Below, one piece after another: positions 1-64,000 of a DNA stretch of 64,000 nt. The notes under the pieces were generated by a model that worked only from the letters and a program-made list of their open reading frames with translations, searched no databases and was not told the DNA's origin. How positions within the stretch are numbered: the stretch's first letter is position 1; each line of letters opens with the position of its first letter. The DNA lies in the sequence record PZ445443.1. The stretch is one strand, 5' to 3'. The position numbers and the translations under genes were made by a program. The DNA comes from a phage.

Positions 1-486
1 GGAAGATACCTTGACGAAGTTGGTAATCAACTTGGTATTCTTAGGAATGGACTTTCAGATGCTGATTTTCGTGCCACACTAATTATTCAGCAGGCCGCAG
101 CATCAAGGGGCGGGACTCGCGAAGATGTCATCTCCACCTTGCGACAATTGTTCGGAAGAGACAATTTCGATACGTGGAAAGGAGACAACTTCAGGTTTGA
201 CATAAATATTAGAAAAACTTGCTTTGACATATTGCAGTCTATCGATCAGATCTTAGATATGCTACCATTACCTTGTCATTTGCGTCTTACAGAATCGCAA
301 GGGCAAGCTTTTGGTTTTGAAGGGGACTCTACAGCTCTTGGCTTCGGATCAGTGTGGGAAGAAAGCCAATTCGGAGTTGGTGGGCTGGCTACTTTGCTAT
401 ATGTTCCTGACGTAAGACCTGATTGGGACACCACAACCATTTATTGTGAAAGTATTACAGTAAACGCAACTAGACAGGAGGGTTAA
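1..486 (+). CDS. virion structural protein, 5'-truncated at window edge (tail/baseplate module)
   Basis: Frame is open from nt 1 and continuous with ORF 139..486; stop TAA 484-486 overlaps next ATG (TAATG); sits in tail gene block. Confidence 0.45.
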   Translation, partial: GRYLDEVGNQLGILRNGLSDADFRATLIIQQAAASRGGTREDVISTLRQLFGRDNFDTWKGDNFRFDINIRKTCFDILQSIDQILDMLPLPCHLRLTESQGQAFGFEGDSTALGFGSVWEESQFGVGGLATLLYVPDVRPDWDTTTIYCESITVNATRQEG

Positions 487-2558
487 TGGCAACAGCTGTT
501 TTTAAACCTTACCGTGATTACTCTACAATGGCTGCACAGTTTCATTACCGAACAGTTCAGGATACTGCCGTTCCTGGTAGGGATTATAATCATGTTGAGG
601 GCGATGTAACTATCCCAGTTGGGGCAACCAGTATTGAGATCCCAGTGGAAATTGTTGACAAATTACCCAACAGGTTGCCAAGAAGCTTCTTTATGGAGTT
701 TTCATCAAAATCTCAAGGAGTGATGATTGGAACACAAAGGGCGAAATGTACAATAGTTTCAGATGAGAATCTTGACAGGATATCTTGGGATACTGTTGAG
801 GAGAGAATGTTTCACCCAAGATATTGGGTTACAACCACTCAGCAGACTGAAAGTACCTGTATTGTTGCAGATAACAACTGTTGTATTAACCGTTTAGTGT
901 CAAGAACATATGGAGGTATGGCTGGGTGCATTTGGGAAACAGTTGACAAGTATGACCATTTCGGTATTGGGTTTGATGATCACTATGAGATGAGAAACAC
1001 CAAGCTTTGGTTCAGAATGTCAATAACCAACGCCAGCAACTTCTCCACTCCTGAAAAGATGATTATGACTGTAGACCTTGTTGATGGCACAATCATCTAT
1101 GTTCCTTTAGCTCAATATGCTGTCAGCATCTCAGAGGATAAAAATGTTGCAGAAATTCATATTGATTTTGAGGACTGCGTCGGGATGGACCAGAACAACA
1201 ACATGATGGGTGTTGATCCTCGGCAGGTGAGAAGGATTTTAATACCACTTATGCCTAAAGACTGGGTAAGTAATAGCACAGATCCAAGAACGGAAAATGT
1301 AGAGTGTGAGTTGCGCCTAGATCTGCTTCAGCCAGACACAGGCTGGAAAATGATGCAACTTAATAATATCCAGGTGAGAGAGCACGACGTTGGGATCTGC
1401 ACCGCATATGACGATATGTGGAACGTGTCCCCTTTAAGGGTGTTGAACAATATCAAGCGTCTGGGCTATACCGGAACCATAAACCATTATGTTGGTATGA
1501 GTCATTATTATGACTACACATGGTCAGGAACCCAATGGTCTATAAACAGAACAGGAGCGCTAAACGCTGCAGCTTATAAATGGCATGATGATTTTATGTA
1601 CAATGCCAAACGACATAACTTCGACGTTATGCAATCTGTAAGTTTTGAGCTTTTCAGCGATGCCTGCCCGTTGGAATGGACCCAAAGAGACTGGAACGAT
1701 AACTACGCTAAAACAGGGTATACACCTTGTAGCTACCTCCTGTCTCCAACCATTGAAGAGGGTATGAATTTCCTTACTGCAGTATTTAAGAATTTTGCAT
1801 CAGCCGCTATGAGAAACAACCTGCCAGTGATTATGCAGGTTGGTGAACCGTGGTGGTGGTACAATACCGATACTCGTAGACCTTGTATTTATGATTACCC
1901 TACAAAACAGGCGTTTTATGATGAGACAGGCGAGTATGCATTAGATATTGGGACTATTGACGATCCTAAAACTGGCGGTGTTTACGACAAGTATGTAGCA
2001 TTTTGTCGTGGTAAGCTTGGCGCTCGTATTGCGGCTATTTCAAAGGCAATAAAAGCACACGCTGCATCAGCTCAGATGACAGCTTTGCTGTTTTTCCCAA
2101 CCATCATGGAAACCGAGCTTACGCAAAAGCTGAACCTTGCTGACCAATATAAAAAGGAAGCAGGTGCTCTTGATTTCTTCTGCACCGAGTGCTACGATTG
2201 GGTGATGCAGGGAGGTATTGAAAAGGCAAAAGAGTCTGTAAACATACCTATCGTTAAGTTAGGTTGGCAACCGTCTGAAATACAATACCTTGCAGGGTTC
2301 GTTCCTAGTAAAGAGCTTGCTCCGGTATATGGCTACGACCCAACCAGGAATTACCAAGAATTTTTATGGAGATGTATCTGCGGAAACATGGCAACCATAG
2401 AGTATAGATACCCTGAGGTAAAACAGTATGTGTGGGCATACCCGCAAGTAATGTCTGACAGCATCACTGTTACAGCCAGAGATTCTACCGTGCTTCATAT
2501 GGGGCAGGTTGCTCTGAAAGGGTATGTAGAAGATGTTGTCCCTCCAGACTTCTCATAA
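486..2558 (+). CDS. tail/baseplate-associated structural protein (690 aa), function unknown
   Basis: 690-aa ORF; AGGAGG at 474-479; translationally coupled to upstream ORF; immediately upstream of fibre genes. Confidence 0.5.
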   Translation: MATAVFKPYRDYSTMAAQFHYRTVQDTAVPGRDYNHVEGDVTIPVGATSIEIPVEIVDKLPNRLPRSFFMEFSSKSQGVMIGTQRAKCTIVSDENLDRISWDTVEERMFHPRYWVTTTQQTESTCIVADNNCCINRLVSRTYGGMAGCIWETVDKYDHFGIGFDDHYEMRNTKLWFRMSITNASNFSTPEKMIMTVDLVDGTIIYVPLAQYAVSISEDKNVAEIHIDFEDCVGMDQNNNMMGVDPRQVRRILIPLMPKDWVSNSTDPRTENVECELRLDLLQPDTGWKMMQLNNIQVREHDVGICTAYDDMWNVSPLRVLNNIKRLGYTGTINHYVGMSHYYDYTWSGTQWSINRTGALNAAAYKWHDDFMYNAKRHNFDVMQSVSFELFSDACPLEWTQRDWNDNYAKTGYTPCSYLLSPTIEEGMNFLTAVFKNFASAAMRNNLPVIMQVGEPWWWYNTDTRRPCIYDYPTKQAFYDETGEYALDIGTIDDPKTGGVYDKYVAFCRGKLGARIAAISKAIKAHAASAQMTALLFFPTIMETELTQKLNLADQYKKEAGALDFFCTECYDWVMQGGIEKAKESVNIPIVKLGWQPSEIQYLAGFVPSKELAPVYGYDPTRNYQEFLWRCICGNMATIEYRYPEVKQYVWAYPQVMSDSITVTARDSTVLHMGQVALKGYVEDVVPPDFS

Positions 2559-2570
2559 TCAGGAGATAAA

Positions 2571-3611
2571 ATGTCAAAACCTAGTTTTCCATTAGAGATT
2601 TGGGCAGAGGAGGATCAGGTTCTGCCTAACACCCACAGACAGAACAGGCTACGCCCGATTGATGATTTGTGGAGAAAAGGTTGGGATCTTGGTCAAAAGC
2701 CATCCTGTGAAGAACTTAACTATATTTTCAATATGCTCGGAACTTGGGCAAAATACATTGCTGACGAGCAGATCCCCGCTCAAGAAGGCCGTTATCTGGT
2801 ACGTGATAATAACTTGAGCGATCTTTTGAACATCCCTGTTGCCCGTAGAAACCTTGGGATTATCACTAAGGAAGAGGCAGACGCCAGGTATGTAAAAGTT
2901 ACAGGTGATACAATGACAGGCCCCTTGGGGTTGCAACGTATCAACTTTAAAGCTGCCGAGACAGATAAGGCTTGGATAGAGACAACTATTGGCCCAGATA
3001 AGACAACTCTCGACTTTGGGTTAAGTGATAATACCGGGTCGTTTGATGATGGTGGTACATCTACAGTAGATGCGTTTCGTTGGAGATTCCAGCCAACTCA
3101 GCCGGATATTAATCCAGAGTTCACTTTGATGTACCTTAACGCGATCACGGCTAATCGTGCGCTGTTGAAAGTGGTAGGCAATGTTGAAGTTGTCGATAAC
3201 ATGAGGTGCAATAACCTTACTATCAGCAATACAGCAACATTCACCAACTGTAATGTGGCTAGTCAGTTGACGGCTGGGTCAGTATATGTTAATGGTGGTG
3301 CAAGTTGTGACAGTATGGTTGTAAGAAGCCAGCACTGTGTTGTCGGTAACAGAAATGTGGTGCGCTCCGTGAATGGAGTGACGGCTAACGGTAACGGTGA
3401 TGTAACGATCACTATCCCGCAGACAGGTGTGCAAGACATCAGAATCGGTGCAAGACTTGTGGACGGCGTTTCTGAATCTCCAATCCGCAACGGCTACGTT
3501 GTCACAGGCTGGCATTTCGGTGACAAAAAAGAGATGCGTGGTTCAACCTACTGGGCAGGACCTTTACAAAAACTTGTAAATGGTCAATGGATCACTGTTA
3601 ATTATGCATAG
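2571..3611 (+). CDS. tail fibre protein, paralog 1
   Basis: 346 aa; RBS AGGAGA; N-terminal ~200 aa and C-terminal QKLVNGQWITVNYA shared with ORF 4626..5669; followed by Tfa-like gene. Confidence 0.7.
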   Translation: MSKPSFPLEIWAEEDQVLPNTHRQNRLRPIDDLWRKGWDLGQKPSCEELNYIFNMLGTWAKYIADEQIPAQEGRYLVRDNNLSDLLNIPVARRNLGIITKEEADARYVKVTGDTMTGPLGLQRINFKAAETDKAWIETTIGPDKTTLDFGLSDNTGSFDDGGTSTVDAFRWRFQPTQPDINPEFTLMYLNAITANRALLKVVGNVEVVDNMRCNNLTISNTATFTNCNVASQLTAGSVYVNGGASCDSMVVRSQHCVVGNRNVVRSVNGVTANGNGDVTITIPQTGVQDIRIGARLVDGVSESPIRNGYVVTGWHFGDKKEMRGSTYWAGPLQKLVNGQWITVNYA

Positions 3612-3625
3612 ATCGGAGGACTAGC

Positions 3626-4210
3626 ATGAAAATACTTCAAGAGTTTAAACTTTACCAACCGGGATCTGGCGAATACCACTCCAACAAGGAAACCAAGGAG
3701 CTGACCCCTCAAGAGGTCGAGGATTACACCGCATACACTGGGTATTTTTTACGTAATGATGATGGTGATTGGTATGTGCAGTCACGAACATTACGACAAG
3801 AAAATCCAGGGTGTATCTTCCTACTTGTTGACGAGAAGGGAATTCTTAAGACATCTACAGAAGAACCTGATGCCTTATGGCCTGCTCCAGGTCTTCGTGT
3901 GGTTATCGCCAAAAAAGAAGAGGTACCAGAAAACATTATGCTTCACCACGACGCTTTGCGTTTAGTTGGTGATGGATTTGTCACAGACAATGAATTCTTT
4001 GTTCAACAGGCAGAGGGTGTCATAGAGACAGAACTTGCTTGGGCTACTGCTAGAATTGGTGCCTATCAAGACATGATTGACCTTGAATATGATCTTACTG
4101 ATGACCAGAAACGTAACATCAGAGATTTGAAAATGTACAGGGTAAAACTTCTTGAAATAGATACATCTAAAGCCCCTGACATTTTCTTCCCGGAGCGACC
4201 TACCCTCTAA
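3626..4210 (+). CDS. tail fibre assembly chaperone (Tfa/gpG-like)
   Basis: 194 aa; C-terminal LKMYRVKLLEIDTSKAPDIFFPERP fits the conserved Tfa C-terminal signature (YRV-L--ID-S-AP-I-FP--P) as recalled; sits directly 3' of a fibre gene. Confidence 0.7.
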   Translation: MKILQEFKLYQPGSGEYHSNKETKELTPQEVEDYTAYTGYFLRNDDGDWYVQSRTLRQENPGCIFLLVDEKGILKTSTEEPDALWPAPGLRVVIAKKEEVPENIMLHHDALRLVGDGFVTDNEFFVQQAEGVIETELAWATARIGAYQDMIDLEYDLTDDQKRNIRDLKMYRVKLLEIDTSKAPDIFFPERPTL

Positions 4211-4221
4211 GAGGAGGTGTT

Positions 4222-4536
4222 GTGGAGTTGGATTTGGCGGCATTGTACGGTATCTGCATGGGTACCGTTGTCCCGATCTGTGTATGGGCTTTCAACCAGT
4301 GGCACACCAAATGGAAAGGCATTTCCAAGAGGTTGGATGAGCTGGAGAAAGACCTCATCTTAGTGAAAAACAGTATGGTTACAAAAGATAGACTTGATTC
4401 CGTTATCGAGACTCGGTTAAGCAAGCTAGAGGCCGATATTAACGACCTTAAGCAGGATGTCAGGACAGATGTCTCCGGCATCCGAGCTGATGTACAAAAG
4501 ATTTTGCACATGCTCGTAGAGCATAGTAAAAGGTAA
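4222..4536 (+). CDS. small membrane-anchored coiled-coil protein (GTG start)
   Basis: 104 aa; GAGGAGG 4 nt upstream of GTG; N-terminal hydrophobic helix then charged heptad-like region. Confidence 0.4.
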   Translation: MELDLAALYGICMGTVVPICVWAFNQWHTKWKGISKRLDELEKDLILVKNSMVTKDRLDSVIETRLSKLEADINDLKQDVRTDVSGIRADVQKILHMLVEHSKR

Positions 4537-4545
4537 ACAAAGGTC

Positions 4546-4579
4546 AGAACGGAAAGGACTCCGTTCTTGCATTTTGTTC
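4546..4579 (+). terminator. rho-independent terminator
   Basis: Stem AGAACGGA/TCCGTTCT with 6-nt loop followed by TGCATTTTGTTC. Confidence 0.6.
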
Positions 4580-4625
4580 TCTAAAGTGTTAAAATAGTCC
4601 TAAGGAATTTTCTCAGGAGAACGTG

Positions 4626-5669
4626 ATGACTAAACCAGTTATCCCTCTTGATATTTGGGCCAATCAGGATGTTGTGCTTGAAAATACGGGAGAGTTGAAT
4701 AAATCTCAACCAAAAAAAGAAGAGAGATTGAAAGGTTGGGATATGACACAAAGAATGGCATGTGAAGTTGTTAACTTTGAACTTCACATGCTTTCTGCGT
4801 GGTTGAAGCATTTAACAGAAGATGTTGTCCCAGGATGGGATAATAGATTCTTAAGGGTCACTAATAATCTAGCAGACGTTCCAGACAAAGCTGCTGCACG
4901 TCAAGTTCTCAATGTATACTCACCTGAAGAAATGGACGATCTATATGTTGACAAGTCTGGAGACATAATGACTCAGACTCAAACTTTAGGTCTTCAAAGA
5001 ATCGAGTTTGCATCTGCGTCAACAGACAGTGCGGCAATATATACCACCATAACTCCAGACAAGACGACGATGGATTTCTGGATTATGGACAACATCGGTG
5101 GTGCTGACGGCACAGACCTTGATGATCCTTCTCACCAAATAGATGGGTTCCGTTGGAGATTTCAACCTTCTGGTGGGCAGCCTGTGTTTTCAGCTATGAA
5201 GCTCAATGCTATAACTGCCAACCGTGCAAGACTGGCTATCCAAGGAAATCTTGAATGCAACGATGCAAAAAGTTCCTCTGCAAATGCCAATGCGGTCACG
5301 ATACCAAGAGCCACTGTTAATGGACAACAATCCTGCGGAAGCGCTCAAATAGGTGGAAGAGTTGATTGTAACGATGAAACCGTCAGGGGCCAATATGCAA
5401 CAGTTGGTGGAAGAAACGTGGTCCGCAGGGTAAATGGTAACGGCGCAGACAGTAGCGGTAACCTTACTATCCCTATGCCTAGCAGAGGGGTTGATGATGT
5501 AAGGATAGCAAACCGTTTTAAAACCACCTACAGAGAGTCAAGAGTCTACCCTGGACATGTGATGTGCTCTGGTAACTACGCTTATAAACACCCTTATCAA
5601 GGTGATTACTGGACAGGTGCTATCCAAAAACTTGTAAATGGTCAATGGATCACTATATCTTATGCTTAA
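4626..5669 (+). CDS. tail fibre protein, paralog 2
   Basis: 347 aa from ATG 4626 (GTG 4623 also in frame); RBS AGGAGAA; conserved N-terminal domain and C-terminal AIQKLVNGQWITISYA shared with paralog 1, central region divergent. Confidence 0.7.
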   Translation: MTKPVIPLDIWANQDVVLENTGELNKSQPKKEERLKGWDMTQRMACEVVNFELHMLSAWLKHLTEDVVPGWDNRFLRVTNNLADVPDKAAARQVLNVYSPEEMDDLYVDKSGDIMTQTQTLGLQRIEFASASTDSAAIYTTITPDKTTMDFWIMDNIGGADGTDLDDPSHQIDGFRWRFQPSGGQPVFSAMKLNAITANRARLAIQGNLECNDAKSSSANANAVTIPRATVNGQQSCGSAQIGGRVDCNDETVRGQYATVGGRNVVRRVNGNGADSSGNLTIPMPSRGVDDVRIANRFKTTYRESRVYPGHVMCSGNYAYKHPYQGDYWTGAIQKLVNGQWITISYA

Positions 5670-5680
5670 AAAGAGGGTAA

Positions 5681-5947
5681 ATGAAACTAACTCAGTTTTT
5701 ATGGGGACTGGTTGCGGCATCTGATGACCCTACGAAAGTGTCCCAATCTAAGCTATGGTCGAACATAGGCATGGCGGTGATGACTGGGGTGTTTATTCAT
5801 ATGGGGTATAATGATACGCTTCCTGAATGGTATGCGTGGATATACGCGCCTTCAGTAGCTTGCCCCCAGCTTATTAGCAAATTCATCTCGCTCCGGTGGG
5901 GTTGCCAGCACCCTGACCACGTTAAAAACGAAGAGCAAAAAGCTTAA
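5681..5947 (+). CDS. hypothetical protein (88 aa) downstream of fibre paralog 2
   Basis: ORF track; RBS AGAGGG; hydrophobic central segment; no Tfa signature. Confidence 0.45.
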   Translation: MKLTQFLWGLVAASDDPTKVSQSKLWSNIGMAVMTGVFIHMGYNDTLPEWYAWIYAPSVACPQLISKFISLRWGCQHPDHVKNEEQKA

Positions 5948-5956
5948 GGAGAAATC

Positions 5957-7702
5957 ATGGCGCAAGACATGACAAGCTTTGAGCAGGCGGTAGATCAAGT
6001 AATTGTTGATTCTGAACGTTTGCACCTGATTGTCAACGGTAACGCTGTGGATGAAGTTGTCGTAGAGGATGGGACCACCATCCCTACGGTACGAAAAGCC
6101 ATGCTTGACACCCTTTATTTTAAAACGCCACCGATCCCTTGGGCGTATGGTGCATCCACAACAGTTTTTAACCAGCTGTACGAGTTTAAAGGGGACACAG
6201 GCCCTCAGTGGTGGTACGCTCCCGCAGCATCAAAATCTAACCCGGTTAGAATGCCAGCAGATCCTTCACAATCTCCAAACTGGAGATTATATACCGATTC
6301 TGCAGTAATGGCAAAATACTACGCAAAACTTAACAGTCCGAGGTTCGAAGGTGACCCGCGAGTACCTACGCCTCCAATGGACGACAAATCCGAGTCTATA
6401 GCAAACACAGAGTTTGTTGTTGACTATGTGGATAGCATATTTGAAGCCATGGAGGGAATGAAAGTTACTGTAGGGTCTTTGGTGGTAAAAGGTCTTACAG
6501 AACTTGCTAACACTATAGTTGGTGGCACACTCACCTTACATGGGCCTGTTAATGGAGCAGATTCTACTGCACGCTTCAGGAACCTAATCCTCACGGCAAA
6601 TACTTCTACACTTACTTTTGCGTGGAGTGATCCTAAGCATGCAGACTGGAGAAGCACAGAGCTGCAACCTCATGAAGTGTCCACCCACAGGGTTATAGCT
6701 GACACTATAACTTCTGGGAAACCAGTGGCTAATAATAACGATGTGCATTTTGATGGTCTAGGTAATAACTTTTTTGACTACGTGTACATTCGTGGTAATG
6801 CCATGAAGGCAGCAACCGAACCGACATTGCAGGTAGATGGAACCACCAGGGTTAAGAACCTTGAGGTGACAGGCACTGTTACAGGGATAACCTACTCTGT
6901 CGATGGCACCATGATTTACCCTAGCTATATTGAAAGCACTGGGGACGCATTAATAAATGGTGATTTAGAAGTTGGCGGATCTGTAGTTATTCGAGGTACA
7001 GCCTCTATCCAAAACATAGCTCTGAATACCCTAAGAGTCAATGAGCGTGCAACTTTTGAGGGGGAAGGGCTTACAGCCAACAAAGGTGTAATTACCGAGC
7101 TGACAACCACTACTTTAACTGCAACAACTGCAAACTCTGAAAACTGCAACGTTACCAGAAACTTGCAGGTAAATGGAGATGTTAGTTTAAACGCAGCAGG
7201 GACGGGCACCACCTACCTTCACAACCTTGAAATATCCGGCACAGTGACTGGGTGGCTGCCAGACTTCTCTAATGTCAACTTTGTTTGTAATGGCATTAAC
7301 TCCAGTGGCAAGATAACCACCTCTCAAGAAATTGAGGCGGGTAAAACCATTACTGCCCCTACTTTCCACGCAGGAAAGGTAGATTTTGATTTAGAGGAGG
7401 TTGACGCGTCCAGTGGGACATGGACACCTAACGGGCAGGCCAGTATGTATGTTGTCCACGCGAAAGGGGATTTTACAATAGGACAATGGCCTGGTACATC
7501 AGCGGAAGATAAACCTTATCCATTCACTGCGGTTATCTATGTCATTCAGGATGCTGTAGGTCACAACGTGACTTTGCACGATAAGTATGCTATCCTGTCG
7601 GCAACGCCTGTTATTAATAACAAGGCTAATAGTGTTACCTTGCTGCAATTAACATATTGTGGTGTTGGTGATATCGTAGACGTAGTAATTGCACAACGTT
7701 AA
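5957..7702 (+). CDS. tail fibre / tailspike-like protein (581 aa)
   Basis: RBS AAGGAG; Thr/Gly/Asn/Val-rich beta-type repeats typical of fibre shafts; within fibre block. Confidence 0.6.
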   Translation: MAQDMTSFEQAVDQVIVDSERLHLIVNGNAVDEVVVEDGTTIPTVRKAMLDTLYFKTPPIPWAYGASTTVFNQLYEFKGDTGPQWWYAPAASKSNPVRMPADPSQSPNWRLYTDSAVMAKYYAKLNSPRFEGDPRVPTPPMDDKSESIANTEFVVDYVDSIFEAMEGMKVTVGSLVVKGLTELANTIVGGTLTLHGPVNGADSTARFRNLILTANTSTLTFAWSDPKHADWRSTELQPHEVSTHRVIADTITSGKPVANNNDVHFDGLGNNFFDYVYIRGNAMKAATEPTLQVDGTTRVKNLEVTGTVTGITYSVDGTMIYPSYIESTGDALINGDLEVGGSVVIRGTASIQNIALNTLRVNERATFEGEGLTANKGVITELTTTTLTATTANSENCNVTRNLQVNGDVSLNAAGTGTTYLHNLEISGTVTGWLPDFSNVNFVCNGINSSGKITTSQEIEAGKTITAPTFHAGKVDFDLEEVDASSGTWTPNGQASMYVVHAKGDFTIGQWPGTSAEDKPYPFTAVIYVIQDAVGHNVTLHDKYAILSATPVINNKANSVTLLQLTYCGVGDIVDVVIAQR

Positions 7703-7713
7703 TATATATCTAA

Positions 7714-7739
7714 CCGCTCCTGACGGGGCGGTTTTCTTA
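7714..7739 (+). terminator. rho-independent terminator
   Basis: Stem CCGCTCC/GGGGCGG (one GU pair), loop TGAC, then TTTTCTTAT. Confidence 0.5.
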
Positions 7740-7752
7740 TCTGGAGAACACA

Positions 7753-10700
7753 ATGCTTCCAATCCCTTTGCTAAAACTTGGTCGTCATTTCCTCGATAAG
7801 AGGGGTGGAATTAAGGAACTTGCTGTTCTGTCATACCCAATAGACAACAGTGATGGTACAAGCAACACAGTATCCTATGTAAATAGCTTAGCTATACTTT
7901 TTGATGATGGTCAGCTTAATATTACTGGCTATAATAGGTTCGGAGAGTGTCGGACTGGAGATCTTGATACAATAAACTATCCTAATGAGGCAGCTTGGAA
8001 CGTAGACCATGTTTGGAGAGCTGACCGTGCATTTGTAATCCGCACATTCGATAATAAATTTTTCTATATTGGTTGCACAGCTGGTCTTATCGGATCGGAG
8101 GCAGCAGGTGGAAACGATGTTTGTGTCAGAGAGTGGACACCTTTGCCGGAACAGATCGTAACAGGGTTGCATTTGGACACCCATCCTGAGAGACTTGTTG
8201 AAGTAATGGGTGGCGTAAACAATACCGTGTGGGTAATTGCTGCACCAGAGGCTGATGGTATGCTTCACCTGTACGGCTCTGGCAATAATACTTACGGCTC
8301 TCTTCATGTTGACAAAAGTCAACACGCTACTCCAGTTAAGATCGGTGAAACATCTGAAAGTCCAGAGACAGGTCCTTGGAAAAATCCAAGAATTAATTGT
8401 GAAGTTCATGACAACTCGGTTATTTTTGGTGGTCCTAACGGATTCTGGATTGCAGGTTACGACTTTCTGAGAAATAACAGTAGAAACGACCTTGTTTGGC
8501 CTCCTGTGCAGATTACTCGTAACGATTTGAGGGGCATTCCTGCAGATGAGGAGTGGAAAGGGTTTATGTGTGGTCCTAACGGGGCAGTAATTGCTACACA
8601 GAGGATGCATAGACCCGATGACCAGCAGCTTGTTAACGTATTTTATGGTCAAAACATTTGGGGAGATGATACATGGCGGGAACTGAATATCACCTACACC
8701 CATGAGGTAATGATGGCTCGTGGGTACGGCACAAGTGGCATTTTCTTCAATAATGGCACTAAGCAGTATCGTGGGTTCTCTCGCAACTTATGTAATGATA
8801 TTGGTGCACAATCTGCAAACAATAGTCCTAGGGCCGATTTTATCCACTATCAAGCTCTTGCTACAGCTAAATATGTTGAGCAACGCCTGCCAGTCAGCTG
8901 GACAGAGAGTGTTTATTTCCAAGGCATCCACAGAGAAGGTTTCTTAGGTACCTTTACTGTTGTTAATGGTAAACTTTGGTGGTCAGGTATCCCAAGGGGA
9001 AGTTTTACAGGATCTAATAACCTCTTTGGCGGCAGACTTAACAGCCAAGGGTTCACAGAGATTCCGGAGAATTGGTATAAAAATGTCCCGGTAGACAGTT
9101 GGGGTGTTGAGGATATTTTCGACGTTAACGGTGTTAGCAGCGTTAGCAATATTTACATTGGTGACACGGTCAAGATGAAATTGAAGCCTCAGCCAGAGGG
9201 GGCTACGTTCATTATTGACAAGATTGAACTGGTAAATGCTGCAGGCACGGTTGTTACAGATGCAAATTACCAATTCTCCACCAACTGGAACCACGGAGGG
9301 GCCAATGAAGTTGTTGTCACCCAGTATAACAGAAATGTTAACAGACGTGGCCTGTACTCTGTAAAAATAACCTATCATGACAAGCATGGCACAGGCAGAA
9401 CCCATACGACAAGGACTTTGAACTGGAACACCATAGTTCCTGCGTACCCGTCTGATGGTAAATGGCATACTGTCGGTAGAAACAAACAGTTCCATGTTAA
9501 TGATACTGTATACTTTGGGCTGAATGGGACCCAGCCTGCAGTAGAAGGGGATACATCGTATATGGTCAGACTCCACAGAATGGATGCTGGATCAGTCACT
9601 TATGATGTGACCCAAGAGATCTACGATCAAAGACGCGCCACGTATGACAATATTGTGAAAACACAAGCCTTGTGGGAGTTCAATCCTAATGGCAAGGGTG
9701 GTAAAATGTTGCAGGTTAATGAGCAGAACGGAACGTCGTTGACTGTTCACGAACACCCAGACCCTTGGCCTGATCCTGGAAAACCTCACCCAGGAGCTCG
9801 TACACTGAAAATTGTCAGCCATGATGCAGGGTATTTCGGAATACGCTGGGAAGCTACAGTAAGATATGTCGACGGGACAACAAACAACATAGGGATTACA
9901 CTTGGCGGCACTAGTGAAGATAACTCGCTGAAAATTGCCTACACGCCCAGAGGTATCTCTATTGATAATATGGATGTTGTTCGCAATGGTTACGGCGATG
10001 TGAATGTCAAAGTTACTCTTGGCGAACATCTTGGTGGGGAAAGGATCATCATGTATGCCTTTGATCATGATCCACGCACCAATGGAACTTATGCAAATCA
10101 GGCATGGAGTTACCTGATAAATGCACCTGAGCCGAATACTAAAGAGTTCTACTATGGTATGAAGCGAGATGTGTGCAAGAAAACAGGAACACATGACTGG
10201 ATTGCTATCTGCGTTAAAGATGAGCGCACAGCTTGGGATGAGCCTGTTAACAGATGGTTCATAGGTATTCCTACCAGAAGTGATAAGTATGTCGCAGAAT
10301 ATATTGTATGCATGGGCGGTACCAACCTAAACATGTGTTGGAACGAAGATGTAAACAAATACTCTGATTATGACTATATGAGGGATTACTCTTGTAATTT
10401 GTGGTTTAACCAAACTACAGGTTACCCTCCAAGACAGGCGAGAGTAAACCCTGCAATCTTCACAGACACGCAGGTTTTCTTGACAAAACAGGCCAACGAG
10501 GTCCAGACCTTCAAGAACAAATACGACCCTAATAAGTGGTTCTATAACTGCTATGGGGCATTTTTCTGGGGACCTGGAGAATTACCTGGTGGTGGCTCTT
10601 GTTTTGAGGCTGCAACTTACGCCAGTGACAGATTTATGGGCCAGGTCAAGAAATACAAGATAATTCCAGGGCCTGAAACTTTAGGCAACGCTGTCGACCC

Positions 10701-13209
10701 CTATATCATCATGAGTGATCTAAGATCGAACATGGATGGAACATCCATATCTATGCAAGTTCCGGTAACAAACGGATACAAGCGTGTTGTGATGATCATT
10801 AAGTGCGATCTGATAGGTAAGCAAGTTCTTGCAGAGAACGGAACTTCCACCCACCTATTTGAGACTGCTCTGCACTATCAGTTTGCTGATTCACCTTTTG
10901 CAGGGGATAAGAGAATATCTGACACAGACGCTGTGCGATGCAAGAAATTTATGCTAGGTGGTGGGTGGTGGTGGTATGAATTTGACTTAACAGACAAATT
11001 CACCGACACGTCTAAAGTAGTGACGGGGCTTCGTCTAGACCTTGGCGAAAACATGCACAAAAGTGTTTGTGATGGCACCTACGGTGACCCAACAATCTAC
11101 TTAAAGTATGTCTCTTTTGAGCACCCAGAGGATGTTGTTTATGGTCCAAAACTGAGACTGTTTGGCAATTGGATTGCTAAAGACAGGGTAGGTATGGGCA
11201 AGAAGGTAAGAGGCTTCTTAATGGATGCAGGTACAGAGGACATGCTAGTCAATGCAGTGTGGCCTGAATTACCTGGGACTCAGTGGAACAACTCAGCCAA
11301 ATCTATAAACTGGTTCAATATCCACAGGGCTATGTGGACAACCAACTGTTACCTGTGGAAAGAGCTGAATGACGGCGCTTTCGGGTTCACAGGCGGCAGA
11401 AGAATGGCAATCATTTGCTGGACAACGTTGCAAAGATGTTATGACCATGACTACGAGATTGGAGGTAGGGCATGGAAAAATATTAGGGATAGAATCATAA
11501 CCAACTTTGCAGATCCTAACGGTGGTGGAGCGTATGGCTTCGACTGCAGCAGGCTCATCCATTTGAACGGATCCTCTGCCTACAAGAAAGAAGGTTACTC
11601 TGGGTCTATGATAGAATGGGGCCTGGTGAAAGATGCTCGCGTGCTGATGGGTCAACAACTTGCTGCTGCAATAGGTCCTAATGCAGTGCAATCTGTTAAA
11701 CCTGCGTGGTTTGATATCCCATTGTGGTCATCCGGTACACCAGGAACTGCTGCAATCAACCCTACCACGGGGGATCTGGAAATCTCTTGGGAGGACTTGA
11801 AGCAGGTTGGAGGCTGGGATAAAACAGGGTATCAGGTCCAGTGGTGGAGGGCTGACGGATCTTTAGCCGCTGATGAGTTTGTTAAGGACAATTTCTACAC
11901 TATGTCCTCTGCAAAAGCACAGGAATTGTTCGGTCAGGCAACTCCGTCAACGATCACCATGTCTATGTGCTGTAAAGACAACAGGACTGGAGCTTTGGGG
12001 CCAAGGGTTGCTAAAGTTTTCTCAGGTATTAAATGGAATCTACCTGTCCAAAGTATTTCATGGAAGCAAATAGGTGATAACAAGCTGCTGGTTACCCCTG
12101 CCTGTCAGTTCAACGCAACTCTTAACGTTGATCCTGCTGTTGCGGCAAACTCAGCTAAAGCTTCTGACTTCTCTGTGTCTAACACTGCTATGGCAGATGT
12201 TAGGAAGATTGACACGCTGAACGCCAGAATTACCTGTAAAAACACTTATGGCACATTCCAAATCATCAACAACTTCACAGATGCTGATTCTAAGGTAGTG
12301 AGGACAGCAAGCCAGACTCTGAGTTTAGGAACTCTGGCCTATGCGGCCCTGATCACCGAGCAGTCGGCAACACTCCAAGGAGGTGGTGTAGGCAAGTCCA
12401 TTGCAACACCTGTGTGGAAGCCAAATGAGTGGGTTGTGTTTGATTTGACTGTGGACTTCTCCAGCGATAATAACTGGACATGGGTAAGGAATTGTTTGTC
12501 ACAATTGATGGGAGGTCCAAGCTCCGTTAGTGATAGTCACGACTCTACTGACCCGAGTGTGTTCCAGGTAGGTAAAACTCACCCAGAGACTGGAGAAACG
12601 TTGCCTGACAGGAAGTATGCGTTGGTTTGCATCTCTTACGGGAAGGCAGATGTCACCTTCTCAGGGACACACACTTATAACGGAACCTACAATTTCTCAA
12701 GGAAGTATAGTCTCAAAGCAGGGAACATTATAGACGAGGTTGGTGCACTGTATAATCCTGGCAACGGCATAGGGATTGTGGGTGGTCAACTGCAGATGCA
12801 GGAACCTTCTATTACCCCTTCCAACGTATCTGGGATTAGAAAGACTTGGGAAAGTAGCAATACCAACATTGCAACAGTGGATGCTACCACAGGACTGGTA
12901 ACATTTAAAGCTACTGGGAATGTCACCATAAAGTTTGTAGTTACAGATGATGCAGGCCGCAAAACGTCCTCAACATCATTCACTGTCAAACAGATGGCAC
13001 CTCAGTGGTTTATTTGGGAAGGAAATCCTCTTGACGGGGCCTACCCTAGACCTGCAGGAACGTCTAATATGAGGGTCTTTACCGGTCCGGTAATGAACAA
13101 TCCGACCACAACCACCAACCCTACATTTTTGGTGCTTACATACCTGAAATTATTGGCCTACCAAGGAACCAGATACAACTGCTTTTCGGAGCAGGTGTTG
13201 ATGGTCTAG
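7753..13209 (+). CDS. large tail fibre / host-specificity protein (1818 aa) with C-terminal Ig-like (Big_2-type) segment; 3' end probably frameshifted
   Basis: 1818-aa ORF; Big_2-like stretch TWESSNTNIATVDATTGLVTFKATGNVTIKFVVTDDAGRKTSS; a -1 frame continues to 13379. Confidence 0.65.
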   Translation: MLPIPLLKLGRHFLDKRGGIKELAVLSYPIDNSDGTSNTVSYVNSLAILFDDGQLNITGYNRFGECRTGDLDTINYPNEAAWNVDHVWRADRAFVIRTFDNKFFYIGCTAGLIGSEAAGGNDVCVREWTPLPEQIVTGLHLDTHPERLVEVMGGVNNTVWVIAAPEADGMLHLYGSGNNTYGSLHVDKSQHATPVKIGETSESPETGPWKNPRINCEVHDNSVIFGGPNGFWIAGYDFLRNNSRNDLVWPPVQITRNDLRGIPADEEWKGFMCGPNGAVIATQRMHRPDDQQLVNVFYGQNIWGDDTWRELNITYTHEVMMARGYGTSGIFFNNGTKQYRGFSRNLCNDIGAQSANNSPRADFIHYQALATAKYVEQRLPVSWTESVYFQGIHREGFLGTFTVVNGKLWWSGIPRGSFTGSNNLFGGRLNSQGFTEIPENWYKNVPVDSWGVEDIFDVNGVSSVSNIYIGDTVKMKLKPQPEGATFIIDKIELVNAAGTVVTDANYQFSTNWNHGGANEVVVTQYNRNVNRRGLYSVKITYHDKHGTGRTHTTRTLNWNTIVPAYPSDGKWHTVGRNKQFHVNDTVYFGLNGTQPAVEGDTSYMVRLHRMDAGSVTYDVTQEIYDQRRATYDNIVKTQALWEFNPNGKGGKMLQVNEQNGTSLTVHEHPDPWPDPGKPHPGARTLKIVSHDAGYFGIRWEATVRYVDGTTNNIGITLGGTSEDNSLKIAYTPRGISIDNMDVVRNGYGDVNVKVTLGEHLGGERIIMYAFDHDPRTNGTYANQAWSYLINAPEPNTKEFYYGMKRDVCKKTGTHDWIAICVKDERTAWDEPVNRWFIGIPTRSDKYVAEYIVCMGGTNLNMCWNEDVNKYSDYDYMRDYSCNLWFNQTTGYPPRQARVNPAIFTDTQVFLTKQANEVQTFKNKYDPNKWFYNCYGAFFWGPGELPGGGSCFEAATYASDRFMGQVKKYKIIPGPETLGNAVDPYIIMSDLRSNMDGTSISMQVPVTNGYKRVVMIIKCDLIGKQVLAENGTSTHLFETALHYQFADSPFAGDKRISDTDAVRCKKFMLGGGWWWYEFDLTDKFTDTSKVVTGLRLDLGENMHKSVCDGTYGDPTIYLKYVSFEHPEDVVYGPKLRLFGNWIAKDRVGMGKKVRGFLMDAGTEDMLVNAVWPELPGTQWNNSAKSINWFNIHRAMWTTNCYLWKELNDGAFGFTGGRRMAIICWTTLQRCYDHDYEIGGRAWKNIRDRIITNFADPNGGGAYGFDCSRLIHLNGSSAYKKEGYSGSMIEWGLVKDARVLMGQQLAAAIGPNAVQSVKPAWFDIPLWSSGTPGTAAINPTTGDLEISWEDLKQVGGWDKTGYQVQWWRADGSLAADEFVKDNFYTMSSAKAQELFGQATPSTITMSMCCKDNRTGALGPRVAKVFSGIKWNLPVQSISWKQIGDNKLLVTPACQFNATLNVDPAVAANSAKASDFSVSNTAMADVRKIDTLNARITCKNTYGTFQIINNFTDADSKVVRTASQTLSLGTLAYAALITEQSATLQGGGVGKSIATPVWKPNEWVVFDLTVDFSSDNNWTWVRNCLSQLMGGPSSVSDSHDSTDPSVFQVGKTHPETGETLPDRKYALVCISYGKADVTFSGTHTYNGTYNFSRKYSLKAGNIIDEVGALYNPGNGIGIVGGQLQMQEPSITPSNVSGIRKTWESSNTNIATVDATTGLVTFKATGNVTIKFVVTDDAGRKTSSTSFTVKQMAPQWFIWEGNPLDGAYPRPAGTSNMRVFTGPVMNNPTTTTNPTFLVLTYLKLLAYQGTRYNCFSEQVLMV

Positions 13210-13379
13210 CCACTTTTGGGTACAGTGACAACATTGATGCAGCCAGAAGCTCGGGTTGGATTGGATTTAAGTTTCAGTGGAACCCTGGTGGTAGAACATT
13301 AGGTCTTGCAAGCATAGGTGTTATGCTACCTGGTAACCAGCAATACCATCTCGAAGCTTATACAAACTTCCCTAGTTAA
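13068..13379 (+). other. start-less open frame (-1 relative to 7753..13209), likely the true C-terminus of the large fibre protein
   Basis: 103 sense codons with no ATG/GTG/TTG start; TAA at 13377-13379 lies just before terminator; joins the main frame with a one-base change in the T5 run 13126-13130. Confidence 0.4.
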
Positions 13380-13388
13380 CAGGAGGAA

Positions 13389-13425
13389 AATAAAAAGGGG
13401 CCAAACGGCCCCTTTCTTTTTATAA
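13389..13425. terminator. bidirectional rho-independent terminator between convergent transcription units
   Basis: AAAAAGGGGCCaaacGGCCCCTTTCTTTTT: GC stem flanked by A-tract and T-tract; separates + tail genes from - strand genes. Confidence 0.7.
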
Positions 13426-13626
13426 TTAGTAATATTCCCAACACGACCCATCTTCAGACGGCTGGACACGCTTACCTTCATGATCGACATAGGTGTAACC
13501 ACAGCCTTCACAGATAACAGGTGCCGCATAACCTTCCTTCCACTGCTTCTCCGTGATCAATCCTTTCAGATCTCCGCAGTCACGACCAAACAACTCTTCA
13601 GAACAGTCTTTACAAAAATCAGCCAT
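13426..13626 (-). CDS. small zinc-ribbon protein (CxxC...CxxC)
   Basis: 66 aa; CKDC and CEGC cysteine pairs. Confidence 0.5.
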   Translation of the reverse strand: MADFCKDCSEELFGRDCGDLKGLITEKQWKEGYAAPVICEGCGYTYVDHEGKRVQPSEDGSCWEYY

Positions 13627-13692
13627 CTCTATCAGTCTCCATATTTAACCAATCTATATTACATATTGCCGAAGAAACAGTATTTCATTTCA

Positions 13693-13911
13693 TCACAGAT
13701 CTCCAACAACTTCCCAAATACCCCAGTGAGCATCTATATCCTTGATAAAGTATCTTTCTCCACGGTTTGTCCACACACCTACCCCAACTTTACCATCTAT
13801 CCCATTGTATACATCTGCCTCATACTCTTTGCCCGGTGTAAAGTGTACACCCATCATAAGGGCTGTTATTCCGTTAGGATTTTTAAATTTAACAAATTTT
13901 ACTTTGCTCAT
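13693..13911 (-). CDS. hypothetical small protein (72 aa)
   Basis: ORF track; GKEY...IKD pattern resembles the small paralog family seen elsewhere in the window. Confidence 0.5.
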   Translation of the reverse strand: MSKVKFVKFKNPNGITALMMGVHFTPGKEYEADVYNGIDGKVGVGVWTNRGERYFIKDIDAHWGIWEVVGDL

Positions 13912-13912
13912 A

Positions 13913-14242
13913 TTACTTAATCCTTGCAGTTACAGTAGCGCTATACCCCATATAGTTATGAGACATAAAGAATGTAAGCCCTTTAAGTTCAGGATTCTTT
14001 CTAAGAAATCGTTTCAATTTTCGAATGCAATTAACACCATGATCATAGTTTGAGAAATTAAATTTAATACCCTGCTCCATCATAGTGCACACTTCTTCAT
14101 GGGTATGCCATTGTCTATCGTGGTCACAAAACCAGTAACCAATACCTTCTTTTTCTTGGATATGCAACCCCCAAAATACTTTATGCATTGGATATTTTGG
14201 TTTTCTACCATGATAATGTAGTTTAATATTCACATGTGCCAT
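13913..14242 (-). CDS. hypothetical protein (109 aa)
   Basis: ORF track; tightly packed with neighbouring - strand genes; TTGACA-N18-TATTCT promoter-like sequence upstream on - strand. Confidence 0.5.
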   Translation of the reverse strand: MAHVNIKLHYHGRKPKYPMHKVFWGLHIQEKEGIGYWFCDHDRQWHTHEEVCTMMEQGIKFNFSNYDHGVNCIRKLKRFLRKNPELKGLTFFMSHNYMGYSATVTARIK

Positions 14243-14411
14243 TTTTTGTTACTCCGTTCTGTATCTGTGATAATGAGAATAGCAAACTGGGGTGTGTGCT
14301 GTCAACAACATTTTTTAAGCGTTTTGGGGAAGTTTTTTGAAAGGTGGGTGTAATCACAAGAGAGGGTGGAGTTATTGAAGGCACAGGCCTCGTTTGAGGC
14401 CTTAAATTCTA

Positions 14412-14792
14412 TTATGACACTTTGACATAGCGCTCTGACAGGGCTGGAAAGCCAAAAGCAGTACCTATACTACCGTACGCTACCCACCATTGAAGTTCAT
14501 CGTGACACCATTTTCCGATCAGGAAGGTGCTGGGGTAGCGGGTCAGTATTTTGGCATAAGCTTTAGGGTCTGCATCTTCTGGGATAATGATACTTGGAAC
14601 ATCTTTGTTATGACCACAGCAGCAGTTTAGAGTTTTCAATCCTGCCGCCCATAGACTCATGATAGGCTTAACCATGCACTTATCAAGGCACACACGTTTT
14701 TTGCCGTCACGGAGCTTTTTAGGCACATCAACGATAACATTTTGATGCTTGGCACCTTTCACTTTCCAATTATAGGATTTACACTTGCACAT
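14412..14792 (-). CDS. hypothetical Cys-rich protein (126 aa)
   Basis: ORF track; CCCGHN cysteine cluster; no confident family assignment. Confidence 0.45.
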   Translation of the reverse strand: MCKCKSYNWKVKGAKHQNVIVDVPKKLRDGKKRVCLDKCMVKPIMSLWAAGLKTLNCCCGHNKDVPSIIIPEDADPKAYAKILTRYPSTFLIGKWCHDELQWWVAYGSIGTAFGFPALSERYVKVS

Positions 14793-14819
14793 TTAATCAG
14801 TCTCCATCTAGAAAGCAAT

Positions 14820-14993
14820 ACTTTACTTAAAATCTTTGTCACCTATTACGATTGCACGAATCCACTCATTGTGATGTTCAATGGCGGCAAGGCGTAACAT
14901 AATGCAGTGATTGTCATTACTAAACACGGTGCGGTAAGCTTTAGCAGCACCATGATATAACTTCCACATCAGGTAATGATATCTTCGCCTCAT
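14820..14993 (-). CDS. hypothetical small protein (57 aa, below ORF-track cutoff)
   Basis: ATG with GGAG 9 nt upstream; fills gap between flanking - strand genes. Confidence 0.3.
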
Positions 14994-14998
14994 GGCTC

Positions 14999-15469
14999 TT
15001 ACTCCGGTTCAGGATCTGGGTAATCTTCAATAATAAAAGGCCATCCGTTCCGCTTAGCCTCAGACTTATACTCGATCTCCTTCATTGCAAACTCTAACTG
15101 ATTTTTAGCCGGAATACATGCCGGAGAATCATCAATCCAAATATCTGGGTAGATATCAAACTGCGCCAGATAGGCTGCCTTCTGAACACCTCCAGTATAA
15201 AACACACCAACATCAAGCTCCTTGCGCCAATACTCAATGTCTACATTGTCTTGAGTAATGAATCGGAAAGTCACAAGGTAGACTGTCCACCCCTCCTTCT
15301 TCAGATCCCTGATCAGGCGGGAGAAGATGAAAGGGCTCGCATTAAATGTTCCATCAAAGTCAATGGCAATGATGTGTGTGCCGTGGCGTGTCTCATATGG
15401 ATTGCTTGTGGTAAGATTGCTGTAGTTAAAAGGGACCTCTTCCCCGCAGTAGCTGTAGTCCATATTCAC
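14999..15469 (-). CDS. HAD-superfamily phosphatase (nucleotidase-like)
   Basis: 156 aa; IAIDFDGT matches HAD motif I (DxDGT). Confidence 0.6.
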   Translation of the reverse strand: MNMDYSYCGEEVPFNYSNLTTSNPYETRHGTHIIAIDFDGTFNASPFIFSRLIRDLKKEGWTVYLVTFRFITQDNVDIEYWRKELDVGVFYTGGVQKAAYLAQFDIYPDIWIDDSPACIPAKNQLEFAMKEIEYKSEAKRNGWPFIIEDYPDPEPE

Positions 15470-15741
15470 ACCTTCTCGTTGATAAATTTACGGGCGGTTT
15501 GGTGAGTTGTTTCTGCTGTCTTCAGAATGATATTAATTTTATCGTCAAGATCATTCATCTCAGCAGTTAATTCAGGAATCTCTCCGGCATGCATGGTGAA
15601 ATCATACATAGACATGCCCAGAATCTCATTGATTCGGCGGTTGCATTCTGCAGCACGCTGGTTCATTTTCCAAGCCAACACCAGAGCCTCTTGCGTAGCC
15701 TCCAGTGCAAAGTCTAATACGTCAGCTTCTTCTTTCGTCAT
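15466..15741 (-). CDS. hypothetical protein (91 aa)
   Basis: ORF track; overlaps downstream gene start by 4 nt. Confidence 0.45.
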   Translation of the reverse strand: MTKEEADVLDFALEATQEALVLAWKMNQRAAECNRRINEILGMSMYDFTMHAGEIPELTAEMNDLDDKINIILKTAETTHQTARKFINEKV

Positions 15742-15796
15742 CTCAGTCTCTCTTGTTGTATTGTTAGTAGGTGCATGAACACCTTATATCTCACTT

Positions 15797-16363
15797 TTAT
15801 TCAAACTGCAATAGCAAGTCCACCACCGCGCTAGGTCTGTCAACAAATTCCCCAGGTCCACATGCCCACAGAGGGTATCCGTCCACATACCGCCAAATCC
15901 AACCTGCAGTGTGGAGTTCGAGCAGGGCAGTACCGTCCTTACTGTCAACCACTCTTTCCCACAGTGTTGGGCAGCGAAGCTTGAGAATCGGATCACCTCC
16001 CTTATACCCGTCCATGTAGATACCCATTGCAAAGTTCAGCATCATCTTTTTGTGCACTGATCTCTTACTGAGGGTGCTCATCACTTCCTCTTTGTGAATG
16101 TTTGTAAGCTTCTCTTTGGCTACCCACAGATCGTTGCAACCATTGTTCAGCAGATCTTCCAGACACTTGATCCGGAGGTCGTGAATGTCTTTGTCGTGTA
16201 CCGTTGGCACAGGGTCGTAGCGGTATAGCACTGTTGATACAAGGTTGCTCGGGTGTGGGTCTGACAGCAACCCATAACCCCAATACTCTTCTGTATCTGA
16301 AAGGACAAGACACCCAATGTCTCTGTCAAGCTTTCCTGTGTTGTAAGCCACATTGACCGCCAT
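15797..16363 (-). CDS. hypothetical protein (188 aa)
   Basis: ORF track; no recognisable motif. Confidence 0.5.
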   Translation of the reverse strand: MAVNVAYNTGKLDRDIGCLVLSDTEEYWGYGLLSDPHPSNLVSTVLYRYDPVPTVHDKDIHDLRIKCLEDLLNNGCNDLWVAKEKLTNIHKEEVMSTLSKRSVHKKMMLNFAMGIYMDGYKGGDPILKLRCPTLWERVVDSKDGTALLELHTAGWIWRYVDGYPLWACGPGEFVDRPSAVVDLLLQFE

Positions 16364-16365
16364 GA

Positions 16366-16611
16366 CTATAGCTCCACTAGCAAAGTGCTTTCAAAGTGCC
16401 GTTCATGCAGACCGTTGTAAGGGACCACTTCCACAACACCATCACGGACATACGGGGCCATCATAGTGGTATAATCTCCAAACGGGTTGGTATTGTCACT
16501 AACCACAACCACCTTCTGCCCTTCCTTGGCAGAGTGCCAAATAGATCTACACTTCATCAGGTGTTCGAGAGCTCCAGGTAAAATTTTGTTACGTTCTTTA
16601 CGGGTCTTCAT
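16366..16611 (-). CDS. hypothetical small protein (81 aa), possible member of tandem paralog array
   Basis: ORF track; GQKVVVV segment resembles G-x-VV motif of downstream paralogs. Confidence 0.45.
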   Translation of the reverse strand: MKTRKERNKILPGALEHLMKCRSIWHSAKEGQKVVVVSDNTNPFGDYTTMMAPYVRDGVVEVVPYNGLHERHFESTLLVEL

Positions 16612-17057
16612 AACAGATATAGCTCCTTATGAAAGTGGTCTTTTAATTTCTCACTGAGAAACTTCTTGATACCTTCCTCTAAAGTGTTTTCGATGTAGTC
16701 CAGCTTAACTGCTTCGATGGACATATCATAGATTGCCAGCTCTAAGCTGTCAAGTCCCATCATAGCATGAACCATAAGATTTTCATCTTCAGATACATTC
16801 AGGGGACTTCCTATAACATCTGGAGGCAGAATAGTTTCCCAATTATTCTGGGTGGTAGTTCTCCCGCCATCTACTTTACGGCGCAGTTCGAATGTGTTCT
16901 TAGTGTAGAACACTTCATAAGAAACGATACGACTGTCACTCTCATAATAAACGAAGTTCAGGTAGGAGCCTAGCCGCAGTCGGCAAACTTCCACCCCAAA
17001 CCATTGTTTCTTATAAGAATTCAGGCTAATGCTGTCGCATTCACGTTTGCTCAACAC
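16608..17057 (-). CDS. hypothetical protein (149 aa)
   Basis: ORF track; start overlaps upstream stop. Confidence 0.5.
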   Translation of the reverse strand: MLSKRECDSISLNSYKKQWFGVEVCRLRLGSYLNFVYYESDSRIVSYEVFYTKNTFELRRKVDGGRTTTQNNWETILPPDVIGSPLNVSEDENLMVHAMMGLDSLELAIYDMSIEAVKLDYIENTLEEGIKKFLSEKLKDHFHKELYLL

Positions 17058-17073
17058 GGCTATCTCCTTTTTG

Positions 17074-17307
17074 TTAATCTTCGTAAATCAGGATTTCTGC
17101 TTTAGGTTTTCGTGCTTTCAGGTCCAGCTCTATCCAGTGCACCATAGCTGTTTCAAGAAAAACAGCTTGGATGCATCCGTCCTCAGCGTGCCCCACCAAC
17201 ATAACGAGATCTTCACCTTCGTCATCTGCATCACGAACATAAAGAATCTCTCCAGATTCGAAGTCTTTCACAACCTGATTGCTAGATAATTTTCGAATTT
17301 TTGCCAT
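17074..17307 (-). CDS. small paralog family protein (77 aa)
   Basis: ORF track; same length class and hydrophobic/acidic pattern as the three 87-aa paralogs. Confidence 0.5.
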   Translation of the reverse strand: MAKIRKLSSNQVVKDFESGEILYVRDADDEGEDLVMLVGHAEDGCIQAVFLETAMVHWIELDLKARKPKAEILIYED

Positions 17308-17308
17308 A

Positions 17309-17572
17309 TCAGAAACCCTCTAAAAAGCTCTTGTAGAAAACAATCTCAGTATCCACACCAGTCACAATCTTGTCGTTCCTGATTTCATCGGTAAGATAGG
17401 TGTCAAAACGCAGAACCTGTGTGGTGTTGTCACACATCCACTCAGCTGTGACCATTGCGAAAATCTTAGCATCTTCATTATCTGGTGTGAATGTTACCAC
17501 CTCACCGCACTTAAACTTTTCGATAGGCTGAGTGTTAGCTTTCGGTTCTGCGATAGTGATTTTTGTGGTCAT
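17309..17572 (-). CDS. small paralog family protein (87 aa)
   Basis: ORF track; CGEVV motif shared with neighbour; ATGA start/stop overlap. Confidence 0.55.
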   Translation of the reverse strand: MTTKITIAEPKANTQPIEKFKCGEVVTFTPDNEDAKIFAMVTAEWMCDNTTQVLRFDTYLTDEIRNDKIVTGVDTEIVFYKSFLEGF

Positions 17573-17835
17573 TATTCTCCTCCTTCTTTTGAATAGCTTG
17601 TCTCTCCAAGGATGGTAATTTTGGTGTCAAGCTCTGTAACTTTCATGTTTGGCGGCAGATCGTACAACTCATTATTTTCTAAATCGAACCCCCACACACA
17701 ATGTTCTCCTGTTTTGACAATCATAACTATGTTTTGAATACCGTCTCCGTCGCAACTTACCACGGTCCCACACGGAAAACTGTCTGCACGCTTTTTGTTC
17801 TTCACCTTAGAATTGAATACAATGCTAGTAGCCAT
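17572..17835 (-). CDS. small paralog family protein (87 aa)
   Basis: ORF track; MAT...KK...CGTVV...VK...FDL...LP...V-E-D...ILGE aligns with neighbour. Confidence 0.55.
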   Translation of the reverse strand: MATSIVFNSKVKNKKRADSFPCGTVVSCDGDGIQNIVMIVKTGEHCVWGFDLENNELYDLPPNMKVTELDTKITILGETSYSKEGGE

Positions 17836-18098
17836 TATTGTTCCTCCACCATAACTTCGCCAAGAATTTCTATGCAGGCATCCATTTCTGTAACAACCAA
17901 ACTGTGAGGTAGTTCTACAAACACCTTTCTGAACAGGTCAAATACCCCAACATATATGTTTGCAGGATGTGATTTTACAACAAGTGCTGTATTCACATCC
18001 CCAAGTTCATCAACAAACATCACCACAGCGCCTGGAGCTACTGAGGACAGATACTTCTTAGTTTTACGGTTTGATGCAAATTTTAACTCTGTTGCCAT
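17835..18098 (-). CDS. small paralog family protein (87 aa)
   Basis: ORF track; MAT...KK...GAVV...VK...FDL...LP...V-E-D...ILGE aligns with neighbour. Confidence 0.55.
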   Translation of the reverse strand: MATELKFASNRKTKKYLSSVAPGAVVMFVDELGDVNTALVVKSHPANIYVGVFDLFRKVFVELPHSLVVTEMDACIEILGEVMVEEQ

Positions 18099-18113
18099 AA
18101 ATAACCTCCTCTC

Positions 18114-19574
18114 TTACTTAGCGTACTCGATTAATTCCACAGTTTTCCCAAAGCTCGGGATATAATTTTTATTATACCCTTCAGTGAGGACCCATAGAGT
18201 ATCGTACTTTTTCCACTTGTTGTCAACAGCCTTTTGTTCAAAGTTATGCTCAAAGTATAGGTCGGTCAGGACGATGACATCTTTTGCATTCGGTATGTTG
18301 GCATCCAGATACTCGAACACGCAAGCAGCTGTTGTGCCCCATGTTGAGTGGACCTCATAGTTGATCATCTCGTCTATGTTGCCGCGAGTGTATACTTTAA
18401 CCTCTCCAACCTCAGTTGACCAACAGAACATTGTAACCTTAAACTCTTTATACAGATTGCACAATCCGGTGATTTCATTGAACATTTTCTTTAAAGTTCT
18501 CTGAGAGATCGAGCCAGAAACGTCTAAAGCCACCACAATATCTATAGTGTTTTCCGGATTACGACCAGGAACAATAACGTGCTGGTTCTTGTTTATAGCC
18601 CCAACTTTTCGCATTGTGCTGGTCAAAGACCCAGATCGGCGACCAGGTTTTCTGTAGGTCAGTTCGGCCTTTCTTTTAGACAACATGCGTTGCTTAATGA
18701 TGTCTATATAGTTGATTACAGGCTTACCTCTGTTCTTGACAAACTCACGCACCGCCTCAGGGCAACGGCCTCCGGACGCTTGCATTGCTGCCTCCAGCAT
18801 ATCGCCAGAGTCCTGCATGGCCTGATCTTTATCAGATTGGCTGATTACAGGTTGTGGCTGATCATACCCCATAGCCTTTCCAAGATTATCACTGGTGCCA
18901 CCATTCCCACTCATGTGATCATCGGTTTGTCGCTTATCACCTTGAGAGTTCTCACCTTTACCGCTCTTACTTTTACCGTTATTCTGATCTCTTTGCTTAT
19001 CAAGAACTGCATAAACGTTCTCAGCAATCCATCCATGAAACTTCATGTCGCAGTAGCAGCTGGCTAAGAAGCCAAAAGGCTTACCTTTCACGAACGTAGT
19101 GCTTTTCCCCTTCGGGAAGAAAACACAAGGAGGTTTGCTAAAGTCAACCACAAGGCCTGTGTTGATAACGTGATCACAAGCAATATTGAACAGTTCCGGC
19201 TCAAAGCTTTTACCACGGACCAGGTGATCACAGATAATATGCCCCACCTCATGTGACAGAAGGAAGGCCACCTCTTTCACAGATTTTGGGGAATAGAAAA
19301 CTTCAGCCATCTCAAACTGCTCGTCAGTTAGAGAAGCCTTAAGAATAGCCTTGCGTTCATCAGCCAATCCCATAATGAACTCAGGACTGTAATAGATGCG
19401 TTTATGGTCGGTTGCCATGGTGGAGCACCATGTGTGGTTTTCTACGAACTGCAACCCTGACAGTAGTGTGCCATAAAACGGCAGCTTTTCAAGGAGATAC
19501 ATACGTGCAGCCTGCAACATTCTCAGGGCATCATCTTTCTGTGAGGTAATGATTTCTGAACTTCTGCTATCCAT
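18114..19574 (-). CDS. VWA-domain protein with N-terminal metallopeptidase-like domain (HExxH)
   Basis: HEVGHIICDH zinc-binding motif; VVALDVSGSI MIDAS-type motif; ATG at 19574 with GGAG 5 nt upstream (ORF track starts at TTG 19595). Confidence 0.7.
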   Translation of the reverse strand: MDSRSSEIITSQKDDALRMLQAARMYLLEKLPFYGTLLSGLQFVENHTWCSTMATDHKRIYYSPEFIMGLADERKAILKASLTDEQFEMAEVFYSPKSVKEVAFLLSHEVGHIICDHLVRGKSFEPELFNIACDHVINTGLVVDFSKPPCVFFPKGKSTTFVKGKPFGFLASCYCDMKFHGWIAENVYAVLDKQRDQNNGKSKSGKGENSQGDKRQTDDHMSGNGGTSDNLGKAMGYDQPQPVISQSDKDQAMQDSGDMLEAAMQASGGRCPEAVREFVKNRGKPVINYIDIIKQRMLSKRKAELTYRKPGRRSGSLTSTMRKVGAINKNQHVIVPGRNPENTIDIVVALDVSGSISQRTLKKMFNEITGLCNLYKEFKVTMFCWSTEVGEVKVYTRGNIDEMINYEVHSTWGTTAACVFEYLDANIPNAKDVIVLTDLYFEHNFEQKAVDNKWKKYDTLWVLTEGYNKNYIPSFGKTVELIEYAK

Positions 19575-19584
19575 TAAAACTCCA

Positions 19585-19605
19585 GAAGGGGCCAATGGCC
19601 CCTGT
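19585..19605 (-). terminator. intergenic GC hairpin (terminator/attenuator or processing site)
   Basis: AGGGGCCAaTGGCCCCT palindrome between two - strand genes. Confidence 0.35.
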
Positions 19606-19607
19606 CA

Positions 19608-20648
19608 TTATTTAACGTGTTTGAAAATACCTGCCAACTCGGTCATTGTCATGCGGGTGGTCTTCATAAGATCTGTCATAGCTTTCTCCATAATTGGAGA
19701 TACTACCATAAAGTTTCCTTTAGTGAAACCTTTATTCCAGTCGGTCACCAACAGTGGTTTAAGTCCAGCTCCGAGACGTTCACCAGTTAAAGCACAGCAT
19801 TTGCGAATATACGAACTCTTAAATTGGCTGAACGACAGATCAACTTTCATACCTGCATCGTAGAACGTTTGACAATAGAAAGTGTAAGCCTTAGCAATCT
19901 CAACATCATCAGGCAGTGCAGGAACCTCTTCTGCAATCCCCTCTTCGACCTCCTGAGGCTCTTTTTCCTCTTCAGAGTTCTGTTCTTCAACTTCTTCTGT
20001 CACAGTCTCGTTCACGATGTCTGAAATGTGTTTGTTGGCTGCACGATCAGCCATGAAATTTTTAAAGTCCTGCATTGGTGACATATCTTCTTCCTCTTCG
20101 TCAAATAGTGCTAGTTTATCTTCTTCTGTCCCGTATTGCAAGATGAAATCTTCAAAAGTATAATCACCTTTCAATTTCTCCATACGCTCTTCGCTCAGGT
20201 GGAGCATCATCTGCTGGACAATTTTTCGATCAGTTTTGTCTTTAATCAGGATTGCAGTCTTTTTATCTACCAGACAGTCTTTCAGAGCATTGCACCTCAA
20301 CCCTACCACACAACAATTGTCAATTGCGTAAGGGCCTTCATCATCTATACGCTCCAAAGATGGGTAGAAAGGATTCCCCAGCCCGTTTTCATCTGTGTGC
20401 ATGTCAAAAGGTATAAGGGTATAGTCGCATACTCCATCTCCTAAAAGTTTTTTACCAAATAGGAGGTATTCTTCCCATGACAGGTCGAACTCTATATCTC
20501 GTTTCCGTGCGTTATTCTGTTTGCGTCTATATTTTTTGAGCAAGCGCTCTAACTCTTCTGGTGTATAATATTTTTCAAGATTCATGAGTCGTCTCTCGTG
20601 CTCTGTAAGTGAAGAAATCGTATCAATTGTCTCAACAGATGTCAACAT
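19608..20648 (-). CDS. hypothetical protein with acidic central region (346 aa)
   Basis: ORF track; ATG at 20648 (track uses TTG 20651); Glu-rich low-complexity segment. Confidence 0.5.
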   Translation of the reverse strand: MLTSVETIDTISSLTEHERRLMNLEKYYTPEELERLLKKYRRKQNNARKRDIEFDLSWEEYLLFGKKLLGDGVCDYTLIPFDMHTDENGLGNPFYPSLERIDDEGPYAIDNCCVVGLRCNALKDCLVDKKTAILIKDKTDRKIVQQMMLHLSEERMEKLKGDYTFEDFILQYGTEEDKLALFDEEEEDMSPMQDFKNFMADRAANKHISDIVNETVTEEVEEQNSEEEKEPQEVEEGIAEEVPALPDDVEIAKAYTFYCQTFYDAGMKVDLSFSQFKSSYIRKCCALTGERLGAGLKPLLVTDWNKGFTKGNFMVVSPIMEKAMTDLMKTTRMTMTELAGIFKHVK

Positions 20649-20658
20649 CAAAAACGTG

Positions 20659-20687
20659 TTGACTTTACTCTAACTCTACAATATAGT
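20659..20687 (+). promoter_or_regulatory. sigma70-type promoter for the + strand replication module
   Basis: TTGACT (20659-20664), 17-nt spacer, TATAGT (20682-20687); in divergent intergenic region 41 nt before ATG 20728. Confidence 0.6.
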
Positions 20688-20727
20688 GCACCCATTCGAA
20701 AGAAAACTAACATAGGAGCACTTACTT

Positions 20728-21627
20728 ATGGCAAATCTTAACAGTTTTAGTACGCGGTGGAAACAGGACATAACAACCAATCTTTCAGCTGGGGACATCC
20801 TTTCTGCAATTTACGAGGCTTTAGATGATAAAGCTACTTCAAAAGCGGTTTGTACCAACCCGCTAATTCCTGTAGTGATGAAGGTTATTGAGCGTAGATT
20901 GGTATCTGGGTCTGATAAGTGGACATATTTAGATAATGAAGGACACACCTATTCCAATGGGTACGTCGATATAAAAGTAGAATACGCGGTATCATACCGC
21001 CGGAGCGGTTCTGTAACTTTCAACTTCTCTGGAGGTTTTCGATCTCTGGCTACCTCACCTTTTGTTTCCTCAGAGGAGAAGTATGAGCTGCCATTTCTTT
21101 GGATGATGGCTAACGCGACAGGAAAAACCCCCGTTAGCATCCGAGTAAAATACAACTACAACGGATCTAGTAAGATCTATGCCGAAAGTGTCTCAGCAAG
21201 TTTTTATTTTGTGATGGGGGATGGAATCCTCAAACATATAAAGATGTGCGATATGCATGATGTTATAAATGAAGTGACTGATAAGAATGTTCTAGTGAAA
21301 GACCTCAACAATTTTTATACACCCGGAGACTATTACGTCAGCCGTCCACTGTGCATCTTTAATGCCGCACACCCTCTAGGTGAGTATTTGATCGCCAATA
21401 GCGATATTGCCAATAACCGCTTCGAGGTAGCAAGAGTTCAGAATGAGGTATTGACATCTTGCAAGAGCGGTGATAAGTTTACCGAAGAAGAGATGGGTGT
21501 TTTAGAAATGATGGGATATAAGTGCAGCCTTTGGGTAGATGAGGTGTTTAATGATTGCATCTGTGGACAGGATATTTACCCATTAAAGAAGTATACTGAT
21601 ACAAGTTTAATTTATGCGAGGGTTTGA
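20728..21627 (+). CDS. hypothetical protein (299 aa)
   Basis: ORF track; AGGAG RBS. Confidence 0.55.
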   Translation: MANLNSFSTRWKQDITTNLSAGDILSAIYEALDDKATSKAVCTNPLIPVVMKVIERRLVSGSDKWTYLDNEGHTYSNGYVDIKVEYAVSYRRSGSVTFNFSGGFRSLATSPFVSSEEKYELPFLWMMANATGKTPVSIRVKYNYNGSSKIYAESVSASFYFVMGDGILKHIKMCDMHDVINEVTDKNVLVKDLNNFYTPGDYYVSRPLCIFNAAHPLGEYLIANSDIANNRFEVARVQNEVLTSCKSGDKFTEEEMGVLEMMGYKCSLWVDEVFNDCICGQDIYPLKKYTDTSLIYARV

Positions 21628-21923
21628 CTATGATGAAGGCATGTGGTAATGTATATTACGTCGGTGAACATGTTCAGGCAGACAGTGTGTGGAAATCTAT
21701 TAAGTCCACCACTGACGATGCCTTTCTGAGTGGACTATGTTTCCCCAATCCGGGAGACATCCTCCCTCATCCTGGAGATTTTGTTGTCAACAAGATGGAC
21801 GGTTATACCGTGTGCCTGATGGTTGAAAAAATCTTTTTAGACACTAGACACAATCACCGTCTTGTGTTAAAATTTCAAGAATGTAAAATGACAATTGCCA
21901 AAGGAGACCTTACCGATGTCTAA
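21624..21923 (+). CDS. hypothetical protein (99 aa)
   Basis: ORF track; ATGA overlap with upstream gene. Confidence 0.5.
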   Translation: MTMMKACGNVYYVGEHVQADSVWKSIKSTTDDAFLSGLCFPNPGDILPHPGDFVVNKMDGYTVCLMVEKIFLDTRHNHRLVLKFQECKMTIAKGDLTDV

Positions 21924-22272
21924 AGTTACTTATCGTGCAGCTATTTACTGCAATGAACACCCAATCAACAATGATGGTCACTGCCTTTTTAAAGAAAATC
22001 AGTTGGGATGTATTGTCCTCCCTGATGAAGGGAAAGGTTATCTGATTGCATTGACAGGGTTTGAACCTGAAGCTCTGGAAGCCAATCTGGACTACCTGGT
22101 AGAAGAGGGTGCTGCAGACCTGGTTGCCAATGGCTTCTCCATAAGCCTTGACGAAGTGGAGCGCTTCATGGGCAATTACCGTGTAGTGCGTGAGTTTACT
22201 ATCGAGGTGGAAACTCCAGAGTGGGGTAGCCATGAAACTAATGCCGAAGAAAAAGAAGAGGAGGTAGAATAA
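21916..22272 (+). CDS. hypothetical acidic protein (118 aa)
   Basis: ATG 21916 with AAGGAG 9 nt upstream; acidic C-terminus. Confidence 0.45.
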   Translation: MSKVTYRAAIYCNEHPINNDGHCLFKENQLGCIVLPDEGKGYLIALTGFEPEALEANLDYLVEEGAADLVANGFSISLDEVERFMGNYRVVREFTIEVETPEWGSHETNAEEKEEEVE

Positions 22273-22529
22273 TGAAAGTGCAGATCTTGACTAATGCCGA
22301 GAAGATGTTTATTGAAGATACACCTTTTGAAGCTGGTGAGCTCCAGTTCATTTATTTTGTTGACTTAGATAAGGTGTTCCCTGCACTGAATCTTGGTCTG
22401 GATGAAGTTCCTCATAAGGTTTTGTGCCAAGTTGTTCGTGCATTAGCGGCAGATGGGGAGTTCCACACCCTTGAAGATGTCCAGACCTACGGGTATCTTG
22501 AACTACAACGAGAAGAAGAGGTGGACTGA
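22272..22529 (+). CDS. hypothetical protein (85 aa)
   Basis: ORF track; TAATG coupling. Confidence 0.5.
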   Translation: MKVQILTNAEKMFIEDTPFEAGELQFIYFVDLDKVFPALNLGLDEVPHKVLCQVVRALAADGEFHTLEDVQTYGYLELQREEEVD

Positions 22530-22531
22530 TA

Positions 22532-22912
22532 ATGGCCCGGTGGAAGACAACAGTTGACCTTCATGATCAGTGGTTAGGACGCATCACTGAAGACGGGAAG
22601 CTAGTGGAGTGGGACAATAAGCATGTTAGCGAGTTGGCAAGTATTGTGGCTGGCAAGTTACGCTCCAAGTTCCCTGAACAACTGGATCCTGATAGTTCAA
22701 AGTTCGATCCTGAGTTGGAGGATGTTGTATACTACTTCGACACCGTTGATGACTACGACGCGTGGTTTGCAGCACGGGAGCTTTACCCACAAGGCTCTGC
22801 TATGCGTCAGATGGAAGAAGATTATCCTCCGTGTGAGCAATTCAATAGTGCAATGACTTGCCTCTATGATTGGGCAGATAAGAACCTTGTCTGGATTCGG
22901 ACTGCATTTTAG
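22532..22912 (+). CDS. hypothetical protein (126 aa)
   Basis: ORF track. Confidence 0.5.
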   Translation: MARWKTTVDLHDQWLGRITEDGKLVEWDNKHVSELASIVAGKLRSKFPEQLDPDSSKFDPELEDVVYYFDTVDDYDAWFAARELYPQGSAMRQMEEDYPPCEQFNSAMTCLYDWADKNLVWIRTAF

Positions 22913-22956
22913 TGGGCAGGAATGGCGGCAAGGATGCTGCTTAAGGAGTAGTAGAG

Positions 22957-23226
22957 ATGTTATACCAGCAATATGAACTTCGTGCAGAAAAAGAGTTAAA
23001 TTTTGACAAAGATATTCACAGATATTATTATGGGAAAGTTAGAGGGCAAGCAAGAAAGTGTACTCCAACACTCTTTTATGCCAGCAGACGACTAGCGCCA
23101 GAAGAGGCAACAGCAGAAAGGGTTGCGTACAACTGGAGAGTCACGTATGATATTGACAGATCCGATGTGATATCTGTTTTGGAAAACTTTGAAAACACTT
23201 ACACACAAGTAGAGGACTTTTACTAA
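22957..23226 (+). CDS. hypothetical protein (89 aa)
   Basis: ORF track; RBS AAGGAG. Confidence 0.5.
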   Translation: MLYQQYELRAEKELNFDKDIHRYYYGKVRGQARKCTPTLFYASRRLAPEEATAERVAYNWRVTYDIDRSDVISVLENFENTYTQVEDFY

Positions 23227-24410
23227 TGTCAAGAAACGTATTCGAAAGTGGTCAAATCACTGTCCGTGAGTTGCCAGCTATTATTCAGTTTGCCCAACGT
23301 CATAGCCGATCTGTCCTAATTTTGGGACCAATGGGTGTGGGTAAAAGCCAGGTGATGAAGCAGATCGCTGATAATATGTTCGGTGAGCGAGATGACAACC
23401 TTGTTGACGTGCGACTGTCAGATAAAGATCCTGCCGACTTATCTGGGCTACCTATCCCTGTAGAGGCGGATGGAACTACACGTACAGTGTTTGCAATTCC
23501 AGAATTTTGGCCTGCGGATCCTGACTGGAGCGGAATTATCTTTCTGGATGAGCTCACTCATGCAGATAACTACCTGCAAAAGGTTGCAATGCAAATTATG
23601 CTTGACCACAAGTGCGGTACCTATGCATTCCCTAAGGGTTCTGTTTTTGTGGCTGCTGGTAACCGTTCTACAGATGGTGCGGTTCTTTCGGCGCTCGAAG
23701 CCCCTCTGGCTAACCGTTTTATCATTGTAGAGGTTACAAGCAATGCAGAGGTGTTTATTGAGGACTACGCATTCCTTAATGGGGTGCACTCCTCTGTAAT
23801 TGGATATCTGAAAAGAGTTCCATCAGCTATCGATAATTATGAGGCCATGGCTGAGATTAATTGTCCATCTTTTGCCACACCGCGATCTTGGGTTGCTGCA
23901 TCTGATATCTTGCACGATTTTGACAGCGGTATTATTTCTGACGCTATGGCCCGTGTTCTTCTGCAAGGTGCTATTGGTCACACTGCAGCGGTAGAGATCT
24001 GGACATACCACACCAAGAAACGCAATTTACCTGAAATCGGTCGGATTATGGCAGGTGGTTGCAAAGAATACGTAGGTCCTAAGCAGCCAGACATTTTGTG
24101 GATTCTTGGATCTGAAGGTTGTATCGCTATTCGTAATATGATGGAAAATGCAAGTATCTCAGACGAAGATCTTGTCAGCTGCGTGGCAAACTTCCTCGAT
24201 TTCCTTTGGGAAAACTTCAAGGACGAGAACCGAGATTTTGTATTCTCAGTCTTTATGGCGATGATGAAACCTAATGCCTTAGGAAATGCCTTGCTTATCG
24301 GCAAAGGGCGTGACAAGATTGTTGCTCAGCTGATCAAAGCATACCCAAACCTGATGAAGATTGTAAAAGAGTTTGGTGAAGAGTTTAGCGCCATTTTGGC
24401 TAAAGCTTAA
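23226..24410 (+). CDS. AAA+ ATPase (MoxR/CobS-like)
   Basis: Walker A GPMGVGKS; Walker B-like IIFLDELTHAD; size and organisation typical of MoxR-type ATPases that pair with VWA proteins. Confidence 0.7.
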   Translation: MSRNVFESGQITVRELPAIIQFAQRHSRSVLILGPMGVGKSQVMKQIADNMFGERDDNLVDVRLSDKDPADLSGLPIPVEADGTTRTVFAIPEFWPADPDWSGIIFLDELTHADNYLQKVAMQIMLDHKCGTYAFPKGSVFVAAGNRSTDGAVLSALEAPLANRFIIVEVTSNAEVFIEDYAFLNGVHSSVIGYLKRVPSAIDNYEAMAEINCPSFATPRSWVAASDILHDFDSGIISDAMARVLLQGAIGHTAAVEIWTYHTKKRNLPEIGRIMAGGCKEYVGPKQPDILWILGSEGCIAIRNMMENASISDEDLVSCVANFLDFLWENFKDENRDFVFSVFMAMMKPNALGNALLIGKGRDKIVAQLIKAYPNLMKIVKEFGEEFSAILAKA

Positions 24411-24419
24411 GGGGGTTGT

Positions 24420-24800
24420 ATGGCTAAAGTAGGTAAGCGGGGAAACTACCTGGTGGTATTGACCGAGGAGCCGGAGAAGGAGTACGAATGCAGCTCCACT
24501 TGCGTGATCGATATCCGAGAAAAAGATGTAGATGAAATCTGGTTTAAAATATTGGACGCTTGCGACAGCAGTGATTATTTCTTCATCTATGTCAACGATA
24601 AGGCTGGGTTCTTCCATGACGACGGAGAGTTGCCGTATGAAATCTATGAACTTGTAGAGGCTTGCCATCGTGGAGATGCGGAGTTGTTTGGCTTACGGCT
24701 GAAAAGCGGTAAATTCTTCTATCAAGATGAGTGCATGAATCTTCATAACTTTGTAGAGGGAACTTGCAACGATGGAGAGATTTTGGCACACTACGATTAA
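24420..24800 (+). CDS. hypothetical protein (126 aa)
   Basis: ORF track; RBS AAGGGGG. Confidence 0.5.
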   Translation: MAKVGKRGNYLVVLTEEPEKEYECSSTCVIDIREKDVDEIWFKILDACDSSDYFFIYVNDKAGFFHDDGELPYEIYELVEACHRGDAELFGLRLKSGKFFYQDECMNLHNFVEGTCNDGEILAHYD

Positions 24801-24812
24801 TTTCTAAGACCT

Positions 24813-24841
24813 CCCCCGCTTCGGCGGGGATTTTCTATTTG
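24813..24841 (+). terminator. rho-independent terminator
   Basis: CCCCCGC-TTCG-GCGGGGG stem-loop followed by ATTTTCTATTT. Confidence 0.65.
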
Positions 24842-24849
24842 GAGTTATT

Positions 24850-25350
24850 GTGAAAATTAAGATCTTTGCTATTATTTTGAGCGCATTTTTATCGCTGCCT
24901 GTTGTTGCAGCACCAAAACAAAAAGTATACCATACTTGCAAGCCATCAGATACTAAGGAAAACATTCTAGCATGCAATATCTACAGGGAAGCTAGAGGGG
25001 ATGGCACGATGGGTATGCTGGCATCTGGGTTTGCCACCCTAAACAGGAAATCTCACCCCAAATACCCAGACACCATAAGAAAGATTGTCTACCAACCTAA
25101 CCAGTTTTCGTGGACAAACCACGGCAAAACTTTTAAGGTGACAGAAAAAGATTCATGGGATCACGCTAAAAGTCTTGCAAAGATGCTTCTAAAGGTCTAT
25201 AATAACAACCATGTTGCATACATGGCTATGGATATAACAGGTGGAGCAACACACTACCATACAACCAAAGTACGACCGAAATGGGCAAAAAAGATGCAGA
25301 GGACAGCTCAATTCGGGAGCCATATCTACTACAAGGAGCGCAATAAATGA
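24850..25350 (+). CDS. secreted cell-wall hydrolase, SleB/CwlJ-like (GTG start)
   Basis: N-terminal signal peptide MKIKIFAIILSAFLSLPVVAAP; NIYREARGDG...LNR...QPNQFSW matches SleB-type hydrolase pattern; GGAG 6 nt upstream of GTG. Confidence 0.65.
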   Translation: MKIKIFAIILSAFLSLPVVAAPKQKVYHTCKPSDTKENILACNIYREARGDGTMGMLASGFATLNRKSHPKYPDTIRKIVYQPNQFSWTNHGKTFKVTEKDSWDHAKSLAKMLLKVYNNNHVAYMAMDITGGATHYHTTKVRPKWAKKMQRTAQFGSHIYYKERNK

Positions 25351-27329
25351 TTGTAAACAGTAATGAAACTAAAGCAGTGCTAACCGGAAATATGGAGGTC
25401 ACCAGGGGCTCAATTTCTCTGAACAAAGAGACTTTTGGGCTAATCATTAAAGGGATTTACGAAGATAAGGTGCTGGCAAGCTGCCGTGAACCAATCTTCA
25501 ACGCTGTAGACTCCCATGTTGAGTCTGGACGGGGTGATGTACCGATCATCATTCACTCTCCTACAGACCTTGAACCATACTTCTTTGTGCAGGACGTTGG
25601 ATTGGGCATGTCAGAAGAGATGGTCCGCAACACGTTCATGAACCTTGGAGAGTCAACCAAGCGCAACAGTAACGCTCTGGTAGGTAATAAAGGTGTTGGT
25701 TCAAAGGCTCCGTTCAGCATGGTGGACACTTTCGATGTTATCAGTGTGCACAATGGTGTTGAAAGCACATATCTATTGTTCTTGGATCAGGGTATCCCAA
25801 ACGTTACCAAGATCCGCGAGCGGAAGACTGAAGAGCACAACGGGGTAAAAGTTCAGTTTCATGTTAAGAAAGAGCATGTCCTGAAATATCGCACTGCTAT
25901 TGCATCGTGCTTACGCTATGCGAAGTTTCCGTTCACCGTCACCGATCCCATGACCAGTAAGATGTTAGAAGGTGACAAGGTTGAGGCACAGTATCATTAC
26001 GAGAAGGATGGCTGGAAAATGACCATCCTGAAAGGTTATACCAGTTCTGATGAGAGCCGTGTTGTGATGGGTCACCAACCTTACCGCTCTAAGTTCCTGG
26101 AGACATTGACCGATTACCCTGCAATCTGCGTGGAAATTCCTATCGGGGATTGCAATATTAACCCTGGGCGTGAATGGACCATTGAGGGCCATGACGACGG
26201 TGGATTCCAGGATCGCCTGGAGGCCTTTGTTAAAGAAGGTATACGTCTTCGCGGGGCAGAAGTTGTTGCAGAACTGGAGACGGCAAAAACCTCAGCAGAA
26301 GCACGTGAAATGATGAAGAATAGTGGGGTGTTCGGACACATCTTCGGCAAAAACTTTATGTGGAACCGTTGGGAAGAAACAGGGCTTGGCGACTTAGGCG
26401 ATTGTGAAATTTTCGCTGGCGGCTTAAATAAAGGCCGCATAGGCTATGCTCGTTACGGAAAGTCGGAGTTCTTACGAGGTGTATACCTTGTATTTAACGA
26501 CGGAGACGGCAAATATAACCGAAATAAGTGTAACTACTTAAGCGAGATCACCGGACGCAACGTTTTCTATTGCCGTAACACGGATCTGGTGGAAGAGTTT
26601 AAAGAAGCGGCACACCACCCGTTCTTTGCAGATACGGTCAAATTGTTATCAGAGCTCCCTCGCCGACCTGCGAAGAAAGGTGAAACAAAAACTCATTACG
26701 AGCCAGGTTATTGGGTTAAAAAGCTTGAGAAGGATGGTTACTTCCGTCGTGAACGTATTACTAAGGCAGAGTTCAAGAAGATTAAGCACTGCATTCCTTA
26801 TGAGGGTGATATCCAACGTGGAAGTTGTTGGCTGGGACAGCTGAGTAACATCTACCAGCAAAATTATGACCGTGTGCGTGCGGCACTCCAGATTCCTGAA
26901 GGGGAAGACCTGTACCTGGTATCAGAATCCCGTCTGCTTTGGACTAATCCTGATTGCCAGTATGTTACAGAGAAAAATGTGGAACATTTGTTGAAAGAGG
27001 ACGCCTGGAAATTCTTACTGACTCGCGCAGCAAATGAAACTTCATATGACAGCCTGTATAGACAATTAGGGAAAATTATCCCCATGCAGGATTTTGGAAA
27101 TTATCGGCCACATTTCCACAAGTGGGAAGGTAACACCGCGTGGAAGCACAGTGAGCTAAATCATCGTGCCAAAATCTTAATCGCCAACCGGGTTAAGTGC
27201 GGGAAGGCCTATATTGCAAGATTGGAAAAGAAATATCCACTTTTGAAGCATGTGGGCTTGAAATATTGGGACACTCCTGCTATGATTGAATACCGTGAAC
27301 TGATCGATACAAAGAATAACATCAAATAA
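25347..27329 (+). CDS. rIIA: rIIA-like protein (GHKL-type ATPase fold)
   Basis: 660 aa; N-terminal NAVDSH...QDVGLGMS...GNKGVGSKAPF resembles T4 rIIA as recalled; adjacent to rIIB-like gene. Confidence 0.65.
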   Translation: MIVNSNETKAVLTGNMEVTRGSISLNKETFGLIIKGIYEDKVLASCREPIFNAVDSHVESGRGDVPIIIHSPTDLEPYFFVQDVGLGMSEEMVRNTFMNLGESTKRNSNALVGNKGVGSKAPFSMVDTFDVISVHNGVESTYLLFLDQGIPNVTKIRERKTEEHNGVKVQFHVKKEHVLKYRTAIASCLRYAKFPFTVTDPMTSKMLEGDKVEAQYHYEKDGWKMTILKGYTSSDESRVVMGHQPYRSKFLETLTDYPAICVEIPIGDCNINPGREWTIEGHDDGGFQDRLEAFVKEGIRLRGAEVVAELETAKTSAEAREMMKNSGVFGHIFGKNFMWNRWEETGLGDLGDCEIFAGGLNKGRIGYARYGKSEFLRGVYLVFNDGDGKYNRNKCNYLSEITGRNVFYCRNTDLVEEFKEAAHHPFFADTVKLLSELPRRPAKKGETKTHYEPGYWVKKLEKDGYFRRERITKAEFKKIKHCIPYEGDIQRGSCWLGQLSNIYQQNYDRVRAALQIPEGEDLYLVSESRLLWTNPDCQYVTEKNVEHLLKEDAWKFLLTRAANETSYDSLYRQLGKIIPMQDFGNYRPHFHKWEGNTAWKHSELNHRAKILIANRVKCGKAYIARLEKKYPLLKHVGLKYWDTPAMIEYRELIDTKNNIK

Positions 27330-27339
27330 GGAGACCAAG

Positions 27340-28545
27340 ATGATTTTCATCTACGAACATTTCAAAACTCGTAAAGAAGCACGTGACCGCCGTGCAGAAC
27401 TTGAGAAGAAGGGTTTCACATGTGCCATTGAGAAAGGCGACACAACCTGGACACTGGCAGTTGGTGCCCCAGAGTTGTTCGATCCTGACCGTGACAGCGT
27501 CTGCTACACCCGTGAGGATTTTGAAACCCGTGAAGAGGCCCGTTTATTTAGATATGGGCTGGAAGATAACGGTAAGTACGCCATGATCTTAGACTTAGGC
27601 GAAGGTTCCGTTAAACGTTGGGGCGTGGTATACCCACTGTGTGTTGTTCACGGTGTGGGGTTTACTGGGGTAGCAATCAAGTCAGAAGAACCTTTAGTAG
27701 AAGTCAAAGATCCGGTGCTGGAAGTGGTGAGCAGTGTGTCTCAGCAACAGACTCGAAGCATCGAGCCTTTGGTAGTTATTTGCGGGGAACTCCTCCAGAT
27801 CACCTGCAACGAAGGAATTTTTGAAATTCGCCGCAGCGAAAGTGAGGAAGTTTACCAGAAAGTCTTCGACCATATCTCTGTTCAGGAATATGATGAGGCA
27901 ATTGGTGAAATCCTTGTCTGGCTGGAACGCAAGAATGAGTTCACCACACTTGCAGACAACCTGATCATGAAAGATGGTAAGCTCTACTACTACGGTGTAG
28001 AGATGCGATCCACCATTGCAAAGAAAATTGAGAAAGATTATGCAGACGGAACGCTGGATGACCGCTATGTGAAATTCCTCGTTCGCCTGCTACGCAATCC
28101 TTCTGCAAAATCTGTAAACATGCTCTACGATTTTATGCAGGCCAATGATATTCAGATTGCAGAAGATGGTCGAATCATTTGCTACAAAGGGGTTCAGTTT
28201 AACGGCAGCAAGTGGGTGGATTGGCACAGTGGTAAAGTCCCACAATACCAAGGTGCTTTTGTATCCATGCCTCGTAACTTTGTAGAGGATGATCCTGAAG
28301 CTGCGTGCTCCTATGGCTTACACTGCGCCAGCAAAGAGTATGCAAAGAGCTACGGCACTGTAATGACTGTCATGGTTGACCCTGCAGATGTAGTTAGTGT
28401 GCCATATCAACACAATAGCGCTAAGTGCCGTGCATGCCGCTATGAGATTGTGGTAGCTCCGGAAGCACGCAAAGATGGAGACCCTATTGAATATGTAGTT
28501 GATCGTGACGGTAACACTATCGACATTCTTTACGAGGAGGCGTAA
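27340..28545 (+). CDS. rIIB: rIIB-like protein
   Basis: 401 aa; FLVRLLRNPSAKSVNMLYDFMQANDIQIAEDG and GLHCASKEYAKSYG...VDPADVVSVP...NSAKCRACRYEIV resemble conserved rIIB blocks as recalled; follows rIIA. Confidence 0.6.
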   Translation: MIFIYEHFKTRKEARDRRAELEKKGFTCAIEKGDTTWTLAVGAPELFDPDRDSVCYTREDFETREEARLFRYGLEDNGKYAMILDLGEGSVKRWGVVYPLCVVHGVGFTGVAIKSEEPLVEVKDPVLEVVSSVSQQQTRSIEPLVVICGELLQITCNEGIFEIRRSESEEVYQKVFDHISVQEYDEAIGEILVWLERKNEFTTLADNLIMKDGKLYYYGVEMRSTIAKKIEKDYADGTLDDRYVKFLVRLLRNPSAKSVNMLYDFMQANDIQIAEDGRIICYKGVQFNGSKWVDWHSGKVPQYQGAFVSMPRNFVEDDPEAACSYGLHCASKEYAKSYGTVMTVMVDPADVVSVPYQHNSAKCRACRYEIVVAPEARKDGDPIEYVVDRDGNTIDILYEEA

Positions 28546-29915
28546 TGGAAAAAGGGCAGTATGATGTAGGCACAGATGCTGCCCTCGTTGCAATCATGAG
28601 CGGTGAGAATGTCTTCGTTTCAGGACCTGCAGGTTGTGGGAAGACGTATCTCATCAACATGATCCAGTCAATGTATGGAGACTCTTGCATAACGGTTGCC
28701 CCGACAGGGGTAGCCGCTTTAAACGTTAATGGAGCAACAGCACACCGAACCTTCGATCTTGCAGCAGGTGTGAGCATGGAGTCAGACTGGACCGCAATAA
28801 GGGCAAAAACAGCAAAGCCTTTGAAAAGCAAGGCATTTACCATCCTAATTATCGATGAAATCTCTATGATCCGTGCTGATAAGTTTATAGAGATGGATAG
28901 GAAACTTCGCTTCCTTCGAAAAAATGACAAACCTTTCGGAGGCATACAGGTCATATTGTTTGGCGACTTTTACCAGGCACCTCCTGTTGTCTCTTCTATG
29001 GAGAAGGAAGCCTACTTCAACTTCTACCATACGGACCTGTGTTGCTATACCGAATCTTGGAAAGAGCTTGACCTCCACAACATAGCCCTAGTAGATCAGT
29101 TCCGACAGGAGTCTATTCGATTTGCCACAATGCTCAACTGTGTTCGTGAAGGTCGCCGCATAAAAGAGGTTGTAGCAGAACTTAATGCTCGCTGTTACAA
29201 AGGTGGTGTACCAACAGATGCTCTCACAATTTGCGCCACCAACAAACAAGCAGAGGAAGTGAACAGAAGGTTCTATGATGCCATCAACGCCCCAGAGAAG
29301 GTATACACTGGGGAAATGAAGGGTAAGTTTCCCTCCACCCTGCCAGTTGAGCAGGAGATGAAGTTGAAAATTGGCATGAAAGTTATGATAACCGCCAACG
29401 ATGTTGACCCGACGCACAAAGTACCTTATTATGTTAACGGAACACGTGCCACAATTGTTAAATTTAAGAACAAGGCGGTGGTGGTAGAGCTTGAAGATGG
29501 AACACAGGTTGACATAGAGCAGAGGTTGTGGGAGAATAACGAGTATAAGCCCTCTCAGAGATACAACATTGCAGAAAGGAAGATGGAGAAGTTTATAGAG
29601 AGGGTGGTGATTGGGTCATACAAGCAACTTCCTCTAAAATCTGGGTACGCCGTAACATCTCATAAAAGTCAAGGACTTACGCTAGATTGTTACAACCTAG
29701 ACCTTGGAAAGAACGGAGCTTTCTCTCCTGGGATGACGTATGTTGCTTTGAGTCGAGTTAAGACAATACAAGGAATAAACTTGTTGCGTCCACTAAGAGA
29801 AGTTGACATTATTGTTGACCCGCGAGTCGTAGAGTTTTACAATACAACATTCCCTGACTTAGACAAAATTGTCAGGAAAGATTTTGAAACCAGAGCTGAA
29901 GAGGGGGACGTATGA
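28545..29915 (+). CDS. Pif1/RecD-family DNA helicase
   Basis: Walker A GPAGCGKTY; IIDEISM; FGGIQVILFGDFYQAPPV matches the Pif1 signature. Confidence 0.75.
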   Translation: MEKGQYDVGTDAALVAIMSGENVFVSGPAGCGKTYLINMIQSMYGDSCITVAPTGVAALNVNGATAHRTFDLAAGVSMESDWTAIRAKTAKPLKSKAFTILIIDEISMIRADKFIEMDRKLRFLRKNDKPFGGIQVILFGDFYQAPPVVSSMEKEAYFNFYHTDLCCYTESWKELDLHNIALVDQFRQESIRFATMLNCVREGRRIKEVVAELNARCYKGGVPTDALTICATNKQAEEVNRRFYDAINAPEKVYTGEMKGKFPSTLPVEQEMKLKIGMKVMITANDVDPTHKVPYYVNGTRATIVKFKNKAVVVELEDGTQVDIEQRLWENNEYKPSQRYNIAERKMEKFIERVVIGSYKQLPLKSGYAVTSHKSQGLTLDCYNLDLGKNGAFSPGMTYVALSRVKTIQGINLLRPLREVDIIVDPRVVEFYNTTFPDLDKIVRKDFETRAEEGDV

Positions 29916-30253
29916 GTTTGTGGAGAAATATAGTTAACTACGTGTGTGGCAATCCAACTCCTGAAGAGAAGGATGTTGTGATTCACGATTTTACTAAAAG
30001 ATCTCGTGAAAAAGATCTACTGCTAACAAAGGTGACTGATAAAGATCCTGCAGTAGGGGACTGGGCAGGTTTTGCGTTCACATCGGACAAATACACCTTT
30101 AACAAAGGTGACTATCTTGTTGTGGATTTTAACGAGGACATCGAGGGTGCTGAACCTTACTATCAGACCCTTATTGTTGCAGGGTGTGTTGATCTCTCTG
30201 CAGGCATGCACAGTTTGATTCTTTTTGAGCTTGACTCTGAAGACCTTCAGTAG
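29912..30253 (+). CDS. hypothetical protein (113 aa)
   Basis: ORF track; ATGA coupling to helicase gene. Confidence 0.5.
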   Translation: MSLWRNIVNYVCGNPTPEEKDVVIHDFTKRSREKDLLLTKVTDKDPAVGDWAGFAFTSDKYTFNKGDYLVVDFNEDIEGAEPYYQTLIVAGCVDLSAGMHSLILFELDSEDLQ

Positions 30254-30270
30254 TAAGATGTGAGTCTAAA

Positions 30271-30288
30271 GGGGAGGCACTCCTCCCC
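30271..30288 (+). promoter_or_regulatory. intergenic GC stem-loop (no U-tract)
   Basis: GGGGAGG-cact-CCTCCCC between two + strand genes. Confidence 0.3.
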
Positions 30289-30315
30289 ACAAAAAACTAG
30301 GGAGAGCACCAAACG

Positions 30316-31641
30316 ATGAGCAAAACCAAATTAGAACTAACCTGGATAGGTAAAAACGAGCGCAAAAAGTTAGAGCCGCACATTTTGTTAGAAGATTCTA
30401 GCAAGTCTTACCACAGCCAGAAAGTGACCGAAAACGATATTTTTGATAATAAACTGATTTTTGGAGATAACTTATTAGCATTGAAGGCGCTAGAGCAAGA
30501 GTATGCAGGCAAAGTGAAGTGTGTTTACATAGACCCACCATTCAATACTGGAAGGGCTTTTGAGCACTACGATGATAGCCTAGAGCATTCCATTTGGCTG
30601 GGCTTAATGAGGGATAGGTTAGAAATAATTCGTAATCTTCTAAGTGATGATGGGGTAATATTCGTTCACTTAGATGATTGCGAAATGGCGTATTTAAAAG
30701 TTTTGATGGACGAGATTTTTGGTCGTGCAAATCAGTTAAATACCATATCGATGACCACAAATTCCCCTTCGGGATTTAAGGCAACAGGAGCCACAGTTTT
30801 CTCCACAGCAAACTTTTTGCTTGTATATGCAAAAGATCGCACCCAGAAACCGCTTAACAAAATCTATATACCTAAAGGGTATGATACAGGATATAACAAA
30901 TACCTATTAAACCCGGATGACCATTATAAAAATTGGACGTGGTGCGGTATTGCCGATGCGTTTGCAAAGGCCAATGGCTATAAAGATGCAAAAGAAGCCA
31001 AGAAAAAACTTCCTGACACATTCGATGATGAATTAGCACAATTCGCAATTGATAATGCAGAACGTGTATTTCAATCTGTTGCAATTGGTGGTGGTGCTAA
31101 AATAAAGAGAAAAGAAACTATCGAGAAGTCAAAGAAAGATAGGGATAAGGTCTATGTACATCCAAATGAGGATATTGAAGGATTTTATATCGCAAATGGT
31201 AGGCAAATGGTCTTTTACTCCAATAGGCTTTTGGAAATTGACGGGAAAATGCAACCTGCGGAACTAATAACTGATGTTTGGACAGACATTAGTTGGAATG
31301 GAATAGCAAATGAAGGCGGCGTTAGTTTCAAAAATGGGAAAAAACCAGAAGCGCTTTTGAAGCGGATTTTCGAAATGTGTACGCGAGAAGGTGATTTGGT
31401 ATTGGATTCATTTGGTGGTTCGGGAACTACTGCTGCTGTAGCTCACAAGATGAAAAGACGTTGGATCTCAATCGAGCTAGGTGATCATTGTCATACCCAT
31501 ATTATTCCGCGCTTGGAAAAAGTGATCGATGGTGAAGATCAAGGTGGTATTTCTGAGTCTGTAAACTGGCAAGGTGGTGGTGGTTTCCGTTATTACAAAC
31601 TTACCCCGACCTTAATTGCGAAAGATAAGTCTGATCAATAA
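30316..31641 (+). CDS. DNA methyltransferase (N6-adenine or N4-cytosine, beta-class)
   Basis: Motif IV VYIDPPFN precedes motif I LDSFGGSGTT. Confidence 0.8.
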   Translation: MSKTKLELTWIGKNERKKLEPHILLEDSSKSYHSQKVTENDIFDNKLIFGDNLLALKALEQEYAGKVKCVYIDPPFNTGRAFEHYDDSLEHSIWLGLMRDRLEIIRNLLSDDGVIFVHLDDCEMAYLKVLMDEIFGRANQLNTISMTTNSPSGFKATGATVFSTANFLLVYAKDRTQKPLNKIYIPKGYDTGYNKYLLNPDDHYKNWTWCGIADAFAKANGYKDAKEAKKKLPDTFDDELAQFAIDNAERVFQSVAIGGGAKIKRKETIEKSKKDRDKVYVHPNEDIEGFYIANGRQMVFYSNRLLEIDGKMQPAELITDVWTDISWNGIANEGGVSFKNGKKPEALLKRIFEMCTREGDLVLDSFGGSGTTAAVAHKMKRRWISIELGDHCHTHIIPRLEKVIDGEDQGGISESVNWQGGGGFRYYKLTPTLIAKDKSDQ

Positions 31642-31654
31642 AGAGTACAATCAA

Positions 31655-31960
31655 ATGATGAAACGTTATAAACCATACACTTTTGAAATCGATTTCGAAC
31701 TTGACGATATGTTCACTGTGGAAGCTCAGGCAGTTGTCCAGTTGCCAGACCCAGAGTGCCGTGATTCTGATGTTGACTATTATGGATTTAGACAGATCAC
31801 TGATGTGCATGTTTACCACAACGGCGAAGAGATTGACTTCCACCAACTGCCAAACGCTGTGCGCCACTCAATTTACAAACGTGCAGCCCGTGAACTAGAG
31901 TCCTATCTGGATGCAGCTACAACAGCGGCTGCATTTGCTGAAGAAGTAGGAGGTTTCTGA
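31655..31960 (+). CDS. hypothetical protein (101 aa)
   Basis: In-frame ATG downstream of methyltransferase stop; ORF-track start 31616 would overlap the methyltransferase gene. Confidence 0.4.
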   Translation: MMKRYKPYTFEIDFELDDMFTVEAQAVVQLPDPECRDSDVDYYGFRQITDVHVYHNGEEIDFHQLPNAVRHSIYKRAARELESYLDAATTAAAFAEEVGGF

Positions 31961-32355
31961 TGATTACAGGTGTGAAGGTTATCCAATACCACTTAACCAA
32001 ATTGGAAGATGCTGAAAAAGAGCTTGCAGAAGTTCTGAACAGCGGGTATACTTTTCTATCATGCGCCTGCTCAGACACCTACGTTGTGTGGACACTTATC
32101 CGGAAGGAAGATCCTGCAGGGATCTTGGTGCCAAATCCTAAGATTATTAGTGAGGTGGATGACTACTCTCAGGACGGCCTGCCAGAAGGTTGGGAAGTAT
32201 GGGAAGGTGGTGAAAACCCTGCACCAGGTAAGTGGGTAAAATACAAACTACGTAGCGGTGCACAGTACGCTGACTACTCTGATGACCTAGACTGGAGTCA
32301 TTCTTCACCAGGATCATCTGCAAGTTCATATGATATCGTAGCTTTTCAGGAATAA
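31960..32355 (+). CDS. hypothetical protein (131 aa)
   Basis: ORF track; TGATG coupling. Confidence 0.5.
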   Translation: MITGVKVIQYHLTKLEDAEKELAEVLNSGYTFLSCACSDTYVVWTLIRKEDPAGILVPNPKIISEVDDYSQDGLPEGWEVWEGGENPAPGKWVKYKLRSGAQYADYSDDLDWSHSSPGSSASSYDIVAFQE

Positions 32356-32367
32356 GGAGAAGAAGGT

Positions 32368-32850
32368 ATGTCAGATTTTATGTGGAAAGTAGGTTACGCA
32401 ACCCCTGAAATGTGTGAGGCTTGCTTTGTTAAAATAGGCCGCGAGGATATCGACAAAGTGATCCTTAAGTTTCGTGATGTGGCTGTGATCGGCAACCGAG
32501 TGCTTAAGCACTTAAAGAATCTGAAGCTCACCAAAAAGAAGTTCTTCGGACTTTTCGAAGAGAAGGTTGATGCTTGGACTCATTGCATTCAGGAAGCCAA
32601 ATCTCACTACAGTGCCATCGTTACTCCAGAACGGGTAGCAAAGATGGAAGGATTCATCAACAGCACAGAATTTGAGTGCCTAAAGGCTGCCCTTGATAGC
32701 TATCCAAAGTGCCTCAAACACCTTGACAAGTATGCAGAAAAGGATGGTGAAATGTATCTCACCCTGGACGCATATTATGAGATGCAAGAAATTTTAAATT
32801 TAGATTTGACATTGGTATCCACCGAGTATACAATAGGTATCCGGGTTTAA
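32368..32850 (+). CDS. hypothetical protein (160 aa)
   Basis: ORF track; RBS AAGGAG. Confidence 0.5.
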   Translation: MSDFMWKVGYATPEMCEACFVKIGREDIDKVILKFRDVAVIGNRVLKHLKNLKLTKKKFFGLFEEKVDAWTHCIQEAKSHYSAIVTPERVAKMEGFINSTEFECLKAALDSYPKCLKHLDKYAEKDGEMYLTLDAYYEMQEILNLDLTLVSTEYTIGIRV

Positions 32851-32856
32851 CACTAG

Positions 32857-32884
32857 GCCCTGCCCGAAAGGGTGGGGCTTTTTG
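32857..32884 (+). terminator. rho-independent terminator (copy 1 of a repeated hairpin)
   Basis: GCCCTGCCC-GAAA-GGGTGGGGC followed by TTTTT; same hairpin recurs at 43631. Confidence 0.65.
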
Positions 32885-32901
32885 CATTAGGAGACAGCAA
32901 A

Positions 32902-33666
32902 TTGAAATTTATCTACAAAGAACACTACCACAAAGGTGTTGTGTGGAGTCTATTTGACGGGTCTGGTGGTGCAGTCATTGACTGGGCAAAAGCTGGGTAC
33001 CTGTGCCTGTGCTTTAATGCAGAAGGTGCTGATCACGGCAGTTATGCAGAGGTTATAACCGATCATCCCAACATTCACTATGTGGATTATTGGATTGACC
33101 CATGGTTCCCTCAGGAAACTTTTTGCATGTACCCAGCTCCAGACTTTATTCTTGCATTTCCTCCGTGCACGCATTTAGCGGTATCAGGTGCTGCACATTT
33201 TAAGAAAAAGCTGGCTAAGGACCCCATGATCCAAATTAATGCTGTAAAGGATGCTCGGGTTGCGGAAGAGCTGGGAGAGATTTACGATTGCCCGTGGCAT
33301 GTAGAGAATCCTGTGGGTGTTATGTCCACACTGTGGCGTAAACCTGATTACCGTTTTCATCCTTCTGACTATGGTGGGTATTTACCGGAGGATGATGTAA
33401 ACCCTTGGTTTCCTGAATTTATAGCTCCACGTGATGCCTATCCAAAAATAACTTGCGGCTGGATAGGTAATGGATTTATAATCCCGCCCACAAAACCTGT
33501 CCCGCAAATAGTTGACGCGGTTAGCGGGTATTCCATGCAACACGCCAAGCTGGGTGGAAAGAGTGCAAGAACGAAGATGATTCGAAGCCTCACACCACGT
33601 GGCTGGGCAAAAGCCGTATTCCTGGCAAACGAGCCTGTAGTAAGGAGCAGAATTAATGGGAAGTAA
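32902..33666 (+). CDS. DNA (cytosine-5) methyltransferase-like protein, short form (TTG start)
   Basis: LFDGSGG (motif I-like), FPPCTHLAVSG (PC motif IV-like), HVENPVG (ENV motif VI-like); AGGAGA 7 nt before TTG 32902; track GTG 32872 lies inside terminator hairpin. Confidence 0.5.
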   Translation: MKFIYKEHYHKGVVWSLFDGSGGAVIDWAKAGYLCLCFNAEGADHGSYAEVITDHPNIHYVDYWIDPWFPQETFCMYPAPDFILAFPPCTHLAVSGAAHFKKKLAKDPMIQINAVKDARVAEELGEIYDCPWHVENPVGVMSTLWRKPDYRFHPSDYGGYLPEDDVNPWFPEFIAPRDAYPKITCGWIGNGFIIPPTKPVPQIVDAVSGYSMQHAKLGGKSARTKMIRSLTPRGWAKAVFLANEPVVRSRINGK

Positions 33667-35734
33667 ATTTATGGCATCTGCATACAACCGTTTCGGTGAG
33701 CCAAACCCGAAAGCAACTAAGTATAAAAGTGGGGGAAGTGTGAAACGAGACTATCGTGATGAAAAAGAAGTTGAAACTGTAGAGACTGTTTTAGAAAATA
33801 CTAAAATTGTCCCTGTCCCACAACAAAATATCGGTCTGATGGCTGCACAATATTTTGGTGTGCGATCAGCATTGTCACAAGAAGACGGTGTGACAGTCAC
33901 TGCAACATATTTCCCATATTACGACCGCTACGGAAATCTGTCCGGTTTCAAAAAGCGTGACTGGACGATTCCTAAAGAGCAAAGGGGCCATTTCTCAGTT
34001 GTTGGCATAGTAAAGGCTAACTCTCAGATGTTTGGGCAAAAGCTGTGTGCATCTTCCAACAACCGTAAGCAAATTAACGTTTGTGAGGGGGAAGGTGATG
34101 TTATTGCAGCATGGCAGGCTGCATATCAGATACAAGTAAAAGGGATTCTCACCAACGCTAAAGCCCCGGCAAAGGTGAAGCAGTGGGCTAAAGAGGTCCA
34201 GGACGGGATCGACGCAGTTATCAACGGTGGTGATCTGGCAGGAAAACCCTGCCTGCCTTTTGTTGGAATTAACTGTGGATGTGCAAACGCAGTAGATACT
34301 TTTGCAAACAATGAGAAGTTTATCCGTAGCTATGGAACAGTTGTGCTGGCAATGGATAACGATGCAGCTAACGAGGTAGAGAAGCAAAAACACGTCATTA
34401 AAGGTGTTGAGGCCACGCACAATATCGCAGCATTTTTGATGGCCGATAACGTTTACCACGTAGAATACCCTGGTGAAGTAAACGACCCTGACGGTGTAAA
34501 AGATATCCGAGACATGCTGAAGGCTAAAAAGCTGGAAGATATTGTCAACATGTTCCGGCACCCTGTTAAATATGTGCCTGATGCTGTGTCGGATTTAGAA
34601 GACTTCTCTATCGAGTCTTTGCGGAAAAAGACTTCCAACGGGGTAGATATCAGCGCAGAGTTCCCAAAACTGCAAAAAATGCTAAAAGGCTTGCACAAAG
34701 GGACACTCGTAATGCTTACAGGTCCGTCAGGTGGCGGTAAAACAACCGTAGCTAAAAAACTGGAACACTGTATTGCAAGATACCTAATGGACCCGACATG
34801 TCCGAAGGCCGATGACTACGAAGAGGATGATCGTCTATGCATGATCCATCTTGAGGAGGACCCAGAGGAAGCAATTAACTCCTTGTATGCAAACCAGTTA
34901 GGGTTTGATGTTAAAGAGTTTGTTGAAGATCCTAGCCAGTTTTTAACTGATCAAGAACACGCAGAGATTCACCAATCATGGGCAAAAGCTGGAAAAATCA
35001 AAGTGTTCAAACATTTCGGATCTATTCCGGTGGACGAGTTGATTACTAAGCTTAAGCAAATGGTTTGCCTGTACCATTGTCGTTATATTGTACTGGATCA
35101 CCTGTCCATGGTAATTTCAGGGCTTAATGTTAAGGATGAGCGAAAAGAACTGGACATGGCTATGACCCAACTGGCTGCGTTTTGTAAGCAGTTTAACGTG
35201 TTTATCTTGGTGATCGCTCACCTCAAACGTACAGAGATTGTGCCTCCTAAGGACAAGGATGGTAACCCGTTACCTTTCTGGTATCCTGTGCGAAAAGAGA
35301 ATTTGCGAGGATCGGCGGGGCTTGAACAGTTGAGTTGGGTAGTCATAGGTGTCGAGGCCGAAGAAATGGTGGATCGTTCTCGTGGACGTGTCCGTCTGGT
35401 AGGTCTTAAAAACCGTCCAGCAAAAGCTCTAGGTATTGCTGACACTTTGGTTATGGACCCGCACACAGGTAAGTTCCATGATGCCAGTAATTGGTACTGG
35501 GACAAAGAAATGCAAATGTTTACAGATGGAGAAGGTGGGGAGGTTGTTTGGAGACCTCAGGCTATGTTTGAGGATCAGGAGCATGCAGTTGTAGAAACAC
35601 CTATGGGCAAGGTTGTGGCTGATAAGGTTGTAACTCCTACTGTTAAGCCTGTTGACACGCAGGAAGAACTCCAGTACGATGATCCGTCCTCTGACCATGT
35701 TCCTGGTTTTGAGGATGATGAAACACCTTTTTAA
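33656..35734 (+). CDS. primase-helicase (Toprim primase fused to DnaB/gp4-like helicase)
   Basis: Toprim-like CEGEGD and AMDNDAAN; Walker A GPSGGGKTT; RBS AAGGAG. Confidence 0.8.
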   Translation: MGSKFMASAYNRFGEPNPKATKYKSGGSVKRDYRDEKEVETVETVLENTKIVPVPQQNIGLMAAQYFGVRSALSQEDGVTVTATYFPYYDRYGNLSGFKKRDWTIPKEQRGHFSVVGIVKANSQMFGQKLCASSNNRKQINVCEGEGDVIAAWQAAYQIQVKGILTNAKAPAKVKQWAKEVQDGIDAVINGGDLAGKPCLPFVGINCGCANAVDTFANNEKFIRSYGTVVLAMDNDAANEVEKQKHVIKGVEATHNIAAFLMADNVYHVEYPGEVNDPDGVKDIRDMLKAKKLEDIVNMFRHPVKYVPDAVSDLEDFSIESLRKKTSNGVDISAEFPKLQKMLKGLHKGTLVMLTGPSGGGKTTVAKKLEHCIARYLMDPTCPKADDYEEDDRLCMIHLEEDPEEAINSLYANQLGFDVKEFVEDPSQFLTDQEHAEIHQSWAKAGKIKVFKHFGSIPVDELITKLKQMVCLYHCRYIVLDHLSMVISGLNVKDERKELDMAMTQLAAFCKQFNVFILVIAHLKRTEIVPPKDKDGNPLPFWYPVRKENLRGSAGLEQLSWVVIGVEAEEMVDRSRGRVRLVGLKNRPAKALGIADTLVMDPHTGKFHDASNWYWDKEMQMFTDGEGGEVVWRPQAMFEDQEHAVVETPMGKVVADKVVTPTVKPVDTQEELQYDDPSSDHVPGFEDDETPF

Positions 35735-35792
35735 TGTTTAACAAAGAGTGGGAGGGGTAGTACAACCGCCTCCCCTTTAAGGAGAACTGTAT

Positions 35793-38570
35793 ATGAGCAT
35801 GTGGTCTTTCGATTTTGAGTCATCCGGTTTGCTGGAAGACCCAGATCTTTATTATCACTGCGGCCTGTTTAAAGAGCTGAATAAGAACCGTTTTATGCTG
35901 TTCCTTCCTCTAAATGACCGCACACACTACTCCGAGGAGGATATAGAGAAGGCTAAGAACTTTATTCTGGCAAAGAAAACTCTTTATAAAGATTTTGAAG
36001 TTCGCATAGCAGATTTTTCGGAGTTAGAAGGTTGGCTTACAGGCAATTCCGACTGGTCACCAACAGCTTTGAACTGCCATAACTGCTACAGTTATGACTT
36101 TATGCTGATGGAAAGATTATCCGGTATTCATTTTGATATGTTCCGTGATCCTAAATGCATGGGGACTATCAACGACCACCAGGTCAACCTGTTTGATACG
36201 TTGGCGATGAGCCGAATCTTATGGCCTGATCGCCCTTTACCAAAAGGTTGTCCGGACTCTGTATTCAACCCGGTTACTAAGAAAATGCAGCCTGTCGGTC
36301 CTCACGGCCTTATGGCATGGGGCTACGCCCTTGGTAACCAGAAAGTTCAAATTGATGACTGGCGCGATCTTCCGTTGTGGAAGTATGTGGATCGTGTATT
36401 CGAGGACGTTATCATCCAGGAGCTGCTCTGGAAAGAGCTGGTAGCGGAATCAAAAGGTGTATTCTACGGCAAATCTGACATGCAGAACTTTATGTACGAT
36501 CCTGCCAAAGAGAAGCCGAAAGGGTTCAAGAAGATCACCTGGAAGAACGCATTACGCCGAGGCATGCTGCAGCACTTCCTGATGGAGCTGCAGGCCCGTC
36601 AGGGTGTGTATTTTGACATAGATGGGGCTATTGCTTTACGTGACCGTTGCGATGCGTGGATGAAAGAAATCGCTGATCGTGTTGAACCGCAACTACCTTT
36701 AAAAGAGCTGTCAATGTCTCAGCGGCCCAAGTTCCCTGAAAAGCCGTTTAACCAAGATGGGACAATCTCCAATAATGGTTGGAAATGGTTAAAAGATAAG
36801 CTTGGCTATCCTGTAGATATGAGCGCTTTAGAGTTCAAAGCCCCGCCTAAGCGAGCATTTACCTCTACAGGAGATGTCAGTAAGATGGGGATAAAATGGT
36901 GTGAAGAGATGGGCTGCAAAGACCCCGATAAGATGGCTGATTTCTTGAGAGGCTATATTAAGGGCACCTCCACACCACAACCTTTACCTAAAGAGCTAAT
37001 GGATCAGGCAATAAGTGATCTACAGCAGAAGCGAATGCCGGACTGCAAGATACCTATGAAAATCAGCAACCAGGACGACATTAAGCGATACCTGATCAGT
37101 GCTGGTTGGCTTCCGACAATGTGGAGAACTAAGGATGTAACTAAAGACAGCAAGAAGAAAGCTCTACCTGATGCAGATGTTGATGCACGAGTATATGCAT
37201 ATATGGACGAGCTTTTAGAGTCAGAGTATTGTGACCTGATTATCAACTTCTGGAACAAAACTGATGCTAAGTTCCAGACAACCGTGCACAAGTTCCGAAG
37301 CTTTCCTAACTCCGAAAGGATTAAAAAGGAAGTATTCGGGAAAATACGTAGAAAAGCTAGGGCACTTATTACTTCTCCGCAACTGAAAGATACGTTTGGA
37401 CACCTATGCCCTAATCTTGAAAAATTGAACGGAGAGATGGCTAAAGATATCGTCTTGTGGTTATCATTGCGAAACCGCAGATCGGTACTTGATCCAATCA
37501 AGGAGGATAAGGTTGATACTGGTCTTCTTAATCACCCACGTTTGAAGATTGACCATAAGCTTCCTGCTAAAAGTTCTGGGTTAACAAACACTTCCCGACA
37601 GAAACACAGTATTTGTGCAAACATGCCTAAACCATCTCCTAAAGTGGTTATGGGTAAAGAGATGCGTAGTCTGTGGGGTGTTCCTCCAGGATACTTTGAG
37701 ATCGGTATTGACGGGTCCAACTTAGAGCAGCTTATCGGGGCTTGGGGTGCCTTTGAGTTCGACAACGGCCTGTATTACGATGTTGTAAGTAACGGGGACG
37801 CACACCAAAACAATGCTGAGGCATATACAAAAGTAGCAGGTAGAGAGGTGTCTCGTAACGACGGTAAACCTATCACGTATGGGGTTATGTATGGGGCACA
37901 AAAAGATAAAGTTGCAGATATGCTGGACATCTCTCCAGAGTTGGGACAAAGGGTAATCGATGCACTCTGGGATGCCAACCCTGGTCTTAAGGGGCGTAAA
38001 GAAGATCTGGAGAAATTCTGGGAAGCAACGGGTAAGAAGTTTATCTACTCTTTTGATGGTCATGCTATCTGGACCCGATCTAAACACTCTTTACTTAATG
38101 CATACCAACAAAATGGCGGCGCATCGTTGTGTGACTTAGTTGGGATACTCATGCACCATCAAATGGTGAAGCGTGGGTGGTACGATGAAGGTGTTCGTCG
38201 TATTATCTATTACCATGACGAATATCAGCTTCAAGTCCCTGACACACCGAAGTATAAGACTGTGTACACCTTCGACACAATCGAAGAACTGGAAGCATTT
38301 AAGGCAGAGCAGGAGGCCAAACTTCATGTGTTCGACGGTCATAAGTACAAAAAGGCACGCAAGGATGAGGACGGAAACGAAGTGGTTGACAGAGACGGAA
38401 ACACGGTGTACGATCCTATCCTGAACGATGACGGAAAGCTTGAACTTATCTGGAGCCCTGTGGGTGAAATGGTGGTGCATTGCTTCTGGCAAGCTTCTAA
38501 AATGATGGGCGTCCCGTTCCAGATCACAGGTGAATACCTGTGTGGTCGTAATTGGGGTGATTGTCACTAA
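35793..38570 (+). CDS. DNA polymerase, family A, with 3'-5' exonuclease domain
   Basis: 925 aa; Exo I-like FDFES; motif B-like KPITYGVMYG; motif C-like YHDEYQ; RBS AAGGAGA. Confidence 0.85.
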   Translation: MSMWSFDFESSGLLEDPDLYYHCGLFKELNKNRFMLFLPLNDRTHYSEEDIEKAKNFILAKKTLYKDFEVRIADFSELEGWLTGNSDWSPTALNCHNCYSYDFMLMERLSGIHFDMFRDPKCMGTINDHQVNLFDTLAMSRILWPDRPLPKGCPDSVFNPVTKKMQPVGPHGLMAWGYALGNQKVQIDDWRDLPLWKYVDRVFEDVIIQELLWKELVAESKGVFYGKSDMQNFMYDPAKEKPKGFKKITWKNALRRGMLQHFLMELQARQGVYFDIDGAIALRDRCDAWMKEIADRVEPQLPLKELSMSQRPKFPEKPFNQDGTISNNGWKWLKDKLGYPVDMSALEFKAPPKRAFTSTGDVSKMGIKWCEEMGCKDPDKMADFLRGYIKGTSTPQPLPKELMDQAISDLQQKRMPDCKIPMKISNQDDIKRYLISAGWLPTMWRTKDVTKDSKKKALPDADVDARVYAYMDELLESEYCDLIINFWNKTDAKFQTTVHKFRSFPNSERIKKEVFGKIRRKARALITSPQLKDTFGHLCPNLEKLNGEMAKDIVLWLSLRNRRSVLDPIKEDKVDTGLLNHPRLKIDHKLPAKSSGLTNTSRQKHSICANMPKPSPKVVMGKEMRSLWGVPPGYFEIGIDGSNLEQLIGAWGAFEFDNGLYYDVVSNGDAHQNNAEAYTKVAGREVSRNDGKPITYGVMYGAQKDKVADMLDISPELGQRVIDALWDANPGLKGRKEDLEKFWEATGKKFIYSFDGHAIWTRSKHSLLNAYQQNGGASLCDLVGILMHHQMVKRGWYDEGVRRIIYYHDEYQLQVPDTPKYKTVYTFDTIEELEAFKAEQEAKLHVFDGHKYKKARKDEDGNEVVDRDGNTVYDPILNDDGKLELIWSPVGEMVVHCFWQASKMMGVPFQITGEYLCGRNWGDCH

Positions 38571-38586
38571 TGTAAACTATCAACAC

Positions 38587-38904
38587 ATGGAAGTGTTGTT
38601 GAGCAAAGAGGAGACTTTTATGGTAGTAGAACCAACAAAAACATTTACATCCATGACTATCCCTGTTATTATGCAGGTGGAGTGTGTTCAGGTATCTCAA
38701 GTGTGGCCAGGCACTAAAATCCCAACAGGGCCTGATTTCTTTCAGGTTGGGAAAGTGTACAATGTCTGGAAGGCACCAGATTGTCACCCTTTCATTAAAG
38801 ATGACCGTGGAATGCTGTGGTATCTTGGAAATGATTTGACACTGCACCTTGGGAATGCTATTATTGCAGTATTCAGACTTAACAAGAAGGAGACTGATCA
38901 ATGA
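38587..38904 (+). CDS. small paralog family protein (105 aa)
   Basis: FFQVGKVYNV...IKDDRGMLWYL aligns with the two downstream paralogs; start uncertain (GTG 38530 also possible). Confidence 0.45.
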   Translation: MEVLLSKEETFMVVEPTKTFTSMTIPVIMQVECVQVSQVWPGTKIPTGPDFFQVGKVYNVWKAPDCHPFIKDDRGMLWYLGNDLTLHLGNAIIAVFRLNKKETDQ

Positions 38905-39128
38905 CGACTTTGGTTAAAGCTACCTTTGTAGAAGAAAAGATGACAGACCTGTCATTCTTTAAAGAAGGAAAGACCTACGAGGTTTATTACGATAAAGCTC
39001 GTGCAAACAAGATGATTAAAGACGAGGAAGGGATTGCCTGGTTTATCTCCCATCTGGCAAACGGTGAGTATCATATCTACGGAACCACCCTGCTTGCCAA
39101 GTTTGTAGCTGTTGAAGAGGACCTATGA
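38901..39128 (+). CDS. small paralog family protein (75 aa)
   Basis: FFKEGKTYEV...IKDEEGIAWFI; RBS AAGGAG; ATGA coupling. Confidence 0.55.
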   Translation: MTTLVKATFVEEKMTDLSFFKEGKTYEVYYDKARANKMIKDEEGIAWFISHLANGEYHIYGTTLLAKFVAVEEDL

Positions 39129-39319
39129 AAGTAAAGTATCTGGCTGAGGGCATGAGTAGGTATTTCACCCTTGGTGAAGAATATTGGCCCTTTACAAGCA
39201 ACGGCGATGTCTACGTGAAAGATAATTTCGGCACGCCGTGGTTTCTGCACTCTAATGGGCTGGGATACTCCATTTACTGCGGTGCAGTGAACAACACAAC
39301 TCTTGCAGAGTTCGTTTAG
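39125..39319 (+). CDS. small paralog family protein (64 aa)
   Basis: YFTLGEEYWPF...VKDNFGTPWFL; ATGA coupling. Confidence 0.55.
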   Translation: MKVKYLAEGMSRYFTLGEEYWPFTSNGDVYVKDNFGTPWFLHSNGLGYSIYCGAVNNTTLAEFV

Positions 39320-39329
39320 AGGAGGTAGG

Positions 39330-39701
39330 ATGTTAGTAAAAGGTACCCACACAGTCAAACAACGTATTGAAGTTGAGATTGATGATTGTGAGCTGAAGCA
39401 TATTTTACGGTCATGCTCCAACGTTTTGCTCCTTAGTATTCTTCAGGAGCGAGCGGAGAACGAGTTCTTAAATGCATTGGCAGGCCGTCCCGGTGACTTC
39501 TGTGTGCGTAAGCGTGGTGACAACAAGTCATGGTTGTGGGAAATCGATGCCGACTGGGATTACCACAAAAATGAGGGTATAGATGAGCCTATTCGTGAAC
39601 TGACTGACAAAGAGATTCAGATGTACAATGAAGTTTGTCATTGGGCAACACGCCAACAAATTTACCTAGACCCTGTGTGGCTGATTGAAAATAGCCATTG
39701 A
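39330..39701 (+). CDS. hypothetical protein (123 aa)
   Basis: ATG 39330 with GAGGAGG upstream. Confidence 0.5.
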   Translation: MLVKGTHTVKQRIEVEIDDCELKHILRSCSNVLLLSILQERAENEFLNALAGRPGDFCVRKRGDNKSWLWEIDADWDYHKNEGIDEPIRELTDKEIQMYNEVCHWATRQQIYLDPVWLIENSH

Positions 39702-39777
39702 CAAGAAGTAAGATTAGATATAAGATGCTTCGCACAAACAGAGTGTTGATTTTTAAATAACTAAGGAGACTGCTAAG

Positions 39778-40032
39778 ATGAAAATTACTTTGAAGTCAGA
39801 ATGCGTTGCAAATGACCGAGCTTTTAAAGATTGCACAGTCGGTGCAATTTATGAAGCAGAGTTTTGTGAGAACCCTCTGGTAAAAGCCCTCCTGGAAGAA
39901 GGGGCCCCTTTATCACAAGAAGAGATCGATGAGCTGGAAAACTCAGCACAGTGCCTTACCTTTAAAGATGATGAAGGAGACTCTGTATGGTGCACTGTTA
40001 ATGAAGTAGTTTTTGTAAAACCTGAACATTAA
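39778..40032 (+). CDS. small paralog family protein (84 aa)
   Basis: FKDCTVGAIYEAE...FKDDEGDSVWCTV; RBS AAGGAGA. Confidence 0.55.
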   Translation: MKITLKSECVANDRAFKDCTVGAIYEAEFCENPLVKALLEEGAPLSQEEIDELENSAQCLTFKDDEGDSVWCTVNEVVFVKPEH

Positions 40033-40035
40033 TAC

Positions 40036-40064
40036 TTGACAACAGTGATGGGGCCTAATATAAT
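40036..40064 (+). promoter_or_regulatory. sigma70-type promoter with -10 flanked by GGGCC/GGCCC inverted repeat
   Basis: TTGACA (40036-40041), 17-nt spacer, TATAAT (40059-40064); inverted repeat GGGCC...GGCCC brackets the -10. Confidence 0.5.
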
Positions 40065-40095
40065 GGCCCTATCAAAACGAAAGGGGACCACAGCA

Positions 40096-40356
40096 ATGAC
40101 CAAACAATACCAACGAATTAAAGCCAAGGTTAAGCCAGACTATCTGGAGAAAGACTTTGCTTTTCGGGACTGCACAGCCGACAAAGTTTACACAGGGGCT
40201 GTCCTGTTGAACGATAAACTTGAAGTAGATGTGCTGGGTAAAGAGGCCGTTATCGAGGATGACAACGGTGACTGTGTTTTCTGCACCACACGGGAGCTAG
40301 AAGTCTTAGAATACTTCGGTGAAATCTTCAACTCTTTAGACGACGAGGAAGCGTGA
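40096..40356 (+). CDS. small paralog family protein (86 aa)
   Basis: FRDCTADKVYTGA...EDDNGDCVFCTT parallels ORF 39778..40032; ATG 40096 downstream of promoter (track start 40036 lies in promoter). Confidence 0.5.
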   Translation: MTKQYQRIKAKVKPDYLEKDFAFRDCTADKVYTGAVLLNDKLEVDVLGKEAVIEDDNGDCVFCTTRELEVLEYFGEIFNSLDDEEA

Positions 40357-40745
40357 TGAAAAATATTTGGGATATTGATATCTTTGAAGCCTCTAAGCTT
40401 GACGGTGCTGATGGAGTTATTATGGTGTCTGATGGCAAGGCAACACTAACTTCCGGAGATATCATCTATGCCTTGGACGAGCTGGCGCTTCTGAAATCTA
40501 CCGGTAACACTTTAGAGGAGCGTCTTCAAGGCTTCGCCTTCAAAGAAGGCACAAATACAGCCATGATGTGCACCACACGGACAGTTCAGGTGGGTAACGG
40601 TGTCTATATGATCATTGCTGTGTGTCCTAAATTCAGCAACGTCAACAAAGATGATGCTGACGCTGTCAACGATGTGGTTGTTCTCTTCGTGGGTGACGCT
40701 ATGGCAGACCTGATGAATGCAGGAGAAGCGGCAAATGAAGACTGA
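40353..40745 (+). CDS. hypothetical protein (130 aa)
   Basis: ORF track; ATGA coupling. Confidence 0.5.
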   Translation: MMKNIWDIDIFEASKLDGADGVIMVSDGKATLTSGDIIYALDELALLKSTGNTLEERLQGFAFKEGTNTAMMCTTRTVQVGNGVYMIIAVCPKFSNVNKDDADAVNDVVVLFVGDAMADLMNAGEAANED

Positions 40746-41037
40746 AAACATTACCCCAGCAGGGTTCTTAAAAGTATACCGTGAACTGCTATATACTACA
40801 GAGGACAGTGTTCTAGAGTATCCAGAATATCTTTTGCTGTATAAGTATCTACAGGAAGCTGGTGAAAATCTGCCAGTTAGTGCAGAAGGCGGTCCGAACT
40901 GGGTATACAGCGCATGGAGAAAGGTTGACATTCTCCCAGATCCAGGTAAAGATATGGTAGTTTGGCAGCTTATCAACAACATCGGGATTCCAATCTTTGA
41001 TGAAGCTGTTAAAATCTATTTTGAACTTGACGATTAA
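40735..41037 (+). CDS. hypothetical protein (100 aa)
   Basis: ATG 40735 with AGGAGAA upstream, overlapping upstream stop. Confidence 0.45.
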   Translation: MKTENITPAGFLKVYRELLYTTEDSVLEYPEYLLLYKYLQEAGENLPVSAEGGPNWVYSAWRKVDILPDPGKDMVVWQLINNIGIPIFDEAVKIYFELDD

Positions 41038-41054
41038 TATCAGGAGACCTTAAG

Positions 41055-41300
41055 ATGACTGAAGTAGTTGCTCGCGCAGGACAGAAAGTACGTTGTGTTG
41101 AAGTAGGTTTTGGTGGCAAAGGGTGTCAAAACTTGACTCAAGGTAAGGAATACGCTGTTATTTCTGGTGGTGGCGACGAAAGTATTGTGTTCGAGGGCCA
41201 CATCCTGGATGCTGAAAACTTTGAAATCTTTGACGACGATGGGGATCCAATCACCTGCCTGCTGGACGGGAATTGGGGAACTTTCGAAGTGATTGGCTAA
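41055..41300 (+). CDS. small paralog family protein (81 aa)
   Basis: GKEYAV...FDDDGDPITCLL; RBS AGGAGA. Confidence 0.55.
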   Translation: MTEVVARAGQKVRCVEVGFGGKGCQNLTQGKEYAVISGGGDESIVFEGHILDAENFEIFDDDGDPITCLLDGNWGTFEVIG

Positions 41301-41383
41301 CAAATACCTATTGTAATTTGCAGAAGGGGATGCTAAAATAGTGTCTCCTTCTATGTTGTTCAAATAAAATCGGAGATTCCATA

Positions 41384-41749
41384 ATGGAACAAATGAACGA
41401 TCAAGCGTCGGTTGCGATGAACGAGCAAGAACAACCTCAAGAATTTTTCTTAGGGTTAAGTAAAGATCAAGTGTCTCTTCTACTAGTGCTTTCTTCTTTC
41501 ATGGGAAGACTTCAGGAGCTCACACAACAACCAGAGGCTGAACAATTATTTCAAGCTCTGCGTGAAGAAGAAAAATATCGTCGTTTGGACTATGCCTTAG
41601 GTTGGGTAGCTCAACAACGAGATATGCTGATGGCCCTCTCTGGGACCACAAGTTTTGCAATGGGGCTGTTGGCTCAAGTTCAGGACAAATTAATTCAAGC
41701 AGGGTTTGCACACACGGCAAACACTAACGAAGAACAAGGAGACAAATAA
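41384..41749 (+). CDS. hypothetical protein (121 aa)
   Basis: ORF track; RBS GGAGA. Confidence 0.5.
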   Translation: MEQMNDQASVAMNEQEQPQEFFLGLSKDQVSLLLVLSSFMGRLQELTQQPEAEQLFQALREEEKYRRLDYALGWVAQQRDMLMALSGTTSFAMGLLAQVQDKLIQAGFAHTANTNEEQGDK

Positions 41750-43020
41750 TGAGCGTTATTCAACAATTCGCTAACCCGATGAATCCGCGTGAAACTGTTT
41801 TACTGGCTCACGGCATGATTAAACGTGTCAGCATCAAGCCTATCAAAGGTGCTGATCCTACAACAGGTATTAAAACCACTGTGTGGCAAGGTAAGAAAAT
41901 TGAATCCAGCCACACCATCTCTTTACTGATTTCTGAACTGGATTCCTCTGATAACCTGCTTCAAGGTGGTGAAGAAGTCTGGATCAGTATGGGTGATAAA
42001 CTGCTTAAACCGGGTCATCAAGACTCTGTCTCTGTTAAAATTGATGACAAGTGGGAAACCGTAACACCGGGATGGATCGTAAATATCCCTTTGAAGGCAA
42101 ACGAGCATAACGGTAAGACCTATTACAAAGGCTCACTGGCTAAGATGGTCAAGCTGGGTGCAGGAGAGGCTCCAGCAGCGACTCAGCAGCAAAAACAGCA
42201 ACAAGGTGCACAATCACAAGGCCAGAAGCAGAAACCTCAGCAGAATGCCAATCAGGACGTTTTACGCATCTATGGTGATGTGACTCAGATTGTTGGCAAC
42301 GTGGTTACTGTTAATGACCACAAGATTGGCGAAGGTGCTATGGTTGTCACTGATGAGCAGCTTAAAGACCTGGTGGTAGGTGGTCGTGTTGCAGCCATTG
42401 TTGACAAAGACACCGGAAACATTATCAGTGGTTTCAAAGCCTATCCACCTAAGGCAGAGAACGGCACCCAAGGCTCTGGTGGCAAGCGTAAATCCTCTTA
42501 CGACCCTATTGGTGTGGAGACGGGACATAGCATCAATGCGTTGCAAATCATCCTAGATCGCGGGTTTAAGGTGGACGACCCACTAAGCGTGGCTAAAACA
42601 CTGCACGTAGTCACCATTGAGCTTAAGAAAGAGTATGCTCAAGCCACCAACCGAACTGAAGATGAAGTAGGTGCCAGTGTCGGTAATGCGGTGTTGAACG
42701 CTTGTCGCCGTATTGACAAGAAAACGAAAGTTGATGATTTTGCAGCGGCAATTACTGCAGAAGCAAAAGATGTCTTGACTAATCTGGCTGAGCCGTTGTA
42801 CGATTGGATCAAGAACGGTGCTGGGTCCACTGACCATCAAGAACCTCAAGCTGCCAAACAGGAAGCTGCTTCACAGCAAAATACTGTAGACGCTCCTCCT
42901 GTAAATGACGAGGAAGATGACCCGATGGGTCAGAATCCGGCGCAGTATGACTTCTGTGATGACATACCTTTCGCTCCGGTAGGTTTGCAATATGGCAAAA
43001 GTAGAATCCACGCATTGTAA
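41749..43020 (+). CDS. putative ssDNA-binding/replication protein with SSB-like acidic DDIPF motif near C-terminus
   Basis: 423 aa; Gln-rich linker; ...DFCDDIPF resembles the E. coli SSB C-terminal tip but is followed by 15 more residues; in replication module. Confidence 0.4.
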
Positions 43021-43615
43021 GAGGTGCATCAAGTGCGGAGAGGTGAAAGACCTCTCCGAGTTCTACAAACACCAAAAGATGTCTGACGGTCATCTTAATA
43101 AGTGCAAAGAGTGTTGCAAGAAGGCCAGTAGGGAGGCTGACCAATTTTCCTACGACTCTTCAGAAAAAGGTGTAATACGCGTGCTGTACAAGGCTCAAAA
43201 GTGCAACAGCAAGCAAAGAGGTCACCCGCCTCCGACTTACACCAAAAAAGAGTTTAAGGAGTGGCTATACCTAAACGGTTACAAAGAGTTGTATGATCAA
43301 TGGGTAGCCAGCGGATACGACAAAAGGAAAAAGCCTTCTTGTGACAGGATAGATGATTTCAAAGGGTACTCTTTTGATAATATCCGTTTAACGACTTGGG
43401 GAGAAAATAAAGACAAGCAGACAGAGGATATTCTGTTGCATAGAAGCACCAGCGGTAGACGGTGTAAAAATGTAAGGAGGCTGGACATGAATGGCAACGT
43501 TCTTAAAGAATGGGTGTCCCACAACTCTTGTAGAAGAGAAACCGGAATATGTGTTGATTACTACATTCATGAAAAAATTCCAGCCCCAGATGGATACCTC
43601 TATGAATACTTTTAG
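42992..43615 (+). CDS. HNH-like (homing-type) endonuclease
   Basis: N-terminal Cys/His cluster CKRCIKCGE...KH...[10 protein letters not shown]; basic C-terminal region; overlaps 3' end of upstream gene. Confidence 0.45.
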
Positions 43616-43630
43616 CACCTAACTAACATA

Positions 43631-43659
43631 GCCCTGCCCGAAAGGGTGGGGCATTTTTG
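43631..43659 (+). terminator. rho-independent terminator (copy 2 of repeated hairpin)
   Basis: GCCCTGCCC-GAAA-GGGTGGGGC then ATTTTTGT; matches hairpin at 32857. Confidence 0.65.
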
Positions 43660-43677
43660 TATAAGGAGATCTGAAAA

Positions 43678-44094
43678 ATGACATTAGAAGATATCATTGT
43701 TAAGCCTGAGAACTATGACCAATACAACCTGTCAACTCAATCTGTAGACCTTGGATGCGCCACGGTCAGTGCGTGGCTGGTTAACGGAAAAGAGCTGGAT
43801 AAATGCTTAGAAGCTCACATGTCTATTAACAAGTTTCTGGATGAAAATACTCACTGGCTTGATGGTGCAGGCGTATATGCTTCATGGTTGGAGAGTATGG
43901 GATTCGACTACCAATCTGAAGAGGGGTGGTGGAGCTATTTAGCTATCTGTCCAGAGACGCTACAATGCTTCATGAAATATTCTGAAGATTTGGAGTACCG
44001 GGCGGTGGTTGATAGTGCTATTGCCCGTTATAGCCGTAAACCTTTTTCCCACGACATTAAAACTGTGGAAGAATTTGTTGAAGTTTTCTGTTGA
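43678..44094 (+). CDS. hypothetical protein (138 aa)
   Basis: ORF track; RBS AAGGAGA. Confidence 0.5.
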   Translation: MTLEDIIVKPENYDQYNLSTQSVDLGCATVSAWLVNGKELDKCLEAHMSINKFLDENTHWLDGAGVYASWLESMGFDYQSEEGWWSYLAICPETLQCFMKYSEDLEYRAVVDSAIARYSRKPFSHDIKTVEEFVEVFC

Positions 44095-44190
44095 CATAGA
44101 TTGAAAGGTGTGCAATTATAACTTCATAGAACGGGAGGACGTGATGAACGAAGAAAACTGGGATGTATAACTAACAGGAGGCCACTGCCC

Positions 44191-44388
44191 ATGATTTATC
44201 GAATCCGTGTAAGAGAAGATGCACCAGGCTGTTACTTTGACTGGCGTGGGTGGTGGTTTCTCCACCCAATGGATGGACTCACAGATAGAATGCTGGATGC
44301 TGCCCTTTACACAGATACCGACATAGAATATAATCTCTATCTGAAGGACGGTATAGATAACGGCCTGTTTGAAGCAATTCCTGCGTAA
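44191..44388 (+). CDS. hypothetical protein (65 aa)
   Basis: ORF track; RBS AGGAGG. Confidence 0.45.
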   Translation: MIYRIRVREDAPGCYFDWRGWWFLHPMDGLTDRMLDAALYTDTDIEYNLYLKDGIDNGLFEAIPA

Positions 44389-44456
44389 GAGACTGTGATA
44401 GCTATGTTTTATGATCTTCCTGTAGCGCCACCACCTGTTGAACCCGGAGAACTAAG

Positions 44457-44882
44457 ATGATCTATGAAATGCCAAAACTGATTCGTGACGATGCCCAAAA
44501 CGCTCACACCATTATTATGGGCAAACGCATGGATATTATTTGTCATAAAGATTTCTGGGAAGGAAGTTACTTCACAGAGTATTTTGGTAAACTGGACAAT
44601 GGTCTGCTGATCCAGTTCTACACCGATGCGGAAAACAACATTACCTGGGAGTTCGAAACTGAAGATGTCCATAAACTTTTCACCTTCCTCGGTATTAAGG
44701 TTAAGGCCAAGTTTGAAGAAGGTGAGTGCGACGATTGTGGATTTTATGAGGTAACAGATTTCTACCTTCCTAGCGGTAAGAACCTTTACTATGAAAGCCA
44801 CTTCGGTAACTCCAATATGCCACAGTGCTGGACTGAGTTTTTTGAAATTGCGGAAGAGGAGCTGGCTTACCGTGATTATTGA
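44457..44882 (+). CDS. hypothetical protein (141 aa)
   Basis: ORF track; RBS GGAGAA. Confidence 0.5.
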   Translation: MIYEMPKLIRDDAQNAHTIIMGKRMDIICHKDFWEGSYFTEYFGKLDNGLLIQFYTDAENNITWEFETEDVHKLFTFLGIKVKAKFEEGECDDCGFYEVTDFYLPSGKNLYYESHFGNSNMPQCWTEFFEIAEEELAYRDY

Positions 44883-45330
44883 TACTGTGGAGGGAGATTT
44901 AATCTCCCTTTTTAAGATCGGTGCTGGTCACCTGATCCACGGTTGTAACTGCTTCCACACAATGGGCAAGGGTATAGCAAAACAGATTGCCCGTGAGTTT
45001 CCTCAAGCACTGTCAGCCGACAAAGAGACTAGATACGGTTGCCTAAGTAAACTGGGTGCGTTCTCCCGATGGGAGCACTTATCTCCGATAGGTATTGTCT
45101 ACGGAATCAATCTATATACCCAGTTCTACCCAGGACCTAATGCTGAGTATTTCTCAATCCTGAAAGGCTTTGAGCTAGTCAATGAAGTATTCAGCGGATC
45201 GACTTTACCATTCTACATCCCTAAGATCGGGTGCGGCATAGGCGGTTTGAAGTGGGAACACGTAGAGGACGTTATCAACCTTGCCACTTTCGACATAGAT
45301 ATTGTCGTGGTGGAGTACAAAAAGTGTTGA
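44872..45330 (+). CDS. macro-domain protein (ADP-ribose binding/processing)
   Basis: HGCNCFHTMGKGIA and IPKIGCGIGGL resemble macro-domain glycine-rich motifs; GTG 44872 with GAGGAG upstream (track start 44791 overlaps upstream gene). Confidence 0.55.
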   Translation: MIIDTVEGDLISLFKIGAGHLIHGCNCFHTMGKGIAKQIAREFPQALSADKETRYGCLSKLGAFSRWEHLSPIGIVYGINLYTQFYPGPNAEYFSILKGFELVNEVFSGSTLPFYIPKIGCGIGGLKWEHVEDVINLATFDIDIVVVEYKKC

Positions 45331-45384
45331 CGACCATCTTCTGAGGTGATATAGTTTCCACGACAACTAAGAGAGGAGAGCACT

Positions 45385-45555
45385 GTGGAGACTAAAATCT
45401 TAATTCTTGCTGTGGTAGATACAACCGAAGGAGCTATATTCGAATCTGCAGGAGGGTATTTCTACCTACCATACGGAAAAAGAACTTCCGAGCCAAGTAA
45501 AGATTCAATCCTCAAAGTGTTCCCGTGTGCTTTCTGGCTGGAGATTTTGGTATAA
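45385..45555 (+). CDS. hypothetical small protein (56 aa, below ORF-track cutoff)
   Basis: GTG with strong AGAGAGGAGAG upstream; fills a 250-nt gap. Confidence 0.3.
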   Translation: METKILILAVVDTTEGAIFESAGGYFYLPYGKRTSEPSKDSILKVFPCAFWLEILV

Positions 45556-45581
45556 GATTGCAGAGGATTTGGGAGAGAATT

Positions 45582-45776
45582 ATGAGAAACAAGAAAGAAC
45601 TTTACTCTGGTGAGTGGATCAACGATCAACAGGTGGGAGAGGTAACCTGCTTCCGATGTTTTACCAGGTACAATCTTAAAACTGCACCAAAAAGTGTTCC
45701 AAAGACTGACGGTTACTACATAAAAGAACCTCATTGCCCAAAATGTAAATGCCGATTGTACTGGAGCAATCTGTAA
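45582..45776 (+). CDS. small zinc-ribbon protein (64 aa)
   Basis: CFRC...CPKCKC cysteine pairs; ATG 45582 with GGGAGAG upstream. Confidence 0.45.
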   Translation: MRNKKELYSGEWINDQQVGEVTCFRCFTRYNLKTAPKSVPKTDGYYIKEPHCPKCKCRLYWSNL

Positions 45777-45780
45777 GAGG

Positions 45781-45808
45781 TTGACATCTGAAAACTGCAG
45801 TGTATAAT
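45781..45808 (+). promoter_or_regulatory. sigma70-type promoter
   Basis: TTGACA (45781-45786), 16-nt spacer, TATAAT (45803-45808). Confidence 0.6.
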
Positions 45809-45839
45809 ATACGCATAAACTAACAGAGGGCGATGTATT

Positions 45840-46031
45840 ATGGTAATTTTTAACCGGGATGGTATCATAGTTAGACAGCACCCGTTCCTTGAATACTATC
45901 AAATTGAGCAATGGTGCTACGGGGATTGCAGTCACTCCTATGGGCAAAGTTGGGGATATCGTACAGTTTTTGAATCCACAGACCTTGACAAAGTAAAACA
46001 GAAAGTTTTAGAACTTCTTAACAACAAGTGA
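45840..46031 (+). CDS. hypothetical protein (63 aa)
   Basis: ORF track; 30 nt downstream of promoter. Confidence 0.5.
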   Translation: MVIFNRDGIIVRQHPFLEYYQIEQWCYGDCSHSYGQSWGYRTVFESTDLDKVKQKVLELLNNK

Positions 46032-46041
46032 GTATCGTGCC

Positions 46042-46374
46042 ATGGTAACATTGGAAAGACGTAAAGCTATTGCCGCCACACTGGCAGACATCTTTTGGGA
46101 TTGTAATTTAAAATCTACCCGAAATTGTGGTGCATCTGTAGATGTATTATTCCCACGGCCTACTATTGTTGCAATGGGCAACCTGCTCGATGTGGTATAT
46201 GGAGCATGGGACAAGGAAGGTGGATTCTATATCTGGCAACCTGACTACGGGACTTGGAAAGAGGTTAGTGGTTCTTCGGACTTCACTCCTGCAGTGGCTA
46301 AAATGGATGGCTGGAAAATCTATGTCGGTAACGACATGGAACTGAAAGGCGAAATTGTTTACTGGTTACCTTAA
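46042..46374 (+). CDS. hypothetical protein (110 aa)
   Basis: ORF track. Confidence 0.5.
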   Translation: MVTLERRKAIAATLADIFWDCNLKSTRNCGASVDVLFPRPTIVAMGNLLDVVYGAWDKEGGFYIWQPDYGTWKEVSGSSDFTPAVAKMDGWKIYVGNDMELKGEIVYWLP

Positions 46375-46395
46375 GAAAGTCCAGGAGATAAAGTT

Positions 46396-46641
46396 ATGAA
46401 CAAAGGGTGGACATTTGTAGACGGCGTTAAAAACATGCCTCTAGGAAAGTATATTGTAGCCATGGCAGATGAGAATGGCAAGGTGGATTTCGGAGTTTGC
46501 GAGGTTGTTCTTGCAGGATCTGGTGACTATGCTCACAAAACTGGGATAATTAACGGTCATTTCTACTTTGATTACAACCCTGTTGTGGCGTATATGGCTA
46601 TGCCAGAGTTAGAGCTCCCAAAGGAGGGTGCAGATGTTTAA
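46396..46641 (+). CDS. hypothetical small protein (81 aa)
   Basis: ORF track; RBS AGGAGA. Confidence 0.5.
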   Translation: MNKGWTFVDGVKNMPLGKYIVAMADENGKVDFGVCEVVLAGSGDYAHKTGIINGHFYFDYNPVVAYMAMPELELPKEGADV

Positions 46642-46831
46642 GCTTAAATCTGCATGGAACATCGCTGTAGGGGACGAGATCCGCATCCCAGGTGGAAAGA
46701 CCATTATGAAGATATCACGTATCGAGTATGAAGGTGATCGTGTATTTCATATCTTTGCAGAAGATGGTCGAGAAATTTATATACAGGCAGGCTCTCACAT
46801 CTATATCCGTAAGAAAGGGGACGACAAATGA
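46634..46831 (+). CDS. hypothetical small protein (65 aa)
   Basis: ATG 46634 with AAGGAGGG 5 nt upstream. Confidence 0.5.
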   Translation: MFKLKSAWNIAVGDEIRIPGGKTIMKISRIEYEGDRVFHIFAEDGREIYIQAGSHIYIRKKGDDK

Positions 46832-47160
46832 CAGAGATCATCGTTTCAACTGCAGGGTATGTATTCCTGACAATCATTGCGCTGGCTATTCTGGTGGCGG
46901 TGTATGGATTTGTTATCCTGCCTATTCTTGAGACATTTAGTTTGTGTCGGTGTTGGAGAAAAGCTTACGGACCACAACCGTGGAAAGACTGGTTCCATTT
47001 GGTGCGTATAGCGTTCTCTTATGCCTATGACCACTCCAGCAGTGCATGCGTAACCGGGTACCATGCCTACAACTGGAACTGGGAAGGTGTGGGAAGGTGG
47101 ACTGTTACAAAAACTATACCCTTGCGTTTATATAAAGGAAAGAACAAACTGGGCACCTGA
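46828..47160 (+). CDS. predicted membrane protein (110 aa)
   Basis: ORF track; hydrophobic segment VFLTIIALAILVAVYGFVILPIL; ATGA coupling. Confidence 0.5.
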   Translation: MTEIIVSTAGYVFLTIIALAILVAVYGFVILPILETFSLCRCWRKAYGPQPWKDWFHLVRIAFSYAYDHSSSACVTGYHAYNWNWEGVGRWTVTKTIPLRLYKGKNKLGT

Positions 47161-47164
47161 TATT

Positions 47165-47700
47165 TTTAAATTGCCAAGTTGCCAGAAATCAGGAGAATTT
47201 CTAAAATGGATTTTCTCCTGATATTTTGAACACATAGATATTTTAAAATTCTTAGAAAATCAGAAAATGGATCGAAAACTAAAATGGATTTTTTCAACAC
47301 AGGCGCGGAAAATTGTGCCAATCTATCTAGCCGTTTGCACCATATTCGAGATCACCGTTCCAGATTTCCTACACATACACACCTCTCCACCATACCTTTC
47401 TCCACTCACTCTTAGTGATTTATGACGGAAAACCCATCACTATCTTGAAGTTGCGGTGCAGTTTTCCAAGTACTCGATCTGTTTTTCGTTTCAAAGATTG
47501 AATTTTCTGAAAATTTTTCTCGATAAATTTCTCAGTACTCGATCTGTTTTTCGTTTTCTGAATCGGATTTTCTGGAAATCGTTCCGGCTCTCGACCTGAA
47601 ATTTTTGGGGACGAAATCGATTTTTCGTTTTCAGAAATGGATTTTTAAAATTTCTATATAGGAATATTTTAGTGGATACTATTTTATAGGAAATTGTTAC
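47165..47700. repeat. AT-rich non-coding region with inverted and direct repeats (origin-like)
   Basis: Inverted repeat TCAGGAGAA/TTCTCCTGA (47189-47221); 23-bp direct repeat AGTACTCGATCTGTTTTTCGTTT at 47469 and 47534; recurring AAAATGGAT and TTTCGTTTTC motifs; no ORF. Confidence 0.45.
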
Positions 47701-47759
47701 GGAGGGTAATTAGCGTGCTAATTAAATTTATTAAATGTGAGGAGTTCTCATTTAGAATT

Positions 47760-48110
47760 TTGAATGATAATCATTCTCGTTTGCAGAATAACGGGCAGGC
47801 CCGGTGATTGTCTCCCGGCCCCTGTTGCCCCGGCTTGTTATTATAGTATCACACAGGACAAAGAAAGCAAGGATTTTTTGCATAAATTTTTAAATGATAA
47901 TGATAACCGTTCTCATTTTATGCAGCGCCCATCCCCGGTGGTTGTCTCCCCCGTCACCGGTGCCTGCCGTCCTTTCGATAGGTATATTGTGCTACCTGGC
48001 GGGGCCGCTGTCAACACCTTTCAAAAAAAAAATTATAACCAGGTGCGCCCACTGCCAGTACCTGGCGGGGCCAACCTGGCAGGTCCGCGCTATAAAGTGA
48101 ACAGATGAAG
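47760..48110. repeat. two related GC-rich structured elements in an AT-rich intergenic region
   Basis: Both units share AATGATAAT...TTCTC-TTT-GCAG...CCGGTG-TTGTCTCCC; further TGGCGGGGCC repeats at ~47998 and ~48062; track ORF 47764..48108 is Pro/Gly-rich and coincides with the repeats. Confidence 0.35.
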
Positions 48111-48302
48111 AAGAGGTACATAAATGAAAGGTAATATGATCCCCTGGAAAATGTAGCTATTAATGACGCTGAGGCTATCGCCCTGGTTGAAAAGGCTATG
48201 GCGGGAGCGTTGGAACATAAAGAAGAGTACGAAAAAATGATGGTTAACCTGGCAGGGGCGGCGGCTGGAGAATTCTGCCCAAAAAATAATTTTAACTAAT
48301 GG

Positions 48303-48331
48303 TTGACAGCTCGGACAGTTCTTGTTATTCT
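48303..48331 (+). promoter_or_regulatory. sigma70-like promoter (weak -10)
   Basis: TTGACA (48303-48308), 17-nt spacer, TATTCT. Confidence 0.35.
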
Positions 48332-48383
48332 TATCCTCGCAAGGTGAACAACACCACACTAATTAACAGAGAGGATAAAAATC

Positions 48384-48581
48384 ATGAACGCCTACGGAAT
48401 CAAAGTACGTCGCAGCACTCGCCAGGTGGTCACCGATCAAATGGTTTGCCGGGTGGATGTAACCATCAACAACGGGCAAGGCCTTTATAAATTTCGTCGC
48501 GGTCATAGCTATACCCTGCAACAGCTTAACCGTTGCTCCCTGACAAAAGGTCAGATCAACCACTGGTTTAATAAAAAATAA
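48384..48581 (+). CDS. early small protein (65 aa)
   Basis: ORF track; RBS GAGGA. Confidence 0.5.
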   Translation: MNAYGIKVRRSTRQVVTDQMVCRVDVTINNGQGLYKFRRGHSYTLQQLNRCSLTKGQINHWFNKK

Positions 48582-48584
48582 ATA

Positions 48585-48613
48585 TTGACATGTGGTCTGA
48601 CACAAAATATACT
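48585..48613 (+). promoter_or_regulatory. sigma70-type promoter
   Basis: TTGACA (48585-48590), 17-nt spacer, TATACT (48608-48613). Confidence 0.6.
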
Positions 48614-48645
48614 GAAATCACAAAAGACACTAAGAGGATAAAATC

Positions 48646-49044
48646 ATGAAAACCACAACCTTTAATTTTGATAATGCCGACTTCTCTTTTTCTGATGTTA
48701 AAAGCTGCCGCCGTGATCGCGGATTCTACAAGGCCTATAATCTGGTGGGCCTGGACGATGACAATAATTTGCACGAAGTAGCTGAGATCCGGTATTATGC
48801 CGCCGCCAGCGGTAACACTCATTACTGTGTATTTTGGATTCACGACAACAAGAACAATAAGTACGGTTATACTGGCGGCAAGGCGAGCGGTCACGGTTAT
48901 GATAAAGCCAACGCTGCACTTGAAAGCGCATTAAGTGCCATGGGAATCACTGCCGACGGCTGGATCTATGAAGAAGAGTTTTTGGCGGCACTTGCTAACC
49001 ACTTGGGCTATAAAAAGCACATTGTAACATGCGCCCACGAATAA
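48646..49044 (+). CDS. early protein (132 aa)
   Basis: ORF track; RBS AAGAGGA. Confidence 0.55.
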   Translation: MKTTTFNFDNADFSFSDVKSCRRDRGFYKAYNLVGLDDDNNLHEVAEIRYYAAASGNTHYCVFWIHDNKNNKYGYTGGKASGHGYDKANAALESALSAMGITADGWIYEEEFLAALANHLGYKKHIVTCAHE

Positions 49045-49058
49045 AAAAAAAAAAATTA

Positions 49059-49086
49059 TTGACACGCTGCAAAATTCAAGTAAACT
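49059..49086 (+). promoter_or_regulatory. sigma70-type promoter
   Basis: TTGACA (49059-49064), 16-nt spacer, TAAACT (49081-49086); preceded by A-tract. Confidence 0.55.
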
Positions 49087-49096
49087 AGGCACAAAA

Positions 49097-49114
49097 GGCG
49101 GGAAACATCCCGCC
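49097..49114 (+). promoter_or_regulatory. conserved 5' leader hairpin (GGCGGG-loop-CCCGCC)
   Basis: GGCGGGaaacatCCCGCC ~11 nt after the -10 and before the SD; related copies at 49770, 51619, 55721. Confidence 0.45.
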
Positions 49115-49131
49115 AACACAGAGGAAAAGCT

Positions 49132-49527
49132 ATGAATAAGAACGTACGCCGCATCATGAACGAACTGGCAAACGATGAAAAAATTATTGACATGCATTTG
49201 GTCAACATTTGCCGCCGTTGTGTAACATATAACAACCGCGCCGCAAAAGCGCGTGAGATGAACGCAAAAGGCACCTTAAAGCCCTTTCAGGTGGTTGTAA
49301 AATCTATAACTAATGCAGCAGGCCAGGCGCATGATCACAACAACGAGAGCACTAATATTGATCCGTCTTACGTAATGAAACGGATCCGGACTTGCAAGAA
49401 TAAAGAGCAGGTGTATAACGTCATAGATTGGCTTGATTCCATGGGCGACGTGGTTTATAATAGGTTTTCTGCAGCTATCGAGATCCAGCTTGACAGGTTG
49501 GACGGGAAAGTACTAAAAACTTATTAA
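49132..49527 (+). CDS. early protein (131 aa)
   Basis: ORF track; RBS AGAGGAAAAG. Confidence 0.55.
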   Translation: MNKNVRRIMNELANDEKIIDMHLVNICRRCVTYNNRAAKAREMNAKGTLKPFQVVVKSITNAAGQAHDHNNESTNIDPSYVMKRIRTCKNKEQVYNVIDWLDSMGDVVYNRFSAAIEIQLDRLDGKVLKTY

Positions 49528-49530
49528 GCT

Positions 49531-49575
49531 TATTTTTAGATGGCCTTGACTCCAGGGCCATCAATAAAGTAAACT
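49531..49575 (+). promoter_or_regulatory. repeated 45-bp hairpin/promoter element, copy 1
   Basis: TATTTTTAGATGGCCTTGACTCCAGGGCCATCAATAAAGTAAACT; inverted repeat GATGGCC/GGCCATC encloses TTGACT; TAAACT 18 nt downstream as candidate -10. Confidence 0.5.
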
Positions 49576-49608
49576 AACCACAGTTAAGCGGAAAAGGGGG
49601 GCTTGAAG

Positions 49609-49728
49609 ATGAGTACTACACGCCAACACACAAAGGTAACTATTATCGTTTGCATCATTGGTTACATCCTGGCGCAAATGTTGATGGGTAGCGCCAATGA
49701 TTTCGCAAAATTTTTCTTAAACTTTTAA
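49609..49728 (+). CDS. small hydrophobic protein (39 aa, below ORF-track cutoff)
   Basis: ATG 49609 with AAAAGGGGGG upstream; MSTTRQHTKVTIIVCIIGYILAQMLMGSANDFAKFFLNF; downstream of element copy 1. Confidence 0.4.
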   Translation: MSTTRQHTKVTIIVCIIGYILAQMLMGSANDFAKFFLNF

Positions 49729-49756
49729 TTGACAAGCTAACTTAAATCAGTATAAT
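49729..49756 (+). promoter_or_regulatory. sigma70 consensus promoter
   Basis: TTGACA (49729-49734), 16-nt spacer, TATAAT (49751-49756). Confidence 0.65.
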
Positions 49757-49809
49757 ACTAAGCACATAAACGGGAAAACTTCCCAGAACACACAAAAGGA
49801 GAAAACATT

Positions 49810-50160
49810 ATGAATACTTCCATCACTATGACCACCGAAGAAAAAGCCCTGCAGATCGCCGCTCTGAAAAAACAGATTGCAGAACTGGAAGACAAGATCG
49901 ACAATTTTGAAATCGACGAAGACAAATACGATGATAAATATGATGAATGGTTGGACGAGATCCACGGCGAAATTATGATCGGTTGTATCTCTTTCCTCCC
50001 TTCACGTATCCTTAGGGAGCTGGATCCTATCGCTTACCGTTGCGGCTTTAGCGATTATATTGATAGCCTAGATATTGAAGATGACGAAGAATACCAGGAA
50101 TTGCAGACAGAGCTTGAAGAAGCAAAAGAAGAGCTTGCAGAACTGGAAGAAAACGAGTAA
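49810..50160 (+). CDS. early acidic coiled-coil protein (116 aa)
   Basis: ORF track; RBS AAAGGAGAA; Glu/Asp-rich heptad-like sequence. Confidence 0.55.
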   Translation: MNTSITMTTEEKALQIAALKKQIAELEDKIDNFEIDEDKYDDKYDEWLDEIHGEIMIGCISFLPSRILRELDPIAYRCGFSDYIDSLDIEDDEEYQELQTELEEAKEELAELEENE

Positions 50161-50163
50161 ATT

Positions 50164-50208
50164 TATTTTTAGATGGCCTTGACTCCAGGGCCATCAATAA
50201 AGTAAACT
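50164..50208 (+). promoter_or_regulatory. repeated 45-bp hairpin/promoter element, copy 2
   Basis: Near-identical to copy 1; TTGACT 50179-50184, TAAACT 50203-50208; starts right after upstream stop codon. Confidence 0.5.
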
Positions 50209-50249
50209 TTACACTGTTAACACTGAACTAATACAGAGGAGTTAAAACC

Positions 50250-50495
50250 ATGGCAGCACTAATCACCAAATATTATGCCCCTACCAACACCAAAAGCGCC
50301 CGTATCATGGTAAAAGGCTTCGGACGTAAAAAGGTTTACACCTGGGATTATTCCCTAGACATGGAAGACAACTACACCAACGCAATGACCGATTTTATTA
50401 ATGAACTAAATAAGCAGATCTTGACAAGTTATAAAGTGACAGATATTGCTTATATAGGTGAAGGCGGGATCTGTTTTGTGGGCATTGTGAAATAG
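50250..50495 (+). CDS. early small protein (81 aa)
   Basis: ORF track; RBS AGAGGAG. Confidence 0.55.
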   Translation: MAALITKYYAPTNTKSARIMVKGFGRKKVYTWDYSLDMEDNYTNAMTDFINELNKQILTSYKVTDIAYIGEGGICFVGIVK

Positions 50496-50496
50496 T

Positions 50497-50540
50497 TATT
50501 TTTTCGGTGGTCCTGGCTGCAGGGCCATCTATAAAGATAA
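50497..50540 (+). promoter_or_regulatory. degenerate copy of the hairpin/promoter element
   Basis: TTTTCGGTGGTCCTGGCTGCAGGGCCATCTATAAAG: keeps the GGGCCATC arm and A/T-rich 3' part but lacks TTGACT. Confidence 0.3.
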
Positions 50541-50569
50541 TTTATTAACACCATGAAAGGAGAAAGTAC

Positions 50570-50923
50570 ATGATCAGCGGGGCTAGTTTTATTATTGGCG
50601 CTATTGCTACGGCTTTAATTGTAAACAAGATCCAGGATAAAAAGGAAAGAGGAAGTACCGCCCTTGCAGAATATCCATTTTGGACATTTAACGATAACGA
50701 AGATTATATTATAAAGTATAAAAATAAAGAGGGTGACCAAGTAACACCGCGACCGATCCCAGCTTACAAGATGCAGGAAACACTATACCGCCTGGAGGCG
50801 GGGGGCGCAAAAATTGTAGACTTTTGGGGATACGACCACACAGATCAGGAAGTTATAAAGCGCCGTATCCGGGCTATTCAGGCCAATATTGAAGTTAGCA
50901 AGGGGGGAATATATGAAAATTAA
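50570..50923 (+). CDS. early membrane-anchored protein (117 aa)
   Basis: ORF track; RBS AAAGGAGAAAG; N-terminal hydrophobic helix ISGASFIIGAIATALIV. Confidence 0.5.
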   Translation: MISGASFIIGAIATALIVNKIQDKKERGSTALAEYPFWTFNDNEDYIIKYKNKEGDQVTPRPIPAYKMQETLYRLEAGGAKIVDFWGYDHTDQEVIKRRIRAIQANIEVSKGGIYEN

Positions 50924-51110
50924 TTTCGAGAAAATTGTAAAGCGCCCTCATGATTCCGAAGAGCTGCCAGAACGCCGCCAGCGTAACAATAAACTGAATA
51001 AGCCAAAAAGGTTTGGGAAGATCTGGCGTAATCATTATGATCGTAAATTGCCCGGCCTACTTTTGGAGCGTGAACGACAGGCAGAACGATACCGCCATAA
51101 AGACAAATAA
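50913..51110 (+). CDS. early basic small protein (65 aa)
   Basis: ATG 50913 with AAGGGGGG upstream; Arg/Lys-rich. Confidence 0.45.
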   Translation: MKINFEKIVKRPHDSEELPERRQRNNKLNKPKRFGKIWRNHYDRKLPGLLLERERQAERYRHKDK

Positions 51111-51116
51111 CAACCA

Positions 51117-51146
51117 ACGCCCAGCCATTGTGCGGGGCTTTTTATT
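51117..51146 (+). terminator. putative terminator (short stem + T-tract)
   Basis: GCCC...GGGC short stem followed by TTTTTATTTC. Confidence 0.35.
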
Positions 51147-51268
51147 TCTATCCTACGAATAGCGCCCCTGGTTGGCCCTGTAAGCGCCAAAAAGGCCCCC
51201 ACCTATGCAATCGCCCCCTTTAACCTGAAAACATCGCCCAGGGCCGTTTCATGGCGTTAAAAATATCA

Positions 51269-51296
51269 TTGACATCGTCAACAGGTTAGCTATACT
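51269..51296 (+). promoter_or_regulatory. sigma70-type promoter
   Basis: TTGACA (51269-51274), 16-nt spacer, TATACT (51291-51296). Confidence 0.6.
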
Positions 51297-51328
51297 AACC
51301 ACATCAAAGAGAGAAAGGAGTAAACGCC

Positions 51329-51601
51329 ATGCGTAAATTAAAAAATTTTGATAAAGTTGATGTTATCCTGAATAATTTTTACTACTGCAACAACAAGGCT
51401 ATTTGGTGGCGTGATAGTTCCACCGATAAAGTCAGGGCGCGCTTTCTTCAGGGGCACTGGCAAGGCCGCCCGGTGATTAAAATCATGGGGCAATTGGTAG
51501 CGTTTAAAAATTGCCGCCGTGTTGATGACGTTGAGGAGATTTTAAACATTTTGCGCCACAATAATTTAAAAAAAATAGTGTTGACAAGTAAGCCTCAATA
51601 A
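51329..51601 (+). CDS. early protein (90 aa)
   Basis: ORF track; RBS AAAGGAG. Confidence 0.5.
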   Translation: MRKLKNFDKVDVILNNFYYCNNKAIWWRDSSTDKVRARFLQGHWQGRPVIKIMGQLVAFKNCRRVDDVEEILNILRHNNLKKIVLTSKPQ

Positions 51602-51609
51602 GTATACTT
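51581..51609 (+). promoter_or_regulatory. sigma70-type promoter (overlaps 3' end of upstream gene)
   Basis: TTGACA (51581-51586), 17-nt spacer, TATACT (51604-51609); followed by leader hairpin GGCGGGaaaactTCCCGCC (51619-51637). Confidence 0.6.
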
Positions 51610-51665
51610 AAACACACAGGCGGGAAAACTTCCCGCCACTAACAAAGAAAATAGGAGAAAATATC

Positions 51666-52289
51666 ATGACCACCGTTAACATTACCGCAGGTTACAATTT
51701 ATCTTTCGACGTGCTGACCGACGAACAAAAAGAAAAAGCCGTTGAAATGGTCCGCGAAAGAGAAGAACACAGCGGGGATAACTTTTTTGCAGAAAGTGTA
51801 ATTGAATACTATAAAGAATATGTTTTTCCAGAGTATGGCCTTGAAGATACCGAAGTACATTGGTCAGGCTTTTGGTGCCAGGGTGACGGCGCGTCAATCA
51901 GTGCTGAAAACGTGGATTTAGAAAAATTTTTGCGTAAAGTAAAGGCCCTGACCAAGTTCCGATCAATTCGTCACTTGTTCGGCACAATGCACGATGGCGA
52001 GTTATCAGCCAGTGTTGAACGCGACAAGTACAGCCATTACAGCCATGAAAACACTGTAAGCGGGTACATTGATACCACTTGGCTAGATCTGACCGCCAAA
52101 CAAGAAAACAAAGTTGAAGAGCTGGAAGAGCTGATCACCGAGACGGTACGGGAGCTATCCCGCAAGGTTTACGTAGACCTGGAGGAGGCCTATCTTGAAC
52201 AGTTTACTACCGAAAACCTGATCGGCCTTATTGAAGCCAATGATTGGCGGTTTGATGTGGATGAATATGGGGAGATGAGTTTTTCATAA
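51666..52289 (+). CDS. early protein (207 aa)
   Basis: ORF track; RBS AGGAGAA. Confidence 0.55.
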   Translation: MTTVNITAGYNLSFDVLTDEQKEKAVEMVREREEHSGDNFFAESVIEYYKEYVFPEYGLEDTEVHWSGFWCQGDGASISAENVDLEKFLRKVKALTKFRSIRHLFGTMHDGELSASVERDKYSHYSHENTVSGYIDTTWLDLTAKQENKVEELEELITETVRELSRKVYVDLEEAYLEQFTTENLIGLIEANDWRFDVDEYGEMSFS

Positions 52290-52297
52290 ATAAAGTG

Positions 52298-52325
52298 TTG
52301 CAATAATCTAAAAACCTGCTATATT
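52298..52325 (+). promoter_or_regulatory. sigma70-like promoter
   Basis: TTGCAA (52298-52303), 16-nt spacer, TATATT (52320-52325). Confidence 0.45.
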
Positions 52326-52378
52326 AAAACTCAAGGGGCGAGATGACTTGCCCCACACAAAACAAAGAGGATAACATC

Positions 52379-52759
52379 ATGAAAAACACCACCAAGGCCA
52401 TTGACACCGTTATGTTTAACCTGGTTACATTCCGTGAAGATATGAAAGATCTTCCACGTGAAACAGTGTGCGACCATATCGAAAACTATCGCAAACTTAT
52501 TAAAGAATTGCCATTGAAACGAGATCAGTACGCGGCTAACGCCATGCTTAACGCCATGATCAAAAAGATGATTCAGTGTGATTTAACTCTGGCCTATGAT
52601 TATGCAGGTGGTCGTTTTGCAGTATACAATCAGCCCGTGCCTGGTATGAGCACCACCGAAGAATTGCACGCGCTCAATCTAAAACAAGATGTGTGGGATA
52701 GTATGCCCCGCGTGGTGGTATGGGTAGAAAGCGGAAAGATTTACGGCGATAATTTTTAA
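52379..52759 (+). CDS. early protein (126 aa)
   Basis: ATG 52379 with AAGAGGA upstream (track start 52343 lacks RBS). Confidence 0.5.
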   Translation: MKNTTKAIDTVMFNLVTFREDMKDLPRETVCDHIENYRKLIKELPLKRDQYAANAMLNAMIKKMIQCDLTLAYDYAGGRFAVYNQPVPGMSTTEELHALNLKQDVWDSMPRVVVWVESGKIYGDNF

Positions 52760-52770
52760 TCAGGTAACAG

Positions 52771-52798
52771 GCGGCGGCATATTTGCCGCCTTATTGTT
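52771..52798 (+). terminator. rho-independent terminator
   Basis: GGCGGC-atattt-GCCGCC followed by TTATTGTT. Confidence 0.55.
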
Positions 52799-52826
52799 AA
52801 TCAGAACTGTAAAAGAGGTACATAGA

Positions 52827-53198
52827 ATGGAATTTATCATTTTGGCTATATTAGTTGCCTTGTTTAACGCCTGGATCGCTGGCAAGATGGGTAGATCCGC
52901 CTTTTTATGGTTTATTATATCTATCTTCCTGGGAGTGGTTGCAACTATTGTATTGGTTATCCTTGCAATTGTTGACAAGGGGAATAATAGAAAGGGTAAA
53001 GTATTTTCAGACCTGTACGACGCTCAAACGTTTGTCAACGCCTATTATAGTGATCTTCCAGTCTCCCTACGTTGCAGCCTTGCACAACAGGTTTTCGATG
53101 AAGCTAAAACCAGAGATCACGCCCATGAGATTTGTTTAACTGAGGCGGATCGCCTATTTGAGAGGAATAGAAAATATGTGGACCAGCCGTTTAAATAA
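52827..53198 (+). CDS. early membrane protein (123 aa, two predicted TM helices)
   Basis: ATG 52827 with AAGAGG upstream; MEFIILAILVALFNAWIAG...FLWFIISIFLGVVATIVLVILAIV. Confidence 0.5.
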   Translation: MEFIILAILVALFNAWIAGKMGRSAFLWFIISIFLGVVATIVLVILAIVDKGNNRKGKVFSDLYDAQTFVNAYYSDLPVSLRCSLAQQVFDEAKTRDHAHEICLTEADRLFERNRKYVDQPFK

Positions 53199-53397
53199 TG
53201 CCACGTTAATTAACCCCTTTAGTGAAGATTTGAAGCCAGCCGCCTGGCGTGATGGATTCAATAACGAAAGCTTTATTTTCAGGCCTGATCTTAAGGAATT
53301 TTATAACAATGGATCGAACAACGACAGAGATAATTTTTCTTGTAATGTGCGTGGTGATAATACTCCTGGGGGCCATTGCAAACCACGTCACTGCTAA
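53176..53397 (+). CDS. hypothetical small protein (73 aa); frame choice uncertain
   Basis: ATG 53176 with GAGAGGAA upstream; competes with overlapping ORF 53249..53434 in another frame. Confidence 0.3.
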   Translation: MWTSRLNNATLINPFSEDLKPAAWRDGFNNESFIFRPDLKEFYNNGSNNDRDNFSCNVRGDNTPGGHCKPRHC

Positions 53398-53417
53398 CAG
53401 GAGGGAAGGGGGAGACG

Positions 53418-53537
53418 ATGACACCCAAGGATAAGCCCCGCACCGATAAGGCGCGCCGTGTTATGGTATGGCTTGAGATCATCGCCCTTGAAATATTGTT
53501 AGGCGTAGGGATGTATTTTATCGCTGTAAGTAACTGA
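53418..53537 (+). CDS. small hydrophobic protein (39 aa, below ORF-track cutoff)
   Basis: ATG 53418 with GGAGGGAAGGGGGAG upstream; MTPKDKPRTDKARRVMVWLEIIALEILLGVGMYFIAVSN; followed by terminator. Confidence 0.4.
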   Translation: MTPKDKPRTDKARRVMVWLEIIALEILLGVGMYFIAVSN

Positions 53538-53541
53538 TAAC

Positions 53542-53581
53542 GGCCCCCGATCCCTGGGGGCCTAACTTTTTAATTTTTTTT
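53542..53581 (+). terminator. rho-independent terminator
   Basis: GGCCCCC-gatccct-GGGGGCC followed by TAACTTTTTAATTTTTTTT. Confidence 0.6.
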
Positions 53582-53679
53582 CTCCCTGGGTGTTGCAATC
53601 CGATCCAGAATATGGATAATAACAATCAACGGGGAGACACTCCCCACCGCACAGACAAAGTTCCAAAAGGAGAAACAAA

Positions 53680-53880
53680 ATGAGCAATAATATCCGCGTT
53701 ATTAACTTCAAAAAAGAAGAAAAAATTGCTGTACTGGTTGATGGTCAAGAAATCTTCAAGGGCGATTATGAAGATCATCAAACGGCGATTAGTATCACTC
53801 GCGTGATTGGTTACCATAATTTCTACCCCCAAGGCGCTGAGGCAGCAGTTAAACGAATCAAAGAGATTGTAGGCCTGTAA
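53680..53880 (+). CDS. early small protein (66 aa)
   Basis: ORF track; RBS AAAAGGAGAAA. Confidence 0.55.
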   Translation: MSNNIRVINFKKEEKIAVLVDGQEIFKGDYEDHQTAISITRVIGYHNFYPQGAEAAVKRIKEIVGL

Positions 53881-53884
53881 AATT

Positions 53885-53929
53885 TATTTTTAGATGGCCT
53901 TGACTCCAGGGCCATCAATAAAGTAAATT
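53885..53929 (+). promoter_or_regulatory. repeated 45-bp hairpin/promoter element, copy 3
   Basis: TATTTTTAGATGGCCTTGACTCCAGGGCCATCAATAAAGTAAATT; TTGACT 53900-53905, TAAATT 53924-53929; starts right after upstream stop. Confidence 0.5.
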
Positions 53930-53964
53930 TAAACCCTGTTAAAATACCACGCAGTTAACAAGGA

Positions 53965-54273
53965 GTGATAGACATGTTTATCCAGGCTAATAATCTTTAT
54001 TTCTTTGATGGTCAGATCGTAGATGGTGTGGAAGTGGAGATCACCGGGTGCCCTGGCGGTCAGGCTATGACTTTCCGGAATAATGCCTTTGATGATTCTC
54101 ATATCGTTATGAAAATGGAAGTTACGAAGCTGGACGACAAGAAAGCACTCATTGACTATTCTGTGAAAGATCATCCAGACTACCACATGATCTATGGTGA
54201 TTTGTGCATTGTTGACCGTGACAAGGTAGGCGGCATTGTGATCGCTATTGTGAACGATGTTTTCTCAAACTAA
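53965..54273 (+). CDS. early protein (102 aa)
   Basis: ORF track; RBS AAGGAG. Confidence 0.55.
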   Translation: MIDMFIQANNLYFFDGQIVDGVEVEITGCPGGQAMTFRNNAFDDSHIVMKMEVTKLDDKKALIDYSVKDHPDYHMIYGDLCIVDRDKVGGIVIAIVNDVFSN

Positions 54274-54290
54274 TTTCAGCAGGTGATTTT

Positions 54291-54641
54291 ATGAAAGTCA
54301 AACTATATTACCTTAATGAGCTTAACCCCCTTGCCCAGGTCCGCGCCCTGGCTAATACCTTGATTTGTGAGAAATCTGTATATTGTGTTGAGCTTAACGC
54401 CATGCGTGAACGTCTCAAAGGTGGTTACTTTGACATCCATGCTGCAATCAACGGCCTGAATATGGAATTTATACGCCTACGTAACAGCCGCCGGAATCTG
54501 GCAAGAATGGAACAAGATCCGGCCCACCTTCGTAAACTGGTTATTGAAAATCATCTGATGTTCAATGCCGAGGGTGATTATTACCATTTTAACCGCAAAC
54601 GTTGGTACCGTGGCGGCAATACAGACAAGGATGCAAAATAA
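54291..54641 (+). CDS. early protein (116 aa)
   Basis: ORF track; weak RBS. Confidence 0.5.
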   Translation: MKVKLYYLNELNPLAQVRALANTLICEKSVYCVELNAMRERLKGGYFDIHAAINGLNMEFIRLRNSRRNLARMEQDPAHLRKLVIENHLMFNAEGDYYHFNRKRWYRGGNTDKDAK

Positions 54642-54677
54642 GGCCCCTAGCAGGGCCTGCAGCGATATAATCACATA

Positions 54678-54711
54678 AAGGCCATGCAACCGCATGGCCT
54701 TTATTATTTTG
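54678..54711 (+). terminator. rho-independent terminator
   Basis: GGCCATGC-aacc-GCATGGCC followed by TTTATTATTTT; a second hairpin AGGCCC...GGGCCT lies just upstream. Confidence 0.6.
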
Positions 54712-54758
54712 GCGTTACAACGGCATACGGAGCGCTTAAAAATTTTTTAAATAAGTAC

Positions 54759-54787
54759 TTGCATCATGTCCGACAATATGGATAATA
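54759..54787 (+). promoter_or_regulatory. sigma70-like promoter
   Basis: TTGCAT, 17-nt spacer, ATAATA. Confidence 0.4.
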
Positions 54788-54845
54788 AGAGTTGTCGAAG
54801 GGGCTATGCCTCCAATCATTAACCGGATAGATAGGAGTTAAAATC

Positions 54846-55130
54846 ATGGCTATTGTTACCGCTGGTGATGTAGTAGAAATGGAAGCAAAATACTTAAAAA
54901 CTGGTATGCATATCCTACGCAACGATCTTGAACTGGTCCTGACAATGGTTGACTATAACCCAGGGCAAGATTATCCAAGTGTTGACTACTTTTTTGAGTA
55001 TGTCGATGAAGAGCTAAAAGAGGATGAGGCCTACTGCGGAGAATTCTGCAACTACTTTTGCCCTGACGAGGTTGTAAAAGTTATCTACCAACCTGGCGTA
55101 CCTTTCCCGCTACACGCTATCAATAAATAA
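54846..55130 (+). CDS. early protein (94 aa)
   Basis: ORF track; RBS TAGGAG. Confidence 0.55.
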   Translation: MAIVTAGDVVEMEAKYLKTGMHILRNDLELVLTMVDYNPGQDYPSVDYFFEYVDEELKEDEAYCGEFCNYFCPDEVVKVIYQPGVPFPLHAINK

Positions 55131-55185
55131 ACCTGGCGGGGCCGAAAAGGCCCCCAATTATGAAAATAAAGAGAGGCAAATCATC

Positions 55186-55419
55186 ATGATGGAACAAATT
55201 AAACGCGCCGAGGCTATTAATGGCAACGTGATCTATTTTGTCAGCAAAAACGAAAAAGGCGTACCCTATGCGGCGGTAATAGTACAGCCTGACGGCGATT
55301 ATTGGTGCACTGTGTACGGCGCTTATTCTTTTGGGCGTCCAGTGCATGATAAAATTTTGAAAGTAGCGAACCCTACCGGGAAAAATATCACAGCAGAAAA
55401 ATTTTTTGAAAATAGTTGA
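55186..55419 (+). CDS. early small protein (77 aa)
   Basis: ORF track; RBS AGAGAGG. Confidence 0.5.
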   Translation: MMEQIKRAEAINGNVIYFVSKNEKGVPYAAVIVQPDGDYWCTVYGAYSFGRPVHDKILKVANPTGKNITAEKFFENS

Positions 55420-55443
55420 CACGACCATATAAGACTGTAGTAT
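55416..55443 (+). promoter_or_regulatory. sigma70-like promoter
   Basis: TTGACA (55416-55421), 16-nt spacer, TAGTAT. Confidence 0.5.
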
Positions 55444-55496
55444 ATAAATCAAAGGGGGGCAACAAGCCCCACCAACCACAAAGAGGATAAAAAATC

Positions 55497-55676
55497 ATGG
55501 CTATTATTGCAAAGACTGAGATCGTAGGCTTAGATTCTATTCTTCTCGCATATGAGGAAGCTATAGAAATGTATGTGGTTTCCTATGGTGAATATATCCG
55601 TGAATATAAATCTATTGATCTAGCTTTTGAATGTTATATTCGCCAGGTCAATAAAGCATATGATGATTATCGTTAA
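55497..55676 (+). CDS. early small protein (59 aa, below ORF-track cutoff)
   Basis: ATG 55497 with AAGAGGA upstream; promoter and GC hairpin in leader. Confidence 0.45.
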   Translation: MAIIAKTEIVGLDSILLAYEEAIEMYVVSYGEYIREYKSIDLAFECYIRQVNKAYDDYR

Positions 55677-55682
55677 AATAGT

Positions 55683-55710
55683 TTGACAACAGTCAACAAT
55701 CTGGTAAAGT
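55683..55710 (+). promoter_or_regulatory. sigma70-like promoter
   Basis: TTGACA (55683-55688), 16-nt spacer, TAAAGT; followed by leader hairpin GCGGGAatactTCCCGC (55721-55740). Confidence 0.45.
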
Positions 55711-55758
55711 GTACTACATAGCGCGGGAATACTTCCCGCCATTAATGAGGATAATTTA

Positions 55759-55896
55759 ATGAAAACTTTCAACGCAACAGTCTCGACAATTGGTTATATT
55801 ATTACAGTACAAGCCGTGGATCTGGTAGCAGCAGCAAACAAGATTAAAAAGATGATTCCGCCAGGCAGTGAATTTTCCGTTTGGAAAGTAAAATAA
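55759..55896 (+). CDS. early small protein (45 aa, below ORF-track cutoff)
   Basis: ATG 55759 with GAGGA upstream; MKTFNATVSTIGYIITVQAVDLVAAANKIKKMIPPGSEFSVWKVK. Confidence 0.4.
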   Translation: MKTFNATVSTIGYIITVQAVDLVAAANKIKKMIPPGSEFSVWKVK

Positions 55897-55899
55897 ATC

Positions 55900-55927
55900 T
55901 TGACAATAGTTTATTACTTGATAGACT
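55900..55927 (+). promoter_or_regulatory. sigma70-like promoter
   Basis: TTGACA (55900-55905), 16-nt spacer, TAGACT. Confidence 0.5.
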
Positions 55928-56094
55928 GTATTTCGTAGGGCGGGGCAATAAGGCAACGCCCATTAATGATGGTAGAATCATGTTAGATAAAATTTTCACG
56001 GTTGTAGTAGTTGGCCTGGCATTATAGGTTGGAGTGGTTGCAACTATGGCTAACATGATCCTATCTTCCCATGGTATCGGTTAAGGTGAATCAA

Positions 56095-56310
56095 ATGATC
56101 ACGAATAAGACAGGTAAAACGGAATTCTTGCGCGGCTTGCAGATCGGCAAGCCAGAGATCTGGTATTGCACTAAAACACCACGTGACGAAATGAAAGACT
56201 TCACCGCCACGCTGCAACGGGTAAAGATATCCATCACGCAGAAAAAGGCCTTGATAGTGGTGGAAGGTGAGATCCCTCAAACCGTTGTTATAGTTGAGCG
56301 TACAGCATAG
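56095..56310 (+). CDS. early small protein (71 aa)
   Basis: ATG 56095 with AAGGTG upstream (track start 56071 lacks RBS). Confidence 0.45.
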   Translation: MITNKTGKTEFLRGLQIGKPEIWYCTKTPRDEMKDFTATLQRVKISITQKKALIVVEGEIPQTVVIVERTA

Positions 56311-56401
56311 TTTAATTTATAGCGATACCTGAAAATTAACCAATAAATCATAAACAGGCGGTTACCGCCGCCTTAAACGTAGCAGAAAGAGGCTAGACAC
56401 A

Positions 56402-56686
56402 ATGAAAAAGATGATCGCAGTAGTTGCCCTGGTTGTTGGACTTAATGCACCTGTAATGGCTAAAGAGCTGGCAAAAGAGGTTAATCTAACGGATATCCAT
56501 GCCGTCAATCAAATCGGGGTTACTTATCGCTTATGCCTTGCCGCTAAAACTTTTAATGACGGTACAACAGAGTACTACGGATTCGAAGGTATCCGGTGCG
56601 GTGAGCTTGCTCGCGACCTTAAGGAAGATCCAGACCTGGAAGATCTGCCCATCACCGTAAACGGTAAAGCTTACGTAAACCGTTAA
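56402..56686 (+). CDS. early secreted/periplasmic protein (94 aa) with cleavable signal peptide
   Basis: MKKMIAVVALVVGLNAPVMA-KE signal peptide without lipobox Cys; RBS AAGAGG. Confidence 0.6.
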   Translation: MKKMIAVVALVVGLNAPVMAKELAKEVNLTDIHAVNQIGVTYRLCLAAKTFNDGTTEYYGFEGIRCGELARDLKEDPDLEDLPITVNGKAYVNR

Positions 56687-56688
56687 CC

Positions 56689-56823
56689 ATGAGAAAGATA
56701 ATCATCACCTTGGGGATTGTGGCGGGATCGCTGGCGCTCTTTCCCCTTATGGTTAGGTATGTGCTGATCAGTATTGTCCTGGTAGTCAGTGATCTATTGG
56801 AAACGGTTGGCACCTTGTTTTAA
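56689..56823 (+). CDS. small hydrophobic protein (44 aa, below ORF-track cutoff)
   Basis: ATG 56689 2 nt after upstream stop (coupling); MRKIIITLGIVAGSLALFPLMVRYVLISIVLVVSDLLETVGTLF. Confidence 0.35.
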   Translation: MRKIIITLGIVAGSLALFPLMVRYVLISIVLVVSDLLETVGTLF

Positions 56824-56835
56824 AGAGCGGTAAAA

Positions 56836-57027
56836 ATGAATATCGAACAAGTTAGAAAAGTATTAGCGGTACTGCGTTATCATAATCATAGAAAGGTCAT
56901 AGACGATCCTGATTATGTTGATTCAAGCCTGGAAGGGGATACACTACAAGCTATAAGTAACATGCAAGAATTGCTAAAGCGCATGACAGAGAAAAACCGA
57001 CCGGACTACATAGGCGAAAAAATATAA
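56836..57027 (+). CDS. early small protein (63 aa)
   Basis: ORF track. Confidence 0.5.
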   Translation: MNIEQVRKVLAVLRYHNHRKVIDDPDYVDSSLEGDTLQAISNMQELLKRMTEKNRPDYIGEKI

Positions 57028-57043
57028 TATTTATAAACTACAA

Positions 57044-57080
57044 AACAGGGCTTGCAATGGTCCTGTTTTTTGTTATACTT
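57044..57080 (+). terminator. putative terminator
   Basis: ACAGG...CCTGT stem followed by TTTTTTGTT. Confidence 0.45.
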
Positions 57081-57155
57081 GTTTCACGGCAGGCACCTGG
57101 CGACGGGTGGAGACAATCACCGGGCCTGCCTGTCATATAAGAACTATAAAAACCG

Positions 57156-57184
57156 TTGACATCTGCCATGGGGTGGGGTAACAT
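57156..57184 (+). promoter_or_regulatory. sigma70-like promoter
   Basis: TTGACA (57156-57161), 17-nt spacer, TAACAT. Confidence 0.5.
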
Positions 57185-57238
57185 TTATCTTGAAGGGGCA
57201 AAAGTGCCCACACAACAACCAGGAGAGAGGAAAACACT

Positions 57239-57511
57239 ATGTCAAGCTGGATTAATCAAGAAGTCGAATCACGTTTTAATGCTATTTGGGATCTCATCGA
57301 AAAAGAGGACGGAACATCAAGCCCCTACCTCAACAATTTGGAATTCCATTTTGTGGAAGCGATGAACGCAGAACATGATCACGAAGGTGGCGCGGATGAG
57401 TTCGCTAAAGGTTATGGCTTTAACAATGCCAACGAAATGATCGAGGCGGTAGTACTCCAGGCTGAGGAAGATTATCAATTAAAAACGCTTGAATTCTGCC
57501 GCCATAAGTAA
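57239..57511 (+). CDS. early protein (90 aa)
   Basis: ORF track; RBS GGAGAGAGG. Confidence 0.55.
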   Translation: MSSWINQEVESRFNAIWDLIEKEDGTSSPYLNNLEFHFVEAMNAEHDHEGGADEFAKGYGFNNANEMIEAVVLQAEEDYQLKTLEFCRHK

Positions 57512-57571
57512 TAAGATAATGACACGGGCCAAAAGGCCCACTAATCAGAACCGCACAAAGAGGTAAACATC

Positions 57572-57835
57572 ATGAAACGTCTTGACCAGCTCAAACTAGT
57601 TCAATATATGGCTTATCGTGTTCTTGAAGTCCAGAAAGGTAGCAAAAAAGAGGTTTGCGAGAAAGCTTATAAGATCTTTACCCGCAAAAAAGATGACTGG
57701 ATGCTACGCCAGACCAAAAAAGCCGATATACTGGGGTACCTGGAAGAAGAGATCCGCCTTGAAGAACAAGAAGAGATCCGCCGTAGTGAGGCAGATTATC
57801 AGGCAGCTTGGGAAAACTGGATGAGCAACAAATAA
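57572..57835 (+). CDS. early basic protein (87 aa)
   Basis: ORF track; RBS AAGAGG. Confidence 0.5.
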   Translation: MKRLDQLKLVQYMAYRVLEVQKGSKKEVCEKAYKIFTRKKDDWMLRQTKKADILGYLEEEIRLEEQEEIRRSEADYQAAWENWMSNK

Positions 57836-57902
57836 TACAACAAGTTACATGGTCAGGGGGGCAATAAAGCCCCTTGATCGCATGAAAATTATGCTATCTC
57901 TG

Positions 57903-57931
57903 GTTGACAGGGATCGGCAGTTTTGCTATAT
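57903..57931 (+). promoter_or_regulatory. sigma70-type promoter
   Basis: TTGACA (57903-57908), 17-nt spacer, TATATT (57926-57931). Confidence 0.55.
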
Positions 57932-57981
57932 TCTTTTTTAAAGGGAAGTTGTAAGAAAATTAACTAAGAGGTAAAAACACC

Positions 57982-58401
57982 ATGAATATTAAATCTGATA
58001 ATCCGGCATATAGCTTTGATAACGCTTTTTGTCACGGTCCGGCGGCGAAAGGTTTTGAAATTGATGGTAAACTAGTTATTGTCAATGTTGACGGGGAAGA
58101 GGTTGCAGTGTATCCGGTGGCAGACGTTAAAAGCCGTTTACAATGCCGCATCGATGTTACCGCATATCAGCTTGATCCGGTCCGCGTAGTCTCCCTGGTC
58201 CTGGAGGAAGAAATCAAAGCAATGCACCACAGCAATAAGTTTATCGGTGACGCGCAAGATAATATGAAGGTATGCCGCTATAAAGTTAATGAAGTGCTTA
58301 AAGAATATGGATTTAAGGATCTGATGATCAAACGTGATGAAAAATTTCGTTATCGTAACGACCTGGCAAATCGAATCTATGAAATATACGAATCATTATA
58401 A
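57982..58401 (+). CDS. early protein (139 aa)
   Basis: ORF track; RBS AAGAGG. Confidence 0.55.
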   Translation: MNIKSDNPAYSFDNAFCHGPAAKGFEIDGKLVIVNVDGEEVAVYPVADVKSRLQCRIDVTAYQLDPVRVVSLVLEEEIKAMHHSNKFIGDAQDNMKVCRYKVNEVLKEYGFKDLMIKRDEKFRYRNDLANRIYEIYESL

Positions 58402-58420
58402 TTTTTTAACTGAATTATCA

Positions 58421-58445
58421 AGGGGCTTAGGCCCCTTTCTTTTTG
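58421..58445 (+). terminator. rho-independent terminator closing the early cluster
   Basis: AGGGGC-ttag-GCCCCT followed by TTCTTTTT. Confidence 0.65.
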
Positions 58446-59039
58446 TCTGCTCTTCCCCTACCATAAACGGCCATACATGGCAAGTGGAATAATTGACGAG
58501 CCATCAATCCCACACACTGTACAAATATACATGTAAAATAACTATTGCATAACTTTTCATTGTGTGGTAGCAGGGCCATTTTTACACGTTTTTCCTTCCA
58601 AAATTGCACGTAATGCAGCATTTGCACAAAATTTAACCTGATGCATATCTTCAATAGCTTGTCAACAACTAAAAATCTTTATAAGTCATACACTTACATA
58701 ACTACAAAAGCGTTTTCTACGTGAAAAATCGAGTATAACTATAGCCGCCAGACCTCAGAATTTACGTACGCTCGACATTCTATAGCCTGCTAAGCATTTA
58801 TTCCAACCATAGAATAACGGAATAGTCAATACCTGCATAAAATAATTATTCGTGTAAACTGCATAACATAAATCGGCCCAGGTGTCAACATTTTTCGTAA
58901 ACAGTCCGAAATTATCACTATGAGTTATCATAAACAGGGAAATCTTTAGTCGTCTAATGTTTACTGTACATTACTATACTGACTGGAATCATTAGATGAC
59001 TAAGAGAAAGATAAGAAATAATTAACAATACAATTATTT

Positions 59040-59345
59040 TATCTGTAACAATAAGGCAACTATGCAAACGAATGGCATGGCGCGACGGAGTCGCGACATA
59101 ATATAAAAGCAGTAACCATCACCCCCGTGATAGTTTGTCTGCAAACTATTAATCAGATCATAGTTGCCTTGTATTTAGTTAATCATGACATAACAAGCAA
59201 GGCAACTATAGATCTGCTAATAGTTGCCCTGCTTTTATATTATGTCATAGAAACACCCGAAGGGGTGACCAAAGGTCACCTGGCATGGCCAGTGAAAGAT
59301 TATTAACTTGCTAATAGTTATCATGCAAACGAATGGCATGGCTGA
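59040..59345. repeat. palindrome-rich segment bounded by a 20-bp direct repeat
   Basis: ATGCAAACGAATGGCATGGC at 59062-59081 and 59323-59342; palindromes CGCGACggaGTCGCG, GATAGTTTGtctgCAAACTATT, GGCAACTAT...ATAGTTGCC, GGTGACCaaaGGTCACC; long-range inverted repeat GACATAATATAAAAGCAG / CTGCTTTTATATTATGTC. Confidence 0.45.
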
Positions 59346-59350
59346 TTATC

Positions 59351-59490
59351 GGTGTGTAAACAGTCAATCATGTAAATGGTTAGCATGTGAACAATCAGGA
59401 ATGTAAACAATCCAGTGTGTAAACTAATAGGTGTGTAAAAGTGTCATGTTGTGTCAGTTAGGTCACATTATGTCATATTGTGTCAGACAA
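59351..59490. repeat. iteron-like array of TGTAAAC / TGTCA(G/T) short repeats
   Basis: GTGTGTAAACAG, CATGTAAATGG, CATGTGAACAA, AATGTAAACAA, GTGTGTAAACTA, GTGTGTAAAAG at ~16-bp spacing, then TGTCAT/TGTCAG repeats. Confidence 0.45.
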
Positions 59491-60012
59491 GTTTTTCTCC
59501 TCTTTGTCAAGTGCTGCATGAAAAATTTACAATCTGGTATGGTAGCATTTTTGCGGCCCTGTTTACATTCAGGGGTGTATGTATAATCCTTGTTGTGTGG
59601 GCGTTTAGACGTCTGGACGGTCAGAAGTCTGCAGGTTAATATCTAATCTATTGGCTGCTAACTATATCCCACACAAATAGTAAGAAATATGATTGTTATA
59701 TGCGTAAACTGTAACTCATGTTATCAATCCCTGTATGTATCGCCAGTGGTGCGCATAATGGGTATTATGTTAAATTGCCCGTAATGATAAAGGTTCTCAC
59801 AATGATAGGTATTCTCATTCACCCCCACAAAATAGATTGCAAATGTTGTGCCACTGTGTGAACGGCCTAGCCTATTAATTTGCCTCACTGCCTCGATATT
59901 TGAGAATTGTTATAAGAATGAGAAGTATTCCCATTTCGTCCGCCTGGCAGCACTCCTGTAGGTCAGGTCAAAATCGTGGTAGAACTGGACCTGTTCAGAT
60001 ATTTCTGGCTGA

Positions 60013-61202
60013 CTCTTCAGGTCTGTGTGGGAAAAGCCAACCTCTCCGGCGGGGCAGGGGATAGGTCAATTAAAAAATTTACGTGGTGTATGAAGCGCTC
60101 TTCAGGTAAGGCAGGTATTATGGGATGAAACCCTCTTCAGGCAATGATATTTGTGGGTGTGATATTTGCTGGAAAGCCAGATATGACGGGACTCCCGGCG
60201 GGGCAGGGGTGGTACAGACAGGGAAAATATGAAGGATGTGGTTGGGTAGATTGATCAGACAGGTAGAGTATGGAATATGTTACAAGTATGTTAAATATGG
60301 AGGTTGAATATCTGTAGGATTTGTGTGTAAAATCAAAGACTTAAGTGGTGTTGTGGTATTTTCTATAAATAATTCAAGTTTAATAGGTGATATTTGTCTC
60401 TATCCGCTTTGTGTGGTAAACAGATTCAGATGAGATTGGTTTACAAGTGTATACATAATATACAAATTAAAGATACAAGAAACCCCCCTCCCCCTTCGGC
60501 TACCATTCACCTTTTCCTCTGACTGGTACTTAAACACTTATTCAGACTCTTCAGGTTATCACCTATATATCATATGGCAGTGACTGGTGTCCTCCGGCCC
60601 CTCTTTCGTCACCCGTCCGCTTCGCCATGCTAATGCCATAGCCAATGGTTCGGTTGTTCACCCTGTTCACTCAGGTGTATCTCCATACCCCTTCAAACCG
60701 AAGAGAACAGAAAACCCGAATTACTCGGTAAAAGAAAAGAGAAGAACTTAATTTTATCAGGATAGGCAAGAATGTCAAGGCATGACTGCTCACTAAACAA
60801 GCAAACAGTCATGTGTGGGAGGTAAGTGATTGTGGTGGTAGGAAATTTAGTTGAAAGATGTGTTATAGGTGCTTCCAGCACTTTAGCCGGGCAGCTAATT
60901 GTGTGTCAGTCCAGCGGTTCATCCTCTACTTCACTGAAATCAATGTTCATGGTCTCCTCCCAACCATCGATCTCAGCACAAGAGTGGAGTTCTTTAGGGT
61001 TTACTCCCAAAGCCTCAGCAACAGAGTCTATATTTAACACCTCTGGCAGGTATGATTCATCAAATTCAAGGTAAATCAGGCCACGAGTGTTGTCAGCCCC
61101 ACCAAATATTTCTATCTTCATGAAATCTCCTCTGGAAATGAGAGTGTGAACAGGGTTTTATGCGTTCCAATACGCTGGAATTATACACGTTTGCCTCTTC
61201 AG
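60013..61202. repeat. dispersed CTCTTCAGG 9-mers (5 copies) and two copies of CTC(C)CGGCGGGGCAGGGG
   Basis: CTCTTCAGG at 60013, 60098, 60133, 60547, 61194; CCGGCGGGGCAGGGG at 60046-60060 and 60195-60209. Confidence 0.4.
60906..61121 (-). CDS. hypothetical acidic small protein (71 aa)
   Basis: ORF track; ATG 61121 with GAGGAG 6 nt upstream. Confidence 0.5.
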   Translation of the reverse strand: MKIEIFGGADNTRGLIYLEFDESYLPEVLNIDSVAEALGVNPKELHSCAEIDGWEETMNIDFSEVEDEPLD

Positions 61203-61242
61203 GCCATGCTTTAGCATGAGGAACCTGTGTGGGCTCGGTGCT

Positions 61243-61656
61243 TCATAGTCTACCACCTCTGAACTCTTCGTGCTCAGGCATAATAGAGAACCAGATATCT
61301 ACGATGTCTCCCCACGTTAGGTCATCAGCCTCAGGATCTACCTGGAGCGAAGATGGAGAATCTTCAGAATCGAAGTTTTCCTCTTTCACTGGCTCAGCCA
61401 AGGGACATATAGCCACTCCTTTGGATGTCTCTTCAGATGCATGTGTGTTTATCATGTTCCACCCGTGAGTATTCCGGCAACAGCCACTATGGACGTAATG
61501 ATCATCAGAATCACCACCAAAACCTCTGACAATGTTTTCATTGTGTATCCCATATTCTCCAAACGATGTGTGGATACTATCACTGGAGCGACAATGTGTC
61601 AACAGAAACGCCGCGAGGGTTTGGTTAAAATCCGAGCGTATGGTGATTTGGGTCAA
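61243..61656 (-). CDS. hypothetical protein (137 aa); start uncertain
   Basis: ORF track; TTG start without clear RBS; competing + strand ORFs are Ser-rich and less plausible. Confidence 0.35.
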   Translation of the reverse strand: MTQITIRSDFNQTLAAFLLTHCRSSDSIHTSFGEYGIHNENIVRGFGGDSDDHYVHSGCCRNTHGWNMINTHASEETSKGVAICPLAEPVKEENFDSEDSPSSLQVDPEADDLTWGDIVDIWFSIMPEHEEFRGGRL

Positions 61657-61759
61657 AACGGACGTGCGTTCTCGCTACGCTCGAAATATAGAGTTGTTTG
61701 CAGGAAGCTCTTAAACGCTCTGTAATGAGATTAACTACCCAAGGTATGCAATCGTGCAC

Positions 61760-61790
61760 CAGATAAAGAAAAGGACGCCACAGAGCGTCC
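61760..61790 (-). terminator. rho-independent terminator (- strand)
   Basis: GGACGC-cacaga-GCGTCC with T-rich run on - strand. Confidence 0.5.
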
Positions 61791-61815
61791 TAGGTGTCTT
61801 AAATTTGATATTTTG

Positions 61816-62115
61816 CTATACCCACGAGGGCTTATCAAGATTGGAGTAGCTGAAAGGTGTCAAAAGGTGACTGTCAAAATCTCTCAAACTATCCAAATCT
61901 TTTTCCTCGTCCTGACACCATCTGTGCCTACATTTATTGTTGTAGTGCATGGAATGCATAGCGTTCTGCAACTTAACAGGCACAAGTGATTCAGGAGTAG
62001 ATAGTATTGTAGGGTATGCCAGAACCACCTCAAACAGTGGAAACACATCGAAACTAAAGTCTACCTCTGCAGAGGTTGATGGCATATAGGAGTATTTAGC
62101 CGCCTTTGTAGACAT
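61816..62115 (-). CDS. hypothetical protein (99 aa)
   Basis: ATG 62115 with GAGGTGG upstream (track start GTG 62127). Confidence 0.45.
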   Translation of the reverse strand: MSTKAAKYSYMPSTSAEVDFSFDVFPLFEVVLAYPTILSTPESLVPVKLQNAMHSMHYNNKCRHRWCQDEEKDLDSLRDFDSHLLTPFSYSNLDKPSWV

Positions 62116-62123
62116 AATCCACC

Positions 62124-62450
62124 TCACACAGGTTTGATAATACCTTCACCGAATAACTCTTCATATCTAATCTTATCCGGATCCCACTCCTGGATAATTT
62201 CGAAGACAATATCCAACCCAGGAATAATCACTTCTCCAGTGTCAAGTTTGGCAAGAACAAAACCAGAAGGCTGAATGGTTTCCCAGTTGCGACGATTGGA
62301 ATAGAAGACCTCGAAAATATCACCGACCTTGATCTGTTGATCAAGATGTTCAAGATTCTCTTTCATATAGACGCAGCGGATTTTTCGTGCAGGCCATAGA
62401 CCACCTGCATCACGTTCATTTAGCTCTTTCACAGTGATTGGCATTCTCAT
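62124..62450 (-). CDS. hypothetical protein (108 aa)
   Basis: ATG 62450; track start 62501 would put a perfect GC hairpin in codons 2-8. Confidence 0.45.
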   Translation of the reverse strand: MRMPITVKELNERDAGGLWPARKIRCVYMKENLEHLDQQIKVGDIFEVFYSNRRNWETIQPSGFVLAKLDTGEVIIPGLDIVFEIIQEWDPDKIRYEELFGEGIIKPV

Positions 62451-62475
62451 AGCTGGTTCCTTTTGCAAATAGTGA

Positions 62476-62500
62476 AAGAGGGGCCGTAGCCCCTCTGCCA
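62476..62500 (-). terminator. GC hairpin, putative terminator/attenuator (- strand)
   Basis: AGAGGGGC-cgta-GCCCCTCT just downstream of - strand gene 62503..62808. Confidence 0.4.
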
Positions 62501-62502
62501 TA

Positions 62503-62808
62503 TTATTCTACAGAGCGTTTGAACAGAATGTCTGCCTCAGACATGTGCTCAACCTCTTCTTCAATCTTAGCGCGACGTTTTTCAGCTTCGTAGCGGATAT
62601 CAAACTCTGTAGCCACCAAAGATTTGATGAATTTAGGAGAATACAGATGATCCTGCTTCTCAACAAGAATGATATCCTTGATGGCATCTTTCAAATCTTT
62701 AATCTGAAGCTGGAGTTCCACCAGTTCTTCAATTGTTTTGCGAAGGCGATCACGTTCTGCAGTGTCAGAAGGAAGAGAGGTGAACAGTTCAACTTTAGAT
62801 TTAGCCAT
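62503..62808 (-). CDS. hypothetical coiled-coil protein (101 aa)
   Basis: ORF track; ATG 62808 with AAGGAG upstream; charged heptad-like sequence. Confidence 0.55.
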   Translation of the reverse strand: MAKSKVELFTSLPSDTAERDRLRKTIEELVELQLQIKDLKDAIKDIILVEKQDHLYSPKFIKSLVATEFDIRYEAEKRRAKIEEEVEHMSEADILFKRSVE

Positions 62809-62836
62809 AGTAAGAGTCTCCTTATGTTGTTTTAAA

Positions 62837-63088
62837 TTAACGTTCTACAAAAATACCGTTCAGTTCAATAACCAGGAATTTCTGGTCTTCACTATCGTCT
62901 CGTGCCAACACCTCACAGACGTATCGGTCATCCCCATCATCATCGCAGTCAAATACAAGACTGAGGACTTTATCATGATAAACCTTCGCCACTATCGCCT
63001 CGTAAGTATTGCCGATTGTGAATCCAAGATAATCTCCAATGCATTTGACAACAACATGATCGCCAGCATTCAAGTCAATCTTCGTCAT
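62837..63088 (-). CDS. small paralog family protein (83 aa)
   Basis: ATG 63088 with AAGGGG upstream; GNTYEAIV...FDCDDDGDDRYVCEV matches the G-x-x-Y ... DDDGD ... C pattern of the + strand paralogs. Confidence 0.5.
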   Translation of the reverse strand: MTKIDLNAGDHVVVKCIGDYLGFTIGNTYEAIVAKVYHDKVLSLVFDCDDDGDDRYVCEVLARDDSEDQKFLVIELNGIFVER

Positions 63089-63243
63089 TACTGCGCCCCT
63101 TGGGTAATAATACTGTATGTAAAACTTTAACCAGAGATGTGAATAACGCCCCAAAACACACCGATAGCGCTAAAACAGACAAGGCCATCATTAAAGCTTC
63201 AGTAAAATCAGTCACCCCTCACCTCTTGTTAGTCACTATACTG

Positions 63244-63507
63244 TCATTTATCCTTGCCGTCAAGAACTTTTTTAAATCTTTCAGGGATATCGCCTGTTCT
63301 TAGATAGCTCATGACCTCACAAGGTTCCCACTTAAATTTCTTACAAAGCAGGGCGGCTGAGATTGTTTCATTGCGAAAAGAAAGGATATTAATATCCCAT
63401 TCTGAGAACCCCAACTTCCGAAGGGTAGCTACAGAAATCCTCACCGCAACCCAGCAGCAAAAACATGCAACAAACGCCACTGCTATAACCCACATCAGGA
63501 TGTTCAT
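63244..63507 (-). CDS. small membrane protein (87 aa)
   Basis: ATG 63507 with GAGGTG upstream; N-terminal hydrophobic helix WVIAVAFVACFCCWVAV. Confidence 0.5.
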   Translation of the reverse strand: MNILMWVIAVAFVACFCCWVAVRISVATLRKLGFSEWDINILSFRNETISAALLCKKFKWEPCEVMSYLRTGDIPERFKKVLDGKDK

Positions 63508-63596
63508 ACAAGCACCTCACTGAAATACAAGACACAGTGTTAAGGTTACTGACCAGCAAATAATTAACAGTGCCGTTGCAACCTTGGCAAGATTTA

Positions 63597-63884
63597 TCAT
63601 AGTGCCTCTAAGATTTCATATCCTTCGGGTCGGAATACAAGCCACTCCGTGGCTCCGTTTGGTCGATACGCTTTATACAGAACAACCTGATCTCGGCACA
63701 TGCACATAGCTACATAGTTTTCATCCACACCTGCAGCCTGCATTGCAGCTTCTTCTCCGGCAACTGCTTTGCTTACAACCTCCTTGGTAGGCAGGTGTGC
63801 GATCAGCTCGTCACCATCATTAATTCCAAAATGACTGAGTTCTCCATTGGTATCTTTAATCTTAATCTTAACCAGATCTTTCAT
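63597..63884 (-). CDS. hypothetical protein (95 aa)
   Basis: ATG 63884 with GGAGGA upstream. Confidence 0.5.
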   Translation of the reverse strand: MKDLVKIKIKDTNGELSHFGINDGDELIAHLPTKEVVSKAVAGEEAAMQAAGVDENYVAMCMCRDQVVLYKAYRPNGATEWLVFRPEGYEILEAL

Positions 63885-64000
63885 TAGTCTTCCTCCAGGT
63901 TCAAAGGCCCTAAGATTTCATATGCCAGATTAGAAGTTACCAGAGGGTCTTCTGCATCTTTAGTATTGTACCACCCGTGAATAACCAGAGTCCCACTTTG
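63884..64000 (-). CDS. hypothetical protein, 5'-truncated at window edge; C-terminus resembles ORF 63597..63884
   Basis: Open - strand frame ending TAA at 63884-63886 (TAATG overlap with next gene); C-terminal ...LAYEILGPL parallels ...EGYEILEAL. Confidence 0.4.
   Translation of the reverse strand, partial: QSGTLVIHGWYNTKDAEDPLVTSNLAYEILGPLNLEED

What the first reader, a model, noticed from the sequence alone, without database searches (positions are those of the whole stretch)
49531..53929. Repeated 45-bp hairpin/promoter element after stop codons of early genes
Three near-identical copies of TATTTTTAGATGGCCTTGACTCCAGGGCCATCAATAAAGTAAAC (49531-49575, 50164-50208, 53885-53929) plus one degenerate copy (50497-50540) each start right after an upstream stop codon and sit ~35-40 nt before the next RBS. 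Each holds a 7-bp inverted repeat GATGGCC/GGCCATC whose loop is the -35-like hexamer TTGACT, with TAAACT/TAAATT 18 nt downstream. This differs from the canonical promoters elsewhere in the cluster and could be a co-regulated promoter class with an operator palindrome, a processing site, or a factor-dependent promoter.
Basis: seen in the sequence. Interest (0 to 1): 0.65.

Follow-up and report, generated by a model that had tools for sequence, protein, structure and literature searches.

The report
Repeated promoter/stem-loop cassette in rV5-like phage
A ~49-base element repeated four times between early genes of an rV5-like E. coli phage is a conserved RNA hairpin fused to a probable host-type promoter. 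Its copies also act as crossover points for gaining, losing and swapping small gene cassettes, much like the "PeSL" cassettes known from T4-type phages.

Summary
There are three exact 24-nt hairpin cores plus one diverged copy, each 2-4 nt after a stop codon, and none occurs in shuffled sequence. The window is a Vequintavirus (rV5-like) early region, and about 120 related phage records carry about three copies each.

The 7-bp palindrome understates the structure. The + sense RNA forms a 10-bp upper helix with a 4-nt loop on a 10-bp A/U lower helix. Across 37 distinct copies, 98.6% of pair cells are paired and four pairs change on both sides. Stems are nearly invariant and loops hypervariable. 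G·U pairs make the + sense fit better than the - sense (98.6% vs 86.4%). This argues for an RNA structure rather than a protein operator.

There is no U-tract, so it is not a canonical terminator. Its architecture resembles the T7 early RNase III sites.

The promoter reading (TTGAC[T/A]-N18-TAAA[C/T]T) is supported indirectly. TTGAC is invariant, and in the Justusliebigvirus KKE7M the element's -10 replaces a canonical -10 in exact register.

Copies recombine. Four genomes lack exactly the 633 bp between copies 1 and 2 and keep one chimeric element.

Verdict: a PeSL-like composite cassette, a new member of a known kind. The promoter and RNA roles are inferred, not shown.

The parts
49527..49575 (+). 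Element copy 1. Lower helix 49527-49536 / 49566-49575; upper helix 49539-49548 / 49553-49562; loop ACUC 49549-49552. -35-like TTGACT 49546-49551; -10-like TAAACT 49570-49575.
   Evidence: Exact match; RNA fold; hexamers; pair counts; covariance-model hit at 88.5 bits.
50160..50208 (+). Element copy 2. Upper helix 50172-50181 / 50186-50195. -35-like 50179-50184; -10-like 50203-50208.
   Evidence: Fold z-score -7.3 over 55 nt.
50494..50542 (+). Diverged copy. It has the same two-helix RNA fold (upper helix 50506-50515 / 50520-50529, loop GCUG). The -35 is lost (CTGGCT). The -10-like hexamer is GATAAT, which drifts to GATAGT and GACAGT in relatives.
   Evidence: The stem is invariant in 18 genomes, the loop has five variants, and the lower helix covaries.
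53881..53929 (+). Element copy 4. Upper helix 53893-53902 / 53907-53916. -35-like 53900-53905; -10-like TAAATT 53924-53929. The C-to-T change at 53928 is matched by A at 53882 (pair 14-60 in the alignment).
   Evidence: It is the longest inverted repeat in 46000-57900 (I1).
49576..50208 (+). A 633-bp cassette bounded by copies 1 and 2. It holds a 39-aa gene (49609-49728), the canonical promoter 49729-49756, a 116-aa gene (49810-50160) and copy 2. It is present or absent among relatives.
   Evidence: Precisely missing in ime, phiWec189, ECP32 and an IMG/VR contig, each of which keeps one chimeric element. Both genes belong to PHROGs of unknown function.
49729..49756 (+). Canonical sigma-70 promoter (TTGACA-N16-TATAAT) inside the cassette. 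It marks the left end of the module shared with the Justusliebigvirus KKE7M.
50250..50495 (+). An 81-aa ORFan flanked on both sides by elements (copy 2 upstream, diverged copy downstream). Its homologues lie in unrelated phage groups.
   Evidence: tblastn finds 40-44% identity in Seuratvirus-like and Pseudomonas phages. It matches phrog_3199, function unknown.

Best explanation
The four copies are composite intergenic regulatory cassettes of the kind described as PeSLs (promoter-early stem-loops) in T4-type phages, here in an rV5-like phage.

**1. RNA stem-loop (shown by comparison).** Transcripts arriving from the upstream gene fold the element into an extended stem-loop that begins at the stop codon. 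It has a 10-bp G/C-rich upper helix with a 4-nt loop, a small internal loop, and a 10-bp A/U lower helix. This + sense RNA structure is under purifying selection.

**2. Role of the RNA (inferred).** There is no U-tract, so it is not a standard intrinsic terminator. It most likely marks or protects the 3' end of the upstream message. This could be through RNase III-type cleavage in the internal loop, as at the T7 early sites, which would leave a protective 3' hairpin. Alternatively it could act as an exonuclease barrier or a weak attenuator.

**3. Internal promoter in the three near-identical copies (inferred).** The same DNA carries a host sigma-70 promoter. The -35 (TTGACT or TTGACA) lies in the apical loop region. 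The -10 (TAAACT or TAAATT) lies in the 3' strand of the lower helix, after an 18-bp spacer. It would restart transcription about 25-40 nt before the next start codon. The diverged copy has kept only the RNA part.

**4. Recombination substrate (shown by comparison).** The copies share 45-60 bp of identity. They therefore homogenise one another and mediate precise loss or gain of the genes between them. Their promoter part allows in-register cassette exchange with other promoters, even across phage subfamilies.
For: **RNA structure**
- 98.6% of 740 pair cells are paired, and the upper helix is 100% paired.
- Four lower-helix pairs change on both sides. No shuffle out of 500 reaches the observed values, and slid controls give 35-56%.
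- In the diverged copy, pair 15-59 goes U-A to C-G, and pair 17-57 goes A-U to G·U to G-C.
- There are 99 G·U cells against 8 A·C cells. Pairing is 98.6% in the + sense and 86.4% in the - sense.
- Nucleotide diversity is about 0 in the stems, 0.13-0.32 in the loop and 0.05-0.14 in the flanks.
- Fold z-scores are -4 to -7.

**Not a terminator.** The tail is AAUAAAGUAAAC. The terminator scan lists 25 other sites in the region but none of these, on either strand.

**Resemblance to T7 RNase III sites.** The five T7 early intercistronic hairpins fold into the same architecture: upper helix, internal loop, lower helix.

**Promoter**
- The hexamers score 9 of 12 with an 18-nt spacer.
- TTGAC is invariant, while the sixth base varies among T, A and G.
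- AGTAAACT is shared with the canonical promoter at 49059, and TAAACTAACCACA resembles the promoter at 51269 (D14).
- PhagePromoter calls these sites promoters in phage Gotham.
- In KKE7M the element's -10 replaces muut's canonical -10 in exact register, ahead of the same 5'UTR hairpin.

**Recombination**
- A precise 633-bp deletion with a single chimeric element is seen in four genomes.
- Copies 1 and 2 share the same loop variant in 8 of 11 genomes (permutation P = 0.004).
- In KKE7M the element is 100% identical while the adjacent gene is 85% identical.

**Match to the PeSL description.** PeSLs are described as running from a stop codon in an AT-rich stretch, through a sigma-70 promoter and a stem-loop that may overlap the -35 and contain G-T pairs, to the SD and start codon. 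They sit next to ORFans and are linked to deletions that leave one element (PMC2839356).
Against: - No transcript data exist for any of this. Promoter activity, cleavage and attenuation are all untested.
- The promoter match is only 9 of 12 with a suboptimal 18-bp spacer. The scan finds about 27 such matches per 12 kb by chance.
- TTG and the -10 both lie inside helices, so their conservation could be due to the RNA alone.
- The diverged copy shows the hairpin can persist without a -35.
- The right-hand junction in KKE7M rests on only about 8 bp of shared sequence. It shows compatibility, not activity.
- The covariation comes from few independent events among closely related genomes. One genome (SKEL01000041) has a C·A mismatch at pair 15-59.
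- PeSL stem-loops were reported to be effective terminators, whereas this one lacks a U-tract.
Confidence: 0.6

Rival explanations
1. RNA-only element. It is an intercistronic processing or stability hairpin (RNase III site or 3'-exonuclease barrier) inside polycistronic early transcripts. The promoter-like hexamers would be incidental by-products of a G/C helix set in A/T-rich flanks.
For: - All evidence for structural conservation applies here too.
- The diverged copy keeps the fold but not the -35, and its -10-like hexamer drifts in step with base pairing.
- The elements lie inside units bounded by canonical promoters and terminators.
- The architecture is like the T7 RNase III sites.
- A 9-of-12 promoter score is common by chance.
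Against: - Loop bases A and C of TTGAC are invariant in about 50 main copies, while loop positions 3-4 vary freely. In the diverged family loop position 2 does vary.
- The -10 octamer is shared with canonical promoters.
- KKE7M shows an in-register replacement of a canonical -10.
Confidence: 0.22
2. Promoter with a protein operator. The 7-bp inverted repeat GATGGCC/GGCCATC flanking the -35 would be bound by a phage or host dimeric regulator that co-regulates the three genes. The hairpin potential would be irrelevant.
For: The 7-bp arms are perfect and overlap the -35 in three identical copies. The arms are invariant among close relatives.
Against: - The complementarity extends to 10 + 10 bp, including A/U-rich arms with compensatory changes.
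- All arm substitutions are of the G·U-tolerated kind in the + sense only. Examples are C6U in FFH2 and the three left-arm transitions in the diverged copy.
- The half-site centres are 17 bp apart, which does not place them on one face of the helix.
- No candidate regulator was identified.
Confidence: 0.06
3. Plain rho-independent terminator, as two copies are annotated in the phage Murica record.
For: Murica's record annotates the 45-bp diverged copy and copy 4 as 'terminator'. The hairpin is strong and G/C-rich. PeSL stem-loops terminated well in a reporter.
Against: - There is no U-tract on either strand. The T-run lies 5' of the hairpin and pairs with the 3' A-rich tail.
- The consensus scan did not call the element, although it called 25 other sites, including canonical terminators at 52769, 53542 and 54675.
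- Genes continue on the same strand about 30-45 nt later.
Confidence: 0.05
4. Selfish small mobile palindrome (MITE- or REP-like) that spreads on its own, with no function for the phage.
For: It is a repeated, palindromic, intergenic element. An identical copy occurs in a phage of another subfamily.
Against: - Copy number is fixed at about three plus one, at orthologous sites, in about 120 genomes.
- The element alone shows no presence/absence polymorphism, and no target-site duplications were seen.
- It is absent from E. coli genomes and from 185,579 species genomes.
- In KKE7M it arrived together with a gene.
Confidence: 0.04

Closest known systems
PeSL (promoter-early stem-loop) cassettes of T4-type phages (Arbiol et al. 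2010, PMC2839356; Comeau et al. 2014, PMC4122927)
   Same: - Both are repeated intergenic motifs in the plastic early region, next to ORFans.
- Both start at the upstream stop codon in an AT-rich stretch.
- Both combine a sigma-70-type promoter with a stem-loop that can overlap the -35 and contains G-T pairs, followed by the SD and start codon of the next gene.
- In both, two flanking copies collapse to one chimeric copy where a relative lacks the intervening gene.
   Different: - The phage lineage differs (Vequintavirinae and Stephanstirmvirinae, not T4-like).
- There are only four copies of this family per genome, against about 50 PeSLs.
- The promoter is sub-consensus with an 18-bp spacer.
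- The stem-loop is an extended two-helix hairpin with no U-tract, and its RNA pairing is supported by covariation.
- Promoter and terminator activity and mini-circles were shown experimentally for PeSLs. Nothing has been shown experimentally here.
Phage T7 early RNase III processing sites (R0.3, R0.5, R1, R1.1, R1.3). Their positions are recalled from Dunn & Studier 1983; they are not annotated in the record used.
   Same: - Both are families of similar intercistronic hairpins in early polycistronic mRNA.
- Both have a 9-10 bp upper helix with G·U pairs and a 4-5 nt loop, an internal loop and a 5-10 bp lower helix.
- Both lie just after stop codons, a few tens of nt before the next gene, and next to promoters.
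   Different: - There is no sequence homology.
- The internal loop here is smaller (2 x 3 nt against about 4 x 5 nt).
- The lower helix here is almost pure A/U.
- Cleavage by RNase III has not been tested.
REP/BIME extragenic palindromes of enterobacteria
   Same: Both are repeated imperfect palindromes placed after stop codons inside operons. REPs are known to stabilise upstream mRNA and to act as recombination substrates (from general knowledge).
   Different: There is no sequence match in 5,426 E. coli genomes. This element is phage-borne, carries promoter hexamers and has far fewer copies.
Canonical intrinsic terminators
   Same: Both have a G/C-rich hairpin after a stop codon.
   Different: This element has no 3' U-tract. 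The T-run lies on the 5' side and is sequestered in the lower helix.

Membership tests
PeSL (promoter-early stem-loop) cassette | Repeated conserved motif located in intergenic sites of the variable early (ORFan-rich) region | tested here: met
   Four copies lie within 4.4 kb of an early ORFan cluster. About three copies per genome occur in 120 records.
PeSL (promoter-early stem-loop) cassette | Contains a sigma-70-type promoter with an AT-rich stretch upstream of the -35 | tested here: inconclusive
   TTGAC(T/A)-N18-TAAA(C/T)T scores 9 of 12, with a T-run upstream. This sequence-level match is supported by the KKE7M in-register swap. Activity has not been measured, and the diverged copy lacks the -35.
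PeSL (promoter-early stem-loop) cassette | Contains a stable stem-loop, which may overlap the -35 and contain G-T pairs | tested here: met
   The -35 lies in the loop and 5' arm, and U·G pairs are conserved.
PeSL (promoter-early stem-loop) cassette | Spans from the upstream stop codon to the SD and start codon of the downstream gene | tested here: met
   Each element starts 2-4 nt after a stop codon. The next start codon lies 29-45 nt after the element.
PeSL (promoter-early stem-loop) cassette | Mediates insertions, deletions or replacements between close relatives, leaving a single chimeric element | tested here: met
   The 633-bp cassette is missing in four genomes, each with one element whose flanks come from copy 1 (left) and copy 2 (right). 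A cassette has also moved into KKE7M.
PeSL (promoter-early stem-loop) cassette | Demonstrated promoter and terminator/attenuator activity, and mini-circle formation | not testable with these tools
   This needs reporter assays and PCR on infected cells.
T7-type RNase III processing signal | About 20 bp of helix in two coaxial segments separated by an internal loop, located between cistrons | tested here: met
   The element has 10 + 10 bp helices with a 2 x 3 internal loop.
T7-type RNase III processing signal | Cleaved by host RNase III, with no antideterminant base pairs in the proximal and distal boxes | not testable with these tools
   This needs in vitro cleavage or a comparison of rnc+ and rnc- hosts.
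Rho-independent terminator | U-rich tract immediately 3' of the hairpin | tested here: not met
   The tail is AATAAAGTAAAC on the + strand and TAAAAATAA on the - strand. The terminator scan did not call it.
Operator palindrome for a dimeric DNA-binding protein | Symmetry maintained at the DNA level (both half-sites conserved as true complements) | tested here: not met
   Substitutions are tolerated as G·T on one strand only. Pairing is 98.6% in the + sense and 86.4% in the - sense.
Rfam families | Significant match to a curated covariance model | tested here: not met
   No match overlaps the elements at E up to 1.

The most novel reading that the evidence does not exclude
One 49-bp sequence would be read twice. 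As DNA it would be a sigma-70 promoter whose -35 sits in the tip of the palindrome. As read-through RNA it would be a T7-like RNase III (or similar) processing signal that trims and protects the upstream message. Each early ORFan would then become a self-contained unit of hairpin, promoter and gene. Such units could be excised, lost or moved between phage subfamilies by recombination at the element, showing that PeSL-type modular shuffling is a general strategy of large lytic coliphages beyond the T4 group.
Probability: 0.3. Interest if true: 0.55.

Novelty: new member of a known kind. Interest (0 to 1): 0.4.

Why it matters
- **Conflicting annotations.** Public records call these sites "terminator" (Murica) or "promoter" (Gotham), and the rV5 paper lists neither. 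This analysis gives a testable account that reconciles them.
- **Reach of the PeSL concept.** The composite promoter/stem-loop cassette as an engine of gene-cassette shuffling would extend from T4-type phages to rV5-like and phi92-like phages. These groups are widely used in phage therapy and biocontrol, so turnover of early ORFans (likely host-takeover and anti-defence genes) matters.
- **A clean test system.** The natural variants provide ready-made controls: cassette-minus genomes, a copy with only the hairpin, a copy with a deleted 3' arm, and a cross-subfamily promoter swap.
- **Limits.** The finding is not a new principle.

Tried and rejected
- **Rfam.** A scan of 44000-60000 at E up to 1 found nothing over the elements.
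- **Host origin.** There is no match in 5,426 complete E. coli genomes. A degenerate pattern found none in 185,579 species genomes.
- **Further copies.** The covariance model finds no additional copies in the window. The partial match at 58565-58584 (D4) is not a hairpin.
- **Wasted metagenome scan.** It returned chance hits, one rV5-like contig with a 1-nt longer variant (L037), and one unrelated contig (L025).
- **IMG/VR.** The corrected pattern found only three rV5-like loci, from two contigs (L007 and L011 on one contig, and L010). The other hits do not fold.
- **More distant relatives.** The flanking 81-aa gene is not shared with other Vequintavirinae genera, so covariation had to come from the genus itself.
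- **T7 annotation.** The T7 RefSeq record does not annotate RNase III sites. I folded the intercistronic regions at positions recalled from the literature.
- **Literature.** The library holds no paper linking PeSLs or stem-loop repeats to rV5-like phages and no transcript mapping for Vequintavirus. The rV5 paper's promoter and terminator table does not contain the element.
- **N4-type hairpin promoters.** I considered and dropped these. Nothing suggests a virion RNA polymerase, and the stem and loop sizes differ.
- **DNA cruciform switch.** I considered and dropped this because only 7 bp are perfectly complementary at the DNA level.

Full report
**What the window is.** The region 49000-54500 is 93-95% identical over its full length to more than 110 Vequintavirus genomes (rV5-like E. 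coli myophages such as EdH4, Murica and rV5). It is a run of small same-strand genes. All seven genes next to the elements fall in PHROG families of unknown function. The run is punctuated by canonical sigma-70 promoters (TTGACA-N16/17-TATAAT-like at 48585, 49059, 49729, 51269, 51581, 55683, 55900) and canonical terminators (52769, 53542, 54675).

**The observation.**
- The 24-nt core GATGGCCTTGACTCCAGGGCCATC occurs three times exactly (49539, 50172, 53893). It never occurs in 100 shuffles, even with 3 mismatches allowed.
- With flanks, the three copies are identical over about 47-50 nt, apart from the last base (C, C, T). A fourth, diverged copy lies at 50497-50541.
- A covariance model built later finds just these four sites in the 64 kb.
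- Each copy begins 2-4 nt after a stop codon and ends 29-45 nt before the next start codon.

**The structure is larger than a 7-bp palindrome, and it is an RNA structure.**
- *Fold.* As + sense RNA, each copy gives a 10-bp upper helix (GAUGGCCUUG/CAGGGCCAUC, with one U·G) and a 4-nt loop. A 2 x 3 internal loop separates it from a lower helix of about 10 bp. That lower helix is formed by the 5' U-run, starting in or at the stop codon, and the 3' AAAGUAAAY tail. Fold z-scores run from -4 to -7.
- *Data set.* I collected 65 copies (46 distinct sequences) from 19 related genomes or contigs plus the window.
- *Main copies.* All variation falls at loop positions 3 and 4 (ACUC, ACAC, ACUU, ACGC, ACAU), with three exceptions. 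Two are C-to-U changes in the stem that keep a G·U pair: C15U in copy 4 of EdH4 and phiWec189, and C6U in copy 1 of FFH2. The third is occasional change at the first base of the internal loop.
- *Diverged copy.* The 10-bp stem is invariant in 18 genomes, while the loop has five variants (GCUG, GUAG, GUAA, GUGG, GUUG). Its lower helix covaries: one pair goes U-A to C-G, and another goes A-U to G·U to G-C.
- *Main versus diverged families.* They differ by three left-arm transitions that all keep pairing, and by two fully flipped lower-helix pairs.
- *Formal count on 37 distinct sequences and 20 pairs.* 98.6% of cells are paired, and the upper helix is 100% paired. Four pairs change on both sides. 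No shuffle out of 500 reaches the observed pairing or covariation score, and sliding the partner by 1-3 columns drops pairing to 35-56%.
- *Strand test.* There are 99 G·U cells and only 8 A·C cells. The same helices are therefore 98.6% paired in the + sense but 86.4% in the - sense.
- *Diversity.* Nucleotide diversity is about 0 in the stems, 0.13-0.32 in the loop and 0.05-0.14 in the flanks.
- *Conclusion and caveat.* These patterns point to selection on a + sense RNA hairpin. They argue against a protein operator or a DNA cruciform. The genomes are close relatives, so independent compensatory events are few, and one contig has a C·A mismatch at one pair.

**What the RNA might do.**
- It is not a canonical intrinsic terminator. 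The T-run lies 5' of the hairpin and is paired. The 3' tail is AAUAAAGUAAAC, and the opposite strand reads UAAAAAUAA. The consensus scan, which other terminator-like sites here, calls none of these. Murica's "terminator" annotation of two copies is therefore doubtful.
- The elements sit inside units that have canonical promoters upstream and canonical terminators downstream.
- Folding the five early intercistronic regions of phage T7, where RNase III sites lie by my recollection of Dunn & Studier 1983, gives the same architecture. Each has a 9-10 bp upper helix with G·U pairs and a 4-5 nt loop, an internal loop, and a 5-8 bp lower helix.
- My best inference is 3'-end definition or protection of the upstream message. 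This could be RNase III-type cleavage in the internal loop, an exonuclease barrier, or partial attenuation over the A/U-rich hybrid. This step is inferred, not shown.

**The promoter reading.**
- Taken alone, a 9-of-12 match with an 18-bp spacer is weak. About 27 such matches per 12 kb are expected by chance.
- Four things raise it. (a) TTGAC is invariant in about 50 main copies, including the two loop bases A and C. The sixth -35 base varies (T, A, G, with A giving the consensus TTGACA) and so does the next base. In the diverged family, which has no -35, loop position 2 does vary. (b) The -10 octamer AGTAAACT is also the -10 of the canonical promoter at 49059, and TAAACTAACCACA resembles the promoter at 51269. 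(c) PhagePromoter predicted these sites in phage Gotham. (d) There is a natural swap, described next.
- *The natural swap.* The Justusliebigvirus muut has stop codon, TTGACA-N16-TAAACT, ATATTCATTAA, a G/C 5'UTR hairpin, then SD and ATG. Its relative KKE7M carries an insertion that begins inside that promoter's -10 region. The insertion brings the Vequintavirus 116-aa gene (85% identical) with its leader, and ends with the element (50 of 50 nt identical). The element's TAAATT now sits exactly where muut's TAAACT was, ahead of the same ATATTCATTAA and hairpin. The element thus occupies the place of a canonical promoter in exact register.
- I put promoter function at roughly 0.6-0.65. The diverged copy appears to have kept only the RNA role.

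**Recombination.**
- Phages ime, phiWec189 and ECP32, and an IMG/VR contig, lack exactly window 49576-50208. These 633 bp hold the 39-aa gene, the promoter at 49729, the 116-aa gene and one element copy. Each of these genomes keeps a single element with the left flank of copy 1 and the right flank of copy 2.
- Copies 1 and 2 carry the same loop variant (TC, AC or TT) in 8 of 11 genomes that have both. About 3.4 matches are expected by permutation (P = 0.004). This requires conversion between copies or repeated cassette re-insertion.
- The KKE7M case shows cassette transfer between subfamilies with a joint at the element.
- The 81-aa gene lies between copy 2 and the diverged copy. Its homologues are in unrelated phage groups.

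**Comparison with what is known.**
- The description of PeSLs in T4-type phages fits point by point. A PeSL runs from the upstream stop codon in an AT-rich stretch, through a sigma-70 promoter and a stem-loop that may overlap the -35 and contains G-T pairs, to the SD and start codon. PeSLs lie next to ORFans, and two flanking copies reduce to one chimeric copy in a relative (PMC2839356; PMC4122927).
- The differences are the phage lineage, the low copy number, the sub-consensus promoter, and an extended hairpin without a U-tract that resembles T7 RNase III sites.
- I found no paper in the library linking PeSLs or such repeats to rV5-like phages. The rV5 genome paper lists neither a promoter nor a terminator at these sites.
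- The element is absent from E. coli genomes and from one genome per bacterial species, and from Rfam.

**Verdict.** The feature is real and well conserved. It is best described as a PeSL-like composite cassette, with three parts:
- a + sense RNA stem-loop, which is strongly supported;
- a sigma-70 internal promoter in three of the four copies, which is moderately supported;
- a role as a recombination module, which is directly visible in genome comparisons.

It is a new member of a known kind. Interest is moderate (0.4). The mechanism of the RNA part and the promoter activity both need transcript mapping.

Noticed in passing
window 49097-49114, 49771-49785, 51619-51637, 55722-55741 (and about 55930-55955); also L063 (muut) 1194-1216 and 1514-1535: There is a second repeated family. 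Canonical TTGACA promoters are followed, 9-12 nt after the -10, by a G/C hairpin (GGCGGGAAAACTTCCCGCC-like), so the transcript would begin with a 5' stem-loop. The promoter plus hairpin unit is repeated in the window (D3 and D9) and many times in the Justusliebigviruses KKE7M and muut. It looks like another PeSL subclass or a 5' mRNA stabiliser. On the - strand the scan reads these as terminators.
   Followed up: partly
L023 (KKE7M) 4606-5054 versus L063 (muut) 1494-1501: A Vequintavirus cassette has been inserted promoter-to-promoter into a phage of a different subfamily (Stephanstirmvirinae). The cassette runs from a -10 and leader, through the 116-aa gene, to the element. The gene is 85% identical and the element 100%. 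KKE7M is the only non-Vequintavirus record with the element.
   Followed up: yes
window 47425-47700: This is an AT-rich stretch without convincing ORFs. It holds three direct repeats of about 47-57 nt spaced 65-74 nt apart (47460-47506, 47525-47571, 47599-47645), each containing GATCTGTTTTTCGTTT-like cores. It may be the 'non-coding' box of the rV5 genome map. Its function is unknown; it could be an origin, iterons or a small RNA.
   Followed up: no
L003 (Gotham) 4394-4432: Copy 1 in phage Gotham lacks 5 nt (GGGCC) of the 3' arm. This destroys both the hairpin and the -35/-10 spacing. It is either a tolerated natural knockout of this copy or an assembly error at a hairpin.
   Followed up: no
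L037 (SKEL01000041.1) 3768-3812 and 356-400: A metagenome-assembled rV5-like genome has a copy 4 with CCGGGGGCC in place of CCAGGGCC, which is one nt longer. Its diverged copy has a C·A mismatch at one lower-helix pair.
   Followed up: partly
L025 (IMGVR_UViG_3300042275_000518) 894-946: An unrelated 190-kb viral contig has nearly the same AT-rich flanks (TTTATTTTTAG ... CAATAAAGTAAAT) around a different perfect 11-bp hairpin. It lies 8 nt after a stop codon and about 25 nt before the next gene. This is probably convergence or chance, but the architecture is the same.
   Followed up: partly
L002 (Murica) 2474-2518 and 5861-5905; L003 (Gotham) 5026-5055 and 8769-8798: Public records annotate the same element in contradictory ways. 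Murica calls it 'terminator' and Gotham calls it 'promoter' (by PhagePromoter). The rV5 reference annotates nothing there.
   Followed up: yes
all four copies, loop columns 35-38 of alignment A1: Loop diversity (pi 0.13-0.32) exceeds that of the flanking intergenic and coding DNA (0.05-0.14). This could reflect relaxed constraint combined with conversion between copies, or a mutational hot spot at the hairpin tip.
   Followed up: no
L061 (O157 typing phage 4) from about 6800 onward: Downstream of the diverged copy this partial genome switches to genes on the opposite strand and lacks copy 4. This is a rearrangement or an assembly join.
   Followed up: no
phage collection hits: Seventeen records named 'Campylobacter phage', at least one of them marked UNVERIFIED, are Vequintavirus genomes 93-95% identical to E. 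coli phages. The host labels are probably wrong.
   Followed up: no

Follow-up and report, generated by a model that had tools for sequence, protein, structure and literature searches.

Short open reading frames as probable protein-coding genes in the small-gene array of an rV5-like coliphage

Organization of the small-gene array

The window, a 64,000-nucleotide stretch of phage DNA (sequence record PZ445443.1), is 95% identical to Vequintavirus EdH4. Nine proteins of phage DrSchubert (bas50_0046, _0106, _0115, _0116, _0123, _0124, _0125, _0126, and _0127) are exactly identical to products encoded in it, and the window most likely represents BASEL phage DrSchubert/Bas50, an rV5-like coliphage (Vequintavirus, myovirus). 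The rV5 genome paper already reported "88 mainly small ORFs" and sigma-70-like promoters for this region, with such promoters spread over the whole rV5 genome and a T4-late-like motif for late genes (PMC3606486). A total of 43 sigma-70-like sites were observed in the region, versus 23.4 ± 4.1 expected, and the sites matching at least 10 of 12 promoter positions all lie on the + strand, mostly in intergenic gaps. The region thus resembles an early-type gene array transcribed by host RNA polymerase, the "early" timing being read from promoter type only. Seven short open reading frames (ORFs), designated A to G, share either the promoter/5' stem-loop/SD/ORF cassette or the coupled layout of longer genes nearby. 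Coordinates given in an earlier note were recovered for A to F, and that of G was 3 nt off (14823, not 14820).

ORF A (49609-49728, + strand; 39 aa; bas50_0106/rv5_gp188) encodes a predicted single-pass membrane peptide with a basic N terminus and hydrophobic residues 10 to 28. It is preceded by a 44-nt element (49528-49575, + strand) containing an A/T tract and a 7-bp inverted repeat, GATGGCC/GGCCATC, around a -35-like TTGACT, followed after 18 nt by TAAACT (promoter-like score, 9/12). Identical copies of this element are located at 50161-50204 and 53882-53925, each 5' of an accepted longer gene. A perfect sigma-70 consensus promoter, TTGACA-16-TATAAT (49729-49756, + strand; score, 12/12), begins right at the end of the A stop codon, and translation of A cannot be coupled to that of the next gene because this promoter stands between them.

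ORF B (53418-53537, + strand; 39 aa; bas50_0116) is the final gene of a three-gene operon and encodes a basic N-terminal tail and a predicted transmembrane helix, which is invariant and contains two Glu residues. The terminator that had been noticed just downstream of B was located at 53542-53562 (+ strand), where an 8-bp stem with seven G-C pairs is followed by a T run; it is the top-scoring terminator in the region and is annotated as such in EdH4.

Farther downstream, ORFs C, D, and H lie in promoter-hairpin-SD cassettes like those of longer genes. A motif scan placed TTGACA-16-TAGTAT and a 5' stem-loop (55416-55470, + strand) before ORF C (55497-55676, + strand; 59 aa) and TTGACA-16-TAAAGT and a 5' stem-loop (55683-55741, + strand) before ORF D (55759-55896, + strand; 45 aa; bas50_0123). 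The distribution of D is mosaic, with other cassettes taking its place in LL12, Gotham, V18, and others. ORF H (55980-56084, + strand; phrog_14631), a conserved 34-aa predicted membrane peptide, is broken in the window at codon 16 (56025-56027), which is an in-frame TAG here and TCG in all relatives. In place of H, the deposited genome annotates a 48-aa ORF (55881-56027; bas50_0124), for which this TAG serves as the stop codon.

ORF E (56689-56823, + strand; 44 aa; bas50_0127/rv5_gp165) encodes a very hydrophobic product predicted to form one transmembrane segment or a two-helix hairpin. Its 5' partner (56402-56686, + strand; bas50_0126; phrog_9845) encodes a 94-aa protein with a signal peptide. 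Among 19 relatives, the start of E lies 2 nt past the stop codon of this gene in 15 (range, -4 to +10), and an ATGA overlap also occurs. Since E lacks an SD but follows the secreted-protein gene by about 2 nt, it is probably translationally coupled to it, in agreement with the earlier note. The remaining two ORFs, both of 56 aa, are F (45385-45555, + strand), which has a GTG start, and G (14823-14993, - strand; bas50_0046), which encodes a basic soluble protein.

The idea that these ORFs had been overlooked did not hold, as each belongs to a PHROG family and the genome that seems to be the source already lists A, B, D, and E as coding sequences. Public genomes record the ORFs as hypothetical proteins. 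Annotated coding sequences in DrSchubert comprise A, B, D, E, and G; for C and F, annotations exist in relatives. All five ORFs A to E are annotated in PMBT16 and MaxBurger and four of them in EdH4 (E is missing); other records carry various subsets, with A and E left out of some, such as pangalan, bov22_2, and many more. All seven ORFs gave full-length PHROG matches in which both protein and profile were covered completely (E values of 6e-27 to 4e-43), namely, phrog_16391 (A), phrog_13629 (B), phrog_9374 (C), phrog_29854 (D), phrog_16005 (E), phrog_15268 (F), and phrog_12006 (G). The Vequintavirus hypothetical proteins rv5_gp188, rv5_gp165, and bas50_0106/0116/0123/0127 are products of the same genes, being identical or nearly identical over their full length and located in the same position and order; neither they and the PHROG families nor the ORFs described here have a function attached.

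Translation signals and selection on the short reading frames

The strength of each SD was calculated as its duplex energy with the 16S 3' end. ORF A has the strongest SD of the region (-11.2 kcal/mol), followed by B (GGAGGGAAGGGGGAG, -10.8 kcal/mol) and F (-9.1 kcal/mol). When all 540 ATG/GTG/TTG codons between 48.0 and 58.5 kb are ranked, A and B fall within the top 1% and F falls within the top 2%, and all three exceed every longer gene of the region (mean, -6.9 kcal/mol). The description of these ORFs as strongly signaled is thus borne out for A, B, and F, but the SDs of C (-5.8 kcal/mol) and D (-6.1 kcal/mol) are average for genes of the region, and E has none (+0.6 kcal/mol). When the frames of longer genes are set aside, the + strand contains 23 ORFs of 30 to 59 aa. 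An SD of -5.8 kcal/mol or better precedes only 6 of them, and 5 of these (A, B, C, D, and one more) are conserved and under purifying selection.

A codon-level dN/dS test was performed on 28 related loci, with 6 to 15 unique sequences per ORF. The ratios were 0.28 for A (p = 2e-5), 0.27 for B (p = 1.2e-3), 0.09 for C (p = 1e-10), 0.22 for D (p = 2e-4), 0.46 for E (p = 1e-3), 0.12 for F (p = 2e-4), and 0.26 for G (p = 3e-5), and there were no stop columns in any of the seven ORFs. Longer neighboring genes showed ratios of 0.05 to 0.29 in the same test. The selection signal of B and E is weaker than that of longer genes, and their p values are approximate because the 12 to 15 unique sequences are related to one another. 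The transmembrane part of B has a ratio of 0.16 (p = 2.5e-4). Off-frames and dubious ORFs used as controls showed ratios of 0.5 to 5, with stops; the mirror antisense frame, which shares wobble positions, partly reproduces the signal and contains no stops in the case of B and E. In a six-frame scan, 19 of 59 testable ORFs passed, all of them on the + strand and all known genes.

Every examined relative that carries a given ORF has it intact, start codon included. The ATG start is kept in relatives, with E using GTG in three loci. ORF A is intact in 21 of 21 Vequintavirus loci carrying it, and tblastn searches found it at full length in 112 of 112 phage records. Full-length copies were likewise found in 118 of 118 records for B, 118 of 118 for F, and 115 of 115 for G (77 to 100% identity). 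C was recovered at full length from 235 phage records, with Justusliebigvirus, Phapecoctavirus, and jumbo phages among them; D occurs, likewise at full length, in 54 records shared out between Vequintavirus and Stephanstirmvirinae; and E occurs in 161 records, including phAPEC8-like phages, 121 of them with a full-length copy. The comparison across relatives that the earlier note had proposed found conserved frames with an excess of synonymous over nonsynonymous change, and the lack of conservation that the note named as grounds for refutation was not seen. A literature search found no ribosome profiling, transcriptomics, or small-protein or other proteomics for Vequintavirus.

The ORFs are short, A and E are absent from the annotation of some records, and gene callers do produce spurious small calls in this region, such as bas50_0124, all of which would suit chance ORFs or annotation artifacts without a product. 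However, all examined carriers are intact, with significant purifying selection and correct signals, and truly doubtful small ORFs of the same region fail the same test in the same alignments, with ratios of 0.5 to 1.0 and stops. These comparative data largely refute an origin by chance, which is judged extremely improbable. It is instead highly probable that the ORFs are ordinary, genuine protein-coding genes of an rV5-like phage and that the small genes belong to a long rightward array read from sigma-70-type promoters.

Predicted membrane peptides, soluble proteins, and the operon of ORF B

Kyte-Doolittle maxima over 19 residues were 2.08 for A, 2.15 for B, and 2.49 for E, in line with the hydrophobicity first noticed for these three, and 2.46 for H. 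With a hydrophobic segment of at least about 18 residues taken as sufficient to span the bilayer, A, B, and E qualified, as did H and a further candidate ORF, alt41 (2.7 to 3.1), by hydropathy. These are predicted to be inner-membrane micro-proteins, whose N termini would be cytoplasmic according to the positive-inside rule, with insertion and topology taken from hydropathy alone. C (1.41) and D (1.60) are not membrane-like and are probably small soluble proteins, so that a membrane role does not apply to either.

The AlphaFold model of the acidic protein C consists of a four-strand sheet and a C-terminal helix (pLDDT, 95). It resembles solved AP2/WGR-like small beta-sheet-plus-helix domains at sequence identities of 6 to 16%, but C is acidic (net charge, -5), unlike DNA-binding AP2 domains. 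Phage proteins of about 60 aa from RaK2, PBECO4, and phiIBB-PF7A have the same fold, and all of these viral matches are uncharacterized. Several E variants align end to end (profile positions 3 to 44 of 46) with Pfam DUF7396 (PF24129), a 46-residue family of unknown function, at 13 to 18 bits. Assignment of E to this family was rejected, since the best score (17.7 bits, relative P0005) is below the 27-bit gathering threshold and the E of the window gave no match.

The candidate alt41 (53309-53434, + strand; 41 aa) has a strongly hydrophobic core and overlaps, in a different frame, the 3' third of an annotated 73-aa gene (53176-53397) and the first 17 nt of B. No stop interrupts it in 17 unique relatives (dN/dS = 0.47, p = 0.014), and its ATG and GAGGA/AAGGA are present in all relatives. 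The dN/dS of the annotated 73-aa frame is 0.25 over codons 1 to 44 and 0.83 over codons 45 to 73. Of the 18 core codons of alt41, 13 have T at position 2 (p = 3e-4), and the T at these positions is conserved. alt41 is annotated only in phage Gotham, has no PHROG, and appears to be the frame under selection where it overlaps the gene 5' of B. As a small toxic inner-membrane protein (TimP/type I toxin-like), it scored 14.1 bits (E = 0.04) against an NCBIfam cutoff of 45 bits; this candidate was rejected, the score being attributable to hydrophobic composition.

Up to three membrane proteins could be made from the B operon, with a strong terminator at its end, and its first gene (52827-53198), encoding a two-transmembrane 123-aa protein, is labeled "putative holin" in the BASEL phages MaxBurger and MaxTheCat. 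B, alt41, and this protein could accordingly form a holin/antiholin-like module controlling lysis instead of serving host takeover, but that is improbable. The label is free text in two BASEL records, the family (phrog_13090) is of unknown function, no Pfam or other holin-family match was found, and no endolysin or spanin gene lies next to the operon. In addition, the rV5 paper puts the lysin (gp89) and the holin candidate (gp129) elsewhere (PMC3606486), and the surrounding genes follow sigma-70-type promoters, not the T4-late-like motif reported for late genes.

For some of the ORFs, translation itself rather than the peptide might matter, e.g., for neighbor expression or mRNA stability. Such leader or coupling ORFs would fit A, a tiny single-gene unit between two promoters; E, which lacks an SD and relies on the gene 5' of it; and alt41, which stops within the first codons of B and includes its SD. 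However, the amino acid sequences are conserved (dN/dS of 0.09 to 0.46), hydrophobic cores are kept across variants, the perfect promoter parts A from the next gene, and C has a confidently predicted folded structure, which make a regulatory role of this kind very improbable.

Possible roles of the membrane peptides

No functional lead for the ORFs was obtained from Pfam, NCBIfam, PADLOC-independent searches, PHROGs, a search of 5.8 billion proteins, two AlphaFold models, or three fold searches. Among known exclusion proteins, several are membrane proteins of small size made early, and T4 Imm and Sp, HK97 gp15, and T5 Llp are small early membrane or periplasmic proteins dispensable in the laboratory. 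A, B, and E, predicted single-pass membrane peptides in a sigma-70-driven array, could likewise exclude superinfecting phages or inhibit host membrane processes, blocking the entry of DNA or an envelope machine of the host at an early stage of infection. E and its exported periplasmic 94-aa partner recall membrane/periplasm exclusion pairs, and the accessory, mosaic distribution is typical of such functions. However, the known proteins are mostly longer (about 60 to 100 aa), and no homology or profile similarity to them or to any known exclusion family was found in Pfam, NCBIfam, or PHROGs, including functional PHROGs. Inhibition of division or transport, anti-defense, lysis timing, and assembly chaperoning fit equally well, and a role in exclusion or in the inhibition of host membrane processes is conjectural and considered unlikely.

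MgrB-PhoQ, AcrZ-AcrB, and SgrT-PtsG exemplify bacterial small inner-membrane regulators that bind larger membrane proteins. Like the phage membrane peptides, these regulators have 30 to 50 aa, a single hydrophobic helix, a short charged tail, and a strong SD in front of a very short ORF. The likeness is architectural only, since there is no sequence relationship and the peptides described here are phage encoded. The invariant helix of B with its two buried Glu residues and the fixed pairing of E with a periplasmic protein point to a docking role. By analogy, the membrane peptides would be expressed under promoters of the host polymerase, probably at an early stage, and would most likely act by using the transmembrane helix to dock onto a larger membrane protein of the host or the phage. 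They appear to be dispensable accessory factors: D and H belong to a mosaic segment where alternative cassettes occur, some phages that retain the 94-aa partner have no E, and in the phage of the window an amber codon inactivates H.

Coding status and translation signals of the small ORFs

Comparison with related phages confirms seven ORFs of fewer than 60 aa as real genes. Five are on the plus strand and close together, ORF A (49609-49728, 39 aa), ORF B (53418-53537, 39 aa), ORF C (55497-55676, 59 aa), ORF D (55759-55896, 45 aa), and ORF E (56689-56823, 44 aa), and all five had been located correctly in the earlier note. Of the two similar cases that it listed, ORF F (45385-45555, plus strand, 56 aa, with a GTG start) was also correct, and ORF G, given as 14820-14993, had its start 3 nt off and occupies 14823-14993 on the minus strand (56 aa).

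A scan of IMG/VR for related loci returned only 4 contigs, and GenBank phage records were used instead. The comparison covered 28 related loci over the region, comprising 22 Vequintavirus loci, phAPEC8-like and phi92-like loci, and two IMG/VR contigs, with 4 more for G. For each ORF, synonymous and nonsynonymous changes were counted per codon column among unique sequences and compared with the numbers of sites; the p-values are approximate because the sequences are related to one another. The dN/dS ratio was 0.28 for A (p=2e-5), 0.27 for B (p=1.2e-3; 0.16 in its transmembrane part, p=2.5e-4), 0.09 for C (p=1e-10), 0.22 for D (p=2e-4), 0.46 for E (p=1e-3), 0.12 for F (p=2e-4), and 0.26 for G (p=3e-5). 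All seven keep their start codon in the relatives and are free of stop codons there. The earlier note had proposed frame conservation and synonymous constraint across relatives as a check, with a lack of conservation counting against the ORFs; the frames of A to G are intact, and the ratios lie between 0.09 and 0.46. Fifteen longer neighbours gave ratios of 0.05 to 0.29. Nine doubtful small ORFs, several of which are annotated in some record, gave 0.47 to 1.02, apart from one undefined value based on two sequences only; stops occur in most of them, and only the ORF at 57052 was significant (nominal p=0.012).

In a six-frame scan of 140 ORFs of at least 20 aa, 59 were testable and 19 passed, all of which are known genes on the plus strand. 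The antisense ORFs under B and E were rejected, since no minus-strand ORF passed this test and the region is organised for plus-strand expression; an antisense frame with shared wobble positions echoes the selection signal. Searches with tblastn against 50,697 phage records yielded 112 matches for A, 118 for B, 235 for C, 54 for D, 161 for E, 118 for F, and 115 for G, which were full-length throughout except for part of those of E. Transcriptomics of Vequintavirus, ribosome profiling, and functional screens of these genes were not found in the literature searched.

The strong translation signals claimed for these ORFs hold for only some of them. Shine-Dalgarno (SD) strength was calculated as the duplex energy with the 16S 3' end and ranked among 540 candidate start codons. 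The starts of A (49609; -11.2 kcal/mol) and B (53418; -10.8 kcal/mol) rank in the top 1%, and that of F (45385; -9.1 kcal/mol) ranks in the top 2%, each being stronger than all 20 longer genes used for comparison (mean, -6.9 kcal/mol). The signals of C (55497; -5.8 kcal/mol) and D (55759; -6.1 kcal/mol) are average, and E (56689; +0.6 kcal/mol) has no SD. As a check on chance, 23 plus-strand ORFs of 30 to 59 aa, none an in-frame part of a longer gene, were examined. An SD of -5.8 kcal/mol or better was present in six, of which five are conserved under selection and the sixth (57204) fails.

Relatives of the phage and existing annotation

A megablast search with 49.0 to 57.5 kb of the window matched 250 phage records, the best being Escherichia phage EdH4 (Vequintavirus, rV5-like myovirus), with 95% identity over the full length. 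Exact matches of the products correspond to nine coding sequences of Escherichia phage DrSchubert (BASEL Bas50, 138,240 bp), namely, bas50_0046, _0106, _0115, _0116, _0123, _0124, _0125, _0126, and _0127. The exact sequences of D and of a 48-aa ORF at 55881-56027 occur in DrSchubert and in no other genome known, and on these sequence identities the window is almost certainly DrSchubert. The exact-product look-up among contigs returned only Gotham and a 555-bp scaffold for E and no match for D. About 20 GenBank records labelled UNVERIFIED "Campylobacter phage" (MG0656xx; C12, C5, A147, D#, and others) are 92 to 95% identical to the region. Their host labels are doubtful because of this identity to an E. 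coli Vequintavirus region and their classification in Vequintavirus.

For this part of the genome, the rV5 genome paper already reports "88 mainly small ORFs" with sigma-70-like promoters (PMC3606486). Each ORF has an end-to-end match to a PHROG family, all of "unknown function"; A corresponds to rv5_gp188 and E to rv5_gp165. All five of A to E are annotated in PMBT16 and MaxBurger, four in EdH4 (E is missing), and varying subsets in other records. Annotation is patchy; E is uncalled in many of the records sampled, and A in roughly one third. A to G are ordinary hypothetical genes of a well-sampled phage genus, already annotated and listed as hypothetical proteins by GenBank and PHROGs, and are of little discovery value. 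The comparative test provides quantitative support for sub-60-aa calls as real genes, though several public records omit them. Only an overlapping candidate gene and an amber-interrupted ORF are mildly new.

Predicted membrane peptides, and an overlapping frame in the operon of ORF B

By hydropathy, A, B, and E each have a predicted transmembrane segment, in agreement with their earlier description as hydrophobic, and C and D have none. The operon to which B belongs begins with a 123-aa two-TM protein (52827-53198), has B as its final gene, and ends at a strong terminator, the one noted downstream of B (53542-53562), which scores highest in the region. Two BASEL records call the 123-aa protein a "putative holin", a label without family support (phrog_13090 is of unknown function, and there is no Pfam holin match).

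The annotated 73-aa gene upstream of B (53176-53397) is constrained in codons 1 to 44 (dN/dS 0.25, p=3e-5) and shows no constraint in codons 45 to 73 (dN/dS 0.83). It exists in two lengths, the 73-aa form of the window, which ends at a TAA (53395-53397), and an 81-aa form, which has CAA at that site and continues until it meets B in an ATGA overlap; such variation agrees with an unconstrained tail. The constraint shifts to another frame exactly at the ATG (53309) of a 41-aa ORF, termed alt41 (53309-53434, plus strand), which overlaps both the 3' third of the 73-aa gene and B and ends inside the latter. Its product, MDRTTTEIIFLVMCVVIILLGAIANHVTANRREGGDDDTQG, is strongly hydrophobic, and its frame is stop-free in 17 unique sequences (dN/dS 0.47, p=0.014). 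The hydrophobic core depends on T at second codon positions, where it occurs in 13 of 18 codons (p=3e-4 when compared with how often T occupies third positions in the region). In the annotated frame the same nucleotides fall at "silent" third positions, yet they are conserved. All relatives retain the ATG and, 11 nt before it, GAGGA/AAGGA. alt41 is annotated in phage Gotham only and is absent from PHROG. A programmed frameshift from codons 1 to 44 of the 73-aa gene into alt41 was rejected as the default, since there is no recognisable slippery site and independent initiation fits the conserved ATG preceded by GAGGA at 11 nt. On balance, we lean slightly towards alt41 being a real overlapping gene that adds a membrane peptide to the operon of B. 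If so, the C-terminal tail of the 73-aa protein would be an unconstrained by-product, and three or four membrane proteins would be encoded one after another by the operon (the 123-aa two-TM protein, alt41, and B).

ORF H (55980-56084, plus strand) is a 34-aa hydrophobic ORF belonging to phrog_14631 (dN/dS 0.31) and annotated in nearly all relatives. In the window it carries TAG at 56025-56027, where 15 of 15 relatives have TCG (Ser16), and H has probably been knocked out naturally in this phage. In its place, the deposited genome lists the 48-aa ORF at 55881-56027 (bas50_0124), which spans a promoter and a hairpin and ends at the TAG. The dN/dS ratio of this ORF is 0.98, with six stop columns, and since it lacks constraint it is probably a mis-call, an example of the spurious small calls flagged by the same codon test.

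E is almost wholly hydrophobic and had been described as coupled to a gene for a secreted protein. The coupling holds, because E starts 2 nt past the stop codon of a 94-aa signal-peptide protein gene (56402-56686, plus strand) in 15 of 19 loci; the others show an ATGA overlap or a gap of 5 or 10 nt. Two C-terminal allelic forms differ only in the last 9 residues, …SDLLETVGTLF versus …SDLVLYINSLF. In V18, E and the C-terminus of the 63-aa gene downstream of it have been joined by a deletion into a 63-aa chimera. E is missing in LL12, MiataMamis, and A147, and the partner gene is present in all three. DNA similarity to Phapecoctavirus (phAPEC8-like) is about 82% over 55183-56823. In many Phapecoctavirus records the similarity ends precisely at the E stop codon, the position of an annotated terminator in phAPEC8; the site looks like the boundary of a recombination module.

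Transcription signals, distribution, and possible functions

The region contains 43 sigma-70-like sites (23.4 ± 4.1 expected) and 25 terminator-like hairpins (10.2 ± 3.1 expected). All of the sites matching at least 10 of 12 positions are on the plus strand, most of them in intergenic gaps. C, D, and H are each served by a separate TTGACA-16-TAnnnT promoter, behind which the leader opens with a G+C-rich stem-loop and continues through an A/C-rich spacer to the SD, and the same cassette is found at several longer genes. Most strong plus-strand promoters have such a stem-loop within about 10 nt, again with an A/C-rich spacer and the SD beyond it (stem-loops at 49097-49114, 49771-49785, 51619-51637, 52330-52349, 53627-53649, 55456-55470, 55721-55741, 55938-55964, and 57196-57210). 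Because of the A run in front of them on the plus strand, several were scored as terminators of the minus strand. These leader stem-loops could be 5' mRNA stabilisers, blocks to antisense transcription, or both. A perfect consensus promoter lies directly 3' of A. Upstream, a 44-nt element, TTATTTTTAGATGGCCTTGACTCCAGGGCCATCAATAAAGTAAA, precedes A and, in identical form, two longer genes, its three copies (49528-49571, 50161-50204, and 53882-53925) each lying just after a stop codon. It contains an A/T tract and a -35-like TTGACT between the arms of a perfect 7-bp inverted repeat, and TAAACT/TAAATT follows 18 nt later. It may act as a co-regulated promoter that includes an operator, or it may form an RNA hairpin when transcripts read through.

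C is spread over four unrelated groups of large coliphages, jumbo phages included. It is found at 73 to 97% identity in Justusliebigvirus, Phapecoctavirus, and 350-kb jumbo coliphages (121Q/PBECO4 group) and at 42% identity in Klebsiella jumbo phages. Its structural model (pLDDT 95) is a four-strand sheet with a helix, a fold common among uncharacterised phage proteins of about 60 aa. D occurs in no more than a subset of Vequintavirus genomes and in some Stephanstirmvirinae, and the D-H segment has alternative cassettes. The distribution of C, D, the D-H segment, and E is accessory-like.

Pfam, NCBIfam, and PHROG scans of all the small ORFs and ten neighbours returned nothing but families without a known function or noise below threshold (Luciferase_N, DUF6524, LPAM_1, DUF7396, TimP, and Mplas lipoprotein). 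E variants align with the whole 46-residue profile of DUF7396, a family without a function, at 13 to 18 bits against a 27-bit cutoff. A search of 5.8 billion proteins matched E 8 times, all named matches being Vequintavirus hypothetical proteins, and the 94-aa partner and C 42 and 33 times, respectively, the named ones being hypothetical proteins of large coliphages or labelled E. coli. Neither the family nor the large protein searches gave an informative functional lead. A and B have a basic N-terminus and one hydrophobic helix, which implies a predicted N-in topology. The helix of B is invariant and contains two Glu and a GVG motif, features typical of helices packed against another membrane protein.

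The preferred reading is that these small ORFs encode dispensable accessory micro-proteins expressed from host-polymerase promoters, and binding to a larger membrane protein would be the most likely mode of action of the membrane ones. Superinfection exclusion, suggested previously for such peptides, is a conjecture and one possibility among several. A PNAS 2026 paper on toxic early products was set aside, as it concerns the T5-like Bas33, a different phage.

If alt41 is real, a 7-kb stretch of the early-type array in this lineage would encode at least five membrane micro-proteins, each with signals of its own (A, alt41, B, H, and E). For the BASEL collection, the five membrane peptides, with a natural amber knock-out (H) and a probable overlapping gene (alt41), are micro-protein targets. 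Should one of these peptides block a host envelope machine or phage entry, it would be a modest, welcome addition to a poorly charted class.

Follow-up and report, generated by a model that had tools for sequence, protein, structure and literature searches.

What would a phage gain by sending a small protein into the periplasm of its host and placing an even smaller peptide in the membrane beside it? The question is raised by two adjoining genes (56402-56823, + strand) in the window, the 64,000-nucleotide stretch of phage DNA analysed here (record PZ445443.1), which the initial annotation had read as an early secreted protein with a membrane partner, plausibly a receptor-blocking or envelope-modifying module. 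The 1.9 kb around the pair is 98% identical to Escherichia phage PMBT16 and matches 240 phage records, nearly all of them rV5-like E. coli myoviruses of the genus Vequintavirus, and the window is an rV5-like Vequintavirus. Few coliphages are isolated more often than phages of this type, which are used in cocktails for therapy and biocontrol; nearly all of their early genes are unannotated. Both ORFs of the pair are labelled “hypothetical protein” in the deposited annotations that we inspected, the 44-aa ORF often being left out. By sequence, ORF 56402-56686 and ORF 56689-56823 are direct orthologues of rV5 gp171 and gp170, listed in Table S3 of the rV5 paper as 94 aa without annotation and as 44 aa, “membrane protein, 1 TMD”, in the order gp171, gp170, gp169 (63 aa) (PMC3606486). 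The predicted export signal of gp171 and the putative coupling of gp170 to it are described nowhere in that paper. A reading of gp171 as a virion protein was rejected, its entry in Table S3 carrying no structural-protein (MS evidence) note.

Comparison among related phages indicates that both ORFs are coding and under purifying selection. The 94-aa gene has dN/dS values of 0.09-0.26 (Nei-Gojobori) when the window is compared with five other lineages, namely FV3, EduardKellenberger, two Phapecoctavirus and a divergent 138-kb metagenomic lineage. For the 44-aa ORF the values are 0.2-0.45 between divergent lineages, against approximately 0.5-3.6 in the other two frames of the same DNA, and its length is exactly 44 codons in all 15 carriers among 16 related loci, down to about 50% amino-acid identity; JLBYU08 is the only one of the 16 to have lost it. 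Since dN/dS is well below 1 only in the coding frame, and since the 44-codon length is invariant, both ORFs can be taken as real genes. Each also matches a PHROG profile over its entire length, the 94-aa ORF phrog_9845 (E 6.9e-62, positions 1-94 of 94) and the 44-aa ORF phrog_16005 (E 6.3e-27, positions 1-44 of 44).

The coordinates first given for the 94-aa gene (56402-56686, +) were confirmed. It is preceded by a Shine-Dalgarno sequence, AAGAGG (56387-56392, +; also given as AGAGG), with a dG of -5.8, which lies 9 nt upstream of the start and is kept in all lineages. Codons 1-20 (56402-56461, +) encode a signal peptide, MKKMIAVVALVVGLNAPVMA, whose features are kept in 40/40 homologues and which, with the KE that follows it, is parsed as MKK / MIAVVALVVGL / NAPVMA before KE: an n-region of charge +2, a hydrophobic core of 11 residues, the helix breakers N and P, and V at -3 and A at -1. 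Signal peptidase I is predicted to cut the precursor between A20 and K21, a site of the A-x-A type. The leader has a dGapp of about +2 kcal/mol over 17 residues on the biological hydrophobicity scale (reportedly that of Hessa et al. 2005), and its hydrophobic core, being too short and too weak for a stable transmembrane helix, fits a cleavable signal. The leader was thus rightly described as a signal-peptidase-I type without a lipobox: it contains no cysteine, and the cleavage motif is found in all 40 full-length cluster representatives, in the forms xAPVMA, APAMA and APVLA, or SMA/A in a divergent lineage. Lipoprotein readings of either product were rejected for want of a lipobox. The claim of export is likewise supported at the level of sequence, the 94-aa protein having the features expected of an exported, non-lipoprotein periplasmic protein.

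The mature domain (56462-56683, +) comprises 74 aa with a pI of 4.8, and a β-β-β-α-β topology is predicted for it by AF2. Modelled alone, it reached a pLDDT of 90.3 and a pTM of 0.76, the five models spanning 78-90; of the five models made for the whole precursor, a single one was confident, and its core was that of the mature-domain run. Cys45 (56534-56536) and Cys66 (56597-56599), both present in 39/40 homologues, probably form a disulfide. Identity of the mature protein is at least 72% in nearly all family members; the residues that vary cluster at the mature N-terminus (21-28, 33 and 41) and at 80-84, and the C-terminal half of the family is nearly invariant.

The second gene (56689-56823, +) proved to be as the initial annotation had it, a hydrophobic 44-aa ORF beginning 2 nt past the upstream stop (TAAccATG), with a GRAVY of 1.71. 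By sequence, its product looks like a membrane peptide, with one clear transmembrane segment and an amphipathic hydrophobic tail. Residues 4-22 (TM1; 56698-56754, +) have a dGapp of -0.4 to -2.0 (+0.5 in the divergent L012 lineage) and a hydrophobic moment of about 0.05. Residues 24-44 (56758-56820, +), with a dGapp of +4 to +5 and a moment of 0.25-0.39, are hydrophobic and amphipathic and do not span a membrane autonomously. L15, A16, S34-D35-L36 (in this second segment) and F44 are invariant in the peptide, and P19 is nearly so. Two topologies would suit these features: N-in/C-out, the C-terminal helix being interfacial or oligomerising, or a tight helical hairpin.

How the peptide is translated is suggested by the junction between the genes (TAAccATG; 56684-56691, +), where the start of the 44-aa ORF has no Shine-Dalgarno sequence. 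Pairing there has a dG of +0.2, as against -4.6 to -8.3 at the neighbouring genes and a background mean of -2.7, and the ORF lacks a Shine-Dalgarno in six of seven lineages, the seventh having a weak one (dG -3.9). Throughout the lineages examined the junction stays tight: TAAccATG, TAAtcATG, TAGatATG, TAAccGTG (EdH4, which has a GTG start) or, in the 96-aa “...NRQQ” variants, an ATGA overlap. Because the 44-aa start lies always 2 nt past the upstream stop or overlaps it, and because it has no Shine-Dalgarno, the straightforward reading is that the peptide would be translated by termination-reinitiation coupling. No RNA structure spanning the junction was found beyond chance (z 0.25).

The pair lies in a block of small genes, and its operon also takes in a small membrane ORF (cut short in the window), a gene of 71 aa and one of 63 aa. 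The 71-aa gene (56095-56310, +), the homologue of rV5 gp172 (phrog_5988), starts at 56095 behind the Shine-Dalgarno AAGGTG; an alternative start at 56071 was rejected. The nearest upstream promoter, and a candidate for the operon, is a strong sigma-70-like sequence at 55900-55927 (+; TTGACA-16-TAGACT with a TG extension), one of several sites with a perfect TTGACA -35 hexamer (55416, 55683, 55900 and 57156). In rV5, sigma-70 promoters P174 and P168 are predicted to flank these genes, which are placed in a long transcription unit, 10-1-238-164, that includes rIIA (PMC3606486). Since the operon is predicted to be read by the host sigma-70 RNA polymerase, the pair may be presumed early, and early expression, as first proposed, is a reasonable inference from position and promoter consensus. 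A GC-rich hairpin (56356-56373, +; dG -11.6, z -2.6) in the 5' leader precedes the Shine-Dalgarno of the 94-aa gene by about 15 nt. Having no U-tract, it is not a canonical terminator and may serve in RNA processing or stability, or terminate transcription weakly; the stems at this site differ among lineages (GGCGG/CCGCC vs GGGGCG/CGCCCC), with variants in FV3 and the Phapecoctavirus locus L005 and no hairpin in one Phapecoctavirus, L009.

Beyond the pair, the third gene (56836-57027, +), a homologue of rV5 gp169 (phrog_9599), encodes a 63-aa protein of cytoplasmic type and has its own Shine-Dalgarno. It lies outside the two-gene module and is distributed independently, having relatives at the DNA level (68-79% identity) in jumbo phages (SP27, slurp01 and A4), in Av-05 and in a Serratia phage, a much broader range than that of the pair, and being absent from FV3. 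The operon ends at an intrinsic terminator (57042-57075, +; also given as 57042-57069) with an 11-bp stem and a U-tract (dG -14.6, z -3.8), for which EdH4 carries a terminator annotation. This terminator overlaps a promoter-like sequence, TTGCAA-16-TATACT with a TG extension (57042-57079), and a second promoter, TTGACA-17-TAACAT (P168 of rV5), follows at 57156-57184, a compact terminator-promoter arrangement between early operons. At the other end of the operon, the upstream membrane ORF (55980-56027, of the rV5 gp173 type) is cut to 15 codons by a change from TCG to TAG at 56025-56027; ORFs of this type have 34 codons in PMBT16, EdH4 and FV3, and the TAG reflects a genuine amber mutation or else an error in sequencing.

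The distribution of the two genes shows how closely they keep together. Among the 240 records matching the region, 172 encode the 94-aa protein, and in at least 153 of those 172 the 44-aa ORF is detectable; gene order and junction are the same as in the window in 15/16 loci, those with both ORFs. The 94-aa gene is therefore the constant element, the peptide usually accompanies it, and the module as a whole is accessory. Each member can be lost without the other: the Murica clade (12 records) has a clean deletion of the 44-aa ORF beside an intact 96-aa secreted protein, while in the metagenomic contig L016 (ERR3991045_227) the 94-aa gene is missing its leader and N-terminal half and the 44-aa ORF is intact. 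The two genes thus need not act together. Of the “membrane partner” that had been proposed, the coupling of translation appears to hold, while an obligatory partnership does not, given the Murica clade without the peptide and L016 without an intact 94-aa gene. The L016 deletion is about 1.9 kb (an estimate from the gene layout), and about five small genes are missing near it, from which the stretch around the pair would be dispensable. At 2501-2707 of this contig is a 68-aa chimeric ORF in which a short upstream ORF (like that at 54684-54785 of the window) is fused to what is left of the 94-aa gene, its C-terminal half.

Outside this group of phages the two families are not found. The 94-aa family occurs only in Vequintavirus, Phapecoctavirus and one divergent sister lineage (word-indexed and exhaustive HMM searches), and the peptide family has the same range in word-indexed searches; vertical descent alone could account for so narrow a range. 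The word-indexed searches covered 5.8 billion proteins and the exhaustive HMM search, run with the 94-aa family, 1.84 billion representatives, and no relatives beyond the group were recovered; a 1609-aa match at E 5e-4 was taken as spurious. Scans of both proteins against Pfam, NCBIfam, PADLOC and PHROGs returned only PHROGs without a function label. Sub-threshold hits of the peptide to LPAM_1, Mplas_variab_LP, DUF7396 and Tom5 were taken as noise of hydrophobic composition, and a UniRef label of “DUF3096” on one 44-aa variant was not reproduced by a Pfam scan. For the 94-aa protein, sequence-profile matches to evasin and SpoIID in the PDB were rejected (all E >0.1), and the predicted βββαβ fold of its mature domain had no match in the PDB. 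The sole structural match above noise outside the family was BFVD A0A4D6DYR4, a 104-aa protein of Escherichia phage Lidtsur (Foldseek E 2e-3, TM 0.54, 18% identity to the model), and the two could belong to a broader structural grouping among small phage proteins. Full-text literature searches found no functional study of these genes and no transcriptome for the rV5 phage group.

Taken together, the pair is very probably a conserved accessory envelope module of rV5-like phages, made up of an exported protein and a coupled inner-membrane peptide. Sec would export the 94-aa precursor and signal peptidase I would cut it after A20, an event that would release an acidic 74-aa βββαβ protein, probably disulfide-bonded, into the periplasm. 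Ribosomes ending on the 94-aa ORF would reinitiate 2 nt downstream (at the ATGA overlap in other lineages) to make the peptide, which would sit in the inner membrane with its N-terminus in the cytoplasm, followed by TM1 (4-22) and the amphipathic C-terminal segment with its invariant Ser-Asp-Leu. These predicted locations make an envelope-directed role plausible. Homology gives no function, and the reasoning here starts instead from anatomy and biology. Peptidoglycan digestion and DNA transfer by a superinfecting tail tip have to take place in the periplasm and at the outer face of the inner membrane. We propose, tentatively and by analogy with T4 Spackle and Imm, to which the proteins are not homologous, that the module may exclude superinfecting phages of its own tail type after adsorption, at the periplasm or inner membrane. 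The step blocked would be tail-tip penetration, peptidoglycan digestion or DNA transfer, with the secreted protein as the main effector and the peptide as an auxiliary or separately acting component. A site of action after adsorption is favored because the receptors are glycans and because it is the only one that a periplasmic protein reaches directly. Exclusion directed against the phage's own kind also fits the confinement of both families to phages of one tail type and their dispensability, and a patchy, dispensable occurrence is what exclusion genes typically show. Vequintavirus, Phapecoctavirus and the sister lineage have their tail/baseplate architecture and terminal receptor in common (PMC8594841). 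Inhibition of a virion enzyme would require one that is exposed to the periplasm; rV5 encodes gp2 (Hydrolase_2) and gp89 (lysozyme), which may or may not be so placed (PMC3606486).

The likeness to known exclusion proteins is one of anatomy. T4 Spackle (gp61.3), an early periplasmic protein with a 97-aa precursor, a 75-aa mature form and one disulfide, inhibits the tail lysozyme gp5 (PMC7677548). The 94-aa protein would resemble it in its cleavable-type Sec signal, in the size of its precursor (94 vs 97 aa) and mature form (74 vs 75 aa), in its two cysteines (the disulfide being demonstrated in Spackle and inferred here), in its dispensability, in its predicted periplasmic location and in its early-type region. 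However, Spackle is an α-helical bundle and the 94-aa protein is predicted to be β-rich (βββαβ), and the likeness would thus be convergent; the two have no sequence or structural similarity in Pfam, PHROG-function, NCBIfam or PDB-sequence searches, and gp5 has no identified counterpart in rV5-like phages. T4 Imm has 83 aa and two transmembrane segments, and its gene is not known to be adjacent or coupled to sp. The 44-aa peptide is comparable in being, by prediction, a small inner-membrane protein of a lytic myovirus that would act beside a periplasmic protein, but of its two segments one is clearly transmembrane and the other amphipathic, and it has no Pfam match to the Imm families. More broadly, family, sequence and structure searches gave no match to Spackle, Imm, Sim, exclusion proteins or lysozyme inhibitors. 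[quoted passage not shown]

Receptor blocking, in the sense of Llp of T5 and Cor of T1 and phi80, fared less well. Those exported phage proteins also guard the infected cell against reinfection, and the likeness is one of export; they are lipoproteins that bind the protein receptor FhuA, whereas the site here is VMA/K without a lipobox and the 44-aa peptide has no cysteine. Furthermore, by published genetics, Vequintavirinae require ECA and LPS core glucose and no protein receptor, which leaves no outer-membrane protein receptor to mask (PMC8594841). With glycan receptors and no lipoprotein, masking of the Llp/Cor type is unlikely, as a soluble periplasmic protein cannot cover surface glycans. 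A two-component spanin (Rz/Rz1) was also considered and rejected, there being no lipobox, no long periplasmic domain in the 44-aa component, and a globular β-rich soluble component.

Other explanations place the pair in the same compartments and differ in its target, or deny that it acts as a pair at all. Assembly of the receptor glycans takes place on the periplasmic side of the inner membrane. Acting alone or with the peptide, the exported protein could bind a host protein there or in the periplasm, for example one involved in ECA or LPS assembly, Tol-Pal, a peptidoglycan enzyme or a protease, and so take over the envelope and possibly reduce the display of the ECA/LPS-core receptors. We regard this as doubtful. 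It draws on the same localisation evidence as the exclusion proposal, the phage group's receptors are indeed ECA/LPS-core glycans (PMC8594841), and the invariant S-D-L inside the peptide's hydrophobic helix suggests a specific intramembrane contact; however, neither product resembles a known inhibitor or enzyme, and a general host-directed effector would be expected in other coliphage groups, whereas the exhaustive search found the family in this one only. The narrower version, that the exported protein, alone or with the peptide, acts from the periplasm on ECA/LPS-core glycan assembly or export so that infected cells stop displaying the receptor, seems quite unlikely. It is likewise doubtful that the two are functionally independent accessory genes whose products do not cooperate, the 44-aa ORF simply borrowing the ribosomes of its neighbour. 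Independence would explain the separate losses in the 12 Murica records and in L016, and it agrees with the roughly threefold faster evolution of the peptide (dN 0.29 vs 0.10, window vs L009) and with C-terminal tail variants of the peptide that appear to switch with the downstream gene variant (L011 and L012). It accords less well with the retention of both genes in at least 153 of 172 records, with the equally narrow range of the families, and with a junction kept in three sequence forms across lineages whose synonymous divergence is saturated.

A role in lysis timing, the secreted protein being a periplasmic sensor or antiholin-like regulator by the logic of T4 RI and the peptide a holin-modulating component, is unlikely. 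The lysis genes of rV5 are scattered (lysin gp89, putative holin gp129), rIIA is in the same long transcription unit, and small products of predicted periplasmic and membrane location would suit such a role; against this, the leader looks cleavable and not SAR-like, no PDB structure matched (RI's included, if present), no lysis genes are nearby, and the module is dispensable and missing from many relatives. It is similarly improbable that the pair counters an envelope-located host or prophage defence, for instance an exclusion protein of a prophage or an abortive-infection effector in the membrane. Such a function might lead one to expect accessory, patchy and relatively fast-evolving genes in a variable early region, as these are, but PADLOC and other libraries gave no match, no partner system was identified, and a mature protein that keeps at least 72% identity in nearly all members would be atypical of an arms-race inhibitor. 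Finally, the absence of the 44-aa ORF from the annotation of many GenBank records might suggest an artefact, with ORFs that are not expressed or a protein that is not exported; the in-frame dN/dS well below 1, the invariant 44-codon length, the conserved signal peptide and cysteine pair and the confident fold prediction make this extremely improbable.

As it stands, the pair is an ordinary uncharacterised, lineage-restricted accessory gene pair of a familiar kind, small phage-encoded envelope proteins, and it offers a compact and easily assayed candidate for how rV5-like phages alter the envelope of the infected cell. If exclusion is its function, the finding would matter for the design of cocktails, in which co-applied relatives would interfere with each other, and would provide a second example beside Spackle and Imm of T4, structurally unrelated to them. 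If instead glycan display is affected, it would represent an inside-out, receptor-level exclusion of glycan-binding phages by a fold unseen in the PDB. Were the function a different one, the protein would still be an orphan periplasmic fold.

Two further observations concern the records and the region around the pair. Approximately 15-20 GenBank records in the series MG0656xx, deposited as “Campylobacter phage” (e.g. H14, H36 and H131), are 94-100% identical here to E. coli Vequintavirus and are probably mislabelled or contaminant assemblies. Downstream of the operon, the coding strand switches in a stretch (about 58400-61000) with almost no credible ORFs, in which we found no tRNA and no Rfam family at the gathering threshold, and where the GC skew is irregular; this stretch appears to match the 2.6-kb “non-coding” block of rV5 (104013-106618).
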